Shown: piece by piece, positions 1 to 64,000 of the stretch
Position numbering within the stretch: position 1 is the first letter of the stretch
Layout: every line of letters begins with the position of its first letter
Assembly: GCA_965215515.1 (NCBI GenBank)
Contig: OZ244057.1
Location: forward strand, 1,152,001 to 1,216,000
Reading direction: 5' to 3'
DNA: 64,000 nucleotides
Source of the DNA: Oligoflexales bacterium
GTDB taxonomy: Bacteria > Bdellovibrionota_B > Oligoflexia > Oligoflexales > JAPPIL01
Notes under the pieces: generated by a model
What the model was told of the DNA's origin: nothing
The model's database searches: none
Seen by the model: only the letters and a program-made list of their open reading frames with translations
Program-made: the position numbers and the translations under genes

Positions 1-1256
1 GCCGCCGCGAAGTCGTCGTCAACGACGAAGATTTGATGCCAATAGCGGCTGAGCTGTCGCTCGGCATAACCCCAGATAGATTTGTCGATAGCACTGAGGA
101 TGGCGGCACCTAGCCCGCCGCCACCCAGAGCGTACATACTGGCATTGCGCCGTGCCTCGGCCGTGGTTTGCAGCAGTTCAACCGACAGACGCAGCGCATC
201 GTCCTCGTTGGCAAGCAACTCAGCCTGCTTGCTGACGAACTCGCTATTCACCTGTTTGACGAGACGATAGTATTCACTGGCATCCTTTCCCATCAAAACG
301 GTAGACTTGGCATATAGCTCTTCATAGCGCGGGAGACCTTCGCCGTAAGCCTGTGCGGCCTCATGCAACTCTCGCGCCAGAACTTTCATCTCAGCCAGCG
401 ACTTCCCTTCGGCAGTCACCGCGGCGATAAGCTCTCGGTAGCGTTTCTTATGTGCAAAAAAACTTTCAGTGAACGTGCCCTCCTCACCGAACCCCATGCT
501 GCCATTATGCTCTATGATTTCCTTCTCCAACTTCCCCAAACGAGCCTCCACCTTGTCCGTCGGCATGGTTCTAATCTCTTCGAGAATGCGCTTGCTATCC
601 CCCAGCGTTTTCAGTTCAACGGCATTTTCAAACACCTTGGTCAGAGCACCGAAGGCCTCCACTTCTGCCCGTATCGCCTCGCTGCCTGTGCTGTGTGCGA
701 TTCTAGCAAAAATCTCCGTGGTGCGCATGCGCCACGCGGCACGATAGAACAGCATACCACTGCTACCCATCCCATCATCGATAAGCTTGCGGGTAAATTT
801 ACCCTCGGCAAAATCTTTGAGCTCCAGACCAGTATCCTCCCTCTTTGCCAGCCGCATAATCTTCCATCTCCCCGCCAGCCTCCCGACCAAAGCCAACGGC
901 ACGACCGCCAAGGCCGCGATCGCCGCATGCTTGACGTAACCCTCGTACTTGCTGGCAAAATCGCGGCGAAAATCGTTCGGCCAAAAGACAACCTCAGCAC
1001 GGTCACCGTCGCGTAGAGCCACCCGACAATGATCGTCGTCGGCAAGCAACTGCGGCGAGTAGACCGCCACCCGCTTGCACACCAGCAGACGATAGGCACG
1101 CATGTCATCATCCCTGTGAATCGGCACGAGACCCAACGTGAGCGTGGCATCGCTGATCGCATGCACCTCGCCGTGCAGCGGCCGTATCAGCGCTTTGCAA
1201 GCTATGCCGATAACCGCGATGCAACACAAGCCGCCCTGCCACAATAAATTGCGCAT
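1..1256 (-). CDS. Hypothetical lipoprotein-like protein, runs off the window start (not in ORF track)
   Basis: Read manually: ATG at 1256 after GGGGAGGG RBS; MRNLLWQGGLCCIAVIGIAC signal/lipobox-like N-terminus; frame open to base 3 (...WHQIFVVDDDFAA); helical middle and GGGGLGAAIL hydrophobic segment. Confidence 0.7.
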   Translation of the reverse strand, partial: MRNLLWQGGLCCIAVIGIACKALIRPLHGEVHAISDATLTLGLVPIHRDDDMRAYRLLVCKRVAVYSPQLLADDDHCRVALRDGDRAEVVFWPNDFRRDFASKYEGYVKHAAIAALAVVPLALVGRLAGRWKIMRLAKREDTGLELKDFAEGKFTRKLIDDGMGSSGMLFYRAAWRMRTTEIFARIAHSTGSEAIRAEVEAFGALTKVFENAVELKTLGDSKRILEEIRTMPTDKVEARLGKLEKEIIEHNGSMGFGEEGTFTESFFAHKKRYRELIAAVTAEGKSLAEMKVLARELHEAAQAYGEGLPRYEELYAKSTVLMGKDASEYYRLVKQVNSEFVSKQAELLANEDDALRLSVELLQTTAEARRNASMYALGGGGLGAAILSAIDKSIWGYAERQLSRYWHQIFVVDDDFAA

Positions 1257-1315
1257 TACCAGCCCTCCCCCCACGCCGCCGCTATGCAAAAAATCTGCTC
1301 ATTCCACAATTTTCA

Positions 1316-1549
1316 ATGACATCAGAGACCTACATGCCTTTTAGGCCAATACCTAAAGATGTACTCATACAGAAATATATCAGAAAACGCCTCTCAATAC
1401 GAGCTATCGCCTATCAATTTTCTTGTTCAAAAACATACGTCAGAGGCCTGCTCCTCAACCACAAAATCCCCTTGAGAAAGACGAGTAGCAAGCCCACAAG
1501 GTCAATCCGAGCAGGAAAGGCGAGCGACAAGGCGGTAATGAAGGCATGA
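1316..1549 (+). pseudogene. Short HTH-like fragment, probably a mobile-element remnant
   Basis: KYIRKRLSIRAIAYQFSCSKTYVRGLL is HTH-like; lies at island edge. Confidence 0.35.
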
Positions 1550-1714
1550 GGGCGAGTTGAGGAAGTTGTCTAGCCCCATCTTCAACCTCTAGGAGCATCT
1601 CATAGGCCGCGGGCGGGGGTATTGGCATCTAGCGATCTGTAGTGCCTATTCCTGTCTAGATCAAGCCGCCTTGCGAGGCGATCTCTTAGCCACTGACAGC
1701 CTGAGGTCTGTAGA

Positions 1715-2374
1715 TGCCCCCGTTATTTTTGGCTGTTTCTCTTATCTTATCATCATCGTAGCCTTTATCAGCAATGACGTTGCCAGCTTGAGGCAAATTC
1801 TCAAGCAATTCTTCGGCCATCACAGCGTCATGCACCTGCCCTTCGGTAATGACAAAATCAACAGGTCGAGCCATATTGTCTGCTACCATACTAATCTTCG
1901 TCGTGTGGCCACCAACTGACTTGCCAATAGCGGCCTCTTCACCTTTGCGAGCACCACTGCTGTGTTGATGTGCCTTGACGATCGTAGCGTCTATGGACAC
2001 GCTGCCCAGATCACAATGTACCAGATAGCTGTCAAAGACAGATTGCAGCTTACCGCTCTTTCCTCAGTCCGTAAAGCGTTTGTGCAGTGCTCGCCAGTCG
2101 CCGTATTTTTCAGGCACACATCGCCACGGACACCCTGACTTTAGCTTAAATAAAATACCACGCACAGTCAGATGCAGCCTCTTCTTGCGATACACGCCCG
2201 CCTCCAACAGTTTGTTTTTAAGTATTGACCATTGTTCATCTGTGAGTATAATGCCTCTCATGGGTGAACCTCTGGAAATTATTGTTGTATCTTTCCATAT
2301 GATGCAGGTTTGCCCTACTAATTACAAGTGATTAGCACACACAAAAAATCATTAAACAAAACGGCGACACGCCC
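1715..2374 (-). mobile_element. IS5-family element copy A, 3'-truncated, transposase with in-frame TGA
   Basis: LTDEQW...GCPWR..P.KYG.W and SIDATIVKAHQHSSG...TTKI...ADKGYD motifs in one frame; end GGGCGTGTCGCCGTTT next to CTAG. Confidence 0.9.
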
Positions 2375-2377
2375 TAG

Positions 2378-3397
2378 ATAAATCACTTTCAACAATTTTA
2401 TGATGCAGCACCTTTCTTTCTGCAAAAATTTCATCTTCTCTCTCCGCGAGAATTTTTTTATTGCGCCGCACTAAATAAGGGCTGTCTGGTCTCCATTGCT
2501 GCAAATGTTCACTTAAATAAAATTTTGGATCAAGCAATTGCACAAGACTGTTGAACTGCTCTTGATCGCCAGTAAAGGGAGTTGCTGATAGCATTAATAA
2601 CGCTGGACTGTTGTAAACAATTTGTTCTGCTAGCTCACGCAGCCTCTTTGTGGCTTTGTTTTTATCTCGCACAAAATGATGACATTCATCAATAACGATA
2701 CAATCCCAACTTATATTTTGCAACGGCTTTAAATTTTCCCACCGCTTAACGAAATCACGCGACACAATTACCCGTTCCACCACCTGCCACGGATTTTTTA
2801 CGCCTCTGCTGCTTAAACGTTCCCGTGTGCCACGACCATATACTTCAAATGCTAAACCAAATCGCTCGTAAAGTTCTGTTTGCCACTTTTCGCAAAGATG
2901 TTGCGGGATAATAATTAACACCCGTTCAGCCCGCCTACGCCGTGTTAGCTCAGCCAGAATTATCGCGGCCTCGGTAGGCTTGCCTAGTCCAACGTCATCA
3001 CAAGCAATAGACGCGGGAACGGCAACGCATCAACCACCCTACGCCATGGCTCAAATTGCCACGGCTTAACCTCAATAGCACAACGCCTCGCCGTCTGTGG
3101 CTCTTTAGAATCCCTTCTGTCGGCTAACACCCTCTCCTTGCGCATTGCTAAAAACGGCTGATAAAGTTCCCGCCGCTGCACTTTTGCTTTATGCACAGCT
3201 GGAATTGCTCCCTCATGCGGTGGCAACACACGCAAGGTACTTGACTCAAGTTGCGGAATTGCCCACACACCTGCACTACTTCTTCGGCATAATTTGCCCC
3301 TTGCCGCAAAAGCTCAAGCTGCCAAAAATCCCTCTCTGCCTTCACAAAACGCCACACTCCACCACGACACTCAACTAATTGCCCTGGTGCTGGTTTG
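2378..3397 (-). pseudogene. SNF2-family helicase N-terminal fragment (DrmD/RapA-like), frameshifted and cut by IS5
   Basis: PRLLL/(A)DDVGLGK, IIIPQHL..KWQ.EL, IVIDECHH and LMLSATP spread over several frames. Confidence 0.8.
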
Positions 3398-3471
3398 CTA
3401 ACCATAACTGAACTCCTCTACGTGATTGTTAGAAGCCGATAGGGTGTCCGCTTTTTACGGGGGCATCTACA
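3398..3471 (-). mobile_element. Orphan left-end stub (74 bp) of the IS3/IS2-like element
   Basis: Near-identical to 14658-14732; TGTAGATGCCCCCGTAAAAAGCGGACAC...ATGGTTAG. Confidence 0.9.
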
Positions 3472-3633
3472 AACTCCCTGTATTTGTGTACATAAGCACC
3501 ATCGACCGTTTAGTGTGCTCGCTTTAGCTCCATCTCCCCACGTGCCAAAACTTCGGGTTAAACTGGGGGGTAATTTGTAACAATCTGTTTTTTTATCACA
3601 ATCTGCTATCTGGAGGACAAGAGAGGCTGTTGT

Positions 3634-4191
3634 CTACCCGCTAGGGGTGCGTTTTTGTCTCAAAATTTTCTTGTTGGCGGTCAAGACCGGTAATGTCTGT
3701 CCTGCAAAATCTCCATCGTGCGTGACCAGTGTCAACCCTTGACTAAGACACAACTTAGCAAATATTTGGTCATTGAAATCAAACTTACCTGTGGCGTAGC
3801 TTGCAAATAAACTACGATGTTGCAGTTGCGAAAAGCCGCTTTCCAATACCTGACACATGCTCGTGATTTTCTTGGCAGCAATGGCAATTTGTTTAGCCAC
3901 TGGCTTGAAGTACTCGCTCTGACGATAAGTTTTAAAACTATTGCTGGGTGCGGTGTTTTTCCACTTTGTTCTCGCATAGGTATTGACAAACTCAGAGATG
4001 ACCAGAACATCGGTAAACAGCTGGCTTTTGGCTGTCAGCATGCTGTTAAACGCTGCTGAATACACTTCCTGCATTCTGTCGCCCTTGGTCTCTCTTGGAG
4101 AATAAATATAGAGCCATATATTGGCATCTAGGAACAGCTGTTCGGAGTCAGTGAACTTGTAGTTGTTTATGTTATGTGGTGGCAAACTCAA
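3634..4191 (-). CDS. PIN-domain protein (putative ribonuclease toxin)
   Basis: LFLDANIW, SE, DFND, LVTHDGDF acidic PIN motifs; TTGA overlap with upstream gene. Confidence 0.85.
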   Translation of the reverse strand: MSLPPHNINNYKFTDSEQLFLDANIWLYIYSPRETKGDRMQEVYSAAFNSMLTAKSQLFTDVLVISEFVNTYARTKWKNTAPSNSFKTYRQSEYFKPVAKQIAIAAKKITSMCQVLESGFSQLQHRSLFASYATGKFDFNDQIFAKLCLSQGLTLVTHDGDFAGQTLPVLTANKKILRQKRTPSG

Positions 4192-4538
4192 CCCTCTTCA
4201 GCCGCCTTGACCGCTTGTCTGTGTTTCTCTGGGTCTTTGAAATACTGCTTGGCATTCTCAACAACAGCATCTATCAGTTCCTTGTCGTCGGGTTCAATGT
4301 CAGTATAGCTTAGGCGTGCCTCGATATCTTCTGCGGTAAACTCGCCATACAGACAACCTATCGCACGGTTCAGGAAGGCAGAAGTCAATATGGTCACATT
4401 GAGGAGCGAGAGATTGACATAGTAGCCCGCGTTAAAAGCCTCGACAATACGCTCGTAGAGCCTATCTCCGTCGCGAGTAGCTACGCACATAGGGCTGCCT
4501 ACCACCGAGATCACTGAAACCTTGACTTCGTTTGCCAT
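4188..4538 (-). CDS. STAS-like domain protein (DUF4325-like)
   Basis: DGDRLYERI...VNLSLLNVTILTSAFLNRAIG.LY pattern; GAGGT RBS. Confidence 0.8.
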   Translation of the reverse strand: MANEVKVSVISVVGSPMCVATRDGDRLYERIVEAFNAGYYVNLSLLNVTILTSAFLNRAIGCLYGEFTAEDIEARLSYTDIEPDDKELIDAVVENAKQYFKDPEKHRQAVKAAEEG

Positions 4539-4592
4539 GACCTACCTCACCAAAAAATCAACTAGTACCCGACCAAAACATGACAATACCCA

Positions 4593-5438
4593 CTATCCAA
4601 CGACGTTAACCTCTAGGCTCACCACTGTGCCAGGCAAGGTAAATGCCAAAGACGCATCATTTACTCGCCCCCCGCGCTTTTCCCAATAACCATTACCCGA
4701 TACGGTTCTAACACACCCTGCGTTGGAATCAAAGAAGCGATTGAGGTGCTGCAGCCCCATTCCTCCAGGTGCCCCTTGCCTAGTGGTATTTCCCTCCACC
4801 GCCCACCTGATTGCGTCAACTGCCGTTATGTCTTCTCGCCGAAAGTTCTTCACGCTCTGGTGTATGCCGATGCCCATGTCTGCTACGGTGAAGACGAGGC
4901 TCTTCTTTTTGAGGAAGAACTGCCCGCAGCTGAAAACATCCAGCTGTGTGTGGGCGTGCTGGGAGACGTTGTTGAAAATTTCCGAGACGTTCTTGGTGAA
5001 GTCCTTCTGCGCCTTGCCCTCCATGCTAACGACTTTGGGGTGGCGCAGCAACTCATTGAATACATAACTCGAAAAAGCGACTTCGTTCTCAGTAGCAAAT
5101 CTGCGATATGCGATAGTGGTGTCCCAGTTGTCCGCAACTTTCTCTCCTCCGTGATAGGAAAGGAAGCCGTTTCTCATCAGAATATATTCGAGTTTGTCAT
5201 CCGCAGTCACAAACTTAAATTGGTTTAGCCTTTGTTCTAGTAGGCAGACAATCCCGCCTAGCGGTGCGCACATATCGGCATCAATCCATTTAGTTCTCCG
5301 CATATCAATAACGATGTTGCTGGGTGAGCAGGCATGAACCCGTGCATACAAGCAAGCTAACGCCTCAAATCCATCTTGATTATGACCTATACTAGGCAAA
5401 GTAAGTGTAAACGTTTGCACCCTTGTGTCCTCAGCCAT
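4593..5438 (-). CDS. HATPase/GHKL anti-sigma-kinase-like ATP-binding protein with N-terminal STAS-like region
   Basis: N box EIFNNVSQHA, G1 DMGIGI, G2 GGMGL, GTVV; N-terminal IVIDMRRTKWIDADM; start MAEDT chosen (ORF extends to 5567). Confidence 0.8.
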   Translation of the reverse strand: MAEDTRVQTFTLTLPSIGHNQDGFEALACLYARVHACSPSNIVIDMRRTKWIDADMCAPLGGIVCLLEQRLNQFKFVTADDKLEYILMRNGFLSYHGGEKVADNWDTTIAYRRFATENEVAFSSYVFNELLRHPKVVSMEGKAQKDFTKNVSEIFNNVSQHAHTQLDVFSCGQFFLKKKSLVFTVADMGIGIHQSVKNFRREDITAVDAIRWAVEGNTTRQGAPGGMGLQHLNRFFDSNAGCVRTVSGNGYWEKRGGRVNDASLAFTLPGTVVSLEVNVVG

Positions 5439-5679
5439 CTGTGTCGACGGATTCAAACAACTGGCACTCCATTTGTCAACCCCTACAATTAGCACTTTAA
5501 CACCGCCATCTATTCGCCGATGCGCCCTCTGAAGGAGGGGTATAGGTGCGGGCGACAGCGCAAACAATGCACTGCAAGGCTTTGAGATCCATAGCAGTTT
5601 TGTTGACCCTGAAACACTGCTTGGTATTGCTCACAGCGATAATTTTCACAGCATTCAAGCTACATACTGCAATGAACAC

Positions 5680-7135
5680 ATGCGAGCCTGGCGCGATTTT
5701 TACCGTGAGCTAGACCAAAAAAGCAAAAGATACTTTAACAAAAACAAACTAAAAGAACTCTATGACCAATGGTTTATCAAAACAATTGCTTATTTTGGCT
5801 ACCAAGATTTTAAACTACAATCAGAGGGCTTTATTTTTCCTGTCATCGACGGTTTATTCAAGCAAAATTTTCACCAGCACGGCAATCGTATCGGGGCATT
5901 GCTGCTGTACCCCATGAACGCATTGGTTGAAGATCAGTTCTTTCGTATTCTCAAGTATGCTAAGGGCACGGGTATCAGAGCAGGAATTTACAACGGCACA
6001 TTTAAAAATCCCTCCCGCTCTTTTCGTGAGAGGATAAACAAAAAAATACAAGGTGAAATTGATCCTGACATAAACCCTGACAGTGTATATGTTGATCCTA
6101 CTAAGCCTGAAACTGTGCCGCACATTTTATTAACTAACTACAAGATGCTTGAATATATGCTGCTACGTTCTTCCGATCAATCTCTGTTTAAAGACATTGA
6201 CCTACAGTATCTTGTGCTCGACGAAGCACATATCTATACAGGCACACTTGGCTTAGAGATAGCTTGTCTGCTAGCCCGCTTGCGAGTGCATCTCGATACA
6301 GGAGGTGAGAATTTTCTGCCTATTGCTACTTCGGCAACCTTAGTGCAAAAGCCATCACAAAGCGATGAAGCTAGCAATGGCAAGCAAGATAACAAAATGC
6401 GAGACTTCTTTACGCAACTGTTTGGTAAAGAATTCCCTGACAATAACAATTGGTTGCTTGAAGATGAGTATCAAGAGCTAGAAGATTATCAACAAGAGGC
6501 TTTTGCTAGATTTTTACAGGTGCGGTCGGCTGATATAGGTGCAGAGTTGAAGAAAAGTTTTCCTGATTCATTGCTCAGCTTAGCGAAGCTGTTCTTTGCT
6601 ATCAACTTAGAAGATACTGTGCCTAAAGGCAGCCAAGAAGCATACGAGCAGTGGGGTAAACTTATCTTTCCTCACGTTGAGCAGATGGCACGAGCATTGC
6701 CGAAAATTTTGCTAGATGATAATAGAGCTACTGTTATCAAGTGGCAAGATGCTATTGAGAAGTTTCACCGCGTATTACAAGGCTCGGCATCGCACCTAGA
6801 AGCTTTGCTGATACTGGCTAGCCATGCGTTTGTGGGAAATTTTAAATTTCCAACCTTAGGGCTGCGGGTGCATGTTTTCACTAAACCTGAACCATGTGTT
6901 TACTGGAGTCTTGATAAGCAAAGGCTAGCACGTCAGCCACAGGGTGATATGCTTGATTCCGTTTCCTGTCGCAACTGTGGGCATCAAGCCTGGGCAGCAC
7001 TCTATGAACCGCTTAACGAAGATGGCGGCACTTCTGGCAGGCTGTTACCCTTGCCAGATTTCTACGAAGAACATGACTATGCTAGTGGGCAAGAATTTGT
7101 CGTTTTTCATAACGTTGATGATATCGACGAAACTA
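5680..7135 (+). pseudogene. DEAD/DEAH helicase fragment (DUF1998-type defence helicase), Walker A lost, cut by IS5
   Basis: ALLLYPMNALVEDQ, PHILLTNYKMLEYMLLR, LVLDEAHIY.G, ATSATL, CRNCG; N-terminus appears to be unrelated sequence joined at SEGFIFP. Confidence 0.8.
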
Positions 7136-7765
7136 GGGCGTGTCGCCGTTTTGATTCTATTATTTTAACAACTCCCTAGTGTTGCATGGCATAGCGTGGA
7201 TGACCAGACAACAATGCATCCAAGTAAAAGCATGCCTTCGTAGTTTCTTTTCAGCTTTTCATATCGTGTGGCAATAGACCTGAAGTGTTTTAGCCTTGCA
7301 AATAAATTCTCAACCTTAGGCCTGAGTTTATATGCTTCTTTACAGAAAGACTCGTTCTTTTTACTAGAATTACTCCTTCTTGGTATGACAGGATTGCCCA
7401 GATCACAATGTAGCAAATAGCTATCAAAGACAGATTGCAGCTTACCGCTCTTTACCCAGGCCGTAAAGCGTTTGTGCAGTGCTCGCCAGTCGCCGTATTT
7501 TTCAGGCACACATCGCCACGGACACCCTGACTTTAGCTTAAAAAAATACCATGCACAGTCAGATGCAGCCTCTTCTTGCGATACACGCCCGCCTCCAACA
7601 GTTTGTTTTTAAGTATTGACCATTGTTCATCTGTGAATATAATGCCTCTCATAGGTAAATCTCTGGAAATTATTGTTATGTCTTTCCATATGATGCAGGT
7701 TTGCCCTATTAATTACAAGTGATTAGCACACACAAAAAATTATTAAACGAAACGGCGACACACCC
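7136..7765 (-). mobile_element. IS5-family element copy B, both ends present, internally deleted
   Basis: Inverted ends GGGCGTGTCGCCGTTT / AAACGGCGACACACCC, each next to CTAG; C-terminal YKLRPKVENLFARLKHFRSIATRYEK. Confidence 0.9.
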
Positions 7766-7768
7766 TAG

Positions 7769-8369
7769 CAAAAACAACATTAAGCCTGTATTTAAGGAAA
7801 TGGTAGAAAGCAACATGTTCAGTGTAAAGTTAAGTGTCAACGAGCAAGAAGTCTCTAACTACGAACCGTTTATTCCCACAGTATTTGGCAAGGGACAAGC
7901 AATTACCTTGACTATGCCACTTGGTGTGGTGCTACCTTATCTTACCAAGAGAGATGTCAGTGACGAAGATTTCTACACCACTTTTGGAGAATTTTTTATC
8001 AGAGCTACCCATCGTGTTTTACGTCTATGCAAGCGCGGTAATAGTTTGAAAATAGTGCTTGATAAGATCCATGCCCGTGCTGCAGCTGGCAGTGATAAGC
8101 AATATGATAAGGTAGATGTTATGCTGCTTGACACCGAAGAAGGTGGTAGCGGGATAATAGAGTTGATATGGGGTTATTGGGATGACATTTTGATAGAGGC
8201 AAAACGGCTTGTTGAGAAGGATTGCTGCAAGAACGCTTGTTATCACTGTGTGTGGAGCTATGACAATCAGAAGTTACATAATTTGATCAACAAAAGTATC
8301 TTTGCCTGCCAAAAAGCTCGTGCCACAGTTAGATTATGCTTTGCTCAAGGAGATTGTAAGTTCTTTTGA
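7769..8369 (+). pseudogene. DUF1998/MrfA-like Zn-binding C-terminal fragment of a helicase
   Basis: LLDTEEGGSG...CCKNACYHCVWSYDNQ. Confidence 0.75.
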
Positions 8370-8417
8370 AAAAGTTGCGTCACGGGTTGAGTTGCAAATC
8401 ACAAAAAGCGAGCATAG

Positions 8418-8690
8418 ACAGGTGAAGAGAAATACAGCTGCTTCAAGATTGCGTTCAAGTCCTGTGTCCGTGAACTCCCTCCCCGACAAAGAGACATCAT
8501 TTCTGCTCGCTATGAGAATAACAAAACGATTACAGAGATCGCCGCTGATATGAGGATTAGCAGGCAAGCAGTGTTCAAAAGCATGAAAATTGCTCTGTCA
8601 AAATTGAAGGAAAGTTTGACCAGCGGCACGATACAAAGACGGGTTATCGCGGTGAAAGAACTGCTGCCTCTGACATTGACAAAAGGTTGA
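8418..8690 (+). pseudogene. Sigma-70 region-4-like HTH fragment (no start; not in ORF track)
   Basis: Manual translation ELPPRQRDIISARYENNKTITEIAADMRISRQAVFKSMKIALSKLKE. Confidence 0.7.
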
Positions 8691-8858
8691 TAAGAGGTTG
8701 ACACTTTCAGCAGATAGTTAGGTTTCTCCAATTAGTGGCAAACACCGCAGTTATCAAAGGAGTTGCAGCATACACATAGATTTATGGCGACAAGAAATAA
8801 CAGATAATGAGGTTGACATATCCCCTTCTTAATTGAAGTCGATTCAAAAGTTGGAACA

Positions 8859-9125
8859 TTGAACTTGGCTATTGAATTCGATGCCACGCACAAAAGCCAT
8901 CGCAGCCATAGGTGCAAGCTCAATGCCTATTATGTCCAAGATAAAATTGACAGAGTGCTTTATGTGTGTGCGAGCAAATACATTTTGCACACCCTACTTA
9001 AGCTAGATGCGGAGGCAGCCGAACGACATGCGTGCCAGTCTAAATTTTACTTCGCCTTGTTTAACGATGTCACTGAAGCAAAAAACGAAATGACATTTAA
9101 AAATACGCACGGGGACATCTACACA
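8859..9125 (+). pseudogene. Possible replication-relaxation-type protein C-terminal fragment
   Basis: LAIEFDATHKSHRSHRCKLNAYY...VLYVC. Confidence 0.4.
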
Positions 9126-9153
9126 TGCAAAGCAGAAAAACGTTGCTATTGGG

Positions 9154-9610
9154 GTGGTTGCAAGGAAAATTGTAGAAATCGACACGAGCCTAGCAAAGGT
9201 GGCCAGTCAGCGGGAAAGCATCGACAAACGCTTAAGCTTCTTGCTTGAGGGTGACGATCTGGAGATGGCACAATCGTTCAGAGACGAGTATGGCAAGCAG
9301 TTTATGAGTTTGAGGGACAAGGAACGGGAGCTTGACAGCACGAAGAGAGAACTTCAACTGCTGCACAAACACCTCTTGGAGGCTCGCCCTTCCCCGCAAA
9401 GCTGGAGGGTTGGATCTTGCTAGCGAGGCTATCAGCCACATTAAGAAGGATGATTTGACCTCGCTCAAGTCTGTATACCGAAGGATGTTTGAGAAAATTA
9501 TTATCCGTCCACTGGAGGGCAAGAAAGTTCAACTGGAGTTCATTTTCAAAGATGCGATCACACCACCTAGCGGGGGTGTGGTCATGTTTTGCACAGCGGT
9601 GGGCAGCCCT
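9154..9610 (+). pseudogene. Large serine recombinase C-terminal fragment (frameshifted)
   Basis: Coiled coil then LKSVYRRMFEKIIIRPLEGKKVQLEFIF; no catalytic domain. Confidence 0.6.
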
Positions 9611-9723
9611 CCCCCCAACTGTTGCCTTCCCCAGACCACACTCCCCTATTCTACGGCCTCAATACCGATAAAGCAAAACGGTTGCAAACCCTGGTCATTG
9701 CGCTATAACACGGGGGTGCACCA

Positions 9724-9797
9724 GCACCCGTAGCTCAGTCGGATAGAGCAGCAGGCTTCGAACCTGAAGGTCGGGCGTTCGAATCGCTCCGGGTGCG
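9724..9797 (+). tRNA. tRNA-Arg (anticodon UCG), CCA not encoded
   Basis: GCACCCG acceptor pairs with CGGGTGC; D arm TAGCTCAGTCGGATAGAGC; anticodon arm CAGG-CTTCGAA-CCTG; T loop GTTCGAATC. Confidence 0.92.
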
Positions 9798-9940
9798 CTC
9801 TGCATATCGGCACGCGGAATCCGTCCTCGCCAGTATTCGGCGGGGACGGGTTGTTGAAGACGAATTGCAAGCGGACTTCTGCTTCGTCCACGCGTCTAAC
9901 GGTAATCTTTGCAAATATCCGCCGATAGGTAGACCTAAGC
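9798..9940 (-). pseudogene. Second serine recombinase C-terminal fragment reading into the tRNA 3' end
   Basis: LRSTYRRIFAKITVRRVDEAEVRLQFVF resembles the 9154-9610 fragment. Confidence 0.55.
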
Positions 9941-9985
9941 TGTAGATGCCCCCGTAAAAAGCGGACACCCTATCGGCTTCTAACA
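9941..9985 (+). mobile_element. Orphan IS3 left-end stub (45 bp)
   Basis: TGTAGATGCCCCCGTAAAAAGCGGACACCCTATCGGCTTCTAACA. Confidence 0.9.
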
Positions 9986-10127
9986 GGGGAACACTGCAAG
10001 TGTTTTGAAAAATGGGGCATCGTAGAATTATAATCAATTTGTATAAATCATACTGTTGTCTATTTTTATGTTTTCTTAAAATTGTTTCCTTAAAAAATTA
10101 GAAACAAAATTAAATTAACTAAAACAA

Positions 10128-10491
10128 GTGGCCGATGTCAGAGATGAAATCAGGTTGTTACTATGTAGGTGTAATATGGCTCGAAGGGCAAAAGAGTTAC
10201 GTCTCACCCAGCTTGAGGAGTTTTTGGGCAAGGTTGATGCCTGTGGGGCAAAATTTTCTCAACGACAAAAGAAGGAGATAGGTAAGTTCTTCCTTGAAGA
10301 TGTCATGGGCTTTACCAAGGGTGAATTTGTGTCCTGTAAACAGGGCAAAGAAACACCTGATTTTGAACCTCGCAGTGAAGATTTGTGCCCATGGGCGTTG
10401 TTTATCACTGATAAAGCTGGTGAAGAATTCCATGTTGTTATCACCAACGGCAAAGAACTTTGTGTCTTCGGTTTTAATCACGAGGTAGCTA
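10128..10491 (+). pseudogene. N-terminal fragment of an unknown protein, cut by IS5
   Basis: ORF runs into the IS end (RACRRFV). Confidence 0.4.
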
Positions 10492-10648
10492 GGGCGTGTC
10501 GCCGTTTCGTTTAATAATTTTTTGTGTGTGCTAATCACTTGTAATTAGTAGGGCAAGCCTGTATCACATGGAAAGATATGACAATAATTTCCGGAGGTTT
10601 ACCCACGGGAGGCATTATACTCACAGATGAACAATGGTCAATACTTAA
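10492..10648 (+). mobile_element. IS5-family copy C, left-end stub only
   Basis: CTAG GGCGTGTCGCCGTTT to ...GATGAACAATGGTCAATACTTAA matches copies A, B and D. Confidence 0.9.
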
Positions 10649-10736
10649 GTGCAGCTGCCGCATACCGCGAATTGCGGGGGTTGATAGCATGTGGCAGGCT
10701 GATTGATTTGGGCTAACAGATTCTCGCGTGGGAGAG

Positions 10737-10765
10737 GCGGGGTAGCGACACCTTCGCTACCCCGC
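10737..10765. promoter_or_regulatory. Perfect 12-bp inverted repeat (hairpin) upstream of a lipoprotein gene
   Basis: GCGGGGTAGCGA-cacct-TCGCTACCCCGC. Confidence 0.5.
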
Positions 10766-10795
10766 GATACAACAATGAGGACTATGGAGGATGTT

Positions 10796-11170
10796 ATGTA
10801 TAGGCTTTTAGTGCTAACAGTATTTCAGGTGGCGCATGGTTGCGCCACAATGTTCGTCCAGACGAGCGACCGTATTACGGTTCGGAGCGAAACAAAGAGG
10901 GCGGAACTGTATCTCAACGACCGCTACCTCGGGTAGGGGCACGCCAGCGTGCGCGTGCCGAAGTATGGCGATTATGTGTTAACAGTAAAGAAGCGGGGGT
11001 GTGGAAGCATCAGCCGTCACATTGACAAGCAGTATTACCTAGGTTGGTTTTTTGCTGGGAATTGTTTATTCAGCTTCTGCTTGGGAATTTTAGTTGATCT
11101 GATGACAGGTGCGTGGATAGGACTGCATCAAAACAACTATGTCCTAGACCCAAACTGCGATGACGGCTAG
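10796..11170 (+). pseudogene. PEGA-like small lipoprotein with in-frame TAG at 10934-10936
   Basis: GGAGG RBS; MYRLLVLTVFQVAHGC lipobox-like; ORFs 10703 and 10949 share a frame; GILVDLMTGA C-terminal motif. Confidence 0.6.
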
Positions 11171-11186
11171 TTTTAGGAGGGCGTAA

Positions 11187-11690
11187 ATGTTTGACGTGCG
11201 TATGACAATTTTTGTGTGGCTCTTTTGTTTAACTCCGTCCTCTTGTGGGACGGAGGATCCAAGAAGTCTTCTACCAGGATTGCAGGAAACTGAAAGCCAA
11301 ACAAGCAAAGAAAACCTCAATACAAAACGGAAAATGCAAGAAGAGCAAGAAGAACAGGAAGAGCAGGAAGAGGAAAAAATTGTTGCATGCTATGGCAAAT
11401 GTTATACCCGCGAGGAATTTATCGACTATTGCATGGAAGCGTTCTGCGACAGTGACGGTTGTTTTTCGCTACCCGCCTGTCAGGGGCCTGCTGGTTGGGA
11501 AGAATCGCCGTCGCTAGCTATGTGCGAATACCATCAATGCCGGTTAGGAGGCTGCGATTATTGGGGACGAGAATGTGTACCTCGGAGTGATCCCCAACAA
11601 AAACAACCGTCATTAGAATTGTGCAAATACCACCAGTGCGAATTGGATGGTTGTGACCATTGGGGGGATTGTGTGCCTCGGAGTGAGTGA
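11187..11690 (+). CDS. Cys-rich secreted/lipoprotein with an acidic tract and a duplicated C-terminal motif
   Basis: AGGAGG RBS; LTPSSC; EEQ repeats; two copies of PSL..C.YHQC.L.GCD.WG..CVPRS. Confidence 0.7.
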   Translation: MFDVRMTIFVWLFCLTPSSCGTEDPRSLLPGLQETESQTSKENLNTKRKMQEEQEEQEEQEEEKIVACYGKCYTREEFIDYCMEAFCDSDGCFSLPACQGPAGWEESPSLAMCEYHQCRLGGCDYWGRECVPRSDPQQKQPSLELCKYHQCELDGCDHWGDCVPRSE

Positions 11691-11917
11691 AAAATGAAAG
11701 CCAGCCCGAAAATATCCCTACTTCACTGGGAGAAATCCGTGTGTATGAATTAGTAGAGGCAGGTATGGTACTGATCACACGCGATAGCCAGTGCCTGGTT
11801 TATGCTGCAAAACAGGGGGCGTTGGGAGATTACAAAATCTCTACTGGAGCAGATGTCCCCGCACACGTACAGAATGCGGTTGCCGGGGCATGGGCATTAC
11901 GTCAAAGGGCGTGCTAA
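11687..11917 (+). CDS. Small hypothetical protein
   Basis: GTGA overlap with the upstream stop. Confidence 0.45.
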   Translation: MKNESQPENIPTSLGEIRVYELVEAGMVLITRDSQCLVYAAKQGALGDYKISTGADVPAHVQNAVAGAWALRQRAC

Positions 11918-12090
11918 TTTCTTTCCTCGCCCCCACGACAGCCTAATCCACCGCGATGGCAGACATAGATAACTGTCCCTATACCCGCTATACCTATCCA
12001 CAACACGGTATTGTTGCGCCTGCCGAGGCGTTTCTTTATTCCCTCTGCGATTAGTTTGACCGTCCGCTGGTCGCTCCCCATGCGGGAAGC

Positions 12091-13001
12091 CCTGAGTTCC
12101 GTGGGTAGGGCGCTTAATTTAATTTTTTGGGCGACGGAAGGCCTGATTTTGCGGTGTTTTGTCAGTCTTCCTTTTTGTAGTGCCTGACCAACTTTTTCTA
12201 TTGGCAGAGGTTGTGGGGGGTGCTACGATGAGGGCATGTTTGTACGTAAGAAAACATCCCCCAGATCTAGCAGCATTGCAGTGCAAATCGTCGAGAACAG
12301 GCGGACGGGGAGGAAAAAAAATGACACACCCAAACAGAAAGTCCTGCGACACGTCGGCACTGCTGAGCATCCCCGCGCACTATACCAGATCTTCTCGCCT
12401 TCGCCGCAACGATCATGCAGCGCATGGAGCATGACAGCTCCCCCCTCTTCAGCGATCAGCCGTTCACTCCTTCGTCCCACAAGGGGCGACGCAACGAAGA
12501 TTTTGTCGATAAGATATATCGCGTGCTGGATCAGCTGGACAGCGGTAGAGTCAAAGATCTGATCCGCAGAGCAACGCTGGGCATTATGCAGGAGAAGGTC
12601 AGTGTTTGTTTTACGATGTTACCACGCTACATTGGGATGGCATCAGCGGGTATATTACCAATTCCAAGCAGCCCGAGGGGAAGGTAATAGCCTCTTACCG
12701 TCGCCTGTGGGAAATCGAAGAAGCTTTTCGCATTTCCAAACACGATCTCAAAATGCGTCCCATATTCCACCGCAAAGGCGATCGTATCAGGGCACATCAA
12801 GACAGGAGAGCTGTGCGGCACGCCTAACATAAAAGACTCCCCGCGGGCCAAAAACCTCTGCCGCATCGTCGGACTGAAATGCTCCTCTGCACCCTTTAAG
12901 CTCTAAATTACTGCGCAAAACTTGCGCACATGTAGTGCCCTACACAGGAAGCACATCCCTGTAATTACAGTATGTTGGGAAATTTACCCGCGGAACTCAG
13001 G
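12091..13001 (+). mobile_element. IS1634-like element, heavily deleted
   Basis: Ends CCTGAGTTCCGTGGG / CCCGCGGAACTCAGG; MFVRKK...VQIVEN.R...QKVLRHVG, FYDVTTL, YRRLWEIEEAFRISKHDLKMRPIFH. Confidence 0.85.
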
Positions 13002-13042
13002 ACAACATCGATGTTTCAGTTGCTAGGTGACAGGGTATACTA

Positions 13043-15158
13043 GGGCGTGTCGCCGTTTTGATTCTATTATTTTAACAACTCCCTAGTGTTGCGTGGCATA
13101 GCGTGGATGACCAGACAACAATGCATCCAAGTAAGAGCATGCCTTCGTAGTTTCTTTTCAGCTTTTCATATCGTGTGGCAATAGACCTGAAGTGTTTTAG
13201 CCTTGCAAATAAATTCTCAACCTTAGGCCTGAGTTTATATGCTTCTTTACAGAAAGACTCGTTCTTTTTACTAGAATTACTCCTTCTTGGTATGACAGGA
13301 TTGCCCCCGTTATTTTTGGTTATTTCTCTTATCTTATCATCATCGTAGCATTTATCAGCTCGGTAATGACAAAATCAACAGGTCGAGCCATACTGTCTGC
13401 TACCATACTAAAATGACGTTGCCAGCTTGAGGCAAATTCTCAAGCAATTCTTCGGCCATCACAGCGTCATGCACCTGCCCTTCGGTAATGACAAAATCAA
13501 CAGGTCGAGCCATACTGTCTGCTACCATACTAATCTTCGTCGTGTGGCCACCAACTGACTTGCCAATAGCGGCCTCTTCGCCTTTGCGAGTGGAGTTGCT
13601 CCCAAAAAGCGGACAGTCTACCCAGCCTGTTGAAACTCCATGTACATCCTAGGTGACATCATGCCAAGTGCTTTGTGTGGTGCAACGTTGTTGTATTCAT
13701 CAAACCAGACATGCAATTTTTGCTTGACCACATCTGCTGAACTCAAGTTACTGACATAGGCATAGTCTCGTTTAAAAGTTTTCACGAACGCCTCCGCCAT
13801 ACCATTGCTTGCGGGGCTGTATGGTCTCGTAGTACAAACATCAAAGCCCAGATACTTGGCAAACGTTGTCGTCTGCCTAGCAACGTAACAGGGCCATTAT
13901 CCGATAGCCACTGTATTCTGTGCGGCAATTCATCGCCAAAACGTGCACCTACACAGTCAACCATCAAGTCTCTAACGAGACCACCATCAACGCCGCATGT
14001 CGAGCACGCCCAGCTGATTACCTCACGATCGTGGCAATCCATGGCAAACACAACCTCGAGACACTCCCCGTTATCGCACTGGATTCTGAAAGTATCCGAA
14101 CACCATCGAGTGTTGCTCCTCAACGTGGCCACCTTACCTTCGTGAACCCTTGTTGGCCTCGACGCATGCCTTCTCAACAGAAGATTATTGCGCTTCATGA
14201 TCCTGTAAACACGTTTATGATTGACCGCTGAAACAGCAAGGTCTCGTCGCAGCATGGCAGTCACCCGACGATACCCATAGGTGACCTTCGTGCGGATGAT
14301 CGCTAAAATACGCCGCAGAACGCTGCTGTCGCTCTTTTTCTGCCGCGAGAGCCTCTCCGAGTTACCCCTCATCTGCTTGTAGTAGTTAGACCTCGATGCC
14401 CCTAAAGCACGACAAATAGCCTTCACTGGAAACCTTCCACCCCTTGCAATGGTTTGTACGAAATCAACTTTTTTTTTCTGGCCACGAGCGAGACCGACAT
14501 GCCTGGTTGATAGGTTTCCATGACTATGGCCTGCTTTTCCGCTGGCCCCCACATCCGCCTTTTCCTGGTTAGAGAAAGCGGAACATCACCTTGCCGTTGC
14601 TCTGCAACAACGGCCGCTCCCTCTCTATCGGGTGCCTCCGAACTTACGAAACGATCACTAACCATAACTGAACTCCTCTACGTGAATTGTTAGAAGCCGA
14701 TAGGGTGTCCGCTTTTTACGGGGGCATCTACAGCGAGCACCGCTGCTGTGTTGATGTGCCTTGACGATCGTAGCGTCTATGGACACGTTGCCCAGATCAC
14801 AATGTACCAGATAGCTGTCAAAGACAGATTGCAGCTTACCGCTCTTTCCTCAGTCCGTAAAGCGTTTGTGCAGTGCTCGCCAGTCGCCGTATTTTTCAGG
14901 CACACATCGCCACGGACACCCTGACTTTAGCTTAAAAAATACCACGCACAGTCAGACGCAGCCTCTTCTTGCGATACACGCCCGCCTCCAACAGTTTGTT
15001 TTTAAGTATTGACCATTGTTCATCTGTGAGTACAATGCCTCTCATGGGCAGACCTCTGGAAATTATTGTCATGTCTTTCCATATGATGCAGGTTTGCCCT
15101 ACTAATTACAAGTGATTAGCACACACAAAAAATTATTAAACGAAACGGCGACACGCCC
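13043..15158 (-). mobile_element. IS5-family copy D, full span, interrupted by an IS3 element
   Basis: Both ends next to CTAG; collinear with copies A and B. Confidence 0.9.
13591..14732 (-). mobile_element. IS3-family (IS2-like) element, degenerate, with 5-bp target duplication GCGAG
   Basis: TG...CA imperfect IRs; OrfA RRMWGPAEKQAIVMETYQPGMSVSLVAR; OrfB YGYRR, NHKRVYR, RWCSD, WLSDNG, AEAFVKTFKRDY; GCGAG at 13586-90 and 14733-37. Confidence 0.92.
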
Positions 15159-15211
15159 TAGTCAGGCCTTCTAAAGGCATTATCTTGGCATCACCAACTC
15201 CAACATCTATA

Positions 15212-15274
15212 TGAACTCCTATACGTGATTGTGAGAAACCGATAGGGTGTCCGTTTTTTACGGGAGCATCTGCA
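15212..15274 (-). mobile_element. Diverged IS3 left-end stub overlapping the lipoprotein stop
   Basis: TGCAGATGCTCCCGTAAAAAACGGACACCCTATCGG... Confidence 0.8.
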
Positions 15275-16508
15275 CGATGTCGCGGTAGATATGGCGGTAA
15301 TCGTTTTCGTCGTCAATCGAACCGAGATAATCTACCAAGCGTTGTCCGCCACCGTCGATGGCGTAGTTTTCAAAATCCGACCAATCTACTCGTATCTTCA
15401 TCGTCTTTTCCCTAAGTTCAGCATATCTTTCGTGATACATACCAACAGTTGAATCCGCGGGAATCAGTAAAGGTTTGAGTTCTGTTGCCGATGCCCTTTC
15501 GGATCGGAAAACATAGTCCGGATACGGATATCGAAACAGATCACCATCCGTAGATGTTAAGCCGTAGAGACGATAACGGCGTTCAAGGGTAGCGCGTTGA
15601 CCGTGCAGATAACCTAAATCTCGCAAAATTTGTTCAATATCGGGCATGGTGCACAGATGGCTGACCACACAGAGCGTTGAGGGTAGTGAGGCGAGAACTA
15701 CGACAACCAGGAACGCATCTTCTCTGAGCCAAGATTGGCCACATTTCACTTTGCTAGCAGCATCGTAGGAATGTGTTGAAATTAAACCGTTTTTCATTTT
15801 CCGGTATTGGACGAACAGCTTACCGTCTATGTCTAGCCGGACGGCACCGTCTGCTAGCTCTACATAGCTGAAATCACGACCTGATTGATCAGTGTAGTTG
15901 CTCGTCCCCGGTTCGGGAAGTGTCGCCTTCAAACTCAAATCAGAAGTATGAAAATCGGTCAGCGCGGTCGTTATCCTGTTCAGAGGGCGTTGGTAATATC
16001 CGCCCGGCACACCGCGGCCGGGACCATGATACTTGCCGTCTCTTGCTAGGAGGCGTTCTAGGATCGTCTGTTCAAAAGCTGCTTCTAGTGCGGTCACCGG
16101 ATCTGGGGTCGAGTTTTTGGTAATGACGGGTTGAATGCAGTAATCACCGATCAACGCGATTTGGTAGTTGCTACCTGCAATCTGATCGGGTAGTTCTCTC
16201 AGCAAAGCGAGCATTTTTTCTGTCTGCTTTTTATCTCTCTGGGCGTAAAGACCCTGCGGGCTATAGCGATGTTGTAAAGAAGGGTCGACAACTAGCAACA
16301 CGTCTAGCGGGGGTAACTCAACTTGAGCTGTTGCCTCTTGAGCTGTTGCCTCTTGAGCTGTTGCCTCTTGAGCTGTTGCCTCTTGAGCTGCTGCCTCTTG
16401 AGCTGCTGTTTTCTGGTCAGTGACCAGTCCACTCACTTGACACGCGATCGCAGCCGATAACAAACCGGTACCGACCAATCTCGATTTCATAATCCCATCC
16501 CCAATCAT
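15258..16508 (-). CDS. vWA-like lipoprotein with AQEAT repeats
   Basis: MKSRLVGTGLLSAAIAC lipobox; LDVLLVVDPS; similar to genes at 32361 and 33424. Confidence 0.7.
   Translation of the reverse strand: MIGDGIMKSRLVGTGLLSAAIACQVSGLVTDQKTAAQEAAAQEATAQEATAQEATAQEATAQVELPPLDVLLVVDPSLQHRYSPQGLYAQRDKKQTEKMLALLRELPDQIAGSNYQIALIGDYCIQPVITKNSTPDPVTALEAAFEQTILERLLARDGKYHGPGRGVPGGYYQRPLNRITTALTDFHTSDLSLKATLPEPGTSNYTDQSGRDFSYVELADGAVRLDIDGKLFVQYRKMKNGLISTHSYDAASKVKCGQSWLREDAFLVVVVLASLPSTLCVVSHLCTMPDIEQILRDLGYLHGQRATLERRYRLYGLTSTDGDLFRYPYPDYVFRSERASATELKPLLIPADSTVGMYHERYAELREKTMKIRVDWSDFENYAIDGGGQRLVDYLGSIDDENDYRHIYRDIVQMLP
16322..16407. repeat. 15-bp coding tandem repeat (CTTGAGCTGTTGCCT), about 5.7 copies
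   Basis: Directly visible; encodes AQEAT. Confidence 0.95.
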
Positions 16509-16591
16509 TGTTTACCCCCAAGGTCGATTTGGTTATCGGTCGTATTTTGTATTTTTTTAGTTTTTTCTGAGTTCCGTGGCATTGTTGTCTG

Positions 16592-16673
16592 TGTAGATGC
16601 CCCCGCAAAAAGCGGACACCCTATCGGCTTTTAACAATCACGTAGAGGAGTTCAGTTATGGTTAGTGATCGTT
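16592..16673 (+). mobile_element. Orphan IS3 left-end stub (82 bp)
   Basis: Matches the left end through ATGGTTAGTGATCGTT. Confidence 0.9.
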
Positions 16674-17384
16674 CCGCATCTGGATGTGTTGCAAGGCACG
16701 TTCAAGCAGAGTGAATTTGCTGCCGACTTGACCCAAGTTGGGCATGGCACAGCCACACCTGAGTATAGCGAAGCACAAAAATTGCTAGGTTTGTGCATGC
16801 CCAACCATACTATTGCTAACTACGAGGATGTGCTAAAGAGTTGCGTCTCACTCATCTTGAGGAGTTATACTCGTGGGCTTTGTTCGTCACAAACAAAGAA
16901 GATTTGCGAGAAGAGTATGACCAAAGAGCTAGCTCTTACCTACATCCTGATAAGGCTGGAACCTGTATCACTACTGAAAAGAATTATCAAGATGGCCTGC
17001 CCACCAAAGGGATTATCTGCTGATTTCTTTGCAGGGTGTGCCAGTACTATTAGTGCAGCACATGAACTTAATTACAAGTGGCTTGGCTGCGATGTCTCTA
17101 AAGATGCTATTGCTGTTATTCGCAAGCGTATGGTCAAAGAGCATAAACTGAGAGTTGACGTAATCAGGGTTGGTACTTTGTCTAGAAAAGAAATCTATAA
17201 GCTTAGTCCCTTTGAGTTTGAAAAGAAAATGGTATCATTATTGCAAAAAGCTTTGCTAAAACTGCTTATGAAGAGGTTGATCGCTTATTTAATGAAGAAA
17301 GGTTGTCAATTGATCTTGTTCCTAGCGACGACATCATACGAGATGCGGCATAGACCCAAAACCCTCAAACCAAAATACTTTTAG
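16674..17384 (+). pseudogene. Chimeric remnant: DUF499-like ATPase N-terminus + N4/N6 DNA methylase C-terminus + Mrr-like piece
   Basis: PHLDVLQGTFKQSEFAADL; LLKRIIKMACPP.G..ADFFAG...AAHEL..KWLGCD; LSPFEFE. Confidence 0.65.
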
Positions 17385-17751
17385 TATAGACAATGCCTTT
17401 CTTGCCCCAAAAAGTAACAGGTGGGTCGATAACTTTAACAATCTCAACATGCCAACCCCATTTTGGTTTCTTCCATGCCCAGGGTGAGTTTTTATCTGTG
17501 CGGTGGTAATGATAATCGGCATAGAAAGTTTTGCGGTTGGGGTATTTTAAGCACTTGGTGAATTTGATGATAGCTGTAGCACGAGACTTGAACTTACCTC
17601 TTTGGCCTGGGGTTTCGATAAGTAGCATCTCCTTGTTAAGATAATGTGGTGGGAGAGGATAAGTGCGAGTTTCAATGATTTTTTTGCCTGCAATGATTTC
17701 TCTGGAGATAGGCCATTGAATGTTGATACCTGTGTAGGTTTTTTTAGTCAT
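17365..17751 (-). CDS. ASCH/PUA-like domain protein
   Basis: GINIQWP...IIAGKKIIETR (GxKxxExR signature), WGW; overlaps upstream stop by 8 nt. Confidence 0.75.
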   Translation of the reverse strand: MTKKTYTGINIQWPISREIIAGKKIIETRTYPLPPHYLNKEMLLIETPGQRGKFKSRATAIIKFTKCLKYPNRKTFYADYHYHRTDKNSPWAWKKPKWGWHVEIVKVIDPPVTFWGKKGIVYTKSILV

Positions 17752-19132
17752 GATGGTTGAGGGGGCGATGCAAAGTGCTTTTGTCGTAAGGCTTGAGGCA
17801 CTTGTTGTTAGTGTGTTTCATGCGCACATCCCAAGTTATATCACGCGCGGTTTTGGTTTTAGCAAACTTCTCGACGCGATCTATGGCATTGCAACAATCC
17901 TTCTTATTAGACCACAGGTCTTGATCTTGCCAAAAATGACTTTCGCCATTGCCGATGTAACAGGTGGTGAATTGCATGCCTCTTTGTTTACACTTGGCAT
18001 GAATGCGTTCATAGTAGGCTCTGATCTCGGCATCGCTATAGTGAAAGTCTCGTGATTTTTTCTCGGTGAAGATCGCCGTCTTTTTAGTATCGTCGCGGTA
18101 AAATTCTCGCAAATTTCGCCCGCTAGCCTTTTCTATTTGATTGAGAGAAAAACTCGAAAGTCTGACGATACCCGCTAAAATCGCTGGCACGCCGTGTTCA
18201 GCAACAGCATCAACTATCTCAAAACTGGAATAGTGGAAAGGCTCAGGCATATTGTTACGATCAAAGTTAGGATCAGTGAAATAACCATCGGGATAGATAG
18301 GAAAGAAGGGGTTAAGCCTTGCCGTTGTCCAAAAGCCATTGCGCACCAGCTTTTGTAAAGCCAGCAATCGCCGCTTAGCGCTGGGTGCACCTGGCTCTAT
18401 CTGACGGTTCATGGCATCGTCAATCGAAGCAATACTCATCTGTATTGAACAAAGATCAGCACGTAGCAACTGCATATATTCATCGTGGGCAATCAAATCG
18501 GAACGCGTAAAGATGATATAAGGATAATCGTAGTAGTTGAGAATTTTGAGCAGTTCTTGTGTGACTTGGTATTTCTTATCTATAAACATGAAAGAATCAG
18601 ACATCGAGCCGATGCGCAGTGGCACACGCATCTTAAGCATTTCTCGCCAGCGAGACATGTTATCGGTCTCAAAGGCATAGTAAAAAGTTTTCCAGATTTC
18701 AGTAATATCGACAGGCATGGGGAAAGGACGATTCCAGTAGGCATGCACGGTAAGTTCAGCCTTGGCATAGCAGTAGACACAGTTGTGAATACAGCCCCGC
18801 CCATAAGTATCGACTTCAAAAGCATAGAGGCATTGCTGGCAAGTGTTGTGACTGTTGACCAGCTTAAAGGGACTTTGAAACACCACCCCGCCGCGTGGTG
18901 GACGAGCCGCAAACCTAGTTTCTAGCCGTTTATAGATCTCAAAATCGAATTCACAAGGATAGTTAGACAGCTTGGCAAGCTTCGTTGCTCGCTCAGCAAT
19001 CCTATCGAACTTGGGTGTCGCAGGCTGTGGCGGCCTGTCCACACGAGGGAAGGGGATAACATTACTGACACTGCTGGGGGTAAGCGTATCCATAACGATA
19101 CCAACGTATGCCTCAACAGCCCCTGCTGTCAA
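17744..19132 (-). CDS. Radical SAM protein, spore-photoproduct-lyase-like family
   Basis: DTYGRGCIHNCVYCYA (CxxxCxxC), IGSMSD, IFTRS, IEPGAPSAKRRL; start may be MDTLT at 19093. Confidence 0.85.
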   Translation of the reverse strand: MTAGAVEAYVGIVMDTLTPSSVSNVIPFPRVDRPPQPATPKFDRIAERATKLAKLSNYPCEFDFEIYKRLETRFAARPPRGGVVFQSPFKLVNSHNTCQQCLYAFEVDTYGRGCIHNCVYCYAKAELTVHAYWNRPFPMPVDITEIWKTFYYAFETDNMSRWREMLKMRVPLRIGSMSDSFMFIDKKYQVTQELLKILNYYDYPYIIFTRSDLIAHDEYMQLLRADLCSIQMSIASIDDAMNRQIEPGAPSAKRRLLALQKLVRNGFWTTARLNPFFPIYPDGYFTDPNFDRNNMPEPFHYSSFEIVDAVAEHGVPAILAGIVRLSSFSLNQIEKASGRNLREFYRDDTKKTAIFTEKKSRDFHYSDAEIRAYYERIHAKCKQRGMQFTTCYIGNGESHFWQDQDLWSNKKDCCNAIDRVEKFAKTKTARDITWDVRMKHTNNKCLKPYDKSTLHRPLNHHD

Positions 19133-19208
19133 GGAGAGGGGAGTTGTATAGGTATATTATCTCCAGTATGGAGCATAACTAGCTGACATTAATAGATTTA
19201 TACACAGA

Positions 19209-19260
19209 CGTAAAAAGCGGACACCCTATCGGCTTCTAACAATCACGTAGAGGAGTTCAG
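19209..19260 (+). mobile_element. IS3 left-end stub lacking its outer tip; marks the island right edge
   Basis: CGTAAAAAGCGGACACC...GAGGAGTTCAG. Confidence 0.85.
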
Positions 19261-19317
19261 GTACAACTTACCTGTTCAAATAGTTTATTTTTCTGCGTAA
19301 GATATGCTCACCCACTG

Positions 19318-20400
19318 GTGTCGAGTTTCTCGGTAGGGCTGCACCGTGTCAGGAAGGAGCGGGACGCATTGACGGAAGTTTTGCACCGCGCACTGCAGAC
19401 GAAGACTCTTACCCATGTTTACGCGTCCTGCGGATTTTTGCCGCAATCCCAGCCACGCTACCGCTTCACCCACCTGCCCGCGGCGCGTAGCGTTTTCGAC
19501 CTGGCCAGCCTCACGAAGGCGTTGGTAACCCTCCCCCTCTATACACACGCAGCACTGTCGGGAAAACTGTCCTTCGCATCTCCCGTCGCCTCTTTGCTAC
19601 AAGACAGCGAGCACGAGCTGTGCGACGCACTGGCACAGCTACGTATCGCTGACCTACTCGCCCATCGCAGCGGGTTACCCGCGTGGCGCAATTTCTGGAT
19701 CGGAATGCTGGGGAAAACACAGACCCTCACCACAGCAGACACCATCGCGCTGCTCAATCGCAGTGCAACCCACCTGCAGAACAGGCAACCACACTACAGC
19801 GATCTCAATTATATCCTGGCGGGTATCTGCTTGGAAATTTGGCAAAAAAAATCGCTCGCTACCCTATTCAGCGAATTTTACCGCACTCAGCTGCATTATG
19901 CCCCCCGCCTTTGTTTCGGTTTCTGTCCCGTTGCCCGTGAACGCACCGTGCCCAGTGCCTATTGCCAGATCAGAAAACGTCTCTTGCAAGGCGAGGTACA
20001 TGACGAAAATTGCGCTGCGCACGGCGGCGTAAGTGGACATGCAGGCCTCTTCGCGAGCGGCGATGATCTCGTCGCCTATCTGCGCACACTGTTCACCCAC
20101 GCAGTCGGTCGAGAAATTTTGCGCCACAACAAAAACCTGCTCGCTAGCACTACCTCCCCTCAGCTGCTGGGTATGCAGCGCGGGGCGAACGGCGTACTGT
20201 CCGCACAAGGCACGCTGCTCGGACATCTCGGTTTCACAGGTGTTTCTTTTTGGCTCGACCTGCGGCAAGACAGCTATCAGGTGTTGCTGAGCAACCGCAC
20301 GATCAACGCACGCCTCGTCCCCCACTTCCATACCCTCCGCCAACAAGTGTACCGCACACTGCAGGAAAAATTGGCTGACAGTTCAGCCGCCACTAAATAA
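19318..20400 (+). CDS. Serine hydrolase, beta-lactamase/class C-like family
   Basis: FDLASLTK, LLAHRSGL, YSDLNY, GEVHDEN, GHAGLF, GHLGFTG; start uncertain. Confidence 0.88.
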   Translation: MSSFSVGLHRVRKERDALTEVLHRALQTKTLTHVYASCGFLPQSQPRYRFTHLPAARSVFDLASLTKALVTLPLYTHAALSGKLSFASPVASLLQDSEHELCDALAQLRIADLLAHRSGLPAWRNFWIGMLGKTQTLTTADTIALLNRSATHLQNRQPHYSDLNYILAGICLEIWQKKSLATLFSEFYRTQLHYAPRLCFGFCPVARERTVPSAYCQIRKRLLQGEVHDENCAAHGGVSGHAGLFASGDDLVAYLRTLFTHAVGREILRHNKNLLASTTSPQLLGMQRGANGVLSAQGTLLGHLGFTGVSFWLDLRQDSYQVLLSNRTINARLVPHFHTLRQQVYRTLQEKLADSSAATK

Positions 20401-20490
20401 CTAAATTTATTGATAAAAAAATGAATAACCTAACGAGTAGGCTAAAATTTACCGATGGAAGGGTGCTGGCGGTTAAGCGAGTGTGCGAAC

Positions 20491-21900
20491 ATGAGACAAC
20501 GTGTAGTAACTCTTATCCTCGTCGTTTTAGCAGTAGTGGCTTGTGGTGAGGATACACAACATTCGACTCCATCGTTTATCTCCAACGACCACCACTTCGG
20601 TGAGGGTAATCAGTATGTGCGCATGTTCACCGAGCATGTGCACGACGAAACCTGGCACATAACCTACACGGCGGAAGTGGAACGAGATTTTGAAGCGGCG
20701 CTTACTATCGCTTTGCAGACCTGGTTGCAACCTCTACGTGAGATAGAGCTGAATAGAGATATCGTCGATGATTTCGAATTTTATCGCAGCAACGCTATCG
20801 ATACGCTCGGCACTAACACCATCGCCTGGGACGATGTTCTCTTCAGATCTCGGTTTACTGCAGGCAGCGGTGGCGACAAAGCGGGACTTTACGAATCAAC
20901 ATACTTTCCACCACAAGGGGTTTTTTTCCCACCGATACCCGACCTACCCCGCGACTTACCACTGCTCACCGTGTTCGAGGTCGATGAAACTGCCACCGAT
21001 ATTACCACGGATTCCTACTTCATGTTCGTCCTCATGCACGAGGTGGGACACGGTTTCGGTTTAGCCGACACCTACGCAAGTTTCAACGCTGACGGCACTG
21101 TAAATAGACAGGGCAATCAACCTGTATCGGTGATGGCAGGTGACTACGTAGCATTCGCTTACCCGCCCATCCTCGCCGCGGACGAAAGAGTAGAACTGGC
21201 TAGCGATGACATCAGAGGCTTGCTGTGGACGTACAAACGCGTCACGGGAGATGTCGATGACATAACCGACTGCGGCGAAGACTACGAATACGAGAACTCG
21301 CCGCGCGGCTGCATCCCCAGCACGCCTCCCGAACCTCCGCCCCCTGAACCACCGCCTCCCGAACCTCCGACTCCCGAACCTCCGCCTCCCGAACCACCGC
21401 CTCCCGAGCCTCCGACTCCCGAGCCTCCGACTCCCGAGCCTCCGACTCCCGAGCCTCCGACTCCCGAACCACCGACCACTTGTGCCGCTAACCCTTGTGC
21501 TGACACTTGCTTGGTAGGGTGCATCTATCGCAGCTGCGGTCGCAGTTACGCCAACCCCGACACACGCTACCGCACTTCCTGCTATAGCAAGAATACCCGA
21601 CAGTGGTGTGGCAGTGCGGGGCGAGGACGCAACGATGTTTGCCGCAAAAAACTACCCGCACAAGAACCACCATCCACCAAACCACGCCCACCTGCCAGCG
21701 ACGACAGACATGCCGTCCAGTGCTGTGAGGAGGAGTTCAGTTGCACCGCCTGGCCTGGCAGGGCAGACATCTTTCTATGTCGCGCGGCCCAGGAAGATGA
21801 GATACTGCCCATTCACCCGTCACCCTGCTGCCAACCCTATGCCTACGAGTGCGACAGCTGGCCAGGGCGAGCGAGTGCCGCGCTATGTTTTGGTCTCTGA
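20491..21900 (+). CDS. Metzincin-type Zn-metalloprotease lipoprotein with Pro-rich linker and Cys-rich tail
   Basis: VVAC lipobox; HEVGHGFGLAD; SVM Met-turn. Confidence 0.8.
   Translation: MRQRVVTLILVVLAVVACGEDTQHSTPSFISNDHHFGEGNQYVRMFTEHVHDETWHITYTAEVERDFEAALTIALQTWLQPLREIELNRDIVDDFEFYRSNAIDTLGTNTIAWDDVLFRSRFTAGSGGDKAGLYESTYFPPQGVFFPPIPDLPRDLPLLTVFEVDETATDITTDSYFMFVLMHEVGHGFGLADTYASFNADGTVNRQGNQPVSVMAGDYVAFAYPPILAADERVELASDDIRGLLWTYKRVTGDVDDITDCGEDYEYENSPRGCIPSTPPEPPPPEPPPPEPPTPEPPPPEPPPPEPPTPEPPTPEPPTPEPPTPEPPTTCAANPCADTCLVGCIYRSCGRSYANPDTRYRTSCYSKNTRQWCGSAGRGRNDVCRKKLPAQEPPSTKPRPPASDDRHAVQCCEEEFSCTAWPGRADIFLCRAAQEDEILPIHPSPCCQPYAYECDSWPGRASAALCFGL
21328..21477 (+). repeat. 15-bp coding tandem repeat x10 (PEPPP/PEPPT)
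   Basis: Directly visible. Confidence 0.95.
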
Positions 21901-21925
21901 AAAATTGCTGCCCACGACCGCCTTG

Positions 21926-24247
21926 TCAGTGCGGCACCGCGATGCCTGTAGCCCCCCATATCCGCAGAGGGACACGTAACTTGTCGCATACGGCACGCAT
22001 GTCCTGTGCTGGCGCGGGGACGGCGATGACCTCCGTAGCGCGTCCTAACAACAAGCGACACCAGGCACAGGTGCGCAGCCACTCCACTGCGGTAGTGTGT
22101 GGCGCGGCGAGCACCCACACGCGCGGAGGTTGCTCCCCCTCTCGCCAAGATAGCAGACGTGTCATAAGCTGCCCTCGCTGTTCCATGTCGTCAAAGTTTT
22201 CCACCTGCAACGTCGCTACGGTGCTGACCTCGGCAGTACAGTTGCGCAAGCTGGTTGCACACAAGTTGTCGCGCCGCAGACGCACGGCCAAGTCCAGCAA
22301 GCTGCTGAGTGCGAGTTCTCTGAGGTGTGCTTGTTCGATAGGCAGATTGCATGGAGCAGGTTGGGTGGTAACACGCAAAGACTCGTAGAGCGAATCGCGT
22401 TCCACCGCCGTCTTCCCAGCCGCCGCGATCATTGCCGTTAGGCGTTGTTCAGGCAAAACTCTGCCTGCACGTCCCCCCGCCATGTGCGAAATTTTTTCGT
22501 CTTCCACCGTGCCGTCAAGATCGTTCGCTCCCCCATGCAAGGCGAGCTGGGCAATTTCCGCCCCTAGCATTACCCAATAAGCCTTGATGTGGCGAAAGTT
22601 GTGCAGCAACAAGCGTGCGATGGCCACAGTTTTCAAGTCATCGCCCCCACACGTGTAGTTGTCGATGCCCATGTCGTTGCCTTGCGGTTGAAAGGCCAGC
22701 GGAATAAAAACGTTGAACCCTCCTGTCTCCTCTTGTAGCGTGCGCAGCCGCAGCATGTGGTCGACCCGCTGGGTGTAGGTTTCGATGTGGCCGTACAGCA
22801 TGGTGGCATTGGAGCGCAGACCTAATCTGTGCGCGGTGCGGTGCACATGCAGCCAGGTCTCAGCATCGACTTTTGTGTCGCAAATTTTGCTACGCACTTC
22901 GGGGTGGAAAATTTCCGCCCCTCCGCCAGGCAACGATCCTAACCCCGCGGCCTGCAAATCACGCAACACCTTCTCGATGCTCTTGCGTCCTCGCCGTGCC
23001 ATCCATTCCACTTCGACCGCGGTGTAGGCTTTGATGTGCAGGGCGGGGGCTGCTTGTTTGACTGCTGCCACCAAGTTAAGCATGTCGTCGTAACGCCAGC
23101 GCGGGTGCAGACCGCCGACGAGGTGCACCTCGGTCGCTCCCTGTGCTGATGCCTGTTGTGCGCGCCGTTTAATTTCGTCTTGCGACAGGGCGAACGCACC
23201 TTCCTCGTTAGGTTTACGAGAGAAAGAGCAGAACTTGCAGCGCAACACACAGATGTTGGTAGGATTGATGTGACGGTTGACGTTGTAGTAAACCTGCTCA
23301 CCGTTGCGCATGCGGTTAATTTCATCGGCTAAACGCATAACTGCGAGCAACTCGGCTTGTTCGAATAAATAAACTGCCTCTTCTCGCGTCAATATCCCTC
23401 CCGCGCGCAGTTTAGCGGTGATCGCGGACGTTTCTAACCTAGGCTGGCCATGCCACAGAAACTCCAGACCTTGCCTCGTTCTGTCATCGAGTTGCAGGGT
23501 CTGAGCGTTGACATAGCGTGCGATATAGACATCGCCCAAGGTGGTGTCGAGGCGCGTCGCAGCTTTCTCCGTCGCGGCGCGCACAGTTTCTTGGCGATGT
23601 GCCAATCCGTACTCGATACTGGTTCGCAACAAGGCCGTGATCCGCTGTCGTGTGCCCCATGGCAGGCGTTGCGCGATGACGTTGACCCCCAAGGGTAGGG
23701 GCAATTCATACCGTTCTTGCCATACCGCACCGAGATCGAGCAGACATGTCAGACCGTGCTGGGCGTAGGTGAGCTGTAGTTCATGAATGACCACCCCCGC
23801 CTCGGCTTCGCCTTCCAACACCGCGGCTACGATATGCAGAGAAGGCCGTGGCAGCGCGTCAAATTCGGGCAAGATGCGCCGCAAGGCCAGGTAGGCTGTG
23901 GTCTGCAGGCCTGGCACGGCGACACGTTTGCCGCGCAGCTGTCGCCAATCGGATTTATTCTTTTTGGCGATGACGATCGGCCCCGTAGTTTCAGCCACGC
24001 TTGTGCCGACATCGAGCAATTGGTAATGATGCGAGACACGGGGGTAAGACGCAGCGCTGATTGCACTGACATCGAATGTGCCTTGCACGGCCCTGTCGTT
24101 AAGTTCCTGAATGTCGCCGCGGTAGAAAGTAAACACGAAGTTTTCCCACGCGATTTTTTGGTTTTCCAGTGCCCACAGCATGAAAGCATCATCGCTGTCT
24201 GCGCTGTAGGCAATGCTGAGATGTTTGGGGTCAGAGGATGATCTCAT
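21926..24247 (-). CDS. mqnE: Fused MqnD-like + aminofutalosine synthase MqnE, with a degenerate C-terminal extension
   Basis: SADSDDAFML, DIQELN, IHELQLTY, LPLPLG (MqnA/D family); NRHINPTNICVLRCKFCSF, IKAYTAVE, PGGGAEIF, HIKAYWVMLG (MqnE). Confidence 0.85.
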   Translation of the reverse strand: MRSSSDPKHLSIAYSADSDDAFMLWALENQKIAWENFVFTFYRGDIQELNDRAVQGTFDVSAISAASYPRVSHHYQLLDVGTSVAETTGPIVIAKKNKSDWRQLRGKRVAVPGLQTTAYLALRRILPEFDALPRPSLHIVAAVLEGEAEAGVVIHELQLTYAQHGLTCLLDLGAVWQERYELPLPLGVNVIAQRLPWGTRQRITALLRTSIEYGLAHRQETVRAATEKAATRLDTTLGDVYIARYVNAQTLQLDDRTRQGLEFLWHGQPRLETSAITAKLRAGGILTREEAVYLFEQAELLAVMRLADEINRMRNGEQVYYNVNRHINPTNICVLRCKFCSFSRKPNEEGAFALSQDEIKRRAQQASAQGATEVHLVGGLHPRWRYDDMLNLVAAVKQAAPALHIKAYTAVEVEWMARRGRKSIEKVLRDLQAAGLGSLPGGGAEIFHPEVRSKICDTKVDAETWLHVHRTAHRLGLRSNATMLYGHIETYTQRVDHMLRLRTLQEETGGFNVFIPLAFQPQGNDMGIDNYTCGGDDLKTVAIARLLLHNFRHIKAYWVMLGAEIAQLALHGGANDLDGTVEDEKISHMAGGRAGRVLPEQRLTAMIAAAGKTAVERDSLYESLRVTTQPAPCNLPIEQAHLRELALSSLLDLAVRLRRDNLCATSLRNCTAEVSTVATLQVENFDDMEQRGQLMTRLLSWREGEQPPRVWVLAAPHTTAVEWLRTCAWCRLLLGRATEVIAVPAPAQDMRAVCDKLRVPLRIWGATGIAVPH

Positions 24248-25196
24248 GTACACGCTCCGTGCCGTAGAGGTTTTTGATTTTGTGCAGCTGTGTCTGTGCT
24301 TGTAGGGGGTGTAACAACGACAACACACACCCTCCACCCCCCGCTCCTGTCGATTTGGCCGCGGGGACACCCAGGGCTTTGACGGTTTCGATAATCTCAA
24401 TCAAGTGTGCAGTGGTAATGCCCGCGGCACGCAGCATCACGTCTACCTTGTTCATCGCGAGTGCTACGGGTTCGAGTTTACCCCGTGTCAAGGCGCTAGC
24501 GACGGTGCGGGCATGTTGCGAAAATTTTCTCAAACTGCCTCGCTCCCGCTGAAACCACGGCAAGGCACGGTTAATCATCGCGAGGGTTGAAGCACGCACC
24601 CCGCTGTCGATCAGCACAAACCGCCACGGGTGACGACCGCCTGCGAGGGGGGTGATGTTTATCCTGTAGGGGGCGTGATTTTTCTGAAAGAGAAGCGGTG
24701 CTGCACATGCGGCGACGGCGGTGTCCAGCCCTGAAGGGCTACCGTGAAAACGCAGTTCGAGGTAGTTAGCCAGCCGTGCGACTTGCAGGTCGGTTAGTTT
24801 GCGTCCTGCCCAGCCGCCCAGCAAACGAATCAGAGCCACACTCAAAGCTGCCGATGACCCGAGACCCGCGCCGATCAGCGAGTTGGAGCGAAACTTGATG
24901 GCTAGGGGGAACGGGTTAATTTGTAAAACTTTAAACGCATCGCACACGACATCCTTCAGGTGTTGTAGACGTTGGCGGCTGAGCGGTAGCGAGCCGAGCT
25001 GGAGACGGCAATCTGGTCGGTGACTGGGGGTCATGGTCAACTCGGTGACCAGCGATTTAACGGGGATCGCGACTGCTTGTGCTCCGTAGACGACGGCATG
25101 TTCGCCGACGATGATCGCTTTGCCACAAGCTGCGTGCCTTGTCCGTGTTGCCGCGGTGGAGGGGCTGACGTTAGCGGCGGTGTTGGGGTCGTTCAT
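24231..25196 (-). CDS. mvk: Mevalonate kinase
   Basis: GKAIIVGEHAVVYG, GAGLGSSAA, HGSPSGLD, AKSTGAGGGG. Confidence 0.9.
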   Translation of the reverse strand: MNDPNTAANVSPSTAATRTRHAACGKAIIVGEHAVVYGAQAVAIPVKSLVTELTMTPSHRPDCRLQLGSLPLSRQRLQHLKDVVCDAFKVLQINPFPLAIKFRSNSLIGAGLGSSAALSVALIRLLGGWAGRKLTDLQVARLANYLELRFHGSPSGLDTAVAACAAPLLFQKNHAPYRINITPLAGGRHPWRFVLIDSGVRASTLAMINRALPWFQRERGSLRKFSQHARTVASALTRGKLEPVALAMNKVDVMLRAAGITTAHLIEIIETVKALGVPAAKSTGAGGGGCVLSLLHPLQAQTQLHKIKNLYGTERVHEIIL

Positions 25197-26230
25197 TGTG
25201 GCGCTCCGTTCAAAAGCGGCCCGCGACCGATACGGTCGGTGATCATTCCGTAGTGCGGGTATGCGCTACGGATGGCTGTGACAACGCGCTCCGCCGTGTC
25301 GGCCGCGCACAACACGTGCACGCTCGCACCCGCATCGACAGTGAAGTATGCCACAAAATCTCCGCGTTGCCGAGCTTGTCGTAGCCAAGTCATGAAGGCG
25401 AGGGTCTCTTTGTCGGCGTAGAACAGTGGCGGGGTACTGGTGCTCATTATGTGCTGAAACTCCATCGCCTCTTGCTCAACCAAACTGCCGAGTTGTGCTA
25501 CGTCATGGCAGGCCAAGGCTGCCAGCAGGGCGCGCTGGCGCTCCTGCAACCCCGCGACGCGCAGGGCGAACAGCGGGCTACTGTGTGCTCGCACGTGCCC
25601 CGCACTCGAACTCACTGCCTTCGTTGCCTGTGCGGGGGTTACGATAATATCACATAAACGCAGATAATTCTCGTCTTCAAGTTGGTAAACACGTTGTCGG
25701 GTGGGTGCTGTGCTGCGCTGCCAGTGCACCAGTCCTCCCCAGAAACTGCGGCACGCACTGCCCGATCCTTGCCGTGCTAGGGCTGCAATCCGTGGGCGTG
25801 TCCAACCTGCCGTGGCCAAACCCGTCCAGCTGTGTCGCCCTGTCCAGCAAGCGAGTGCTGCCAAGGTCAGAGCTGCCATGCCGCTAGCACTGCTGGCGAT
25901 ACCGCAGGCGAGCGGGAAGGTGTTGTGGGTTGTGACGCGCAATTTCTGTGTGAAACCACCTGTGGTGCGCAAAAAATCGAGTTGCCTGAAAATTTTTGCG
26001 CCGTGCGGGGCGGTGCTGGGTAAACGTTCCCCTTGCAGATAGACGACATCATCGTCGCCGTCACTCGCTTGCGCTGTCGTAACAGTACGGCAGTGTGTCA
26101 AGGTCATTGAGATGGAGTCGTTGCTCGGCCATTGCTGCACAGGGTCGTCCTTGCCCCAATACTTGAGCAAAGCTATGTTGGCGGGTGCCTCCGCGGTGAT
26201 AGGATTAGCTGTGAGTCCGTGTGTTGCCAT
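25193..26230 (-). CDS. mvaD: Diphosphomevalonate decarboxylase
   Basis: NIALLKYWGK, GIASSASG, ARQGSGSACRS, FTVDAG. Confidence 0.93.
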   Translation of the reverse strand: MATHGLTANPITAEAPANIALLKYWGKDDPVQQWPSNDSISMTLTHCRTVTTAQASDGDDDVVYLQGERLPSTAPHGAKIFRQLDFLRTTGGFTQKLRVTTHNTFPLACGIASSASGMAALTLAALACWTGRHSWTGLATAGWTRPRIAALARQGSGSACRSFWGGLVHWQRSTAPTRQRVYQLEDENYLRLCDIIVTPAQATKAVSSSAGHVRAHSSPLFALRVAGLQERQRALLAALACHDVAQLGSLVEQEAMEFQHIMSTSTPPLFYADKETLAFMTWLRQARQRGDFVAYFTVDAGASVHVLCAADTAERVVTAIRSAYPHYGMITDRIGRGPLLNGAPQ

Positions 26231-26296
26231 GCCCCTATGCTACCATCAGGGGGAGGACGTGCCCAACTAAATAAATATCCCTTTGTTTTTTGTCGC

Positions 26297-26390
26297 TTGC
26301 CGCTTCCTAGCTCCGCCAGGCTTGTTTGCCGCTTCCTAGCTCCTTGCCGCTTCCTAGCTCCTTGCCGCTTCCTAGCTCCGCCAGGCTTGC
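26297..26390. repeat. Intergenic compound repeat: TTGCCGCTTCCTAGCTCC x4 plus GCCAGGCTTG x2
   Basis: Units at 26297, 26326, 26344, 26362. Confidence 0.9.
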
Positions 26391-26600
26391 TTGTAATATC
26401 CTGAATTTACAATGAAAAACATCAAAGAAGAGATCTCCATGTTGCGTAAGATAAACGTCTGGCTTGACTTTTCTATAAAATAATGTTACAAGAGACCCAC
26501 AAGGCAGAGAGGGGTGTGATATTCTTTCGGGTTTTATGTGACATGGGCGGTTCTTATGTTCCTGGCTTTGGGGTAGCGCTAGTTTTGGAGGCGGGCGTTG

Positions 26601-27083
26601 ATGGAGTTTAAGGTCGGTGATAAGGCGGTGTTCCCCGCCCACGGGGTGGGGGTGGTGAAGAGTGTGGAGTCGCGTGAGATCGGTGGCTCGAAGCAGGACT
26701 TTTACGTGTTGCACATCGTTTCTTCGGGAGCGCGCTTGATGGTGCCCGTCACAGGTTGTTCGCGTGCGGGGATGCGCGGTCTGGTATCAGACGAGGGCAT
26801 CAAGGGCATCTACGATATCTTGAAGACAAGAAGAAAAATCAATCAAACCACGTGGAATCGGCGTTTTCGGGAGTACAACGACAAGCTACGCACGGGGGCG
26901 GTTAACGATGTGGCCGAAGTTTATCGTGATCTGCACTACCTGAAGTCCGACAAGGATTTATCGTGGGGCGAGAAACGCATGCTTGAACGTGCACGGGAGT
27001 TGGTGGTCAGCGAGATAAGCGCGGCCAGCAACCGTGCAACGGTCGAAGTCGAAGAAGAAATAGATCAAGTCTTGCTCGTCTAG
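26601..27083 (+). CDS. carD: CarD/CdnL family transcription regulator
   Basis: FKVGDKAVFPAHGVG, WNRRFREY, KDLSWGEKRML. Confidence 0.93.
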   Translation: MEFKVGDKAVFPAHGVGVVKSVESREIGGSKQDFYVLHIVSSGARLMVPVTGCSRAGMRGLVSDEGIKGIYDILKTRRKINQTTWNRRFREYNDKLRTGAVNDVAEVYRDLHYLKSDKDLSWGEKRMLERARELVVSEISAASNRATVEVEEEIDQVLLV

Positions 27084-27120
27084 CAAGCTTGTTAGCTGTA
27101 ATTTTTCCCTCTGACAAGCC

Positions 27121-27750
27121 TTGAACATTACCAACGTCATGGCCGCCAGCATCGACGGCCACATCGCCGCTGCCCCCGCCGAGAAAGACCCTGAGCGCGT
27201 CGCCAGCGGTTTCGTTACCCCCGCCGACCAGCAGCACGTGCGCGAGGAGCTGTCACGCAGTGATGCCGTAGTGCTCGGTGCTGATACCGTGCGGGCATCA
27301 CCCCGCTTGCTTTCCTGCCGCAACGAGCGCGGGCGTTACCCGATCTGGGTGGTGCTGACGACGCGCGGTATCGTGCGAACTTCACCTTTCTGGAAACTAC
27401 ACCACATCGAACGCTGGTTAATCGCCCCGTCCCAGACGGTAGTGCATGACACGACCAACACCCGCACCTTCGTCTGTCCGCGGCAGGATGCGGCCTCCTT
27501 CGTCGTGACACAACTGCGCCAACACGATTGTCACAGAGTAATATTGTTCGGCGGCGGTGCAATCAACCATCTCTTCTACCGCCAACAACTCGTCGATGAG
27601 CTGAGCCTGACCATCGCACCGACTATCGTCGCCCGTGACGACGCACCACGTCTCGTCAAACCCTCACTACCCGCCGCGGTACGTCTGCAACTGCTCGCCG
27701 TGCGCCGTGTCGATGATCATCTGTTTCTGCGCTATCGCGTGCTGTGCTGA
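27121..27750 (+). CDS. RibD C-terminal-like (pyrimidine reductase/DHFR-fold) protein
   Basis: AASIDG.IA, DAVVLGA.T, FGGG, LVDEL.LTIAP. Confidence 0.8.
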   Translation: MNITNVMAASIDGHIAAAPAEKDPERVASGFVTPADQQHVREELSRSDAVVLGADTVRASPRLLSCRNERGRYPIWVVLTTRGIVRTSPFWKLHHIERWLIAPSQTVVHDTTNTRTFVCPRQDAASFVVTQLRQHDCHRVILFGGGAINHLFYRQQLVDELSLTIAPTIVARDDAPRLVKPSLPAAVRLQLLAVRRVDDHLFLRYRVLC

Positions 27751-28967
27751 TGGCGATGCCAGTTTACATCGCAGGCGGCGGCATAGTGAGCGCAGCGGGT
27801 GCAGGACTGGCAGCTAACTGGCAGGCACTGCGACGCGGGCGCGCTTGTTTCACCTGGCATGAAGACAGGTGGCAAGGCCTCCTACCACCAGAAGCAGAAG
27901 AGGAAGTGAGTCGCATGCGCCACACCAAATTGTTCAGCAAAGCCGATCGTGTGACACTGCTGGCTGCGGTGGCGACCGCACAGCTGCTGGACATCCTGCC
28001 CCCAGAACGCAGCCAACTGGCGGTTATGGCGGCTTCGGCACGAGGCGCGACAGAGCTACTGGAACAAGAACACACCCGTTTTCTACAATACGGCACAACT
28101 TCCGTCACCGCCAGTCCTCACACCACCGCGGGTATGCTCGCCGCCCATCTCAGCAGCTTCATCGCCAGTACAGGTTTAAGTTGCACACTCTCCGCCACCT
28201 GTGCCAGCGGCATGCACGCGCTCGGCAACGCCCTCTTCTACCTCAGGGGCGGCGGCAGCAAACAGGTATTGTGTGTCGCCAGCGAAGCTCCGCTCACCCC
28301 TTTCGTCATGCACATGCTGCGTGCCGCACGCGTGCTCAGCGATGCACCCCGCACCCAAAATTTCCCTCAGCGTCCGCTGCATCAGGAGCGTGACGGCCTG
28401 GTGCTGGCAGAAGGAGCGGCAGCACTGTACCTGTCATGCACAGCGCACCCTCAGGCAGTGCGATTGGCTGGCTACGGCGCGGCACACGAGCAGGGTGTAT
28501 CGCTGACAGGCATTAGCGACAACGGAGACGGCTTAGCGCTAGCCATCACCCGTGCCCTGCAAGATGCTCAGCTGCGTCCCTCCGACATAGACTTGATCAT
28601 CGGGCACGGTGCAGCAACAAGGCGCGGTGACGCGGCTGAACTGCGCGGTCTGGAAAAAGTTTTCGCGGCACACCTACCACCCCTGCGTTTCCACAAATGG
28701 TGTGTCGGACACACCCTAGGCAGCTCGACACTGCTCTCGGTGGTGCTTGCCTGCCAGCAGATGCAAACGGGCGAACACTTCGCCCTGCCCTATCTGCCTC
28801 CTGCGGCACACCCAGCCCTGCACGCTACCCCTCCCTCCCCACCCCAGCATGTGCTCGTGTGCGGACTGGGTTTCGGAGGTAACTGTGCAGCACTGGTGCT
28901 GGCGGGCGATGCCACAAACAAAATTGCATTACCGCCACGTTCGTGCGAGAATAAGACACATGACTAG
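27744..28967 (+). CDS. Beta-ketoacyl-ACP synthase family protein
   Basis: TCASG, LAEGAA, GHGAAT, GHTLG, GFGG; Cys-His-His triad. Confidence 0.88.
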   Translation: MLMAMPVYIAGGGIVSAAGAGLAANWQALRRGRACFTWHEDRWQGLLPPEAEEEVSRMRHTKLFSKADRVTLLAAVATAQLLDILPPERSQLAVMAASARGATELLEQEHTRFLQYGTTSVTASPHTTAGMLAAHLSSFIASTGLSCTLSATCASGMHALGNALFYLRGGGSKQVLCVASEAPLTPFVMHMLRAARVLSDAPRTQNFPQRPLHQERDGLVLAEGAAALYLSCTAHPQAVRLAGYGAAHEQGVSLTGISDNGDGLALAITRALQDAQLRPSDIDLIIGHGAATRRGDAAELRGLEKVFAAHLPPLRFHKWCVGHTLGSSTLLSVVLACQQMQTGEHFALPYLPPAAHPALHATPPSPPQHVLVCGLGFGGNCAALVLAGDATNKIALPPRSCENKTHD

Positions 28968-29160
28968 CCCACACGATAACCCCGCCCTAAACCCGACCGA
29001 CAACAAGCGCAAACTGCCGCTGTCCCGTGACAAACGCGCCCAAAAACTGCGTAAACTCAAGCAACAGATCGAGGACGGTACTTACCGCGTAGACTCCGAT
29101 GCCGTCGCGGAGAAAATAGCTTGCAAACACTTTTCCGCTGACGACAAGGATCAGCATTGA
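28960..29160 (+). CDS. flgM: FlgM-like anti-sigma-28 factor (short)
   Basis: RAQKLRKLKQQIEDGTYRVDSDAVAEKI; ATG overlaps the KS end. Confidence 0.7.
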   Translation: MTSPHDNPALNPTDNKRKLPLSRDKRAQKLRKLKQQIEDGTYRVDSDAVAEKIACKHFSADDKDQH

Positions 29161-29302
29161 CCGCACGAGAACAGCGACGGTCGGCTGACGAGACTTAACC
29201 TCAGTGCGAAAAAGTTTCGTAGACAGGTGTATGGTGGGTTGCTTTTTGCTTATGACGTTGTTAGGCTGCGCCCTGTCTTAAGGTGAAAGGACAGGCGGTA
29301 GC

Positions 29303-29572
29303 GTGGCTTTATCAGGCGAAGACAGAAGCTCTATCATCGGCAAATTTCAGCGGCGAACTTACGACACGGCTTCGCCCGCGGTGCAGATAGCGCTGCTGAC
29401 AGCCAGATTGCAGTACCTGAACGAGCATTTCAAGAAACACGCACGCGACCACCATTCCCGTCGCGGCCTGCTGAAGATGGTAGGTAAGAGGCGACGGTTG
29501 TTGGCGTATTTGCGTCGCACGGACAGCGAACGTTATCGTGCCGTGCTGTCCGAGTTGGGCTTGCGCAAGTAG
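29303..29572 (+). CDS. rpsO: 30S ribosomal protein S15
   Basis: [32 protein letters not shown]. Confidence 0.97.
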
Positions 29573-29634
29573 CGGTCGCGGCTGGTAGTGGCGTTTCTCC
29601 TCGACAAGCAACAAACACACATGGAGGTCTTAAG

Positions 29635-31716
29635 GTGTCAGGTGTTATCGAAAAAGTAGAGGTTGGCGACAGACAGATCGAAATTGAAGCGGAGAAGTTC
29701 GCTTGCCAAGCCGACGGTGCAGTGATGGTCACAGGTGGTGGCACACAGGTATTAGTCACCGCGTGTGGCGAGGACGAAGATGCAGACAACGATTTTTTTC
29801 CATTGACGGTCGATTATATCGAAAAATATTATTCTGCAGGGCGCATCCCTGGCGGCTACAACAAACGTGAAGCACGTCCTTCATCGTTGGAGATGGTGAC
29901 GGCAAGAGTCATCGACCGCACGCTGCGTCCCAACTTTCCGCAGGGGTTCATGCGCAACACACAGGTTATCTGCACCGTGTTGTCGTTCGATCCCGCCTAC
30001 GATCCCGCGGTGCTGTCGCTGCTCGGTGCTAGTACCGCCCTGACCATCAGCGGCATCCCCTTCCTAGAACCTGTAGCGGGTTTGCGGATCGGGGTAAATG
30101 ACGCGGGTGAGTTCACTATTTTCCCCCGCGCAGAGGAAATGAAAACCCTCGATCTCTTCCTGTCAGCCAAAGAGAAGGCACTGGTGATGGTGGAAGCCAC
30201 GGCTAACTTTCTCGACGAACAAAAAATTCTGGATGCGATGAGCTTCGGACACGATACCCTGCAACCGCTGTTGACCGCCCAGCAGCGACTGCGAGAGCGC
30301 TGCGGCAAAGAAAAACAACAGTTCTCCGCTCCAGAGAGCGATGCGCAACTGAAAAACGAGATCAAAGCACAACACTTCGATGCCATCGTTGCCGCCCTGC
30401 AGATCAAAGAGAAGACGGCACGGCGTAAAAAACTGAAGATGGTTAAAAAAGACCTTCTCGCCGCTTACGAAGAAAATGCACGCCGCGCGGCAGCGGCTGA
30501 AGTTTACGAGGAGCTGGTCTACGAACACGTGCGCAGCTTGATTCTGCGGGAAAAAACCCGCATCGATGGGCGTGCCCCCGCCGACATTCGCCCCCTCAGC
30601 TGCGAGGTCGGTGTGTTGAAAACGCCGCACGGCTCAGCACTGTTCACCCGCGGCGAAACACAAGCATTGGCAACCGTGACCCTCGGTTCTGGCGATGACG
30701 AACAGCGCTATGAGACACTCAACTCACAAAACAGTAGCCGTCACTTCATGCTACACTACAACTTTCCGCCCTTCAGTGTCGGCGAAACACGGCGCTTGAT
30801 GGGATTGAGCCGTCGCGAGATCGGACATGGCTATCTCGCCGAACGCGCCCTCTCCCACGTTATCCCCGACCAAAGCGACTTCGGCTATACCGTGCGCGTG
30901 GTCTCGGATGTGCTCGCCTCGAACGGCAGTTCTTCGATGGCTTCCGTCTGTGCAGGCACGATGGCCCTGCTCTGTGCTGGTGTACCGATCAAACGACATG
31001 TCGCAGGCGTGGCGATGGGGCTGGTCAGCGATGGCGATGAACCCGTGGTGCTGTCCGATATTCTCGGCGATGAAGATCATCTCGGTGACATGGACTTCAA
31101 AGTCTGCGGCGACGAACAAGGGATCAGTGCCTTACAGATGGATATCAAGATCGCGGGACTCAACCGCGAAACACTGCGCAAAGCACTCGCCCAAGCACGC
31201 CAGGGACGCTTGACCATTCTGCGCAAATTGCAGGAAACCATCAGCAAGCCGCGTGACCTGCCGCTGAACGCACCGCGCATCATGTCCATCAAGATCAACG
31301 AGAGCAAAATTCGTGACCTCATCGGCCCTGGCGGTAAAATGATCAAAAAACTCACGGCCGAAACTGGTACTAAAATAGACATCGAAGACAACGGCGTAGT
31401 TAGAGTCGCATCACCTGATCTCGCACGTGCCGAAGCTGCCAAGACGATGATCCTCGCCATCGTCACCGATCCAGAAATCGGCAGCGTGCATCTCGGCACA
31501 GTGAAAAAGACAACCGAATTCGGCGCGTTCGTTGAAATCAAGCCAGGAGTGGAAGGCCTGTGCCACATTTCCCAACTCGAAGACCGCCGTGTCGAAAAAG
31601 TTACCGACGTTATCAAAGAAGGTGATGAGGTGATGGTTAAGGTGATCGAAATAGATCGGCAAGGCCGCTTGAAACTCAGCCGCAAAGAAGCCTTTGGGCA
31701 AAATCCCGTGTCCTGA
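29635..31716 (+). CDS. pnp: Polyribonucleotide nucleotidyltransferase
   Basis: FFPLTVDY, RREIGHG, SNGSSSMAS, DHLGDMDFK, KH and S1 domains. Confidence 0.97.
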   Translation: MSGVIEKVEVGDRQIEIEAEKFACQADGAVMVTGGGTQVLVTACGEDEDADNDFFPLTVDYIEKYYSAGRIPGGYNKREARPSSLEMVTARVIDRTLRPNFPQGFMRNTQVICTVLSFDPAYDPAVLSLLGASTALTISGIPFLEPVAGLRIGVNDAGEFTIFPRAEEMKTLDLFLSAKEKALVMVEATANFLDEQKILDAMSFGHDTLQPLLTAQQRLRERCGKEKQQFSAPESDAQLKNEIKAQHFDAIVAALQIKEKTARRKKLKMVKKDLLAAYEENARRAAAAEVYEELVYEHVRSLILREKTRIDGRAPADIRPLSCEVGVLKTPHGSALFTRGETQALATVTLGSGDDEQRYETLNSQNSSRHFMLHYNFPPFSVGETRRLMGLSRREIGHGYLAERALSHVIPDQSDFGYTVRVVSDVLASNGSSSMASVCAGTMALLCAGVPIKRHVAGVAMGLVSDGDEPVVLSDILGDEDHLGDMDFKVCGDEQGISALQMDIKIAGLNRETLRKALAQARQGRLTILRKLQETISKPRDLPLNAPRIMSIKINESKIRDLIGPGGKMIKKLTAETGTKIDIEDNGVVRVASPDLARAEAAKTMILAIVTDPEIGSVHLGTVKKTTEFGAFVEIKPGVEGLCHISQLEDRRVEKVTDVIKEGDEVMVKVIEIDRQGRLKLSRKEAFGQNPVS

Positions 31717-31745
31717 CCCGCGCACCTACCCGCTGGCCCGCGTTC

Positions 31746-31832
31746 GGAGAGATGGCTGAGTGGTCGAAAGCGCACGCTTGGAAAGCGTGTGTGCCTCCAG
31801 GGGCACCGAGGGTTCAAATCCCTCTCTCTCCG
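31746..31832 (+). tRNA. tRNA-Ser (anticodon GGA), CCA not encoded
   Basis: GGAGAGA acceptor; CACGC-TTGGAAA-GCGTG; long variable arm; GGTTCAAATCC. Confidence 0.93.
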
Positions 31833-31915
31833 CTCACGTTTTGGCAGGGTTCTTGCATTCCTTCTGCCGTGAGGTAGAAATACCTCCCGCTGAGATCATC
31901 TGTGGAGAGCTGTTC

Positions 31916-32320
31916 ATGGTCAAGAAGTTCCTCGTTATCGTGTTTTGTGCAGCCCTTAACGGCGACTGTTCCCCTCCCCGACGCAAACTCCTCTTCGACC
32001 CTCCGACCGAACAGGAGCAGGTTTTCAGACCAGACGTAAGCGGAGTGCGGATAGTGGGACTCGGCGAGAGCTTCAGTGCCACTCTCCCCCAAGACCCGCA
32101 GGCAGAACTGGCCTGGGAAGTCAGCTGGGACAAGAAAATGCTCACAGGCTCGCAACGGCAAGAAACGATGTGCCTCAGCGACAACGATGACAGCTGTCTA
32201 AAAGTTATCAAGTACGAGTTCAAAGCCATGCAAGCGGGTGAAGCGCTGGTCGAGTTTAAACTCAAAGAAGAGGACAACCTCATCACGTCCTTCACCAGTC
32301 GCGTTGTCGTCGTCGAATAG
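31916..32320 (+). CDS. Exported protein, possibly chagasin/I42 protease-inhibitor-like
   Basis: Signal peptide; GESFSATL..DP....W, YEFKA...GEA.V.F. Confidence 0.5.
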   Translation: MVKKFLVIVFCAALNGDCSPPRRKLLFDPPTEQEQVFRPDVSGVRIVGLGESFSATLPQDPQAELAWEVSWDKKMLTGSQRQETMCLSDNDDSCLKVIKYEFKAMQAGEALVEFKLKEEDNLITSFTSRVVVVE

Positions 32321-32360
32321 TACACAAAAATCTTTAGAGAGACACTGAACCAGTGTGCCC

Positions 32361-33314
32361 TCAGCGCGCGATGCTATAACGCATATCGAGGCACATACCT
32401 GCTGGTAATTTACTATTGATAAAAACTGTGCGGGCATCTTTCTTTTTGTTTACCTGTAGATTAGCATGACTAACATGCCCTGTTCGCCCTGAACGGCTCG
32501 GATTCCAAGCAACTTCGGCATCTAAATACTCGCCGCTAAACACCATCGCCCATCCCTCAAGAGCACGGTAACCGCGCAAGAAAAAATTACTACGCAACAC
32601 AGAGGCAAGGTCACGTGACATTTCTTGCAACGGCAGAGTAAAATCCTCGCTACGCAGTGAAGCATAGCGATGGATAATCTTTTCCCCTGCAGCATTTTGC
32701 CAGGCAACAAGGGCACTGCCCTCACCGTCTGTATCGAGCAAAGCGTAGACACGGTTGTTGTTGCCCACCTCCAACATTTTCTCCACGTTAGTGCGTGTCT
32801 CTGAGGCGAGATCGGCATCTGTGACAATGACAAAGGCACGTACACTATCTTCGTTGTCGCTTTTAGTTTTGGTTATCTGTGTTAAATCGGTTACTGCTTG
32901 GGCGAATTTTTTTTCGTAATCAAAACTGTTCTTGTATTTAGTAATAATTGCACGCGGGTAATTTTGTGCATGCAAAGTTGTGACAGCTACGCTCCAATTG
33001 CTGTTGATGACATGTTTCAGCATCGCTGCTAGCGAGGTCGATAGTTTCTGGCGAGTTCTCGTCAGTGTCGCACTGTCATCGACTAAAAAAACAATCTCTA
33101 CCCGATCACTAGCAGTTACATCGGCATAAAGCGACTCAGTATAAATTTTCGTGGCTACGTTAGGCAGGGGAGCGCTGCTGCTTAATGATAACTGCCTACG
33201 GCTTTCGGCATTCCCTGTTGTATAAATGTAGGGAATGTCTCCATCTTCGTCAAGGTAGGCATCATCATCTCCGCACGCGACCAACAACCCCAGTATGAGC
33301 ATGATATGTGGCAC
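32361..33314 (-). CDS. vWA-like lipoprotein
   Basis: LLVAC lipobox; EIVFLVDDS, FVIVTD. Confidence 0.7.
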   Translation of the reverse strand: MPHIMLILGLLVACGDDDAYLDEDGDIPYIYTTGNAESRRQLSLSSSAPLPNVATKIYTESLYADVTASDRVEIVFLVDDSATLTRTRQKLSTSLAAMLKHVINSNWSVAVTTLHAQNYPRAIITKYKNSFDYEKKFAQAVTDLTQITKTKSDNEDSVRAFVIVTDADLASETRTNVEKMLEVGNNNRVYALLDTDGEGSALVAWQNAAGEKIIHRYASLRSEDFTLPLQEMSRDLASVLRSNFFLRGYRALEGWAMVFSGEYLDAEVAWNPSRSGRTGHVSHANLQVNKKKDARTVFINSKLPAGMCLDMRYSIAR

Positions 33315-33423
33315 GCTGTTTTTGCTCCTAAGTGAACTAAACTACTCGCGATTATGTCATCGGCACAGACAGATGAAATTTTAGTTTTCTCGCGTTGAAA
33401 AATTTTTTATCAGAGTAAAAAAA

Positions 33424-34422
33424 TCAAGGCTGATGGCTATAGGTAACGACAATTTTGTTGGTATTAGGTGGCAAGGCAGTTAGAATAAATAGTTTCTTGC
33501 CTACTATGCCGTATTCGTTTTTGCTCAGTATTTTTTCACTATCATCATCGTGAAAGATAACAACTTCCGAGGCTTCATCATCGTGCAGTCTTTTGAGCTG
33601 ATACTTATATTGCACAATGTCGCTCAGATCGCTGGAGATGGCCTTGAGAGTTGTGTCATAGTTATCTGTATTGTATGGTTCGTGGCGAGTAAAGATGGTT
33701 TCCCCACTTTCGTCTTGCCAGGCAATAAATTTATCGTTTTCGTTCTCGTCTAGAAACCCGTATACTTTCGCAGTTTTGTGAGGAATTCTAATTAGACTCA
33801 GAAAATCGTAAAGATCTTGTATCTCGCAGCCCGCACTTGCACCGCCGATACTCACATCGCATTGGTGATCTTCGTCGGTAATGATCAGGATACCGAGAGC
33901 AGAATTTTCGCGCACGAGGTAGCGGGGATGGTCATCGTCGCAGGTGTTGTCGTCGGTTATCACAGGCATGCCGCGCAGACCTCTGATAGCCATGAAGATT
34001 GCCTGTTCGGAGTTGGATGGTTTAATGGCATCTATTGCTTGGCGATAGACATCTTGGTAGTTAGAGGTTTGGGCTGTTATAATGGCGGCAAAGCAGCTTG
34101 TCATGTCGGTGCTGGTAATGCCTATCTGCCAATCTCGTGCCTTGATGTTTTCGAGCAAAGGTAGGAGTTTACGGGCAACTTCGGCTTTTTGCCCCCGCAT
34201 CGAGTCAGAGCCATCGATGATGAGCAGAATATCGAGCTTATCTGTCGCAGAAATGTCAGGGATAAAGGTCTCTTGGTACAACTCCCCGCTCAGGTTATCG
34301 GCATTGAGATTACTGATAAATTTAGTTTGTTTGGCGCAGGAAAGCAGCAGTGTAGCTGACAACAGTAGGCAAATTTCTCTCATCTCCACCTCGCAGACAA
34401 ACTCCAGCCGCGGGGTCGGCAC
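33424..34422 (-). CDS. vWA-like lipoprotein with MIDAS motif
   Basis: LLLSC lipobox; LDILLIIDGSDSM, ILIITDED; likely start MREIC. Confidence 0.75.
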   Translation of the reverse strand: MPTPRLEFVCEVEMREICLLLSATLLLSCAKQTKFISNLNADNLSGELYQETFIPDISATDKLDILLIIDGSDSMRGQKAEVARKLLPLLENIKARDWQIGITSTDMTSCFAAIITAQTSNYQDVYRQAIDAIKPSNSEQAIFMAIRGLRGMPVITDDNTCDDDHPRYLVRENSALGILIITDEDHQCDVSIGGASAGCEIQDLYDFLSLIRIPHKTAKVYGFLDENENDKFIAWQDESGETIFTRHEPYNTDNYDTTLKAISSDLSDIVQYKYQLKRLHDDEASEVVIFHDDDSEKILSKNEYGIVGKKLFILTALPPNTNKIVVTYSHQP

Positions 34423-34527
34423 ATAGTTGGCAAAAATTTAGTTTCATCAAGCTTTGCAGACTGATAACTTAAGGTAACTATTGTTTAAGACGATATGACA
34501 GCCAACACGGACGCGGATAGGTAGGCG

Positions 34528-37500
34528 ATGATCTACTACTTCGGCTATGGCTCAAATATGAACATGACCTCTTTGCAGGCCAAGGGAGTTGAGCCGAGTT
34601 TCTCCGATCCCGCTGTTTTGCAAGATTGGGAACTGGCATTCAATGTCTGTGATTTTTTTCGCATAGAGGGTGGCACAGGCAACATTCGTCGCGCCGCAGG
34701 CAAGGAAGTACACGGGGTAGTGCATAGTTGTCATGCCGATAGTTTGCGTCGTCTCGATGAGCTAGAAGCTTATGGCATATCTTATGACCGTATCGCAGTA
34801 GATGTTACCAGTTATGATGGGCAACGCCACAAGGCTTTCGCTTACGTAGGTTTGTGTGACAGAATGAAGGATGGTCTGCAGCCTTCACATCGCTACCTCA
34901 ACATCATGATTGAGGGAGCGAGAAAGATGGAGTTGGAAGATGCTTACATCAACAAGCTGAAACGCATAGAAGTTAGGCCCGCACCAAATTACGGCCCTTT
35001 TAATTTTTCTAAAAAAAACAACAAAGTGTTCAGCGCGGCGGAGCTGGCACAGTTACCGCACCATACAGCTTTGGCGGGGGCGGTGTTTAACATGCAAAAC
35101 GCACGGGAAGAGCATGCTTATCTGAAAAAATTTTTTAGCGGCAAAGATATGACAGTTTTTTTTCTCAAGCGTATGGACATAAGTAGTGGCGAAGAAACCC
35201 TTGAACATGCAACAGCAGTTGGGTTATCCAACTTACAAAAGCGCTATCTCAATGCTTATCTGCATGAATTCAAACGTGAATATGAATTCATTGGCTGTAT
35301 GAATTATCGTATAGATCTTTCCTATCGCTCACCGACACCGCGCCTCGATCTTAGCAATCCGAGTCGTTCTGCGTCATCACGGGTGATTTTACAAACAGCC
35401 GAGCTTGTCAATGACATTTTGGGGCATGAAAATCTTGGTTTTTTGTCGAGTGATCGTGGCCTGATACCAGGCAAAGCTTTTCCTGAGCGTTTACCGCATT
35501 ATTTTGATGCTTGGGAGGAAATTACTGAAAACCTTCCTATGCATTATACTTCTCTACGCTTACGTCATGTTGTTGATGCAATGCCTGTTTTGCGTGCTGA
35601 TGATAGTAAACTCGATGGCAATTGTCTCATACGTGCTTGTGCTTTATTGTCGATGTTGTCGCATGCTTATTGGTATGTGCGTCGTTATCCACCCGCACAT
35701 GGCTTGCCTGTGCAATTGCGTAAACCGTGGGAAACAGTGCAACAGCGTTTGCGTCGCCCTGTTGGCGTGCTACACTATATCGATCTTATCGTATATAATT
35801 GGCAGTTCAAGCAAAAAGATCGCGAAGATAATTTTGATTTAAGTAATCTTGATTTACTTTTTCCTACTGTCAACAACCCTTCTGAGCAAATTTTTTATCT
35901 TACTCAGTTAGAAATACTGGCACACTGTTCTCCTATTGTGCCAGCTATTGTGAGAGCACAGGAAGCCATCGTCCAAAATGAGCTCGAGGCTTTGAAAGAT
36001 TCTTTACGCACTATTATTATTTGTTTAAAAAAAATCGTGCGCAAATCTTTGTTCAACATTGATCCTAATCGCTACAGCAAAAATTATGTTAATCATGTTG
36101 TATGGGCAAAAACAGTCGCGCCTTTTGCGGTGCCTTTTCGTGCCAAAGCGCTGGGAGCAAGTGGCACATCTTCCCCGATTTTTAATATTCTCGACACGTT
36201 CTTTGGACGCATGCACCATAAAACTTTTCTCGGCAAAGAGATAAAAGCACTACGGGAAACTTATCCCGTCTTCTGGCAAAAATTTATTGAAGCGGTGTCA
36301 CAGATTTCTTTGCGTGATTACGTTCATCGTATCGATGATCCTACCCTCACTAATCTTGTCAGTGAAGCTGTTGATATCTATGCTGGGGAGCATGGTTTTC
36401 TCGGTCGGCATCGCATGAAAGTTTTTGGTTACTTGGAGATGGCATTTAAAGTTGGTAGAGATGTAACTATCGGAGGCTTTGCAGGCAAATTCAAGGATCG
36501 AGAGCATGAGCACGTCGATGCTCAATTGGAGTGGTCACGACTTGAGCGTTTAGAAACGTTTCCTCGTGATTGTTATTTTGGCTACATAAAAGCTGTCGGA
36601 CAGACACACAACAATGCCACCGCGAATGTGAAACATGTTGTCATCGATGTAGAAGGTCTCGGTGTGCGTTATGAGCCAGGCGATCGCTGTTTAATTTTAC
36701 CTGAACATAGTGAGGAAATAATTGCTGCGACTATGCGAGCATTACAAGCTAAGGAAAAGGAGAAAAAAATAATTCTCTCGGAAGAGTGGCGAAAGGCTAT
36801 CAAGTTGCGTTATGGCTATGCTAAGGCACAAGAACTACCGCTAGAAGTTTTTCTGCGTTTTGCCCAGCTGCGCCCTGTATCTTTACGTATTGCACATGCT
36901 CTGTATACTGTAAGTAACAGTAATTTTTTGCGCAAGGAAATAAGCGCTCAGACTACGGCACGCTTTGAGGTCTGGGATGTGCTCAAGATGTTGAGCAGCG
37001 ACGGGTTTGATGTGCGTAGACTGCTCGATAGCAAGCCCGATGATCCTGCCTACCTTGCACAGGTTTTGCCCCCTGAAAATTTTAGAAACTACACGATCGC
37101 TTCTGCCATGGATGCCAGTGAGGGCGATAGTGCACATGAAATTCATCTCACGGTGGGGGTTGTTAGTTATGAAAATAATGGCAGGAAGTGTGTGGGCACT
37201 GGTTCCGGTTTTTTAGCTCGCAGTCTCGGCCGTGATGATCCGATTTCGTTTAGAATCGAGCATCCACCGCGTTTTAGTTTACCTGCTGATCCCCGCACGC
37301 CTATCATGATGATTGCAGGGGGGACGGGGGTAGGGGCATTTCGTTCTTTTATTTTTGAGCGCATGCGAGACCCACAGGCGGGCGAGACTTGGTTGTTATT
37401 TTTTACGCAATCACCAGAATATTTTTACTATCAAGATGATCTCTTACATGCTTTGAGCAATGATTTTCTTAAATTATTTGTCAAATTTTCTGCTGCCGAT

Positions 37501-39909
37501 ATTGCCGTAGATGTAGAAAAGAGTGCTGGAGAAGGTCGCAAATTTTTCTATAAAAAGAGCAAGCGTGGGCGGGTGGAAGATTTTTTTGCTGCCAAGAAAC
37601 ATCGTGAAATCTTTTGGAATTTTCTTCAGCAGGATAAACCAGCCCCCCAGGTGTATATTTGCGGGCGGACGCGTTTTGCTAGAGATGTGCATAAAGCGTT
37701 ACAGGCTTTGTTTTATCGCGGCCTGCGCGGGAGCGAGCAAGCACGTCGTAAAGAGGCCTTGCACATGCTGGGAAGGCTGTTTGCCAGTGGTGGCTTTAAG
37801 CAAGAAACTTTTACCAATGCCATTCCCGTGTCCAATAAAGAAAAGCTTATCAAGGTTTCAGAACTCGCACAGAAAAACGATTCGGAGGGGGAGTGCTGGT
37901 TGGCCATCGACAATGGTGTTTATGATCTCACAGAATTTCAACATATTCATCCTGGTGGTCATACTATTTTGCGCAGCTATTATGGTCTTGATGCTAGTAA
38001 AGGTTATTGGCGCGCACATCGCCGCCTTGATGTCGATACGATGCGTGAAATATATCGCCTCGGCCGTCTATACCTACCTAATTTTGCCAACAAAAATGTG
38101 CATGGTGTATCATTACGTAGTATCTATGGCTCGTGGACAGCAGCACTTTATACTTTGGTCGAGATGGAAAATAGTTTCATGATTGATGTCTCACTGCAAA
38201 ATTGTAGTCTTGTTGCGACTCAAGCAGCAGAGTTACAAACACCTTACAAAACAGAAAAGGCTATTGACACACATATACGTTTTTTGGAAAATTTTCTTTC
38301 ACCACTAACTAGTGTCATTATCCCATCATTGTGGAAAACCACCTCGCTACTCAGCAACAGCAAAAAAATGCACAGTGAGATACGGAGAAAGATATCTTTG
38401 CTCAATAACTACACTGCTGCACATACGTGTAGTGAGATCCCACAGCTTTTGCAAAACAGACTAGACACGTTGGTATCTGCGTCCGTAAGCGGTGAGTTAC
38501 AGCAACTCAATCTCCATCGTTTAACTGCTACTCTTGATTTTTTTACTGCTCTTGACCAAAAAACCCTTGCTGAACTAAAACAGCAGCTGACAGCAGGCAC
38601 AGCATTGTTTGAAAATAATTTAACTGAAGTCGATGAACACATGCTAGCTATACGAAAAATTTTTCTTAGCATGGTAGCGATAGTGCAGAATTTTTGGAAA
38701 AATATGGCTACACATTGTAAAAAAGCAGGATGGTTGACGAAAGATAGTGTCTTGATAAAAAACAGATGGGATAAAAAACAGGGTATGCGTGCTAGCGCGG
38801 TAGTGAGTTGGCTCTTAGGTGATGCGCTATATTTAAATTCTACCGAAGAGTTGATAGTGGCACTTGTCGGGCAACTTGAACCTCTAGTCAAGATTAATCG
38901 TATCAGTCTTGACATTCACACCGTGCATCCCGAAGTATTTGTAAAAAATTTAATTTGGAAACGGAATGATGGCATCGAAGCGACTTTGTTATCACATGAT
39001 CAGATAAAATCGCAACTGTTCAGACAAAGTCCTGTCGCCAAAATATACAACGGCTCAGGCACGATAAGGATAAAAACTGCTCGCGACCCCTCAACATTTC
39101 CTTTGCTTCAGGAGTTGATGAAGCAGGGCTGCACCGACTATATTATTTTCCCCATGCGGTATACTCGTGGCGGTCGCTCCTATATTTCTTATACCACTGA
39201 GCAACCAGATGGTTTTAGCGATGCGGAAATAGAAGTTTTGGAGCAGGTATGCCCTGCCTTAGCGCGTCGTTTAGAAATTGAATTCTGTCATTTTTCTATT
39301 CACAGTTTACTGCAAATTTATCTCGGTAAGTTAGCCGCTTCACGGGTACTGAGAGGTGAATTTAAGCGGGGATATGGAGAAACCATCGAGCCAGCTATTT
39401 GGTTATGTGATCTGCGTAATTATACAAGTATGGCGATGAGTTGTGATGAACACAAAGTAGCTGCGGCACTTGATTTGTTTTTTGAATTGGCTGCGGACAC
39501 AATTGCACAACACAATGGTGATATTTTAAAATTCATGGGTGATTCCATGTTGGTAATTTTTGATGATAAAAATAAGAAAGAATCTTGTCGCAAAGCATTC
39601 AATGCCTCGCTCATGATGTTGGCTAAGTTAAATAAACAAACGGCAACGGAGACCAAAGTTAGCATCGCGATGCATGTGGGCAGTGCTATTTTCGGCAATG
39701 TAGGTGGTTGCGGACGGTTGGATTTCACTATCGTAGGCAAGGAAGTAAATTACACCAGCCGTCTTGAGCCGTGGTGCAAAGCACTAGGTGTGCCTTTAAT
39801 TATGAGTGATAAGTTCGTCAAAACCGCCGAACTCAACAATACACGTTATCTCGGTAAGTTCAGCTTGAAAGGCTTCCCCACCCTTGCGCCACTCTACACC
39901 GTTATTTAA
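34528..39909 (+). CDS. 1793-aa multidomain protein: GGCT - IDO-like heme dioxygenase - FAD/NADPH reductase - cytochrome b5 - GAF-like - class III cyclase
   Basis: YFGYGSNM; LSHAY, YNW, GASGTSS..F..LD.FFG, FLGRH...GYL; YEPGD, RNYTIAS, GTGSGFL, IAGGTGVGAFRSF, YICG; WLAID..VYDLTEF...HPGG; CDLRNYT, KFMGD, GNVG...RLDFTIVG..VN..SRLE. Confidence 0.85.
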   Translation: MIYYFGYGSNMNMTSLQAKGVEPSFSDPAVLQDWELAFNVCDFFRIEGGTGNIRRAAGKEVHGVVHSCHADSLRRLDELEAYGISYDRIAVDVTSYDGQRHKAFAYVGLCDRMKDGLQPSHRYLNIMIEGARKMELEDAYINKLKRIEVRPAPNYGPFNFSKKNNKVFSAAELAQLPHHTALAGAVFNMQNAREEHAYLKKFFSGKDMTVFFLKRMDISSGEETLEHATAVGLSNLQKRYLNAYLHEFKREYEFIGCMNYRIDLSYRSPTPRLDLSNPSRSASSRVILQTAELVNDILGHENLGFLSSDRGLIPGKAFPERLPHYFDAWEEITENLPMHYTSLRLRHVVDAMPVLRADDSKLDGNCLIRACALLSMLSHAYWYVRRYPPAHGLPVQLRKPWETVQQRLRRPVGVLHYIDLIVYNWQFKQKDREDNFDLSNLDLLFPTVNNPSEQIFYLTQLEILAHCSPIVPAIVRAQEAIVQNELEALKDSLRTIIICLKKIVRKSLFNIDPNRYSKNYVNHVVWAKTVAPFAVPFRAKALGASGTSSPIFNILDTFFGRMHHKTFLGKEIKALRETYPVFWQKFIEAVSQISLRDYVHRIDDPTLTNLVSEAVDIYAGEHGFLGRHRMKVFGYLEMAFKVGRDVTIGGFAGKFKDREHEHVDAQLEWSRLERLETFPRDCYFGYIKAVGQTHNNATANVKHVVIDVEGLGVRYEPGDRCLILPEHSEEIIAATMRALQAKEKEKKIILSEEWRKAIKLRYGYAKAQELPLEVFLRFAQLRPVSLRIAHALYTVSNSNFLRKEISAQTTARFEVWDVLKMLSSDGFDVRRLLDSKPDDPAYLAQVLPPENFRNYTIASAMDASEGDSAHEIHLTVGVVSYENNGRKCVGTGSGFLARSLGRDDPISFRIEHPPRFSLPADPRTPIMMIAGGTGVGAFRSFIFERMRDPQAGETWLLFFTQSPEYFYYQDDLLHALSNDFLKLFVKFSAADIAVDVEKSAGEGRKFFYKKSKRGRVEDFFAAKKHREIFWNFLQQDKPAPQVYICGRTRFARDVHKALQALFYRGLRGSEQARRKEALHMLGRLFASGGFKQETFTNAIPVSNKEKLIKVSELAQKNDSEGECWLAIDNGVYDLTEFQHIHPGGHTILRSYYGLDASKGYWRAHRRLDVDTMREIYRLGRLYLPNFANKNVHGVSLRSIYGSWTAALYTLVEMENSFMIDVSLQNCSLVATQAAELQTPYKTEKAIDTHIRFLENFLSPLTSVIIPSLWKTTSLLSNSKKMHSEIRRKISLLNNYTAAHTCSEIPQLLQNRLDTLVSASVSGELQQLNLHRLTATLDFFTALDQKTLAELKQQLTAGTALFENNLTEVDEHMLAIRKIFLSMVAIVQNFWKNMATHCKKAGWLTKDSVLIKNRWDKKQGMRASAVVSWLLGDALYLNSTEELIVALVGQLEPLVKINRISLDIHTVHPEVFVKNLIWKRNDGIEATLLSHDQIKSQLFRQSPVAKIYNGSGTIRIKTARDPSTFPLLQELMKQGCTDYIIFPMRYTRGGRSYISYTTEQPDGFSDAEIEVLEQVCPALARRLEIEFCHFSIHSLLQIYLGKLAASRVLRGEFKRGYGETIEPAIWLCDLRNYTSMAMSCDEHKVAAALDLFFELAADTIAQHNGDILKFMGDSMLVIFDDKNKKESCRKAFNASLMMLAKLNKQTATETKVSIAMHVGSAIFGNVGGCGRLDFTIVGKEVNYTSRLEPWCKALGVPLIMSDKFVKTAELNNTRYLGKFSLKGFPTLAPLYTVI

Positions 39910-40793
39910 ATGGCATCCCTACCGCGCAAAGAAACATGCAGTTTTTGCAGTGCCACGAAAGCGTAGTGCGAAGTGGCCATCAGCTCACGACCAGGCACGA
40001 AGATATACCTCTGCTGCTTAACCGCCCGCATGTGCTTCCAACCTGAGGTTCTGTTCAAACGTGCGATGGCCGCTTGTCGTCGGTAGATGCCCGTCGGAAT
40101 GACGATAACATCTGGTTGGAGGGTGGCTAAAATTTCCGCGCTGAGCACACGGAAGCCACGAATTTTCCGCTGCGCGGCAAGGTTTATCCCCCCCGCCGCG
40201 GTGACAAGTGCATCGAACAACGTGCCTCGCCCCATCACCGTATTGTCGGCAAAAAAATTCAACACCCGCGGTCGCCGCCGAGGACGGCTGGTCACGATGT
40301 GCACCAACGTCTCCCGCAACTGTTTAATCAGTATCCGAGCACGAGGTTGTGCACCTACCCTCTTGCCGAGCTGCGCGATGTTCGCTAAAATGTGCTCCAG
40401 CCGTGTGGCTTTTTTTAATACCAGGGTGGCGATGCCCAGATGTTGCGCGAGATTGACGAACTCAGGACGGTTGAACACCGAGTAGATGATCAGATCAGGA
40501 CGCAGACTGATGACATGCTCGACACTGGTCGCACGCAGCGTCGCAGGCAAGCGCGGTAGGTGATGGATGTTGCTGTGCAGCTTGTTTTTCGCTAGAGCAG
40601 AGACCGCCCGCAAACGCGGTGTGTCGCCGATGAGCGCGACGAGAATTTCGTCGGCAGTCAACGCGGTCGAGACGACACGCTGTGGTATGGTGGCGGACAA
40701 GACACCGCTCAGGCAACAAAGGAACAGCATGAATACACGGTGCGCAGCACACGGCAGAGTTTTTTTTGCTAAGGCAGCAACCAGCATGCGCAC
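39906..40793 (-). CDS. BtuF-like cobalamin/iron ABC substrate-binding protein
   Basis: PQRVVS, E.VISLRPDLI, AGGINLA, LQPDVI. Confidence 0.8.
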   Translation of the reverse strand: MRMLVAALAKKTLPCAAHRVFMLFLCCLSGVLSATIPQRVVSTALTADEILVALIGDTPRLRAVSALAKNKLHSNIHHLPRLPATLRATSVEHVISLRPDLIIYSVFNRPEFVNLAQHLGIATLVLKKATRLEHILANIAQLGKRVGAQPRARILIKQLRETLVHIVTSRPRRRPRVLNFFADNTVMGRGTLFDALVTAAGGINLAAQRKIRGFRVLSAEILATLQPDVIVIPTGIYRRQAAIARLNRTSGWKHMRAVKQQRYIFVPGRELMATSHYAFVALQKLHVSLRGRDAI

Positions 40794-40838
40794 AGTCTAT
40801 CGCAGGCACGTGCCACGAGCAACGGCGGAGGGCAGACG

Positions 40839-41813
40839 ATGATCGCAGTGCGTGGTCTTGCCAAGTACTACGGGGCTTACCAGGCCATCACGGCACTCGA
40901 CTTTACCGTCGCACGCGGTGAGATCATCGGTCTGCTCGGTCTTAACGGGGCAGGCAAAAGCACTGTGCTGAAAATTCTCGGTGCATTTCTCGTCCCCTCC
41001 GCGGGCTATGCCGAGGTTGCAGGCTGCTCGATCGCCGACAATCCCCGCGGGGTGCGAAGGGCTATCGGATTTCTCCCCGACAGTCCTCCCCTCTATCGGG
41101 AGATGAGTGTCGCAGCCTTTCTTGCCTACGTGCTGCGTCTGAAAGTCGGCTACATCGGTCGTGCCGCTTTGGAACGCCACCGCGATGAGGCCCTCGACCG
41201 TACGGCCTTGAACAGCGAACGCCACCGTCTTCTCGGCGAACTGTCGCACGGTTTCGCCCAGCGAGTAGGGATTGCCCAAGCCATCATTCACAAACCACCC
41301 GTGCTCATTCTCGATGAACCCATCAACGGTCTCGACCCCGTGCAGATCGTCGAAATGCGTGACCTGATCTTATCTTTCCGCCATGAGCACACGGTGATCC
41401 TCTCCAGCCATATCCTGTCAGAAATTACCCGCACCTGTGATCGTATTCTCATTCTCGATCGAGGACGACTGATCGCACAAGGCACAGAGGCAGAGTTGGC
41501 GAAAAAGATGCGTCGCAGCAAAACCATCACCGCCCACACCGCCCAAGACCCGCAGACAGCGGTCGCGACCCTCCACAAACTCGACGGGGTGGAAGAGATT
41601 AACGTGCAAAAAAGTGTGCACCGCGGATACGAGATAACCCTACGCACCGCTGCCGACGTGCGTGCTCAGGCAGCAAAACAACTGGTAGTCCACGATCTGC
41701 TCGCCCTCAACACCGCCGAGGCAGGACTTGAGTCACTGTTCGTGCAGCTAGTCGGCGGCAAGGAACGAGCAGACAAGGTAGGCGAGAAAGCGAGGGAGAA
41801 TGATACGGGGTAG
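40839..41813 (+). CDS. ABC transporter ATPase (GldA-like)
   Basis: GLNGAGKST, LSHGFAQR, LILDEP, SSH. Confidence 0.9.
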   Translation: MIAVRGLAKYYGAYQAITALDFTVARGEIIGLLGLNGAGKSTVLKILGAFLVPSAGYAEVAGCSIADNPRGVRRAIGFLPDSPPLYREMSVAAFLAYVLRLKVGYIGRAALERHRDEALDRTALNSERHRLLGELSHGFAQRVGIAQAIIHKPPVLILDEPINGLDPVQIVEMRDLILSFRHEHTVILSSHILSEITRTCDRILILDRGRLIAQGTEAELAKKMRRSKTITAHTAQDPQTAVATLHKLDGVEEINVQKSVHRGYEITLRTAADVRAQAAKQLVVHDLLALNTAEAGLESLFVQLVGGKERADKVGEKARENDTG

Positions 41814-42528
41814 GTTGATCGTCAAGCGAGAGCTGCTGGCCTTCTTCGGTACGTGGAGCGGCTACATTATCGTGGCCCTGGCCTTGCTGATCGAAGGCTT
41901 GCTGTTCAATGCTTTTGCACTCGGTAACAAACCGAAATTTTCTGCGGAAGTGTTGTCGGCGTTTTTTTATTTTTCCAGCGGGATCACAATGGTGGCAGCA
42001 CTTTTTCTCGCCATGCGTCTGATCGCCGAAGAAAGACAAGCAGGCACGATCGTGCTGTTCTTCACCTCGCCGCTGTCCGAGCGGGAACTGATTTACGGTA
42101 AATTTCTCTCGGCCTTTATCTTCCTCACCATCATGCACGTTATCTCGCTTTACATGCCTATATTGATTCTCATCAACGGGAAGATTTCGTTGGGGCATCT
42201 CGCCGCGGGGTACCTCGGCTTGAGTTTAATCGGGGCCGCGACCCTCGCCCTCGCCCTTTTCTGTTCCACCATCGCTGCTGGTCAACTGATCGCGGGCATT
42301 ATGGCCACTTGTTTGCTGGTGACGATGCTGATCATGTGGATATTGTCAGGTGTCGTTGAAGAACCATTCAAGGGACTGTTCTCCTACTTGGCACTGCACA
42401 ACGACCACTTCAACCCCTTCAGCAAGGGTCTGGTTAACAGCAAGCATATCGTTTACTACCTGAGCGTGATGGTCTTTTTTCTCGAAGCCAGCGTGCGCGT
42501 GCTCAAAGTGCGGAGGTGGCAAGGATGA
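41800..42528 (+). CDS. ABC-2 permease (GldF-like)
   Basis: MRLIAEERQAGTI.L.FTSP...GKFL; multiple TM segments. Confidence 0.88.
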   Translation: MIRGRLIVKRELLAFFGTWSGYIIVALALLIEGLLFNAFALGNKPKFSAEVLSAFFYFSSGITMVAALFLAMRLIAEERQAGTIVLFFTSPLSERELIYGKFLSAFIFLTIMHVISLYMPILILINGKISLGHLAAGYLGLSLIGAATLALALFCSTIAAGQLIAGIMATCLLVTMLIMWILSGVVEEPFKGLFSYLALHNDHFNPFSKGLVNSKHIVYYLSVMVFFLEASVRVLKVRRWQG

Positions 42529-44387
42529 ATTGGCTGCGGCTGCTCTCGGTGATTGTCGGAACACTGCTCTACTACGTAGCCATGCGTTACTTCGCTAGCA
42601 GTGATTATTTCTGGCATATGCTCGATACAGGCTTAGTGCTTGTCGGTAGCGGGTTGTTATTTACGTGGCTGCATCTGCGTCGTTGCCAGCGCCAAGGCTT
42701 GCAAGGTGAGGCACACAGCTACCGCTACACGTTGGTCTGGCAAGGCCTGCTGCTTTTTGCTCTGCTCACCCATGTGGCCTACTTTTGGCTGACCGAAGAC
42801 GCACCGCAGATAGATACCCTGCTCAAGAAAGTGCTGTTGGTATTGTGGCTACTGTCCTTGATCGTCGCCTTGAGCATTGCCATCGGTATGGAGACAAGCT
42901 TGCACGCGAACGGGCGGGGGCGTTTTGGCGAGCCGCCGCGCGTGCTAAAATCAGGCCTAGGTTGGTCGCTGGTGGGGATCATGCTGGCCATCTTGCTCAA
43001 CATCAACTACCTCGCAGTAGAGCACAACCACGTCTCCGATTGGAGTTACCTCAAAGTCACCTCCGTCAGTAACACCACACGGGCGATGGTTGACGATCTC
43101 GAGCAACCACTGGAGGTCTACGCTTTCCTCACGCAAGACGACGAGGTCTATCCCTTCGTCAACGAATATCTCGCATCGTTGGCCGCGACGAGCAAAAATA
43201 TCACCGTCAAGATACTCGACAAGGACATCAGCCCTGTGCGGGCAGAAACCTTTCGCGTGCACCGCAACGGCAACCTTGTCCTGACCCACGCGCAGGAAAC
43301 CACCGCTGAAACCACCGCTAAGACCAGCTCGCCGCCCTACGAAAAAATATATCTCGGCACGGAGCTGCGCATCGCCCGTGCCAAGTTGCGCGGGATGGAT
43401 GCCTGGCTGCAAAAGGCATTGCTCCAACTTTTATCCGATCCGCGCAAAGTTTACTTTACGCGTGGCCACGGCGAATTTACTTGGGACTATCAACGTGACC
43501 CACGCCGTGCATTGCGAGTCATGCGTTCGCTGTTGAAAAAACAAAACTTTCGTTTGCGTGAGCTAGGACTCGCTAAGGGTAGCGGGCGTGCCTTGCCTGA
43601 CGATGTCGGTTTAGTGATTGTGGCAGGGCCGACGGACGCTTTCCTGCGCGAAGAAGTGAATGCCCTCCGCACCTACCTCGCCGCAGGTGGTAAGGCGATG
43701 GTGTTGCTCGATGTCGAACGTGCTACAGGCTTAGCGAGCACCACACTCGACACCTACCCGCTGCTAAATTTTTTGCGTGACGAGGTAGGCTTGCAGTTTA
43801 GGGCGGAGGTGTTGGCCAACGACCGCAGCTATGTGGTTGCAACGAAAAGCAAAACCGATCGCTGGTTTCTGTTCAGCAATAACTTTACCACCCACGCAGC
43901 GGTAGCGACGATGGCAGATTACGATGAGCAGGTGGCGGTATTGTTTTTTCAAAGCGGCTACTTCACCGTACAGGGTGGCAACGGAGAGTGGCAGACACAA
44001 GCCGCGATGAAAACTTTACCCAGCACCTTTGTCGATAAAAATAAAAACTTTACTTTCGATAAAGACAGCGAAACACGTGCGTCTTTCGATATCTGTGCCG
44101 CGGCGGAGTGGCGAGAAAAGGGCGGCCGCATCTTCGCGTGTGCCGATGCCACCTTAGCCGCCGATCTATTCATGCAGGGGGCGGGGAACAAACTGCTGTT
44201 CATCGACAGCTTACAGTGGTTGATGGGCGACAAGTATCGTGGCGGTACGTCGTCCGAAGAAGACGAAAAAATTATCCACAGCCGCGAGGAAGACTTGGCG
44301 GTATTCTACAGCACTATCGTCGCGGTGCCCTTACTGCTGTTGGGCGCGGGCACGTTGGCAACTAGACGCAGAAAGAGGCGAGCATGA
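42525..44387 (+). CDS. GldG-like ABC auxiliary membrane protein
   Basis: N-terminal TMs; KVYFTRGHGE, IVAGP, YLAAGGK; C-terminal TM. Confidence 0.82.
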   Translation: MNWLRLLSVIVGTLLYYVAMRYFASSDYFWHMLDTGLVLVGSGLLFTWLHLRRCQRQGLQGEAHSYRYTLVWQGLLLFALLTHVAYFWLTEDAPQIDTLLKKVLLVLWLLSLIVALSIAIGMETSLHANGRGRFGEPPRVLKSGLGWSLVGIMLAILLNINYLAVEHNHVSDWSYLKVTSVSNTTRAMVDDLEQPLEVYAFLTQDDEVYPFVNEYLASLAATSKNITVKILDKDISPVRAETFRVHRNGNLVLTHAQETTAETTAKTSSPPYEKIYLGTELRIARAKLRGMDAWLQKALLQLLSDPRKVYFTRGHGEFTWDYQRDPRRALRVMRSLLKKQNFRLRELGLAKGSGRALPDDVGLVIVAGPTDAFLREEVNALRTYLAAGGKAMVLLDVERATGLASTTLDTYPLLNFLRDEVGLQFRAEVLANDRSYVVATKSKTDRWFLFSNNFTTHAAVATMADYDEQVAVLFFQSGYFTVQGGNGEWQTQAAMKTLPSTFVDKNKNFTFDKDSETRASFDICAAAEWREKGGRIFACADATLAADLFMQGAGNKLLFIDSLQWLMGDKYRGGTSSEEDEKIIHSREEDLAVFYSTIVAVPLLLLGAGTLATRRRKRRA

Positions 44388-45397
44388 GCAGGGAGTACGT
44401 CGTCTACATGTCGTTGTTGGTGTTGAGTCTCGTCGCCGCGTACCTGTCCTCGATCGCCGACAAGACGGTGGGTGAACGAGCGAAGATAACGGTCTTCAGC
44501 GTAGCGGCCGCGGACCTCGAGGAGGGGCACTACTACACGGAAGAGAGGGATTTTAGTCTACTGCGAGCCAGCGACGGTCAGCGTTTAATCGTCAGGCAAG
44601 TGCAACGCAGTAAACACAAAAGAAACGACGCGGTTGAGAGCGTGCCACAGGAAACCAAATCTATCTTTCTTGCCAAGGAGGATTTTGCTGCGGTGTTTGC
44701 TGATTTTACGCCATTGCTAGCTAAACGCAACTTGGGCAAGGCGACTGAGATCGATCTAGAGGTGTTCGGGCTACAGGAGGGTGTGCGAGCACGGCTGGTA
44801 TTGAAAACGAAGGCTAAGCATATCGAGTTGCAGGTGGGCAAGAAGAGCTATGGCAGTGCGGAGTTTTACGTGCAATATGATGGCACGGTGTATCTCGTCG
44901 TCGGGCGCAGTCTTGATAAAATTGCCCGTGCACGGGCACTGTTGTTTGAGGAGCGGTTGTTGGCGGTTGCCTTCACCGATGGAATGACGGCGGAGCTGCA
45001 AGCCGATGGTAACAGGATGATAGCAGAACTGCAGGGCACGTTGGCGGAGTTACGGCACGGACGAGCACACGGCCCCGACGATGGCAAGTGGTTGGTAGAC
45101 GGGAAGGAACAGCAGCAGTTTGCTAATTGGCTGCGACGCTTGCGGGCGATGGAGGTGATGGCCTATCGCGAGCAGTTACCCGCGGCGGCTAAAGAACTGA
45201 TGGTGCTTACCTTGCGACAAGACGATGATGAGCTAGAGAGCTTACGCTTTTGGCATTGGCAGACTGCGGCGAAGGCAGATGTCTACTGTGTGCGCAGTAA
45301 ATCCAGCGGCGATCTTTATGCCGAGTTGCCCGCGGGGCGCATGACGCAGTTACGTCATGATCTGCACCGTGGTGTGTTTATGCAGGCAGCGCGGTAG
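44384..45397 (+). CDS. DUF4340-like protein
   Basis: FGL, LQVGK, VYLV pattern; last gene of the Gld-like operon; ATGA overlap. Confidence 0.65.
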   Translation: MSREYVVYMSLLVLSLVAAYLSSIADKTVGERAKITVFSVAAADLEEGHYYTEERDFSLLRASDGQRLIVRQVQRSKHKRNDAVESVPQETKSIFLAKEDFAAVFADFTPLLAKRNLGKATEIDLEVFGLQEGVRARLVLKTKAKHIELQVGKKSYGSAEFYVQYDGTVYLVVGRSLDKIARARALLFEERLLAVAFTDGMTAELQADGNRMIAELQGTLAELRHGRAHGPDDGKWLVDGKEQQQFANWLRRLRAMEVMAYREQLPAAAKELMVLTLRQDDDELESLRFWHWQTAAKADVYCVRSKSSGDLYAELPAGRMTQLRHDLHRGVFMQAAR

Positions 45398-46022
45398 GGT
45401 GGAAATCGACCAGTCTAGTGTCGGGATGGGCAATCTTGCTACTGCTGCCGAAAACGTGCACGGTAATCAGCCCCGCCTTCACCGCGGCAGCTTCAGCGTG
45501 GTTGCTCGCTTGCGCGTAGGCTAAACAACCGAAGATACGCTTACCCTCGCAGCGAGGCAAAAGAATATGCGGTGACGATGCTTGCCAGCGCGGGAAATTG
45601 TGCAAATACTTGGCAACGAATCTACCCACATCCTCGTGGCTTAGGGTTACCTTAGTCTCGATAACGACGATGTCGCGTTTGCCGCTGGCAATAATGTCGA
45701 TTTCACCCAACTCCTCCTTCCCGTCTGTCTGTACCTGTACCTCGACGTTGGGCACGAGATGGGTGACATCGAGGTCGGCGTATCCTTCTAGGGTGTCGAT
45801 GATACCAGATTCGATGGCGAACTCAGCCAACTTCCCCAACTTGCGGGAAAGCTCTCCCATCTTGACGGCCCACTCGCGACGGTCAGCTTCCCGTTTAGCC
45901 TCGTAATCCTTGCGGTCAGCTTCCCGTTCCGCCACACGTGCCTTGCGCTCGGCATCCAGAGCAGCTTCGAAACGATCGAGCTTTTCTTCCAATGACAGAG
46001 GTTTTTTTTTCTTGTCATCCAT
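45378..46022 (-). CDS. Coiled-coil + PD-(D/E)XK-like protein (DUF3782-like)
   Basis: READR repeats; EIDIIA...VVIETK; GGAGG RBS. Confidence 0.65.
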   Translation of the reverse strand: MDDKKKKPLSLEEKLDRFEAALDAERKARVAEREADRKDYEAKREADRREWAVKMGELSRKLGKLAEFAIESGIIDTLEGYADLDVTHLVPNVEVQVQTDGKEELGEIDIIASGKRDIVVIETKVTLSHEDVGRFVAKYLHNFPRWQASSPHILLPRCEGKRIFGCLAYAQASNHAEAAAVKAGLITVHVFGSSSKIAHPDTRLVDFHPTALPA

Positions 46023-46064
46023 CGGTGTTCCTCCCTCACGCGCGCTGCTTTGCTCATACACGGA

Positions 46065-47219
46065 CTAGAGCAGCACGAAGTCGACGTGTCCTTTGCCGAC
46101 TGGCTTGAGGTTGATTCTGATTAACAGAGGGCGACCGTCTTTGTCGAAGTCACATTGCCCGAACGGAAAATTGCCTAACCTGGGGGCGGAAGCACTGAGC
46201 TTAAAGGAAAACTCAACCCTGCGATATCGCACCACCTTCCTGTGCGTGTCGTCCACCGCCGCGGACAGCGAGAACCTCTCTTTGTGACCGAGCATATCGA
46301 ACTCATAGTTGAAATAACGTGGCTCGTAGAGACGTAGCAGAGTCTTCGCCAACAAAAGCCTGGCTTGTTTCAAGGTGGACACATGCATGACTATTTCCTT
46401 GAATACATCCCCGCGCCCTTGACCGTCTTTGCCACGCACCCTGAACGATGGCACTGAAGGCTGCGGATCACGCTTTAGCCGAGGGTTAACACTGCGATAG
46501 ATAGCGACCGCCTGTGCGTAGAGTGTTGCACTGTCAAAATCTCTCTTTACCGCGGCGCGCAGCGCATCTCGTCGGTAGATAACACTCTCCCTGAGAGCCG
46601 CCGTTCTCGCATCGATCTCTTTACGTACCGCCGTGAGGTTAGTGCGCAGCTGCTTGCCCGCAAACGACACTTGGCTATACTGGCTCAACCTGTCAAACCC
46701 ATAATCACCGCTGTCGATGACATGCAACTTGCTGAAGGAAGGATAAACCGCCTTCCCCGCAGTCATCAGCTGACGTTCAAGCTGAGCAATCCCCCACAAC
46801 AGATCGTCGCTAGCCTTAAGCGTCCGCCTGTGGACACGAGCAAGATGGCGAAGATACAGCGGCAACGTAAACATGTTGTAGACAGGCGACTGGTGCGGTG
46901 CCGTGTAAGAACGGTCAAGCCTGTACACCTCACTGTTCCCACCGAAGGCAATATTTACATCCGTATTGATCTTACCCCTTACCACGATGCCATCATCGGC
47001 GGGCGAGGATTGCAAATGCAGCTGCCCCACCTCCCCTCGTGCAAGACGCACCTCAGCTAACCCTTCGACGGCAACAAAATTGATGCTGTATGCATAACGC
47101 AGCTTCTCGGCCGTAGACTTTTTTTCCGCAAAAGGATTGGGGAAATCCTTGCACGCAGCCCACCAAACCGACACGGCACCGACAAAAGACAACACCACAA
47201 CCGCATGCACGACAACCAA
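46065..47219 (-). CDS. Hypothetical membrane-anchored/lipoprotein
   Basis: Hydrophobic N-terminus ending WAAC; long ORF. Confidence 0.55.
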   Translation of the reverse strand: MVVVHAVVVLSFVGAVSVWWAACKDFPNPFAEKKSTAEKLRYAYSINFVAVEGLAEVRLARGEVGQLHLQSSPADDGIVVRGKINTDVNIAFGGNSEVYRLDRSYTAPHQSPVYNMFTLPLYLRHLARVHRRTLKASDDLLWGIAQLERQLMTAGKAVYPSFSKLHVIDSGDYGFDRLSQYSQVSFAGKQLRTNLTAVRKEIDARTAALRESVIYRRDALRAAVKRDFDSATLYAQAVAIYRSVNPRLKRDPQPSVPSFRVRGKDGQGRGDVFKEIVMHVSTLKQARLLLAKTLLRLYEPRYFNYEFDMLGHKERFSLSAAVDDTHRKVVRYRRVEFSFKLSASAPRLGNFPFGQCDFDKDGRPLLIRINLKPVGKGHVDFVLL

Positions 47220-47282
47220 CCCTCCGCCTGACCTCTACCACTAATATACCGCCACCCGTGGCGGTATGCTATACTTGAATAA

Positions 47283-48503
47283 GTGAAACACCTAGACGCG
47301 GGAACTTCCGTGCTAACCGCTGCTACGCACCACGCCTGCTTCGCTGCACTGCTGTGTCTGATGCCGACGGCAGCTGGTGCCGCACAGCCACCCACACCCG
47401 TTAAACAACCGCCCTTCCCCCTCAACAACCCTGACTGCTTCTCCTACCGCACCAGCTTGCCTGGCCAAAAATTTTATTTTGACAGTAAAAATATAATTTA
47501 CTCCCTAGTCAATACAGGAATTAGATCCAAAATTAATTTTGAAATTCCACTGTACAAGCATATCGTTATAAAAATTAACATGAACGATAATAATCTCATA
47601 ATTATCAAAGAGTTAACCGCCGACATGCCCGCGGGAGTGTTGTTTTTTCCTTTTGGCAATCCGCCGAATGATTGGTCAGGGGTGTTGTTCGAGGGGAGTG
47701 CACACGAATGTCGTTATGGCAAAGCACGCTTCTTCCGCAGTTCTCCGCACCGCAACAAAAAAATATCCGCGTATGAGAAAACCATCGCGCTGGTGTCTTC
47801 GACGAAGAATCCTCGTCCTTTCGACTTAGGTTCACGATACATGATGAGCATGGATGTGCGGCGTTTACAGTTTCGTAGATTGCGCCGCAACGTGCCGTTA
47901 GGGGAAGTGCCGATTTATAGCGATGAGCGACGACGGTTGTTCTTCACGTTCGCCGAGAGTCCCAGTTTTCGTGGTATCATCGACCGTTCGACGCTCAGCG
48001 AGCGACGACTAGCGTTCCCCCCAGGCAGTCGTGTGCTACAACAGCGCAGTGCCTTTGCCCTCAGTTCCGTCAATCGTGCCACCAACACCATGGAGATCGA
48101 AGAATACCCCAAGTGGTCAGGGGCAAAAGCACGTAAGAAACGCTACCGTTTGCAACTGCCCAGTTTTTACAGTTTGGTCGAATCACAGGTAGTGGTCGAT
48201 ATGAGGAAAAAAATAGTAGCCATCGGTGGTGCCAGCTTGCTAGCCAAACGTAAATGGCGCAAAGTTTTTTTCATCGACTACCGTCGCGGCAAACAACTGG
48301 CAGTGCTTAACGTCGAGGAACACCTCCTCGCTGATAGCGTGGCGGTCGATCCTTTCGGACTGTACATGGCGATCAACGTCGTGCGTGAAACAGACGGTAA
48401 AACCGCTTACCTTGCCCTTTTCGATCTCTCTAAACGCAAGTTGCGGAAGGTCGCGCTGCGCCCCGTAGCACGTCGCAAGAACACACAACCCCCGCGCCGC
48501 TAG
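47283..48503 (+). CDS. Hypothetical exported protein, possibly beta-propeller
   Basis: Signal-like N-terminus; AVDPFG..MAI-type strand pattern. Confidence 0.55.
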   Translation: MKHLDAGTSVLTAATHHACFAALLCLMPTAAGAAQPPTPVKQPPFPLNNPDCFSYRTSLPGQKFYFDSKNIIYSLVNTGIRSKINFEIPLYKHIVIKINMNDNNLIIIKELTADMPAGVLFFPFGNPPNDWSGVLFEGSAHECRYGKARFFRSSPHRNKKISAYEKTIALVSSTKNPRPFDLGSRYMMSMDVRRLQFRRLRRNVPLGEVPIYSDERRRLFFTFAESPSFRGIIDRSTLSERRLAFPPGSRVLQQRSAFALSSVNRATNTMEIEEYPKWSGAKARKKRYRLQLPSFYSLVESQVVVDMRKKIVAIGGASLLAKRKWRKVFFIDYRRGKQLAVLNVEEHLLADSVAVDPFGLYMAINVVRETDGKTAYLALFDLSKRKLRKVALRPVARRKNTQPPRR

Positions 48504-48595
48504 GCGGCATCGAATAAGCCCGCTTAGCTGCAACATACCGCTATCACCTCAGCTTGCGCACTCCTCGGCAAGCATCTACAACTGTTACCCGCACC

Positions 48596-50059
48596 TCAAT
48601 CCGTACGCGGGAAAGGGGCGAGACGCGCCGCTGACTTGTCCTCTTCGTGATACTCAGCTTCACCGTGCAACTGCCATACATCGTGGACTGCCTTCCCCGC
48701 GAGAATGTTGTCTACCGTCAACATCGCAGTCAGCATCGAGTGGTCTTGATTGTTGTAACGATGCATCCCATTGCGCCCCACGAGATGTAGGGTAGGGTAG
48801 GTAGTCGCCAGTGCATCACGAATAACAGCGACATGCTGAGCGTAATGGTGATCGTAGACAGGGTAAGCTTTGGGTTGCCGCACGACGAACCCATCGTGCA
48901 CATCACCACGCGCGGCCAAGCCTAGCGTGACCAGCTCAGCCGTAGCAAAGGTGATCAGGTCGCGGTCTGTCCTGCTCCACAGCTCATCTCCGACAGCGAC
49001 AAAATATTCTAGACCGTAGCAGTTGCGCCGTGCGTCGGGAATCATCTCTGGCGACCAAGCCTTCATGTTCTGAATACGCCCGACCTGTACCTGTGGGTCA
49101 TGCACATAAATCCAGTTATCGTCGAAAGTTTGGCGGTCGGTCGCGATCAAGGCAACGACCATGAAGTCGCGATAACGCAGTGCCTGTGCGGCAGCCACCA
49201 CCTCATCGTCGAGGTGAGGAGTGAGCATCGCGACCAGTTCCTGCATGGCTAGCGAAGAGATTACGCGCGCTCCCTGATAGTGCTGTTCTCTCCCCTCCGC
49301 GTCCCGTGTGCTTACTTCCCATCTGCCATGCTCGTGACGTAAGGCGACGACGCGCCGCCCCAGACATACCTGTCCCCCCTGTGCAGTAATTTTTTCCCCC
49401 ATCCGTTCCCACATCATGCCACAGCCACGACGGGGATAGTGGAACGCATCGATCAAGGTTGTGTGCACCGTCTCACCTTTACGTCCTAACAGAGCATCAC
49501 GTATTGCCGCCCGCAGCGAAAAATCCTTAATCCGTTGCGCCGCCCAATCCGCAGAGATAGCAGAGCATGGCATCCCCCACACTTTCTCGGTGTAGGACTG
49601 AAAAAAAATACGGTACAGACGGCGACCGAAACGATTGCAGATGAACTGTTCGAAGTTTGTCGGGTGCTTGTGCGGTCGCAATAGTGCCCCCAAATAGGAT
49701 AGTACACAGCTGGTGGCGGCAAACATGCCGAGATTGCGCAGCGCATTGCTGGCTCGCAGAGGGTAGTCGAAGAAACGCCCGTCGTAGTAAATACGAGACT
49801 TACGGCGGCGGTGGATGAAATCCGCGCCGAGTAGCGCGTGCCACAACTCGTTGACCCGCTCCGATTTGGTGAAGAAGCGATGCCCGCCGATGTCGAGCCT
49901 AAACCCCTCATGCACAACAGTGCGGGCGATCCCGCCAAGATGACGCGGCTCGGCCTCTAGCACGATAACAGGCAAGCCCTGCGCACTCAGCTGATACGCC
50001 GCGGTCAGCCCCGCGGGGCCGCCGCCCAAACAGATGGTTGTCGGTTGTCGCGATGGCAA
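48596..50059 (-). CDS. FAD-dependent oxidoreductase (amine oxidase/UDP-galactopyranose-mutase-like family)
   Basis: GGGPAGL, DIGGHRFFTK, WAAQRI, GRNGMHRYNNQDHSM. Confidence 0.88.
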   Translation of the reverse strand: MPSRQPTTICLGGGPAGLTAAYQLSAQGLPVIVLEAEPRHLGGIARTVVHEGFRLDIGGHRFFTKSERVNELWHALLGADFIHRRRKSRIYYDGRFFDYPLRASNALRNLGMFAATSCVLSYLGALLRPHKHPTNFEQFICNRFGRRLYRIFFQSYTEKVWGMPCSAISADWAAQRIKDFSLRAAIRDALLGRKGETVHTTLIDAFHYPRRGCGMMWERMGEKITAQGGQVCLGRRVVALRHEHGRWEVSTRDAEGREQHYQGARVISSLAMQELVAMLTPHLDDEVVAAAQALRYRDFMVVALIATDRQTFDDNWIYVHDPQVQVGRIQNMKAWSPEMIPDARRNCYGLEYFVAVGDELWSRTDRDLITFATAELVTLGLAARGDVHDGFVVRQPKAYPVYDHHYAQHVAVIRDALATTYPTLHLVGRNGMHRYNNQDHSMLTAMLTVDNILAGKAVHDVWQLHGEAEYHEEDKSAARLAPFPRTD

Positions 50060-50132
50060 GTGCCTAGCCTAACAAAGATCACTAGCCTATCATTATAGCA
50101 AAAATCAACCATACCACCTATAGAGCACTCGT

Positions 50133-50202
50133 CCTGAGTTCTGTGGATGGAGTGCTTAATTTAATTTTTTGGGCAACAGAAGGCCTGATTTTGCGGTGTT
50201 TT
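50133..50202 (+). mobile_element. IS1634-like left-end stub (70 bp)
   Basis: Similar to 12091-12160: CCTGAGTTC.GTGG...CTTAATTTAATTTTTTGGGC...GAAGGCCTGATTTTGCGGTGTTTT. Confidence 0.85.
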
Positions 50203-53200
50203 ATCCCGCATCGCAGGACACTAAGTGGCAGGTGTTGGTGAACAACAAGGCTGTCGTTATCGTGTGGTCGGGGTATAGTTTATGCACGGCATGGCGGTAG
50301 TTTTTGAGTTGCTGTGCGTAGACACCTAGGTCATCAGGTCGCACCCCCGTCTTGTAATCGATCAGTTGCAAGCGCTGCTGAGGGTAGCAAATCAGCAGGT
50401 CAATTACCCCGTTGATCAAACGACCTTCAGCGAGACAGACGATGGGCATTTCCGCTCTGCTCCATAAAGCGTCACACCACAACTCTTGCCATACGGAAGA
50501 AGCAAGCAATGTCTGTAGCGTGCGCTCAGCCTTCTGGCGCAGCGACGCACGCTCCTCGCCCAACTCCGCCGCTAATTCATCCCAATAACCCCCAGTCAGC
50601 GGAGCAGCCCGCTTGACATGCTGCTCAAGTGCCTTGTGCAAATAAATACCATAGACCCGTGCCGCAGGAGAATACTCCTGCGACTCAACACCGAATCCAC
50701 GCCGCTGATGCGGCAACAAAATACGCACCTCTTGCGACAAACTATCACGATGCACACGTGCACATGATTCCACGCCACCCTTCACATCTGAGTGCAAGGA
50801 GCGAGCTAGCAAGCGAGCGTTACTAAAAGCAGCTTTGCTTTCTCGCTCCGCTCCGCTTCGCAGGGTGATTATTTCCCCCTCATCCCCTGCTGCGCCGCGC
50901 CAGTCCAAATCGCTGTCTTTGACTGCGGTGACGATGCGAGTTAAAAAACCCGCGTCTTTGCTCGTTCGTTTCGGGGTGCGGCCGCAGATGAGCAGATAGT
51001 GCTCGGCACGTGTTAAGGCCACATACAGCAAGCGTAACGACTCGGCAGCATTTTCTTTGTCGTGTTGTGCGTAGATAGCGTCTAGTTCGCTTTCTTGCGG
51101 GCGTGCGGTGGTTTTGCCGCTGTAGATAACACGATCGTTTGTTTTCAGCCAGTAGTTGTCACGCTGTGGCCATTTTTCCTGTGCTTGCACCAAGATGACA
51201 TATTTAAATTGCAGCCCCTTCGCTTTATGAATCGTCATCAGAGTTACCGCGTCGGCAGGTGTGGCAGCACCGCCCACACCGTCATGTTGCGCCTGTGTTG
51301 CCAGCCGCACATGCAGCGCGCCCCACGTGTGGCAACCCTCCCGTTCCGCCGCCGCGAGTAAGTCGATAAAACGCACGATGTTTTGGAGTGCTTGCCGCCC
51401 GACAAACTCATCGCCATGCTGTCGATAGGCACGCCAAGCATCGAGACGTTGCAGGGCATACAGTAGCAGACGGCAGGGAGTCGTCTTAGCGCGCAGCTTG
51501 CACAGCTCCTGCAACGCCTGCACCTGGTGTGGGTAACGTGCCGCTAAAGCTTGCAAGATGTGAGAACTGCGATAAACGCGCCGCTCGTCCTGTTGTGCAG
51601 CATAAGTGTGCAGCAGTTCTGGTGCGGGGACAGCACAGAGCGGGCTGCGCAACACCGTCAGCAGGGCTTGCTGGTCTTGCGGTAACGCTAACCATTTGCA
51701 CAAAGCTGACAAGTCACGACTCGTCGAGGCGGCGAAAAACCCCTGCTCCTCATAACACACACCGTTCAACCCCTCCCCGAGCAAAGCCGCACGAAAAACA
51801 TCGGCATGAGTGCCATTGCGATACAAAATGCAGACATCACGAGCTTGCAGATGTGGTTTGCCCCGCAAAGTTTGCGCGATGTGCTGTGCCACATAGGCTG
51901 CCTCTTCGCTAACCTCTGTAGTGGTAAGCGATGCCAACACGACCGTGCCATAATCACCTACTCGCTGAGTGCCTGGTGCAGGTCGATGAGGCAAAAAATC
52001 AGGCAAGGCAAGAGCGGGGAAGATGACGTTGAAGAATTGCAACAAGTGCGCGGCAGAGCGATAATTGACCGTCAGCGGATAGTGATGCGGGGTGAATTTA
52101 GCGAGGTCGGCACTGGCAGTCGCCATAATTTTCGCCTCTGCGCCGCGAAAAGCATAGATGGATTGTTTGGGGTCACCGACGATGAACACCGTTGCCTGCA
52201 GCCCTTGCCGTGCCGCCACACAGTTTTCGCCTGCCAGCAGTTCCGTACTCAGCTGACGAAAAATATCCCACTGCGGCATGCTGGTATCTTGAAACTCATC
52301 GAGAAGAAGGTGCGCGATGCGCTGCTGCAAGTAAAACAACAGACCTGCATCACGTGCCAGCAGTTCCTGCACAAGAGTTGTCAAATCCTGAAAATCAAGC
52401 ATGTGCTGATTTTTTTTCAATGCTCGATATATCTCCCGCCAGCGTTGCCACAACGCAAAATAGGTCGTGCCGCGGGCATTGAGATGCTGCAACTGGTCGG
52501 CTTGGCGGCGCGTGCGAAACGCTCGGTCGAGTTCGTCGAGCTGCGCTTTCAGTCGTTTGCGGATATCGGGCGGAAGCAGACGGCGGTTAATTTTTTTGCG
52601 TGTCAAGACACCGCATCGGGACAATTCGGCCTGTGTCGTCGCCGCCGCACAACCAGCAAAAGCTGGCGACAAAGCAGCCAAACGTTGTGCTGTCGTCTTC
52701 CACGACGGTGCGGCAGGCACGGTCAGATGACGCAGAGAAACATTCCCGCGGGTGGACAGTGCCATGACGTTGCGGCGCACAGCAGCAGTGCCTTCTTCCC
52801 GCACAATCTGCTGCGCCCAGGCGGGAACAGCCCGCCATAGTCGCTGCCAGCTGCGTTCTCGCAGCTCGGCGGCTTCGGCGGCGGCGACAATCTTAAACGG
52901 GCGCGGCACAGCGGCAAACCCCTGTCCCGCGAGGCTCGCCAGCCACTCGCTACAGACACTGTCGATGGTGGCGATGTTGAGTTTTTGTGATTGACTGAGA
53001 ATAACATTACTCACCTGCACGGCTGCACGCGGCGGCCGCACCCGCAGTCGTGCCGCCTGGGGCAACGCTTCGTGATAACCGCACTGTGCGGTGTCAAACG
53101 CTCGCTGTGCTTCCCTATCGGTCGCTAGCTCGGCGGCGGCGGCGATTACCCTAGTGCGCATCTCCGCAGCCGCTTTGCGAGTGAAGGTGATGGTTAAAAT

Positions 53201-53365
53201 TTCATGTGGTGCGGCATGTGCCCCGACCAAAAACAAAAACCGCCGACTCAGCTGCCATGTCTTGCCTGCACCTGCCGCAGCACTGACTATGCAGCTGTGA
53301 TAGGGATTTTGCGGCGCGCTCAACCTTCCGTTCCTCTGTCTCTCTGTGGGACGGCACGGGAACAA
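50201..53365 (-). CDS. addA: AddA/RecB-like UvrD helicase-nuclease
   Basis: AAAGAGKT, ITFTRKAA.EM, LDEFQDTS, VGDPKQSIY.FRGA, TIHKAKGL, YVALTRA, G.IDL...IDYKTG. Confidence 0.85.
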   Translation of the reverse strand: MFPCRPTERQRNGRLSAPQNPYHSCIVSAAAGAGKTWQLSRRFLFLVGAHAAPHEILTITFTRKAAAEMRTRVIAAAAELATDREAQRAFDTAQCGYHEALPQAARLRVRPPRAAVQVSNVILSQSQKLNIATIDSVCSEWLASLAGQGFAAVPRPFKIVAAAEAAELRERSWQRLWRAVPAWAQQIVREEGTAAVRRNVMALSTRGNVSLRHLTVPAAPSWKTTAQRLAALSPAFAGCAAATTQAELSRCGVLTRKKINRRLLPPDIRKRLKAQLDELDRAFRTRRQADQLQHLNARGTTYFALWQRWREIYRALKKNQHMLDFQDLTTLVQELLARDAGLLFYLQQRIAHLLLDEFQDTSMPQWDIFRQLSTELLAGENCVAARQGLQATVFIVGDPKQSIYAFRGAEAKIMATASADLAKFTPHHYPLTVNYRSAAHLLQFFNVIFPALALPDFLPHRPAPGTQRVGDYGTVVLASLTTTEVSEEAAYVAQHIAQTLRGKPHLQARDVCILYRNGTHADVFRAALLGEGLNGVCYEEQGFFAASTSRDLSALCKWLALPQDQQALLTVLRSPLCAVPAPELLHTYAAQQDERRVYRSSHILQALAARYPHQVQALQELCKLRAKTTPCRLLLYALQRLDAWRAYRQHGDEFVGRQALQNIVRFIDLLAAAEREGCHTWGALHVRLATQAQHDGVGGAATPADAVTLMTIHKAKGLQFKYVILVQAQEKWPQRDNYWLKTNDRVIYSGKTTARPQESELDAIYAQHDKENAAESLRLLYVALTRAEHYLLICGRTPKRTSKDAGFLTRIVTAVKDSDLDWRGAAGDEGEIITLRSGAERESKAAFSNARLLARSLHSDVKGGVESCARVHRDSLSQEVRILLPHQRRGFGVESQEYSPAARVYGIYLHKALEQHVKRAAPLTGGYWDELAAELGEERASLRQKAERTLQTLLASSVWQELWCDALWSRAEMPIVCLAEGRLINGVIDLLICYPQQRLQLIDYKTGVRPDDLGVYAQQLKNYRHAVHKLYPDHTITTALLFTNTCHLVSCDAG

Positions 53366-53392
53366 CGCACCAGCTTCCTCGCTGGTAACAGA

Positions 53393-55477
53393 CTAGACCA
53401 GCCCACGTAAACGTTCCAGCACCTGTGCGGGTGCGGTGGCGTAGGACCCAAAGGACATCGTGTGTGTGCCTCGTCCTTGCGTCACGGAGCGTAGGCTAGT
53501 GGCGTAGCCGAACAGTTCTGCCAGCGGTGCATGGCAGGTCAGAGCTTGCAGATGCCCCCGCATTTCGATACTGGTAACCCTGGCACGGCGGCTGTTAAAA
53601 TCAGCGATAACGTTGGAGACATAGGCTTCAGGCACCGAGACAGCGACGGTCATAATAGGCTCCAGCAAACGCGACTCGCCTTCCCGCAACAGCCGTCGCA
53701 TGAGCATGCTGGCGGCGATAGTAAAGGCACTTTCGTCAGAAAAATCGGGGTGGAAGCTACCGCCCGTTACCTGTACCCGCACACCGATAACAGGGTAACC
53801 CGCCAGTGCTCCTGCCTGTAAGGTGCTCTTGATTCCTGTCGCGATAGCGGCGTGAAACCGTGCGGGCAGTGTTTCTGGGTCGACCTCGTAAACGATTTCC
53901 AGTTCTCGGTCAGAGGCAACGGGGGTCAGAAGCAACTGCACATGGGCATACTTGTTCAATCCCGCTCCCTCACGCTGGTATTTTTCTTCCCCTGTGACCG
54001 ACTGGGCGAGTGTCTCCCGATAGGCAACTTGCGGTGTGCCTGTATTGACCGACAGTTTGAATTCACGCCGCAAACGATCGACGATAACTTCCAGATGCAG
54101 CTCACCCATGCCGCTGATTATATTCTGCCCCGTTTCCTTGTCGATACGAAAAGCGAAGGACGGGTCTTCTGTCTTCAGGCGCTCCAGCACCTGTAACAAG
54201 CGACTGTTGTCGGCACTCGTCTCTGGCTCAATTGCGACCGAGATGACCGTCTCTGGAAAAGACACCGATTCGTAGCGGATGGGGTGGGCGGGATCGCACA
54301 GCGTATCACCCGTATACACGTCTTTCAGTCCGTTGATGGCGTAAATCTGCCCCGCGCTGCCTTCGCGCACTTCTTGGCGAGTGTTGGAGTGCATGCGCAA
54401 GATTTTCTGCACTCGTTCCTTCCTGCCGCTGCGACTGTTCAACACCACCCGCCCCGCCTGAAAACGCCCCGAATAGACGCGCAGGTACATCAGTTGCCCC
54501 GCGAACGGGTCGGAAATTATCTTGAAGATAAGGGCCGAAAACGGTGCGGCGACCGTGCGTTCCCGTGTCAATTTTGTCTCGCGGGTATCGGCGCTGTAAC
54601 CTTCGACGCGCGGGGTGTCGAGCGGTGAGGGCAGATAAGCGAGCACCGCGTCGAGCAACTGTTGTACGCCTTTGTTTTTGAAGGCACTGCCACACAGAAC
54701 AGGGACGACGCGCAGTGCGAGTACCGCCTGGCGCACCGCTTGTTGCAGGTAAACGGCGGAAATTTCCTGTCCTTCGATGAAACGCTCCATCAGTTCGTCA
54801 TCGTGTTCACAGAGGGCTTCGATCAGGCGTTCTCGTCGGTCCTTGATGTTGGGCACAAGGGCATCGGGTACGGGTAGAATTTGAAAATCTACCCCTAGCC
54901 CCGTGTCGTCTTCTCGCCAGACATAGGCTTGTTCGGTGATTAAATCGACTACTCCTGTGAACGCGTCTTCTTTACCGAGGGGGTACTGTACGACAAGAGG
55001 ATTGGCGTTGAGTTTCTGGCGAATGGAGGTGACTGCGGCGTTGAAATCCGCTCCGATACGATCCATCTTGTTGATGAATACCACCCTCGGAATACGGTAG
55101 CGGTCAGCTTGATACCAGACCGTCTCCGACTGCGGCTCAACCCCCGCGACCGAATCAAACACGGCTATTACTCCATCGAGCACTCGCAACGAGCGTTCAA
55201 CCTCGATAGTGAAATCGACATGCCCTGGTGTGTCGATGATGTTGATCTGGTGGTCTTTCCAAAAACAAGTCGTCGCCGCGGCGGTGATGGTGATCCCGCG
55301 CTCCTGTTCCTGCACCATCCAATCCATCGTCGCCGAGCCGTCGTGCACCTCGCCGATCTTATGAATCTTACCGCTGTAATAGAGGATACGCTCGGTGGTG
55401 GTGGTTTTCCCCGCGTCGATATGCGCCATCAAACCGATGTTGCGCATATTCTCCTGCCGTCTGTTACGCTCGCTCAT
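53393..55477 (-). CDS. fusA: Elongation factor G
   Basis: [30 protein letters not shown]. Confidence 0.97.
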
Positions 55478-55587
55478 CGCCGCGCCGTTACCTGGGATAA
55501 AGAGTTTTGCCTGCTATTCTAACACGACCTTGACCGCAACGCAGCAGCAAAAACACAACTCTGTGGAAGGGAGGAAAGACTCGTGTG

Positions 55588-56067
55588 TCACCAGCGGTAG
55601 TGAGCAAAGGCCTTGTTGGCCTCCGCCATTTTGTGTACTTCTTCCTTCTTTTTGATCGTCGGCCCGCGCCGATGTGCGGCATCGATCAGCTCGGCGGAGA
55701 GTTTTTCCATGATACTGCGTCCCGCACGTTTGCGGGCGAAACCGATCAACCACCTGATAGCCAGAGCACGGCGACGATCGGGCTTTACTTCGATAGGAAT
55801 CTGGTAGTTCGAGCCACCTACCCGCCGTGATTTAACTTCCAGCACGGGTTTAGCGTTCTCTACGGCGGTTTCGAACAACTGCAACGGAGTTTGAAACCCT
55901 TCTCCACCGCGCGCTGCGATCAGATCGAGTGCACCGTAAAAAGCCTTCTCCGCACAGGATTTTTTGCCATCCAGCATCATGCAGTTGATGAACTTCGCCA
56001 CCAACTCCTGCTTGTACTTGGGATCGGGGAGAATCTCACGTTTGTCCGCTACCCTGCGTCGTGCCAT
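55588..56067 (-). CDS. rpsG: 30S ribosomal protein S7
   Basis: [28 protein letters not shown]. Confidence 0.98.
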
Positions 56068-56072
56068 GTGTG

Positions 56073-56447
56073 CTAACCCTTCGCACGTTTTGTGCCGTAT
56101 TTACTGCGTCCGCGCTTGCGTTTCTCCACTCCCGAGGTGTCCATCGACCCGCGCACGACGTGATAGCGTACCCCTGGCAAGTCCTTGACCTTACCGCCGC
56201 GAATCAGCACCACCGAGTGTTCTTGCAAGTTGTGGCCTTCGCCACCGATGTAGGAGGTCACCTCAGTGCCGTTCGACAGGCGTACCCTCGCCACTTTACG
56301 CAGCGCCGAATTCGGCTTCTTGGGTGTGGTGGTGTAGACGCGCACGCACACCCCCCGTCTTTGCGGGCAGCGCTCCAGCGCGGGACACTTGGCACGTGCT
56401 TTCAGCTGTTTGCGCCCCTTGCTGATAATCTGACTGATGGTCGGCAC
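56073..56447 (-). CDS. rpsL: 30S ribosomal protein S12
   Basis: GTG start [23 protein letters not shown]. Confidence 0.98.
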
Positions 56448-56545
56448 TGACTGTCTCTCATCGGCTAACAGACGCAGGTGTTTACTAGAGTGGGACGCAA
56501 GTTGCAACAGATTTTTTCAGTGCTCTTCCCTTGTCGGTGTGGGTG

Positions 56546-57607
56546 CTACTCCGTGTCATCCCAGGCGATGATGACCTTACCGCTCTTACCGCAGCGCATC
56601 TGCTCGAACGCGGTGCGGAATTCTCGTCGCGGGTAACGATGTGTGATAACGGGGGCGATGTCAAGACCGCTCTGCAACATGCTGGTCACTTTGTACCAAG
56701 TGTCGAACATTTTGCGTCCGAAGATGCCGCGCATAGTGATCCCTTTGAGAATGATGTCGTTCCAATCGACGGAGAAAGGTTGCTTGAAGATACCCAGCAA
56801 CGCCACCTTTGCTCCGTGTTTCAGACAACCGAGCATCTGCCGTAGTGCGTCTGCGTTGCCAGACATCTCGCAACCGATATCGAAGCCCTCCTGCATGCCG
56901 AGCTGTTGCATGACCGTTTGCATCTCAACCTGCGCGGCGTTTACGGCCTGTGTTGCCCCCATTTTTTTCGCTAACTGCAAACGTTCGGGGTTGATATCGG
57001 TGGTGACGACATGGCGTGCCCCGACGTGACGAGCGATGGCGGTGACCATCAAGCCGATCGGCCCCGCTCCCGTTACCAGTACGTCCTCTCCGACGAGATC
57101 GAATTCCAGTGCGGTGTGCGCGGCGTTACCGAGCGGATCGTAGATGGCTGCGACCTCCGCGTCGATTCCCGTGCCGATACGGTACACGTTCTGACGGGGC
57201 AAAAGGATGAAGTCGGCAAACGCCCCAGCCCGCTCCACCCCTACTCCGCACGGGCGGATACAGAGATGCCGCTTGCCCGCCAGACAATTACGACAACGCG
57301 CACAGGTGATGTGTCCTTCGCCCGTGACCAACTGTCCTACCGTGAGGTCATCGATGCCTGTACCACACGCCGCAACCTTGCCGACGAACTCATGCCCCAC
57401 GACCAGCGGGATAGGCAGGGTTTTCTGTGCCCACGCGTCCCAATTCCAGATGTGAATATCCGTGCCACAGATGGCGACCTTGCACACCTTGATCAACACT
57501 TCCTGTGCCGCAGGTAAGCCAGGCAGCGGGACTTCCCGCAACTGCAAACCCACCTCGGCTCGCTCCTTCACCAACGCTTGCATTTTCCGCATCTCATCCC
57601 AGCTCAA
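56546..57607 (-). CDS. tdh: L-threonine 3-dehydrogenase
   Basis: ICGTDIHIWNWDAWAQ, GHE, GEGHITC, GFDIG.EMSG, GRKMFDTWY; true start probably a few codons in. Confidence 0.93.
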   Translation of the reverse strand: MSWDEMRKMQALVKERAEVGLQLREVPLPGLPAAQEVLIKVCKVAICGTDIHIWNWDAWAQKTLPIPLVVGHEFVGKVAACGTGIDDLTVGQLVTGEGHITCARCRNCLAGKRHLCIRPCGVGVERAGAFADFILLPRQNVYRIGTGIDAEVAAIYDPLGNAAHTALEFDLVGEDVLVTGAGPIGLMVTAIARHVGARHVVTTDINPERLQLAKKMGATQAVNAAQVEMQTVMQQLGMQEGFDIGCEMSGNADALRQMLGCLKHGAKVALLGIFKQPFSVDWNDIILKGITMRGIFGRKMFDTWYKVTSMLQSGLDIAPVITHRYPRREFRTAFEQMRCGKSGKVIIAWDDTE

Positions 57608-57691
57608 CGGTGAACTGGGACAGGCTAGTGAAGCTCACAGAGTATGTCAAGCGACCGCTTTCTCTTCGTCGTGGGTGCGAGGTCATGCTGG

Positions 57692-58594
57692 CTACGGTAT
57701 GCCCGTGAGGACTGTCTTCTGGCGCGCAGAAAGGTCAGGTAATCCCGCGAAAGCCGCTAAAGGGTAGCGGGGTGGCTTTTGGAAAGGATTAGCGATAAAG
57801 CTTGTATAGGTCATATAACGATAGAGCAGAATATGCCGCATACCTTTCTGGAGACGGCTACCGTAGTGAAAACAACGTGAGGTATCGACGAACACCGCAG
57901 TACCTTTGCGGCCTGTAATACTCACGACAGCCGTGTCGGGATCGAGCAAGCTATACATGTCTGCATCGGGAATACGACGACGGTTGTGCCAGTTGTAGCG
58001 CAGCTTACGCCGTACTCGCTGCGAGAGGGGCGCGGGAATGAGACACAGAGGGCCGTTGTCAGCATTAATATCGTCGAGAAAGATAAACACCTTGATCTGG
58101 TAAGTGTCTGAATGATCGAGATGCCAGAGCTGACTACCCTTTCTCGGGGCAGTGCCCGCGGGCAACGAGCGCCAGATAAAGATATAGGGCAGCACGGGAA
58201 TGTGTCCTAAATAATGGGCAACAGGGACGACAAGCTCGTCGGACAAACCGTAGCGCAGGATGGCACGCTGTGCGATCAGATCATGGGGCAGCAGAATACT
58301 GCGCAGAAACCCGTTACCTTCCAGAGAATAATCCACCGCAACATCTCGCTGAGCGACGATCTGCACAGCACTCTCGATAGCCCGTGTCCGCAACTCAGAG
58401 GTCGGTGGCAGAACGAGGTAACCACGCGCACCGATACTATGCTTCGTCTCGGGCAAAGCGGACAGTAGCCGCTTGCCCGCGGCTATCCTCGACCGACAAA
58501 ACGAATACGCCGCGAGCTTATAAAGCCCGCGGCGTAGATTACCCTGAAAGAAATGATTGCCAGGACTGCGACGCAGACTATCCAGCAACGACAA
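57692..58594 (-). CDS. PhyH-like Fe(II)/2-oxoglutarate dioxygenase
   Basis: SQLWHLD, IKVFIFLDDI...NGPL, GT..FVDT..CFHYGSR; HxD...H triad. Confidence 0.8.
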   Translation of the reverse strand: MSLLDSLRRSPGNHFFQGNLRRGLYKLAAYSFCRSRIAAGKRLLSALPETKHSIGARGYLVLPPTSELRTRAIESAVQIVAQRDVAVDYSLEGNGFLRSILLPHDLIAQRAILRYGLSDELVVPVAHYLGHIPVLPYIFIWRSLPAGTAPRKGSQLWHLDHSDTYQIKVFIFLDDINADNGPLCLIPAPLSQRVRRKLRYNWHNRRRIPDADMYSLLDPDTAVVSITGRKGTAVFVDTSRCFHYGSRLQKGMRHILLYRYMTYTSFIANPFQKPPRYPLAAFAGLPDLSARQKTVLTGIP

Positions 58595-58599
58595 GTGCG

Positions 58600-58887
58600 C
58601 TACTCGTTACCAGTGTAGTCACACCCGCCTGCACAGTACTGAGTGTAGCTACCCGCGTAGACACTGCCAAGCTCCTCAACGCTGGTGACGGGCGAACTCG
58701 GCAGCACGAGATGTTTCGTCGTCTCACTGTCCTTCACCAAATTGATCGTCTTGCCTTCGGGCACAGGAATCCCCGCCTTGCGCAACTCAGCGGCGGGATC
58801 ACCATCGACCTGTCGGGCAAAGCCAGCATCGCCATGGTAGCGCGCCACAAACTCTACCCATTTTTGATTCGTTTCCGAAGTAGCCAT
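58600..58887 (-). CDS. NHLP (nitrile hydratase-like leader) RiPP precursor peptide
   Basis: AAGGAGG RBS; VAR...D..F......DP.A.L...GI.VPEG..I..V.D......LVLP; EELGSVYAG leader end; core SYTQYCAGGCDYTGNE. Confidence 0.8.
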   Translation of the reverse strand: MATSETNQKWVEFVARYHGDAGFARQVDGDPAAELRKAGIPVPEGKTINLVKDSETTKHLVLPSSPVTSVEELGSVYAGSYTQYCAGGCDYTGNE

Positions 58888-58909
58888 AACACACCCTCCT
58901 TAAAAAAAT

Positions 58910-58960
58910 TAAAAAAAACAGGAAAAAGCCCTCTCTTCCCTGTCACGGGGAGGAGAGCCA
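58910..58960 (-). terminator. Terminator-like hairpin plus U tract just upstream of the precursor RBS
   Basis: Minus strand CTCTCCTCCC-cgtgaca-GGGAAGAGAG then GGCTTTTTCCTGTTTTTTTT. Confidence 0.45.
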
Positions 58961-59202
58961 CACAGCCCAGCCCTCCGTGATCCCTACTCACGAGAGTACT
59001 CAGCCCTATAACACGTAGTCTACCACACCCGCCCCGCGACAATCTAGGAGAACCCCTGACCCGCAGACAAACGGCGGCATCTACACAGCCTAACCTCCGC
59101 CACACTCCCTATCGTAAGGTTCAAGGCGGTATTTTACCCAAACACGCAACAAACTGCTATTAAAAATAAAATCGCGGGTGTTTTTAAATGAGGAAGCGGC
59201 AA

Positions 59203-59901
59203 CTAACCCGCCTCGAAGGTAATGCCGAGTGCGTAGCTGCGGCGGCTGAAGTCGGGGCCGCGTGAGCGCAAGAGCTCCGCCCGCCTCAGTTGCAGGGACA
59301 GGTAGACATTGGTGATGTCGAAGCCGCGCTGCAAGGCTCGCATAGCCCTTTTCTCCAGCCCGCGCAGCGAAACACCTATCCCTGCCTGCATCACCCCGTA
59401 CGGATGCCAGGCCCTGTTGAGGAGAGGGGAGTCGTTCTCCATATCGCCGCTACCGACACGCAACTCCTGCCCGTAAAGATACTCCAGCCCGATGCCGAGA
59501 TCGAGGCTGACCCATTCTCCCAGCGGTTTGAGGGCGGTGAGCAGGAGTACCCGTGCAGGCACGAAAGTTAGGCGTGTTTCTTCCTCCTCATCACGCCTGA
59601 CCGTCCCCCCTTCGACACGTGCCGCCACTCCTCCGTCCTGATACCAGTCAAGCCCGAAACCCACCCCGAGCGCAAATACCCTAGTATACACAGGTAGATA
59701 AGCCGCGGCCGCAACCCCTAGACACCAACTCGTGCCGCGATAAAGCTTCCCGTAGTGCTGCAATTCCCCCGTGAACGTCGGCTTCTGCACGACAAAACCA
59801 ACCCGCTGCACATGCTGGGCAAAGAGAGCGAAGAACGGTTGCCGCACAGCCTCAACCCGCGTCGCCCACAGCATAAGCAACACTAGCCCTAAGTTGCGCA
59901 T
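59203..59901 (-). CDS. Putative outer-membrane beta-barrel protein
   Basis: Signal peptide; alternating strands; terminal YALGITFE. Confidence 0.6.
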   Translation of the reverse strand: MRNLGLVLLMLWATRVEAVRQPFFALFAQHVQRVGFVVQKPTFTGELQHYGKLYRGTSWCLGVAAAAYLPVYTRVFALGVGFGLDWYQDGGVAARVEGGTVRRDEEEETRLTFVPARVLLLTALKPLGEWVSLDLGIGLEYLYGQELRVGSGDMENDSPLLNRAWHPYGVMQAGIGVSLRGLEKRAMRALQRGFDITNVYLSLQLRRAELLRSRGPDFSRRSYALGITFEAG

Positions 59902-60917
59902 CGTCTCTGTGCCAAAATTTTCGTCAGAATTTGCACCGCGTTGGTTGCCGCACCCTTCTTAAGGTTGTTGGCGATGATAAAACACTGCACCCAACGACTG
60001 CGTTCCTCACCGTAGGGCAGACGTACCCGCGTCACCCATACCCGTGATGACGCGGCCACACGACGTGGGGTCGGCAGCTGGGCGTGATCGTCAGCACTGG
60101 CCAACTCCAAGCCCTCCTGATCCCACAAGCATGCCAACGCTTCCGCACGGGTCACCTCCCGTTCCAGCTCGACCGTCACCGCCTCGCTGTGTCCGTGATA
60201 GACGGGGACACGCACCGTCGTGGCACGCACCCGCAGGCGCGGCAGCGCAAGGATACGGCGCGTCTCAGCAACCACCTTCACCTCTTCAAAACAGTGCCCC
60301 GCGGCATCGAAACGATCGATCGCCGCCAGCACGTTGCCCGCAATCCGCTGTGCAAATACCTGCGGCCGCGCCCGTTCGTCGTGCAACTGCTGCTGCAACT
60401 CCGCCACCGCCCTCTGCCCCGCTCCCGATACCGCCTGATAGGTAGCGACATCGACCGCTTGCAAGCCAAACTCACGCCGCAAAGCCGCCAACACCACCAC
60501 CAACTGAATAGTCGCACAGTTGGGATTGGCCACGATGCGACACACCGTGTTATCCAGTAACGCCGCGTTGACCTCGGGCACGACCAACGGCACGTCGGTA
60601 TCCATCCTGAACGCACTGCTGTTATCGACGAGTATAGCATTTTTCGCCGCCAGCTGTCTGCCATAGCGCCGCGCAAAATCCCCTCCCGCGCTCAGCAGCA
60701 CGGCATCAAAACCCTCACAACAGGAAGGACGGGCAAACGCACGCACGCGCAACTGCCGTGCGCCAAAAGATAACCGCTGCCCTTCCGAACGCGACGAAGC
60801 GAAAGCAGTCACATGTCGAAACCCCGCCGCGGCGAGGTCGAGCAACATCTGCTGTCCCACCGCTCCCGTAGCTCCGATCACCGCAACACGTGCGGTCTGG
60901 TGTACCTCAGTCGCCAT
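59889..60917 (-). CDS. asd: Aspartate-semialdehyde dehydrogenase
   Basis: GATGAVG, DNSSAFRM, ANPNC, TYQAVSGAG, RVPV..GHSE, KGAATNAVQI. Confidence 0.95.
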   Translation of the reverse strand: MATEVHQTARVAVIGATGAVGQQMLLDLAAAGFRHVTAFASSRSEGQRLSFGARQLRVRAFARPSCCEGFDAVLLSAGGDFARRYGRQLAAKNAILVDNSSAFRMDTDVPLVVPEVNAALLDNTVCRIVANPNCATIQLVVVLAALRREFGLQAVDVATYQAVSGAGQRAVAELQQQLHDERARPQVFAQRIAGNVLAAIDRFDAAGHCFEEVKVVAETRRILALPRLRVRATTVRVPVYHGHSEAVTVELEREVTRAEALACLWDQEGLELASADDHAQLPTPRRVAASSRVWVTRVRLPYGEERSRWVQCFIIANNLKKGAATNAVQILTKILAQRRCAT

Positions 60918-61713
60918 CGTCATCACCTGTATGCGGGAAAAGATCGTCATCGATCGCGAGTTTTTTCCAACCGCACAACCACTCGAGCAACCCGCTCAAA
61001 CCATAACAAACACCGAGCACAAACGCCCACACCGCAGGACGATAGGCGATAACACCGAGCACGATGATCGCCAGCACGAGCAGCTTGAAGGGTTTGATCG
61101 CCCTGATGTCGAGTGACTTGTGCGAGCGATAGGCGACGTTAGAGACCATCGCGAGCGACAACACCAGTGTCAAAACCAAACAACTGTAGTTGATCGTCAG
61201 TGGCGCGGTGATGAACCCCGCTAGCTGCGACAAAAATAACAAAGGGGCATCGCCACTGCTTTGCAAATCCGCGATGAAGATAACATAACCTGCCAAAATC
61301 AACGCGGCCATCGGAATGGGCAGACCCGTAAAATCGTGTGAACTCTTGCCCTGATAACTGGCGACATTAAAACGCGCCAAACGCAATGCACCACAGGCGA
61401 GATAAATAAAACAAGCAATCCAGCCGATACGATCCATGCTGTGCAGGCTGTACTGAAAAATTAAAAAAGATGGCGCAACCCCGAACGACACCAAGTCACA
61501 CAACGAGTCGAGCTGAATACCGAACGAGCTGTGCGTCTTGGTCATTTTTGCCACCCGCCCATCGAGCACATCGAAGACCGCCGCGAGGAAGATCGCATAG
61601 GTTGCCATTTCAAACTCGCCTTTCAGCGACTTGATGACGGCATAAAAACCCCAAAACAAATTGCACGCGGTCAGCAGATTAGGCAAGACGTAGGCGGCAG
61701 TGCTGATCTTCAT
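60907..61713 (-). CDS. pssA: CDP-diacylglycerol-serine O-phosphatidyltransferase
   Basis: LPNLLT, DVLDGRVA, FG.QLDSL.D.VSFGVAP, RLARFN. Confidence 0.92.
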   Translation of the reverse strand: MKISTAAYVLPNLLTACNLFWGFYAVIKSLKGEFEMATYAIFLAAVFDVLDGRVAKMTKTHSSFGIQLDSLCDLVSFGVAPSFLIFQYSLHSMDRIGWIACFIYLACGALRLARFNVASYQGKSSHDFTGLPIPMAALILAGYVIFIADLQSSGDAPLLFLSQLAGFITAPLTINYSCLVLTLVLSLAMVSNVAYRSHKSLDIRAIKPFKLLVLAIIVLGVIAYRPAVWAFVLGVCYGLSGLLEWLCGWKKLAIDDDLFPHTGDDDGD

Positions 61714-62360
61714 GACTTTTTTCCCCCATAGGGTCGTTTGCCGTACCGCGGGCGTGGCCATTCCTGTGCCCGTACCGTTACCATACGCGTCGCCTGCCAG
61801 ACTAGAGCCTGCAACGCGTAAGCGAGCAATTCATCCGTGCTGATGGCGGTAGCTCGCACTCCCCACTGTGCGGTTAAACGCGGCCACGGGCGGGCAACTA
61901 GCACCTGTGCCTGACCAGCGTGCGGCAGGGGTGCAGGCAGATTGACGGGGGACAGTTTCACCTCGCACCCATCTTGTGCGGCGTAAGCAACCACACCACT
62001 ATCGGCAGTGATGGCGTGGTAGACATACACGGCAGTGCCGCGTGTCGTCGCCCACCACGCAGCGATGGCTGACAGCGAGGAGATGCCGAGCAGTTGTGAG
62101 GGAGACGCGGCCAGACCGCAAGCGAAGGCAATCCCAATACGAATGCCCGTGAACGAACCAGGCCCGATGGCAACAACTATGCGGGTCAGCAGCGGTGTAC
62201 GTGCTAGCATACGCTGCGTTTCTACCGCCAGCACGCTTTCGGCAGCACGTCTCTGGGGGCAGATGAATTTAGCGACGATAGGGGGGGAATCAGCATGCCA
62301 TCGCGCAGTTGCCAAGGCCACCCCGCCAAGACTGGTATCGATGATCAGGATCTGCTGCAA
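61710..62360 (-). CDS. tsaB: tRNA t6A biosynthesis protein TsaB
   Basis: IIDTS, GPGSFTGIRIG. Confidence 0.85.
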   Translation of the reverse strand: MQQILIIDTSLGGVALATARWHADSPPIVAKFICPQRRAAESVLAVETQRMLARTPLLTRIVVAIGPGSFTGIRIGIAFACGLAASPSQLLGISSLSAIAAWWATTRGTAVYVYHAITADSGVVAYAAQDGCEVKLSPVNLPAPLPHAGQAQVLVARPWPRLTAQWGVRATAISTDELLAYALQALVWQATRMVTVRAQEWPRPRYGKRPYGGKKS

Positions 62361-62447
62361 GCTGCGACCCCTAGCGAGTGAGCAGAGACATCACTACCGC
62401 AAGCAGTCGACAGTCGTCCCCTGCCACGGCGATGAAAAAAGGTTCGT

Positions 62448-64000
62448 TCAGTCAAAAAAATCTGCCACACTCTTCAAAAACGTCTGCCAGTAGCGGCTCA
62501 GGTCGTTGTAAAACGCCAGCACAATGAGACACATGACCATGACGAAGCCGATTTTCTGGTAATTTTCCACCGTGCTTAAACTCAGCCGTTTGCGACGCAC
62601 ACACTCCATCCCCACCATCACCAACTGTCCGCCGTCGAGTACAGGAATGGGGAACAGGTTGATTAAACCCAGATTGATGCTGATAATAGCCATCGTCATG
62701 CAAAAAATTTTCCACCCTGCTTTTGCTGAATCACCCGCCACCTTCGCAATCATGATCGGCCCGCCGAGCGCCTTCAAGGGCACATCGCCCGTAAACAATC
62801 CAACCAAAGAAGATAGCACGAGAGCTGACTTGTCGAAGGTCTCTTGCACGCCGAAGACGAGGGCAGGAAACAAGCTGTAGCGTTCGATGATGGGAGGAGG
62901 GCGAAACATCGTGCCCACGAAAGTCGCGGGCAAGGTGTAGACTTTTGCCGCACCCTCGATGCGCTGGGTGATCTGCTCTTCGAGTTGCACGTCGAGTCGT
63001 CGCACGATGCCGTTTCTGATAACGGTGAACACCGCGGTCGCATCGCGTTGGGCACGCAAGGCTGCACCGAGATCATAAACATCATCGAGATGCCGCTCAC
63101 CTACCGCGACGAGATGGTCATCAGGGTGCAAGGCGGTGGCAGGCGGTTGCACGCTAGCAAGCGTCAGCAGTGCCGAAGCGATACCGAGACTGGCGAGCGA
63201 CATGTCAGGTTGCGGGAGAAGCGAGACTGTTTGTGCTTCACCCGCCCGCAACAGGTGCAGGGAGACGGTAGTCTGTGGCGGTAGTGTGGCAAAAAACTCC
63301 CGTAGCTGCGTGAAGGTAGTGATCGTGGTTTTCTCGTCCCCTACCTGCGCGGCAACAATCTCATCACCGCGTCGCAAGCCTTGCTGTGCGGCAGGCGTGA
63401 CAGGACGAGGGACTGCGACGATCGCTTTCTCGTAATCGAGCCCTACGCCTGCCATGCCTCGCCCGTCCTCCTCCGCAGGCACGAGGGTAAGGTGTAGTGT
63501 TTGTCGTTGGCGGTGCACGGTCAGTGACAAGCGTTGGTGAGGCGCAGCCATGATATGATCGCGCAGTTCGTCCCAGCGAGTTATCGCCTCTCCATCGATC
63601 GCGACGACACGGTCGCCTGCCTGCAGACCGCTGTTTGCCGCGGGACTATCAGGTCGTACCGTGCCGACGACGGACGGGGCATGCTCCAGACCTGCCAAGC
63701 CGAGAAGGGTGTAAATCACCACCGCCAGCAGAAAATTGGCGGCGGGGCCTGCCGCGATGGTCAGGGTACGGCGTGTCTTGGAGGCAAGATGCATTTCCTT
63801 CCCGCGGTGGATTTCCGCCACCTCTTCGTGGGGCAATGCCCCTGCGAATTTGACGTAACCACCCAGCGGTAACCACGCTACCTGATAGGTAGTACCCCTA
63901 TGGTGGTAAGCGCACAGCCGCGGCCCGAAACCGATGGAAAACGTCTCCACCCCGATTCCGCATAGTCTACCGACGATGAAATGACCCAGTTCATGCACAA
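62448..64000 (-). CDS. rseP: RIP metalloprotease RseP, N-terminus outside the window
   Basis: HELGH, PLGGYV, AGPAAN, PDZ domains, NLFPIPVLDGG. Confidence 0.93.
   Translation of the reverse strand, partial: VHELGHFIVGRLCGIGVETFSIGFGPRLCAYHHRGTTYQVAWLPLGGYVKFAGALPHEEVAEIHRGKEMHLASKTRRTLTIAAGPAANFLLAVVIYTLLGLAGLEHAPSVVGTVRPDSPAANSGLQAGDRVVAIDGEAITRWDELRDHIMAAPHQRLSLTVHRQRQTLHLTLVPAEEDGRGMAGVGLDYEKAIVAVPRPVTPAAQQGLRRGDEIVAAQVGDEKTTITTFTQLREFFATLPPQTTVSLHLLRAGEAQTVSLLPQPDMSLASLGIASALLTLASVQPPATALHPDDHLVAVGERHLDDVYDLGAALRAQRDATAVFTVIRNGIVRRLDVQLEEQITQRIEGAAKVYTLPATFVGTMFRPPPIIERYSLFPALVFGVQETFDKSALVLSSLVGLFTGDVPLKALGGPIMIAKVAGDSAKAGWKIFCMTMAIISINLGLINLFPIPVLDGGQLVMVGMECVRRKRLSLSTVENYQKIGFVMVMCLIVLAFYNDLSRYWQTFLKSVADFFD

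What the first reader, a model, noticed from the sequence alone, without database searches (positions are those of the whole stretch)
34528..39909. Self-contained IDO-like heme enzyme fused to its own redox chain and an adenylate cyclase
Seen: one open frame carries, in order, a gamma-glutamylcyclotransferase-like domain (~34528-34980), a possible partial b5-like segment, an IDO-family domain (~35420-36560; His in FLGRHRMKVFGYL aligns by eye with the proximal heme His), a P450-reductase-type FAD/NADPH module with no recognisable flavodoxin (~36570-37820), cytochrome b5 (HPGG at ~37950), a helical linker, a GAF-like region and a class III cyclase. The cyclase keeps both metal Asp residues, the ATP-specifying Lys (KFMGD) and the N...R pair. 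Established: IDO needs ferrous heme, and cytochrome b5 with NADPH reductases can supply it. Inference: this is an NADPH-FAD-b5-heme enzyme acting on a Trp-like substrate, with turnover or O2/redox state coupled to cAMP. I know no characterised protein with this architecture. The gene is AT-richer than the backbone.
Basis: partly seen in the sequence, partly recalled or inferred. Interest (0 to 1): 0.92.

Follow-up and report, generated by a model that had tools for sequence, protein, structure and literature searches.

The report
IDO-type heme enzyme fused to cyclase
One bacterial gene joins an uncharacterised tryptophan-dioxygenase-like heme enzyme that carries its own electron-supply chain to a cAMP-making signalling enzyme, and in its closest relatives these are two coupled neighbouring genes, so the fusion points to a link between this enzyme and cAMP signalling.

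Summary
Only the "partial b5-like" segment found no support.

Two points change the picture.
- The core (IDO + b5, usually with the reductase and helical domain) is a large, unnamed family: 95 long homologues and 99 genome loci in several bacterial phyla. IDO-b5 forms also occur in fungi. I found no paper on it (eight answered searches).
- Only this genome has the cyclase fused. In three relatives read as DNA, the GAF-cyclase is a separate gene directly downstream, started by an ATGA overlap in two.

Contigs of three samples from one study reproduce the in-frame junction.

Best reading: a self-sufficient NAD(P)H-FAD-b5-heme oxygenase, substrate unknown, functionally tied to a GAF-regulated adenylate cyclase. 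The genome shows no kynureninase, PF04199 formamidase, TrpA or cNMP-binding protein. A sensor role is a live rival. The heme ligand (His628, 96 of 96) could not be aligned to IDO1.

The parts
34528..34977 (+). N-terminal gamma-glutamyl cyclotransferase-like domain (residues 1-150); YGSNM 7-11, Glu80 in LDELEAYG
   Evidence: Pfam GGACT and AIG2_2. Full-length alignment to human GGCT 2pn7/2i5t, E 1.3e-8, with YGSN and LDExE aligned. Y7, G8, S9 and E80 are kept in 63 of 63 members that carry the domain.
34978..35388 (+). Unassigned segment (residues 151-287) between the GGCT-like and IDO-like domains
   Evidence: No Pfam hit at E <= 10. No similarity to the protein's own b5 region. Aligns with GGCT-bearing relatives.
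35389..36597 (+). IDO-like heme domain (residues 288-690); F456-Y-L-T-Q460, GASGTSSP 543-550, candidate proximal His628
   Evidence: Pfam IDO E 7e-32. Family profile against PDB: IDO2 E 5e-30, IDO1 E 3e-26. H628 96 of 96, Q460 95 of 96. A stand-alone 419-aa relative (L065) spans the same region.
36607..37821 (+). FAD / NAD(P)H ferredoxin-reductase-type module of the CysJ/CPR kind, without an FMN domain (residues 694-1098); RNYT 853-856, GGTGVGAF 931-938, YICGR 1043-1047
   Evidence: Pfam FAD_binding_1 and NAD_binding_1. NCBIfam cysJ E 4e-38. Profile against PDB CysJ 1ddg E 3e-54, also CPR, BM3 and NOS reductases. Motif positions.
37849..38082 (+). Cytochrome b5 domain (residues 1108-1185); His1141 (HPGG) and His1164
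   Evidence: Pfam Cyt-b5 E 1e-16. Both His are kept in 96 of 96.
38083..38766 (+). Family-specific helical-bundle domain (residues 1186-1413) with an invariant polar cluster E1212, N1215, D1220, H1249, R1251
   Evidence: Model pLDDT 90.8, all helical. No significant fold match: Foldseek best E 0.06, VIA-align best Z 8.3. Conservation. The last residues that align with the unfused relative P0002 end at 1413.
38767..38787 (+). Fusion junction: six codons WDKKQG plus the retained start codon of the former cyclase gene (ATG 38785-38787, Met1420). It lies partly within an imperfect 16-nt tandem repeat (38754-38769 and 38770-38785) that holds two A6 runs.
   Evidence: Sequence read directly. Relatives have a stop here, with an ATGA overlap at the start of the next gene. 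Three Logan contigs match the window across it with no differences or gaps.
38788..39219 (+). GAF sensor domain (about residues 1421-1564)
   Evidence: Model pLDDT 88. Foldseek PDB top hits are GAF domains (3k2n, 3o5y, 3p01, PDE5/6 GAFs), probability 1.0. One homologue carries Pfam GAF_2.
39220..39357 (+). Long signalling helix linking the GAF domain to the cyclase (about residues 1565-1610)
   Evidence: Helices at model residues 145-179 and 181-188.
39358..39909 (+). Class III adenylate cyclase catalytic domain (about residues 1611-1793) and stop codon; D1628, K1668, D1672, T1734, N1741, R1745
   Evidence: Pfam Guanylate_cyc. Alignment to solved cyclases 2w01, 3r5g (CyaB), 4yus, 5m27 and 1wc0, running to the C-terminus. 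Positions.

Best explanation
The ORF is a genuine, lineage-specific fusion of two neighbouring genes.

The first 1413 residues belong to a widespread but uncharacterised family of 'self-sufficient' IDO-type hemoproteins. NAD(P)H reduces the FAD of a CysJ/CPR-type module. The FAD reduces the fused cytochrome b5. The b5 heme reduces the IDO-like heme, which activates O2 on an aromatic substrate, probably an indole or arylamine. An FMN domain is absent, and b5 takes its place as the one-electron carrier. In this clade an N-terminal GGCT-like domain may release that substrate from a gamma-glutamyl conjugate.

The last 373 residues are a GAF-regulated class III adenylate cyclase. In the sister genomes it is a separate gene directly downstream.

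The cyclase most likely reports on the enzyme, by its GAF domain binding the enzyme's substrate or product or by contact with the enzyme. The fusion makes that pairing obligatory and, through cyclase dimerisation, would dimerise the whole protein.

Shown: the ORF, the domain identities, conservation of the motif residues, the gene adjacency in relatives, and the reproducible junction. Inferred: the electron path, the substrate, the chemistry (dioxygenase or NAD(P)H-consuming monooxygenase) and the manner of coupling to cAMP.
For: - Domain identities.
- Family size and spread: 95 long homologues with IDO plus b5, with or without FNR and GGCT. 99 genome loci confirmed and 80 kept, in Oligoflexales, Poribacteria, Myxococcota, Bacteroidota, Chloroflexota, Actinomycetota and Bradyrhizobium.
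- IDO and b5 are paired in every multi-domain member scanned.
- H628, H1141 and H1164 are each kept in 96 of 96.
- b5 is reported as a physiological reductant of IDO (PMC4191572, passages read).
- In all three relatives read as DNA (G001, G002, G003) the GAF-cyclase is a separate ORF of 374-378 aa directly downstream. It starts at an ATGA overlap in G001 and G003.
- Four further pairs have matching contig lengths.
- Junction: Logan contigs of X1, X2 and X3 (three samples, one study, depth 37, 8.7 and 3.5) each span 34300-40100 with 0 other letters and 0 gaps.
- All six class III catalytic positions are present.
Against: - The fusion occurs in this genome only. None of the other 95 IDO-family hits, and none of the best 150 of 34309 hits, has it. 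It could be recent and neutral.
- The internal ATG is retained, so a separate cyclase could still be made.
- The three supporting runs come from one study and may be the source of the assembly. Their library type is not on record.
- No alignment reaches H628. The Pfam IDO match ended by profile position 341 of 412 in every member scanned.
- The column aligned to IDO1 Arg231 is Y, H or F, never Arg.
- No kynureninase, PF04199 formamidase or TrpA was found in the 94%-complete genome.
- No conserved metabolic neighbour was seen at 11 loci.
- No PF00027 cAMP receptor was found in the genome.
- A dioxygenase needs electrons only for activation, so a permanently fused reductase is not explained by canonical IDO chemistry.
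Confidence: 0.55

Rival explanations
1. The IDO-FNR-b5-helical core is mainly a heme-based sensor (of O2, NO, redox state or tryptophan) and not a metabolic enzyme. The fused reductase chain keeps the sensor heme ferrous, as cytochrome b5 reductase 3 does for soluble guanylate cyclase. Different lineages attach different signalling modules: a GAF-cyclase here, a STAS-like domain in the ~1560-aa forms, and an FHA domain in Chloroflexota.
For: - No kynurenine-pathway partner in the genome or at 11 neighbourhoods.
- Signalling modules fused or adjacent: GAF-cyclase; FHA at the N-terminus in L046 and L049; SpoIIE phosphatases beside the gene in L010 and near it in L018; a cNMP-binding protein after L046.
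- The extra C-terminal domain of the ~1560-aa group lies nearest to 'STAS/SEC14' and SpoIIAA-like clusters (scores 0.91 and 0.89, a lead only).
- CYB5R3 reduces the ferric heme of sGC (PMC7949132, passages read).
Against: - An enzymatic GGCT-like domain with its catalytic Glu is kept in 63 of 63 members that carry it.
- The distal pocket is strongly conserved (F456 96 of 96, Q460 95 of 96).
- Metabolic neighbours occur in two lineages: an arylamine N-acetyltransferase after the Streptomyces IDO-b5 gene, and the trpEGDCBA operon after the Chitinophaga gene.
- The STAS assignment has no alignment or E-value behind it.
Confidence: 0.25
2. The fusion has no functional meaning. It is either a sequencing or assembly error in a homopolymer-rich junction, or a very recent indel that joined two genes and is neutral or mildly harmful. 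The two parts work as they do in relatives.
For: - Seen in one genome only.
- The junction holds two A6 runs and an imperfect 16-nt tandem repeat whose duplication would shift the frame by +1.
- The former start codon is retained.
- A same-genus genome assembly has a frameshift in the IDO gene and a remnant of about 125 nt at its junction, so this region changes readily or such assemblies carry indels.
Against: - Three contigs, built by another assembler from three samples, match the window across the junction with no differences, one at depth 37.
- Both parts are intact over 1413 and 373 codons, with all motif residues kept.
- The downstream placement in all three relatives read, with an ATGA overlap in two, already argues for a functional link.
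Confidence: 0.12
3. The core is a flavohemoglobin-like detoxifying enzyme (for example an NO dioxygenase or peroxide-consuming heme enzyme). It uses NAD(P)H to re-reduce the heme after every turnover. The cyclase then signals nitrosative or oxidative stress.
For: - The pairing of a heme domain with an FNR-type reductase parallels flavohemoglobin (recalled).
- A permanently fused reductase fits one electron per turnover.
- Thiol and redox genes (GSTs, a DCC1-like oxidoreductase, AhpC) lie near the gene in L018 and L009.
Against: - No sequence relation to globins.
- The IDO-type organic-substrate pocket is strongly conserved.
- The GGCT-like domain has no role in such a scheme.
- Nothing tested here bears directly on NO.
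Confidence: 0.06

Closest known systems
[quoted passage not shown]
   Same: - Clear sequence homology over about 300 residues.
- The GGSAGQSS-type loop aligns with GASGTSSP.
- The distal F-F-L-V-S stretch aligns with F-Y-L-T-Q.
- b5 is reported as a reductant of IDO (PMC4191572), and b5 is fused here.
   Different: - Covalently joined to b5, an FAD/NAD(P)H reductase, a helical domain and, in this clade, a GGCT-like domain.
- The C-terminal third, including the presumed proximal-His helix, matches neither the Pfam profile nor the PDB IDO sequences.
- Gln stands at the Ser167 column. No Arg stands at the (weakly aligned) Arg231 column.
- No kynurenine pathway was found around it or elsewhere in the genome.
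- The roles of the IDO1 residues are recalled.
Self-sufficient heme oxygenases with fused reductases (P450 BM3; NOS reductase domain; CysJ/CPR diflavin reductases)
   Same: - The same FAD/NAD(P)H module (profile E 3e-54 to CysJ, about 1e-37 to CPR and BM3).
- The same logic of one polypeptide carrying the electron donor and the heme catalyst.
   Different: - No FMN/flavodoxin domain. Cytochrome b5 sits after the FAD module as the likely one-electron carrier.
- The catalytic heme domain has the IDO fold, not a P450 or NOS fold.
b5-plus-reductase fusions (Ncb5or, assimilatory nitrate reductase, fungal fused desaturases)
   Same: Cytochrome b5 covalently linked to an NAD(P)H flavoprotein and, in some, to the terminal catalyst.
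   Different: Those use the b5-reductase type of FNR module. Here it is the CysJ/CPR type (FAD_binding_1). The terminal acceptor is an IDO-type heme. This comparison is recalled, apart from the fused-desaturase listing seen.
GAF-regulated class III adenylate cyclases (cyanobacterial CyaB1/CyaB2 type; P. aeruginosa CyaB catalytic domain 3r5g)
   Same: - GAF fold, long helix and class III catalytic domain, with Lys/Thr substrate residues and both metal Asp.
- The unit is a common stand-alone family: 843 representatives at E <= 1e-30.
   Different: - A single, divergent GAF with no Pfam hit.
- Its ligand is unknown.
- Placed directly after an IDO-type redox enzyme (ATGA overlap in two relatives) or, here, fused to it.
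Soluble guanylate cyclase with CYB5R3
   Same: A heme protein whose ferrous state is kept by a b5-reductase system and which controls a class III cyclase (PMC7949132). This is a working analogy only.
   Different: The heme domain is IDO-like and not H-NOX. There is no PAS or coiled-coil heterodimer. The cyclase residues point to ATP. No evidence yet shows that the heme state reaches the cyclase.

Membership tests
IDO family (PF01231) | Sequence match to the family profile above the curated cut-off | tested here: met
   111.1 bits against a cut-off of 26, residues 307-610. Family profile against PDB: IDO2 E 5e-30, IDO1 E 3e-26.
IDO family (PF01231) | Proximal histidine ligand to the heme (His346 in human IDO1; number recalled) | tested here: inconclusive
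   H628 is kept in 96 of 96. It lies 13 residues after the last column aligned to IDO1, whereas by recall the IDO1 His lies 10 residues after that column. No alignment covers it.
IDO family (PF01231) | Arg that binds the carboxylate of L-Trp (Arg231 in IDO1; recalled) | tested here: inconclusive
   The aligned column is Y in 52, H in 37 and F in 7 of 96, never Arg. This stretch of the alignment has low confidence.
IDO family (PF01231) | Heme binding and conversion of Trp to N-formylkynurenine | not testable with these tools
   Needs purified protein.
Cytochrome b5 (PF00173) | HPGG motif and two axial histidines | tested here: met
   Pfam E 1e-16. H1141 in HPGG and H1164 are each kept in 96 of 96.
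CysJ/CPR-type diflavin reductase | FAD-binding and NAD(P)H-binding module (RxYS/T, GxGxxPF and CG motifs) | tested here: met
   Motifs RNYT 853-856, GGTGVGAF 931-938 and YICGR 1043-1047. Motif definitions are recalled.
CysJ/CPR-type diflavin reductase | FMN (flavodoxin) domain | tested here: not met
   No flavodoxin family among the Pfam or NCBIfam hits. The NCBIfam cysJ match starts at model position 247 of 597. There is no room between residues 690 and 694. The protein is therefore not a diflavin reductase.
Gamma-glutamyl cyclotransferase fold (GGCT/GGACT/AIG2) | YGSN motif and catalytic Glu | tested here: met
   Pfam GGACT and AIG2_2. Alignment to human GGCT places YGSNM on YGSNL and LDELE on LDEQE. 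Y7, G8, S9 and E80 are kept in 63 of 63. Which Glu is catalytic is recalled.
GAF domain | GAF fold | tested here: met
   Model pLDDT 88. Foldseek top hits are GAF domains, E down to 7e-8, probability 1.0. No Pfam GAF hit for this protein. The ligand is unknown.
Class III adenylate cyclase (PF00211) | Two metal Asp, substrate-specifying Lys and Thr/Asp, transition-state Asn and Arg | tested here: met
   D1628, D1672, K1668, T1734, N1741 and R1745 align with the same residues of CyaB 3r5g and other solved cyclases. The roles of the positions are recalled.
Soluble guanylate cyclase-type heme-regulated cyclase | H-NOX heme domain | tested here: not met
   No H-NOX family among the Pfam hits at E <= 1. 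The resemblance is functional analogy only.

The most novel reading that the evidence does not exclude
The IDO fold is used here as a signalling receptor. An IDO-type heme is kept ferrous by its own NAD(P)H-FAD-b5 chain. It senses tryptophan (or a gamma-glutamyl-delivered indole), O2 or NO, and directly drives an adenylate cyclase. This would be a bacterial, single-polypeptide counterpart of the sGC/CYB5R3 system, in an organism in which neither TrpA nor a classical cAMP receptor was found. The wider family would then be a new class of redox-maintained heme sensors with exchangeable signalling modules (GAF-cyclase, STAS-like, FHA).
Probability: 0.2. Interest if true: 0.9.

Novelty: new variant of a known kind. 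Interest (0 to 1): 0.7.

Why it matters
- The physiological reductant of IDO has long been debated (superoxide, b5 with its reductases, CPR). A natural family in which IDO-type heme domains are covalently joined to cytochrome b5, and mostly to an NAD(P)H flavoprotein, is comparative evidence that b5 is the native partner.
- The family offers a self-sufficient system in which electron delivery, stoichiometry and chemistry (dioxygenase or monooxygenase) can be measured directly.
- The family is large, spans several bacterial phyla and some fungi, and is named only generically in the source records seen ('cytochrome b5 domain-containing protein', 'sulfite reductase flavoprotein').
- The cyclase fusion in this genome, backed by the downstream cyclase gene in its relatives, gives the first functional handle. 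It predicts that the enzyme's substrate, product or redox state controls cAMP, which is testable with one recombinant protein.

Tried and rejected
- Residue-level check of the heme ligand failed. phmmer of residues 560-701 against the PDB gave no hit at E <= 10. Pfam on the same piece and on a shorter one gave nothing. An IDO-only family profile reached IDO1 only as far as 13 residues before H628. A search from the stand-alone 419-aa relative returned only this subfamily among the 120 hits listed, and no canonical IDO to bridge with.
- Helical domain: Foldseek against the PDB gave best E 0.06. VIA-align against 48161 chains gave best Z 8.3, within the range of generic helical bundles. No fold assignment was made.
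- Complex prediction of the helical domain with the GAF domain returned 'no answer' (score 0.01 against a mark of 0.32). This is not evidence either way.
- No RNA holder was listed for the stretch, so expression is untested.
- Run X5 (another study) holds identical pieces, but none crosses the junction. It also shows one 69-base skip at 39378-39448 in a low-depth contig.
- The search of earlier findings returned nothing.
- Literature: eight answered searches found no description of an IDO fused to b5, a reductase or a cyclase. The library lacks most subscription journals. The 2011 Gene paper on bacterial IDOs was seen only as a reference.
- A kynurenine-pathway role was considered and set aside. 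No kynureninase, PF04199 or TrpA was found in the genome, which is 93.9% complete.
- Conserved metabolic neighbours were sought at 11 loci, and none recurred.
Full report
**Observation**

The window holds one uninterrupted ORF at 34528..39909 on the + strand, 1793 aa. Pfam places the following on it:
- GGACT/AIG2_2 at residues 4-144.
- IDO at 307-610 (E 7e-32).
- FAD_binding_1 at 696-895 (32.1 bits, just under its 32.3 cut-off).
- NAD_binding_1 at 928-1056.
- Cyt-b5 at 1111-1181.
- Guanylate_cyc at 1624-1758.

NCBIfam matches residues 694-1063 to the C-terminal part of CysJ only, model positions 247-569 of 597. A family profile hits the FAD/NADPH fragment of CysJ at E 3e-54, and CPR, BM3 and NOS reductases at about 1e-33 to 1e-40. 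No flavodoxin domain is present.

The gene has 43.6% G+C against 56-57% in the flanks. The one element that found no support is the 'possible partial b5-like segment'. Residues 145-301 match no Pfam family at E <= 10 and do not resemble the protein's own b5 region.

**The two regions without a Pfam name**

I folded both with family alignments.
- Residues 1421-1628 give a confident model (pLDDT 88). Its best PDB matches are all GAF domains (Foldseek E down to 7e-8, probability 1.0). A long helix follows and runs into the cyclase.
- Residues 1183-1420 give a confident all-helical bundle (pLDDT 90.8). It has no significant structural relative: Foldseek best E 0.06, VIA-align best Z 8.3, which is within the noise for helical bundles. 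It is conserved across the family and carries an invariant polar cluster: E1212 and N1215 in 96 of 96, D1220 and R1251 in 95, H1249 in 94. Its role is unexplained.

**The cyclase**

The catalytic domain aligns to its C-terminus with solved class III cyclases: Cya2 2w01, CyaB 3r5g, OaPAC 4yus, bPAC 5m27 and CyaC 1wc0. D1628 and D1672 (metals), K1668 and T1734 (substrate), and N1741 and R1745 (transition state) are all present. I know the roles of these positions from memory. The Lys/Thr pair points to ATP.

**The core is a large unnamed family**

A whole-length search found 95 homologues of 1013-1853 aa that carry IDO and b5. Most also have the FAD/NAD module, and about two thirds have the GGCT-like domain (63 of 96).

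A scan of one genome per species confirmed 99 loci and kept 80. The closest are two 'Oligoflexales bacterium' chromosomes (85-87% identical in the IDO region). Others come from Poribacteria, Oligoflexus tunisiensis, Polyangiaceae and other Myxococcota, Aquimarina, Chitinophaga, Chloroflexota, Actinomycetota including Streptomyces, and Bradyrhizobium.

The architecture is modular:
- IDO alone (419 aa, one Saprospiraceae locus).
- IDO-b5 (about 700 aa, Actinomycetota).
- IDO-FNR-b5-helical (about 1070-1160 aa).
- FHA-IDO-FNR-b5 (Chloroflexota).
- GGCT-IDO-FNR-b5-helical (about 1420 aa, this clade).
- The same with a further domain of about 130 aa (about 1560 aa, Oligoflexus and Myxococcota).

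IDO and b5 are paired in every multi-domain form scanned. IDO-b5 proteins of about 630-670 aa also occur in Trichoderma, Pyrenophora and Parastagonospora. Sources name these proteins only generically. Eight answered literature searches found no description of such a fusion. The library lacks most subscription journals.

**The cyclase fusion is unique to this genome**

The closest homologues (78-81% identical, 1417-1426 aa) align with residues 1-1413 and then stop.

In the two same-genus genomes and one same-family genome, the last 373 residues are a separate ORF of 374-378 aa immediately downstream.
- In G001 and G003 its ATG overlaps the stop of the IDO gene (ATGA).
- In G002 an ATGA is followed by a remnant of about 125 nt and then the real start.

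Four further protein pairs have matching contig lengths. I did not see whether those pairs are adjacent.

The GAF-cyclase unit is a common stand-alone family: 843 representatives at E <= 1e-30. None of the best 150 of 34309 hits also covers the helical domain.

In the window the two frames are joined by six codons (WDKKQG) before the retained ATG at 38785-38787. The join lies in an imperfect 16-nt tandem repeat (38754-38769 and 38770-38785, 12 of 16 identical) with two A6 runs. I infer that a 16-nt duplication, which shifts the frame by +1, is a plausible origin.

**Is the junction real?**

Logan contigs of three runs from three samples of one study each span 34300-40100 with no differing letter and no gap, at depths 37, 8.7 and 3.5. 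They were built by a different assembler. They may come from the samples behind the assembly, and the library type is not on record. A fourth run from another study holds identical pieces, but none crosses the junction. I rate an artefact as unlikely.

**Distribution and genome context**

Among 31 related genomes, the IDO-like gene and the orthologous cyclase were found only in the window's family (G000 and 3 of 3 others) and in 0 of 27 genomes of 15 other families of the order. Together with the low G+C, this suggests the gene pair was acquired by an ancestor of this family.

In the window's genome (2.18 Mb, one contig, 93.9% complete):
- This is the only IDO homologue and one of two class III cyclases.
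- I found no kynureninase, PF04199 formamidase, TrpA or PF00027 cNMP-binding protein. The controls behaved as expected.
- Ferrochelatase is present.

The protein is therefore not the entry to a kynurenine pathway. The organism may not make tryptophan, and what reads the cAMP is unknown.

Neighbours at 11 loci are not conserved. Single pointers:
- The complete trpEGDCBA operon directly after the Chitinophaga gene.
- An arylamine N-acetyltransferase directly after the Streptomyces IDO-b5 gene.
- SpoIIE phosphatases beside the gene in the Poribacteria locus and near it in Oligoflexus.
- A cNMP-binding protein after the Anaerolineae gene.

**The heme site**

- H628, in the family's most conserved stretch (GFLGRHRMKV), is invariant in 96 of 96. 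So are both b5 histidines.
- The GGSAGQSS-type loop of IDO aligns with GASGTSSP. The distal F-F-L-V-S stretch of IDO1 aligns with F456-Y-L-T-Q460. Gln460 (95 of 96) stands at the Ser167 column.
- The column that aligns, weakly, with Arg231 is Y, H or F and never Arg.
- No alignment reaches H628. The Pfam match ended by profile position 341 of 412 in every member scanned. The PDB alignments stop 13 residues short.
- By recall, IDO1 has its His 10 residues after that point and shares an H-x3-V-x2-Y pattern. This is a lead, not a test.

**N-terminal domain**

It aligns over its whole length with human gamma-glutamyl cyclotransferase (E 1.3e-8). YGSNM falls on YGSNL and LDELE on LDEQE. Those residues are kept in 63 of 63 members that carry the domain.

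**Mechanism**

The best-supported reading is a self-sufficient heme oxygenase. NAD(P)H reduces FAD, FAD reduces b5, and b5 reduces the IDO-type heme. b5 is reported as a reductant of IDO enzymes (PMC4191572, passages).

A permanently fused reductase suggests more than occasional reactivation. That fits either a fast-autoxidising heme or chemistry that consumes electrons each turnover. Monooxygenase activity within this superfamily is in print (MarE in PMC11904535 and IDO in PMC12921851, both seen as titles and abstract openings in the listing).

The substrate is unknown. The GGCT-like domain, the arylamine N-acetyltransferase neighbour and the missing carboxylate-binding Arg lead me to guess at an indole-bearing or arylamine compound delivered as a gamma-glutamyl conjugate.

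The cyclase is tied to the enzyme by gene order in three relatives and by fusion here. The GAF domain may bind the enzyme's substrate or product, or the two proteins may touch. A complex prediction gave no answer.

The main rival is that the core is itself a redox-maintained heme sensor with exchangeable signalling modules. sGC kept ferrous by CYB5R3 is the analogy (PMC7949132, passages). The C-terminal domain of the ~1560-aa group lies nearest to STAS/SpoIIAA-like clusters (a lead only).

**Verdict**

- All the parts are known kinds.
- The IDO-b5-reductase core is an undescribed but common variant.
- The cyclase fusion is a one-genome event that usefully exposes a functional link.

Noticed in passing
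window 32361-33314 (-) and 33424-34422 (-): Two weakly paralogous genes (317 and 332 aa, lipoprotein-like N-termini, no Pfam family) lie just upstream in the same AT-rich stretch. Both are syntenic at 67% identity in the same-genus locus L013, where two larger downstream ORFs share the same domain.
   Followed up: partly
window 39906-40793 (-): A Peripla_BP_2 (iron-siderophore, heme or B12 type) binding-protein gene converges on the big ORF. Its last 4 bases overlap the ORF's end, and G+C returns to backbone level here.
   Followed up: partly
L013 9125-13404 and L002 1379-1504 (same-genus genome G002): In this relative the IDO-type gene is split by a frameshift into ORFs of 611 and 828 aa. The gene junction carries a remnant of about 125 nt that duplicates the start of the cyclase gene. 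This is either decay or indel errors in that assembly.
   Followed up: partly
L043 9941-19155 (Chitinophaga solisilvae): The IDO-FNR-b5 gene lies directly upstream of a complete trpE-G-D-C-B-A operon on the same strand. This is the only link to tryptophan metabolism seen at the 11 loci examined.
   Followed up: no
L083 9923-12952 (Streptomyces coelicoflavus): An IDO-b5 protein without a reductase (699 aa) is followed directly by an arylamine N-acetyltransferase (PF00797) and preceded by an AraC/cupin regulator.
   Followed up: no
L046 and L049 (Anaerolineae and Anaerolineaceae): These family members carry an N-terminal FHA domain. In L046 the next gene encodes a protein with a cNMP-binding domain.
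   Followed up: no
proteins P0337, P0370, P0389, P0399: IDO-b5 fusion proteins of about 630-670 aa, 42-45% identical to the bacterial stand-alone form, occur in ascomycete fungi (Trichoderma, Pyrenophora, Parastagonospora).
   Followed up: no
whole genome G000: No PF00027 cNMP-binding protein and no TrpA were found in a 2.18-Mb, 93.9%-complete single-contig genome that has two class III cyclases. An ankyrin-repeat protein lies near the gene in the relative L013.
   Followed up: partly
window 2001-20000: A second long stretch of lower G+C (0.42-0.50 against 0.54-0.58 elsewhere) lies in the first third of the window.
   Followed up: no
P0024 residues 1425-1563 and relatives of about 1560 aa: An extra C-terminal domain of about 130 aa replaces the cyclase partner in Oligoflexus and Myxococcota. 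It has no Pfam hit, and its nearest Atlas clusters are labelled STAS/SEC14 and SpoIIAA-like (scores 0.89-0.91).
   Followed up: partly

Follow-up and report, generated by a model that had tools for sequence, protein, structure and literature searches.

The closest described systems are the NHLP-TOMM pathways, whose component families were described together by Haft, Basu and Mitchell (2010, PMC2887384) and in some of which, according to the portion of that article available, the precursors lie far from the enzymes. Tailoring of NHLP/proteusin pathways by Fe/2OG hydroxylases is also on record, the examples named in the accessible part of PMC9505594 being PoyI (polytheonamide), PhaI (phaeornamide), and EreI. 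For another leader type, the available excerpt of a recent preprint (bioRxiv 10.64898/2026.10.04.756588) presents MppG as a leader-dependent Fe/alpha-KG hydroxylase that acts on the Nif11-leader precursor MppE and requires a long folded leader, contacted by an N-terminal helical extension of the enzyme.

Here we analyze a gene pair located in a 64,000-nucleotide stretch of genomic DNA (the window), in which an NHLP-type precursor gene is followed by a gene for a PhyH-fold dioxygenase. As in NHLP-TOMM systems (Haft et al., 2010), each component family is the best NCBIfam match for some gene of the genome, and the resemblance, as far as the consulted part of that article describes those systems, extends to a long nitrile hydratase-like leader, a Gly-Gly-type leader end, a Cys-rich core, and a precursor encoded far from the enzymes. 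The system differs from NHLP-TOMM in that the precursor is cotranscribed with a PhyH-fold dioxygenase that falls outside that scheme, A-G takes the place of G-G as cleavage motif, several scores are under the curated cut-offs, and the short core has few residues that could be heterocyclized; moreover, it is known here from genes alone. The oxygenase can be likened by description to PoyI, PhaI, and EreI, since it too is a Fe/2OG oxygenase whose gene accompanies that of an NHLP-family precursor; in the accessible part of PMC9505594, however, theirs are large clusters that also encode radical SAM, LanM, arginase, or methyltransferase enzymes, whereas here the dioxygenase stands alone beside the precursor. 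With MppG, as presented in the preprint excerpt, the enzyme would share the non-heme Fe/2OG type and a helical region at the N terminus (H3-45 of the AF2 model), which here bears an invariant motif specific to the clade. MppG differs in its Nif11 leader, its RRE domain, and its reaction, a Trp C-beta hydroxylation in a lanthionine ring; no RRE domain was detected in the dioxygenase studied here.

We favor, with a probability of about 0.58, a split pathway of the NHLP-TOMM kind (thiazole/oxazole-modified peptides), of which the pair would form the precursor half and in which an oxygenase is linked to the precursor. The clade of PhyH-fold dioxygenases identified here, which accompanies a single subfamily of NHLP precursors, is previously undescribed. 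Full-text searches, with subscription journals outside their coverage, returned no paper that pairs a PhyH-type dioxygenase with an NHLP precursor.

Organization of the locus

Both members of the ORF pair reported in an earlier note on this DNA were found on the minus strand where that note had placed them, and the strong ribosome-binding site it attributed to the 95-aa ORF is there (Table 1). The precursor stop codon and the TTG start of the dioxygenase are separated by a gap of 5 nt (58595-58599). The neighboring genes are likewise as the note had described, with asd upstream and tdh and rpsL downstream, and the pair, inserted among housekeeping genes as proposed there, lies at a synteny break relative to two genomes of the same genus.

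The terminator-like hairpin found by a consensus scan upstream of the pair has 12 pairs, 4 of them G-C; the scan identified three such sites versus 2.1 +/- 1.3 in shuffled sequences, and the hairpin alone is not significant. No Rfam family matched between positions 57400 and 59400 at an E value of ≤1. Contigs from three studies (X1, X5, and X6) are identical fragments of the same organism at the locus, with neither sequence variation nor joints there. Among the sequencing runs listed, no RNA run carried the locus.

Table 1. Features of the precursor-dioxygenase locus and its neighbors (positions in the window)
Feature	Position	Strand	Basis or remark
rpsL	56073-56507		Downstream of pair
tdh	56546-57607		Downstream of pair
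PhyH-fold Fe(II)/2-oxoglutarate dioxygenase, 300 aa, TTG start	57692-58594	minus	PF05721
NHLP-type RiPP precursor gene	58600-58887	minus	95 aa plus stop, ATG start; TIGR03793
Predicted precursor core, residues 80-95, SYTQYCAGGCDYTGNE	58603-58650	minus	After A-G cleavage-type motif
Precursor leader, residues 1-79, end V-Y-A-G	58651-58887	minus	Aligned with relatives
AGGAGG Shine-Dalgarno	58895-58900	minus	Read from sequence; 7 nt 5' of precursor ATG
Terminator-like hairpin plus T-run	58917-58944	minus	Consensus scan; ends ~17 nt before Shine-Dalgarno; role uncertain
Outer-membrane beta-barrel ORF	59203-59901		Upstream of pair
asd	59889-60950		Upstream of pair

An NHLP-type precursor with a short Cys-rich core

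The 95-aa ORF matched the leader model TIGR03793 (leader_NHLP) with an E value of 6.2e-8 over model positions 9 to 74 of 77, its score of 32.4 bits being under the curated NCBIfam cut-off of 50.9. An exhaustive phmmer search with the precursor returned 507 relatives at an E value of ≤1e-3, the top one with 60% identity (E, 1.9e-29); a word-index search yielded two candidates, in which the query alone was matched, and was too insensitive compared with the exhaustive search. Because of the TIGR03793 match and the 507 relatives, we regard the ORF as more than a chance reading frame. A profile built from 20 members of the subfamily gave matches with E values of 3.5e-19 for 8tb1_A, a solved NHLP leader, 6.5e-19 to ~1e-8 for the alpha chains of nitrile hydratase, and 6.8e-9 for 9cjx_A. 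The NHLP-type precursor proposed in the earlier note is thus borne out by the leader model, the phmmer relatives, and the profile match to 8tb1_A; the first refuting outcome which that note had named, the lack of an NHLP hit, did not arise. No match to the precursor was found in the plasmid collection. NHLP-like N-terminal domains also occur as fusions, in database proteins of 491 to 548 aa and in a 641-aa ORF of G001, one of the two same-genus genomes.

There is no Cys in leader residues 1 to 79, and the leader therefore has no nitrile hydratase metal site. Its end at V-Y-A-G79 aligns with the ...VAGG and ...VAAG leader ends of the relatives, so that the cleavage-type motif is A78-G79 in the precursor and GG or AG in the relatives, with variable cores beyond it. 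As judged from this alignment, leader homology stops at a Gly-Gly-type motif, which is followed by a hypervariable core and is the predicted cleavage site. The resulting 16-aa core is the one that the earlier note had read after VYAG. A cut at the internal Gly-Gly, between CAGG and CDYTGNE, had been offered as an alternative; we dropped it because the leader alignment puts the cleavage motif at Y-A-G79 and because CxGGC is conserved within related cores. Five of the 16 core residues are heterocyclizable (Cys, Ser, or Thr). AF2 predicted three confident helices in the precursor (residues 5-19, 21-29, and 31-37), with a pLDDT of <50 for residues 80 to 95.

The dioxygenase belongs to a distinct clade

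The dioxygenase ORF scored 23.9 bits against PF05721 (PhyH), covering residues 154 to 246 only, and as this is above the cut-off of 22, we also consider it more than a chance ORF. All 37 aligned sequences, distant relatives included, have H158, D160, H243, and R253, and by analogy H158, D160, and H243 would form the HxD...H iron triad and R253 would be the 2OG-binding Arg. According to the AF2 model (pLDDT, 92.5), the protein has the double-stranded beta-helix of the PhyH group. The best Foldseek matches of this model were ColD, the proline hydroxylase H11, HygX, SnoN, GriE, and EctD (probability, 1.00; TM, 0.43 to 0.57), all of which have the PhyH fold and the HxD...H triad; they differ from the enzyme studied here in that identity is just 12 to 20% and all act on small molecules. 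No PDB sequence was matched by the dioxygenase family profile at an E value of ≤1. The domain hit, the invariant residues, the model, and the Foldseek matches agree with one another and uphold the assignment of the earlier note to PhyH-like Fe/2OG dioxygenases. In halogenases the triad reads HxG or HxA instead of HxD, and because the triad here is HxD, we discarded a halogenase reading.

The close clade comprises 11 proteins on one branch with a support of 100/100 and a length of 1.45, and it has an invariant N-terminal motif (P11, G12, F15, F16, Q17, R21, R22, and Y25). Across the 37-sequence alignment, R22 is the only invariant position of this motif, and Y25 comes close to it (90% or more). 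The dioxygenase is the new part of the system, and its clade is separate from the distant PhyH relatives. Those relatives, at ≤41% identity, are located in polysaccharide clusters, where no NHLP lies close by. Among 38 distant-homolog loci, 21 have polysaccharide-type neighbors, and the neighbor types include sulfotransferases (11), Capsule_synth (7), flippases (5), and ABC-2/ABC (3). The plasmid collection holds dioxygenase relatives at 23 to 29% identity only.

Apparent co-location of dioxygenases and precursors in other genomes

The dioxygenase clade is linked with one NHLP precursor subfamily. For 6 of the 10 database relatives, the close dioxygenase homolog and a related NHLP precursor apparently reside on the same contig, a placement that is read from longest contigs of equal size and is thus same-contig evidence at best, not adjacency. 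The shared longest contigs measure 98,212 bp (P0003 and P0064), 10,994 bp (P0009 and P0065), 6,927 bp (P0006 and P0217), 2,849,281 bp, and 2,558,385 bp, the last with two dioxygenases and two precursors. The cores of these apparently co-located precursors are short and Cys rich; they contain CxGGC-like motifs and have an Asn close to their end. No precursor on an equal-sized longest contig was found for the other four close homologs (P0002, P0004, P0005, and P0007). An NHLP ORF was found near none of 106 other homolog loci, made up of 105 distant ones and the close copy in the same-family genome G003. On the refuting condition of the earlier note that dioxygenase homologs are never adjacent to precursors, these six close relatives stand on one side, at the level of the contig, and the 106 loci on the other.

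Candidate maturation and export genes lie elsewhere in the genome

The precursor is the sole TIGR03793 match in the genome (2.18 Mb, 93.9% complete), which encodes TOMM enzymes and export genes ~286 to 299 kb from it. There is exactly one YcaO match (PF02624, 258.7 bits), in an 868-aa protein that is fused with the "TOMM precursor leader peptide-binding" domain TIGR03882 (75.1 bits; cut-off, 36.9) and scores 217.3 bits against TIGR03604 (SagD), just under the cut-off of 219.25. The YcaO gene is preceded by that of the one SagB-type dehydrogenase of the genome (TIGR03605, 135.1 bits; cut-off, 78.4; Pfam domains, ThcOx and Nitroreductase). The dehydrogenase gene is ~286 kb from the precursor, which is thus not clustered with the TOMM enzymes. 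The sole C39 peptidase of the genome is encoded 6.3 kb from the YcaO gene, in an export cassette of three adjacent genes for a HlyD-like protein, a C39-peptidase ABC protein of 734 aa, and a second ABC protein. The best NCBIfam matches of the cassette are the NHLP export equivalogs TIGR03794 (67.9 bits versus a cut-off of 156), TIGR03796 (769.3 versus 853), and TIGR03797 (513.2 versus 709).

The earlier note saw no maturase or transporter next to the pair, an observation that holds within the window and gives way at genome scale, where the YcaO protein, the SagB-type dehydrogenase, and the C39 exporter are all encoded. The search it had recommended for other NHLPs, C39 transporters, and maturases returned no second NHLP and did return the exporter and the TOMM enzymes. 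An apparently "minimal" RiPP locus can therefore mislead, the cyclodehydratase, dehydrogenase, and exporter being outside the window in the same genome.

No precursor ORF was found in the gaps of the TOMM/export cluster. As a possible precursor of the cluster's own we weighed, and rejected, a 93-aa ORF that lies upstream of the HlyD-like gene, because it matches no family and is kept in genomes that do not have the cluster: it is conserved at 83 to 85% after metG in the same-genus genomes G001 and G002 and at 68% in G003. A Nif11 search of the genome gave one 15-bit match only, and similar matches occur in 10 of 14 control genomes. There was no match to the SPASM domain (PF13186) in the genome and none to PF05147 (LanM/LanC-like cyclase) at an E value of ≤0.01.

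In a phylum-level comparison set of 131 genomes (the class-level set is identical), the cyclodehydratase was found in a single genome. G001 (92% complete) and G002 (91%) lack the dioxygenase, a C39 domain, an NHLP-type exporter, and the cyclodehydratase. G003 encodes a dioxygenase of 57% identity, with only 287 nt visible upstream of it, and gave no match for NHLP, C39, or the cyclodehydratase in an assembly of 280 contigs (86% complete). The NHLP-type three-gene export system is absent from all three genomes. From uniqueness and co-distribution we infer that the precursor is tied to the enzymes ~286 kb away.

Proposed pathway and alternative readings

The maturation and export genes being ~290 kb away, we regard the pair as one half of a pathway whose kind is known, with one new accessory enzyme added. 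The precursor would be made in excess from its strong ribosome-binding site, with the dioxygenase translationally coupled to it via the TTG start. The dioxygenase would oxidize one residue of the core, side-chain hydroxylation being the most likely reaction and one candidate site being the near-C-terminal Asn, which all related cores have in common. The YcaO cyclodehydratase with its fused leader-binding domain and the SagB-type dehydrogenase may form thiazol(in)es or oxazol(in)es from the Cys, and possibly the Ser/Thr, of the core, after which the NHLP-type exporter adjoining the TOMM enzymes would cut the leader after Y-A-G79 and secrete the product. We infer that this precursor is the substrate of the distant enzymes and that the steps run in this order, as we do the chemistry and site assigned to the dioxygenase. 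Points against the split-pathway reading are the family scores under curated cut-offs, the mere 5 heterocyclizable residues among 16, G003 with its close dioxygenase and no NHLP, C39, or cyclodehydratase match, the four close homologs for which no precursor turned up on an equal-sized contig, and the polysaccharide surroundings of the distant relatives. A complex prediction for dioxygenase and precursor gave no verdict (score, 0.01; mark, 0.32) and counts for neither side. With one 95-aa substrate and three enzymes, the system is small and testable, and it lets one ask how a Fe/2OG enzyme recognizes a folded NHLP leader and which oxidation it contributes to a thiazole-type peptide. If the chemistry exceeds hydroxylation, RiPP biosynthesis would gain a reaction type.

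A bolder version, which we hold to be improbable, has the clade as a dedicated peptide modifier recruited from a polysaccharide-associated lineage, with a RiPP chemistry not yet known on short CxGGC...N cores, such as a C-S or C-C crosslink formed by oxidation, the oxidation of an intermediate that contains a thiazoline, or near-C-terminal Asn hydroxylation. If true, a new peptide subclass, azole plus oxidation, would span several uncultured lineages.

The earlier note had preferred a self-sufficient minimal locus, possibly of a new RiPP class. In such a two-gene module the dioxygenase would be the sole maturase, performing a hydroxylation or an oxidative crosslink at the CxGGC cysteines or tyrosines, the distant exporter would merely cleave and secrete, and the TOMM enzymes would serve another substrate or none. 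The tight coupling of the two genes speaks for it, as do the equal-sized contigs shared with the precursor subfamily, two of them short (6,927 and 10,994 bp), the 2.56-Mb contig whose two dioxygenases and two precursors suggest specific pairs, and the low count of heterocyclizable core residues. The idea is nevertheless weakened by the sole TOMM cyclodehydratase, the SagB-type dehydrogenase, and the C39 cassette, which have no precursor of their own: there is no other candidate substrate for the cyclodehydratase/dehydrogenase pair, this pair adjoins the very NHLP-type exporter that a two-gene module also requires, and a Cys-rich core after an NHLP leader is the classic TOMM substrate in the consulted part of PMC2887384. 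We think it unlikely. The best fit is the fallback of the same note, in which an orphan precursor is processed in trans.

That the adjacency is nonfunctional strikes us as more doubtful still. The dioxygenase would then act on a sugar, lipid, or small molecule, the probable kind of substrate of its distant relatives, and the precursor would be matured by the distant TOMM/export genes alone or exported unmodified with a disulfide. The polysaccharide-type neighbors of the distant homologs would agree with this, as would G003, where a close homolog occurs and NHLP was not detected. Against it stand the separation of the close clade by a long, fully supported branch, its own invariant N-terminal motif, the 5-nt spacing, the precursors on equal-sized contigs, and a window in which no polysaccharide genes accompany the dioxygenase.

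Returning to the split-pathway reading, its premise that the 95-aa protein is a secreted precursor could fail if the protein were a small nitrile hydratase-related protein with another role, e.g., a regulator or partner protein, a case suggested by the sub-cut-off TIGR03793 score and by the fused NHLP-like domains. We judge this very improbable, given that homology stops at A-G/G-G and gives way to a short, hypervariable, Cys-rich tail, as is typical of NHLPs, and that the NHLP-type C39 exporter occurs only in the genome with the 95-aa ORF.

A precursor-dioxygenase pair at a synteny break

Both ORFs reported by the earlier note are present on the minus strand with the 5-nt spacing it gave, an AGGAGG site precedes the first, and the neighbors it named are as it described them. 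Downstream lie tdh (NF003808, 513 bits) and then rpsL/rpsG/fusA; upstream lie a 232-aa beta-barrel ORF (weak MXAN_2562-family match) and asd. The source genome, G000, is a single 2.18-Mb contig (C1) of 93.9% estimated completeness, in which the window spans positions 1152001 to 1216000 and the precursor occupies positions 1210600 to 1210887. When window positions 56546 to 59901 were compared with two same-genus genomes of ~3 Mb, G001 (locus L121) and G002 (L120), the order tsaB-pssA-asd-beta-barrel was found to be kept. Beyond the beta-barrel gene, G000 continues with the precursor and dioxygenase genes and then tdh and the rpsL operon, whereas G001 and G002 continue with an IHF/HU-like gene and RNase Y. 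The pair therefore lies at a synteny break, and this segment spans a rearrangement breakpoint relative to G001 and G002.

Features of the precursor locus (window positions) and of the remote gene cluster (positions on contig C1 of G000)
Feature	Length	Position	Strand	Match or remark
Dioxygenase ORF	300 aa	57692-58594	-	TTG start, 5 nt past precursor stop codon
Hairpin in dioxygenase codons 20-30		58506-58536	-	14 pairs (9 G-C), then T-rich run
Precursor ORF	95 aa	58600-58887	-	NHLP-type
AGGAGG site		58895-58900	-	7 nt before precursor start
Spacer, beta-barrel ORF to precursor	315 nt	58888-59202	-	ends in terminator-like hairpin and T-run
SagB-type dehydrogenase	490 aa	1496411-1497883	+	TIGR03605, 135.1 bits (cut-off 78.4); ThcOx, Nitroreductase domains
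Fused cyclodehydratase	868 aa	1497750-1500356	+	PF02624, 258.7 bits
Two lipoprotein-like ORFs	702 + 294 aa	1500514-1503513 (locus L116, 514-3513)	-	no family match
ABC protein	974 aa	1503754-1506678	-	TIGR03797, 513 bits
C39-ABC protein	734 aa	1506675-1508879	-	TIGR03796, 769 bits
HlyD-like protein	282 aa	1508876-1509724	-	TIGR03794, 68 bits

The spacer ahead of the precursor has a fold more stable than its shuffles (z -2.9; 0/100 shuffles equally stable or more so) and no matching Rfam family. Its terminal hairpin, ~17 nt upstream of the Shine-Dalgarno site, could be the terminator of the upstream gene or a regulated 5' leader of the precursor. The second hairpin lies inside the dioxygenase gene; a leaky terminator behind the precursor gene would favor surplus precursor transcript. 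Against this, a hairpin plus T-run scan counted only 3 terminator-like sites in the region versus 2.1 ± 1.3 in shuffles.

The precursor has an NHLP-type leader

The NHLP-like leader proposed for the small ORF was borne out by TIGR03793 (E = 6.2e-8, model positions 9 to 74 of 77), though at 32.4 bits the match is below the curated 50.9. While a word-index search returned the query alone, exhaustive phmmer retrieved 507 proteins at E ≤ 1e-3 (17 at E ≤ 1e-10), and in most of the small ones conservation stops at ...VAGG, ...AAGG, or ...VAAG, with variable tails beyond. A profile of 20 members matched the solved NHLP leader 8tb1_A at E = 3.5e-19, many nitrile hydratase alpha chains at 6.5e-19 and weaker, and 9cjx_A at 6.8e-9; the leader lacks Cys and hence the nitrile hydratase metal site. 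Three N-terminal helices are modeled with confidence by AF2, while residues 80 to 95 are disordered (pLDDT < 50). The Gly-Gly-type motif aligns at A78-G79, the core therefore being SYTQYCAGGCDYTGNE.

A close clade of PhyH-fold dioxygenases

The 300-aa ORF encodes, as had been suspected, a PhyH-fold Fe/2OG dioxygenase: PF05721 matched above its cut-off (23.9 bits versus 22, residues 154 to 246 only), H158, D160, H243, and R253 were invariant in an alignment of 37 homologues, and the AF2 model (pLDDT 92.5, pTM 0.92) had PhyH-type best Foldseek matches, i.e., ColD, proline hydroxylase H11, HygX, SnoN, GriE, EctD, and AviO1 (probability 1.00, TM 0.43 to 0.57, identity 12 to 20%). By analogy, H158, D160, and H243 would form the HxD...H triad, with R253 placed as the Arg for 2OG binding. 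NCBIfam held no match for the ORF, and its family profile matched no PDB sequence at E ≤ 1. Hydroxylation is the default reaction of HxD Fe/2OG enzymes and is taken as the default here; the conserved core Asn (see below) is only a candidate site.

A word-index search with the dioxygenase returned 62 proteins, ten of them (P0002 to P0011) 49 to 79% identical to it and the remainder ≤41%. A maximum-likelihood tree (37 sequences) set the 11 close sequences apart from the others by a branch of length 1.45 (support 100/100). Their N-terminal motif (P11, G12, F15, F16, Q17, R21, R22, Y25) is invariant; across all 37 sequences only R22 is, and Y25 nearly so (≥90%). Co-location with NHLP precursors was gauged indirectly, by the longest-contig figure reported for each database protein, equality of which suggests that the two genes share a contig. 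By this measure 6/10 close homologues had a precursor, suggesting that the clade goes with NHLP precursors; no match was found for P0002, P0004, P0005, and P0007. The five relatives' cores determined beyond the A-G/G-G motif are all short and rich in Cys; each contains CxGxC or CxGxxC and has an Asn two or three residues before the end.

Close-clade dioxygenases and NHLP precursors with equal longest-contig figures
Dioxygenase	Precursor	Longest contig (bp)	Core
P0003	P0064	98,212	SSGNNYCDGGCSYTGNE
P0009	P0065	10,994	TCSCHGGCATCNG
P0006	P0217	6,927	DDSCEGYSCDYSCAGNE
P0008	P0215, P0218	2,849,281	NCGQQCSGSNCHCNTE (P0218)
P0010, P0011	P0214, P0219	2,558,385	ACGDQCDGGSCHCNTE (P0219)

The distant kind was represented by 105 loci (25 genome, 80 metagenome). 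Their six-frame translations, and that of L003 from the same-family genome G003, were searched with the precursor by phmmer and with an HMM derived from 66 small NHLP-like proteins. No NHLP ORF came up in either search, the query's own locus alone scoring. Pfam was scanned with 100 flanking ORFs from 38 of the distant loci, leaving out loci with <1.5 kb on either side, ORFs of <200 aa or failing a GC3 filter, and the near-duplicates L027, L028, L049, L084, and L092. Sulfotransferases were found in 11/38 loci, Capsule_synth in 7, Polysacc_synt flippases in 5, and ABC-2/ABC transporters in 3, at least one of the four in 21. With such neighbors and no NHLP ORF, the wider family therefore belongs to polysaccharide-type clusters, not RiPP loci.

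In L003 (G003:C172), a dioxygenase 57% identical to the query and identical to P0005 (positions 276 to 1208) follows a 69-aa Cys-rich ORF (70 to 279) that is not NHLP-like and whose stop overlaps the dioxygenase ATG (ATGA); a helicase or restriction-type ORF lies downstream.

Remote TOMM and export genes

A genome search for other NHLPs, C39 transporters, and maturases, as the earlier note had advised, gave one NHLP, one C39 peptidase, and one YcaO match in G000, the latter two clustered at 1496411 to 1509724, and no credible Nif11, LanC-like, or SPASM match. The cyclodehydratase carries a TIGR03882 leader-binding region (residues 264 to 434; 75.1 bits, cut-off 36.9) and matches TIGR03604 over residues 487 to 864 (217.3 bits, cut-off 219.25). 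TIGR03794, TIGR03796, and TIGR03797 are the best matches of the export genes, yet each falls under its equivalog cut-off. Between the cyclodehydratase and ABC genes, the two ORFs with lipoprotein-like N termini, which have no Pfam or NCBIfam match, may be pathway members (immunity, processing) or unrelated. The intergenic gaps of the cluster contain no precursor-like ORF. A 93-aa ORF immediately ahead of the HlyD-like gene was rejected as a candidate, being a conserved small protein behind metG (83 to 85% identity in G001 and G002, 68% in G003) in three genomes from which the cluster is absent.

Among 131 genomes compared (the phylum and class sets being the same), the close-clade dioxygenase occurs in two (G000, G003), the precursor's NHLP subfamily in two (G000, and G001 only as the N terminus of a 641-aa ORF), and the fused cyclodehydratase in G000 alone. 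No C39 domain was found in G001, G002, or G003; their best TIGR03796 matches (249 to 259 bits) do not begin before model position 186, the peptidase domain therefore being missing. G003 (86% complete) gave no NHLP, C39, or cyclodehydratase match. G001 and G002 (91 to 92% complete) lack all four parts found in G000, an absence that is no more than supportive, given how few genomes were sampled and how closely they are connected by descent.

A proposed split pathway and its alternatives

The earlier note had read the pair as a minimal NHLP plus Fe/2OG dioxygenase RiPP locus, possibly of a new class, or as an orphan precursor processed in trans. The observation itself holds; the interpretation does so only in part, the TOMM and C39 export genes being elsewhere in the genome. 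The most likely reading, to which we give a probability of a little under 0.6, is a split NHLP-TOMM pathway whose precursor carries its own oxygenase. The distance from the precursor to the dehydrogenase gene is ~286 kb, and that to the distal end of the export cassette is ~299 kb. Precursor and dioxygenase might instead form a self-sufficient two-gene module; in a genome with a single NHLP match and a single YcaO match, we regard this as unlikely. Somewhat less probable again is that the adjacency is non-functional, the close clade apparently keeping company with NHLP precursors elsewhere. It seems very improbable that the 95-aa protein, with its NHLP-type leader and short core, has a role outside RiPP biosynthesis.

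This very set of families was defined by Haft, Basu and Mitchell (2010; PMC2887384), who also report NHLP/export co-distribution and, for some systems, precursors encoded well away from their enzymes. PoyI, PhaI, and EreI are Fe/2OG hydroxylases in NHLP clusters (PMC9505594), and MppG, known with a Nif11 leader, is a leader-dependent Fe/2OG hydroxylase that uses an N-terminal helical extension and an RRE (bioRxiv 10.64898/2026.10.04.756588). Three features are absent from these descriptions: the dioxygenase belongs to a PhyH-fold clade of its own, whose relatives are enzymes of polysaccharide clusters; its gene is the one kept beside the precursor, the core TOMM genes being distant; and the precursor subfamily ends in short CxGGC...N cores peculiar to it. 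A full-text literature search, with most subscription journals outside its scope, returned no paper pairing an NHLP precursor with a PhyH-type dioxygenase.

NHLP-like N-terminal domains were also seen fused to large uncharacterized C-terminal regions in database proteins of 491 to 548 aa (P0066, P0079, and P0082), twice in P0066, with an RNDLAH motif near the C terminus common to P0079 and P0082; the domain in the 641-aa ORF of G001 is at C1:2467207-2467380 (L115/L130). Among sequencing runs X1, X5, and X6, those of two further studies contained identical fragments of window positions 56000 to 60500 at low depth. The fragments listed had no differing letters outside rpsL, and the same organism is therefore present in at least three studies.
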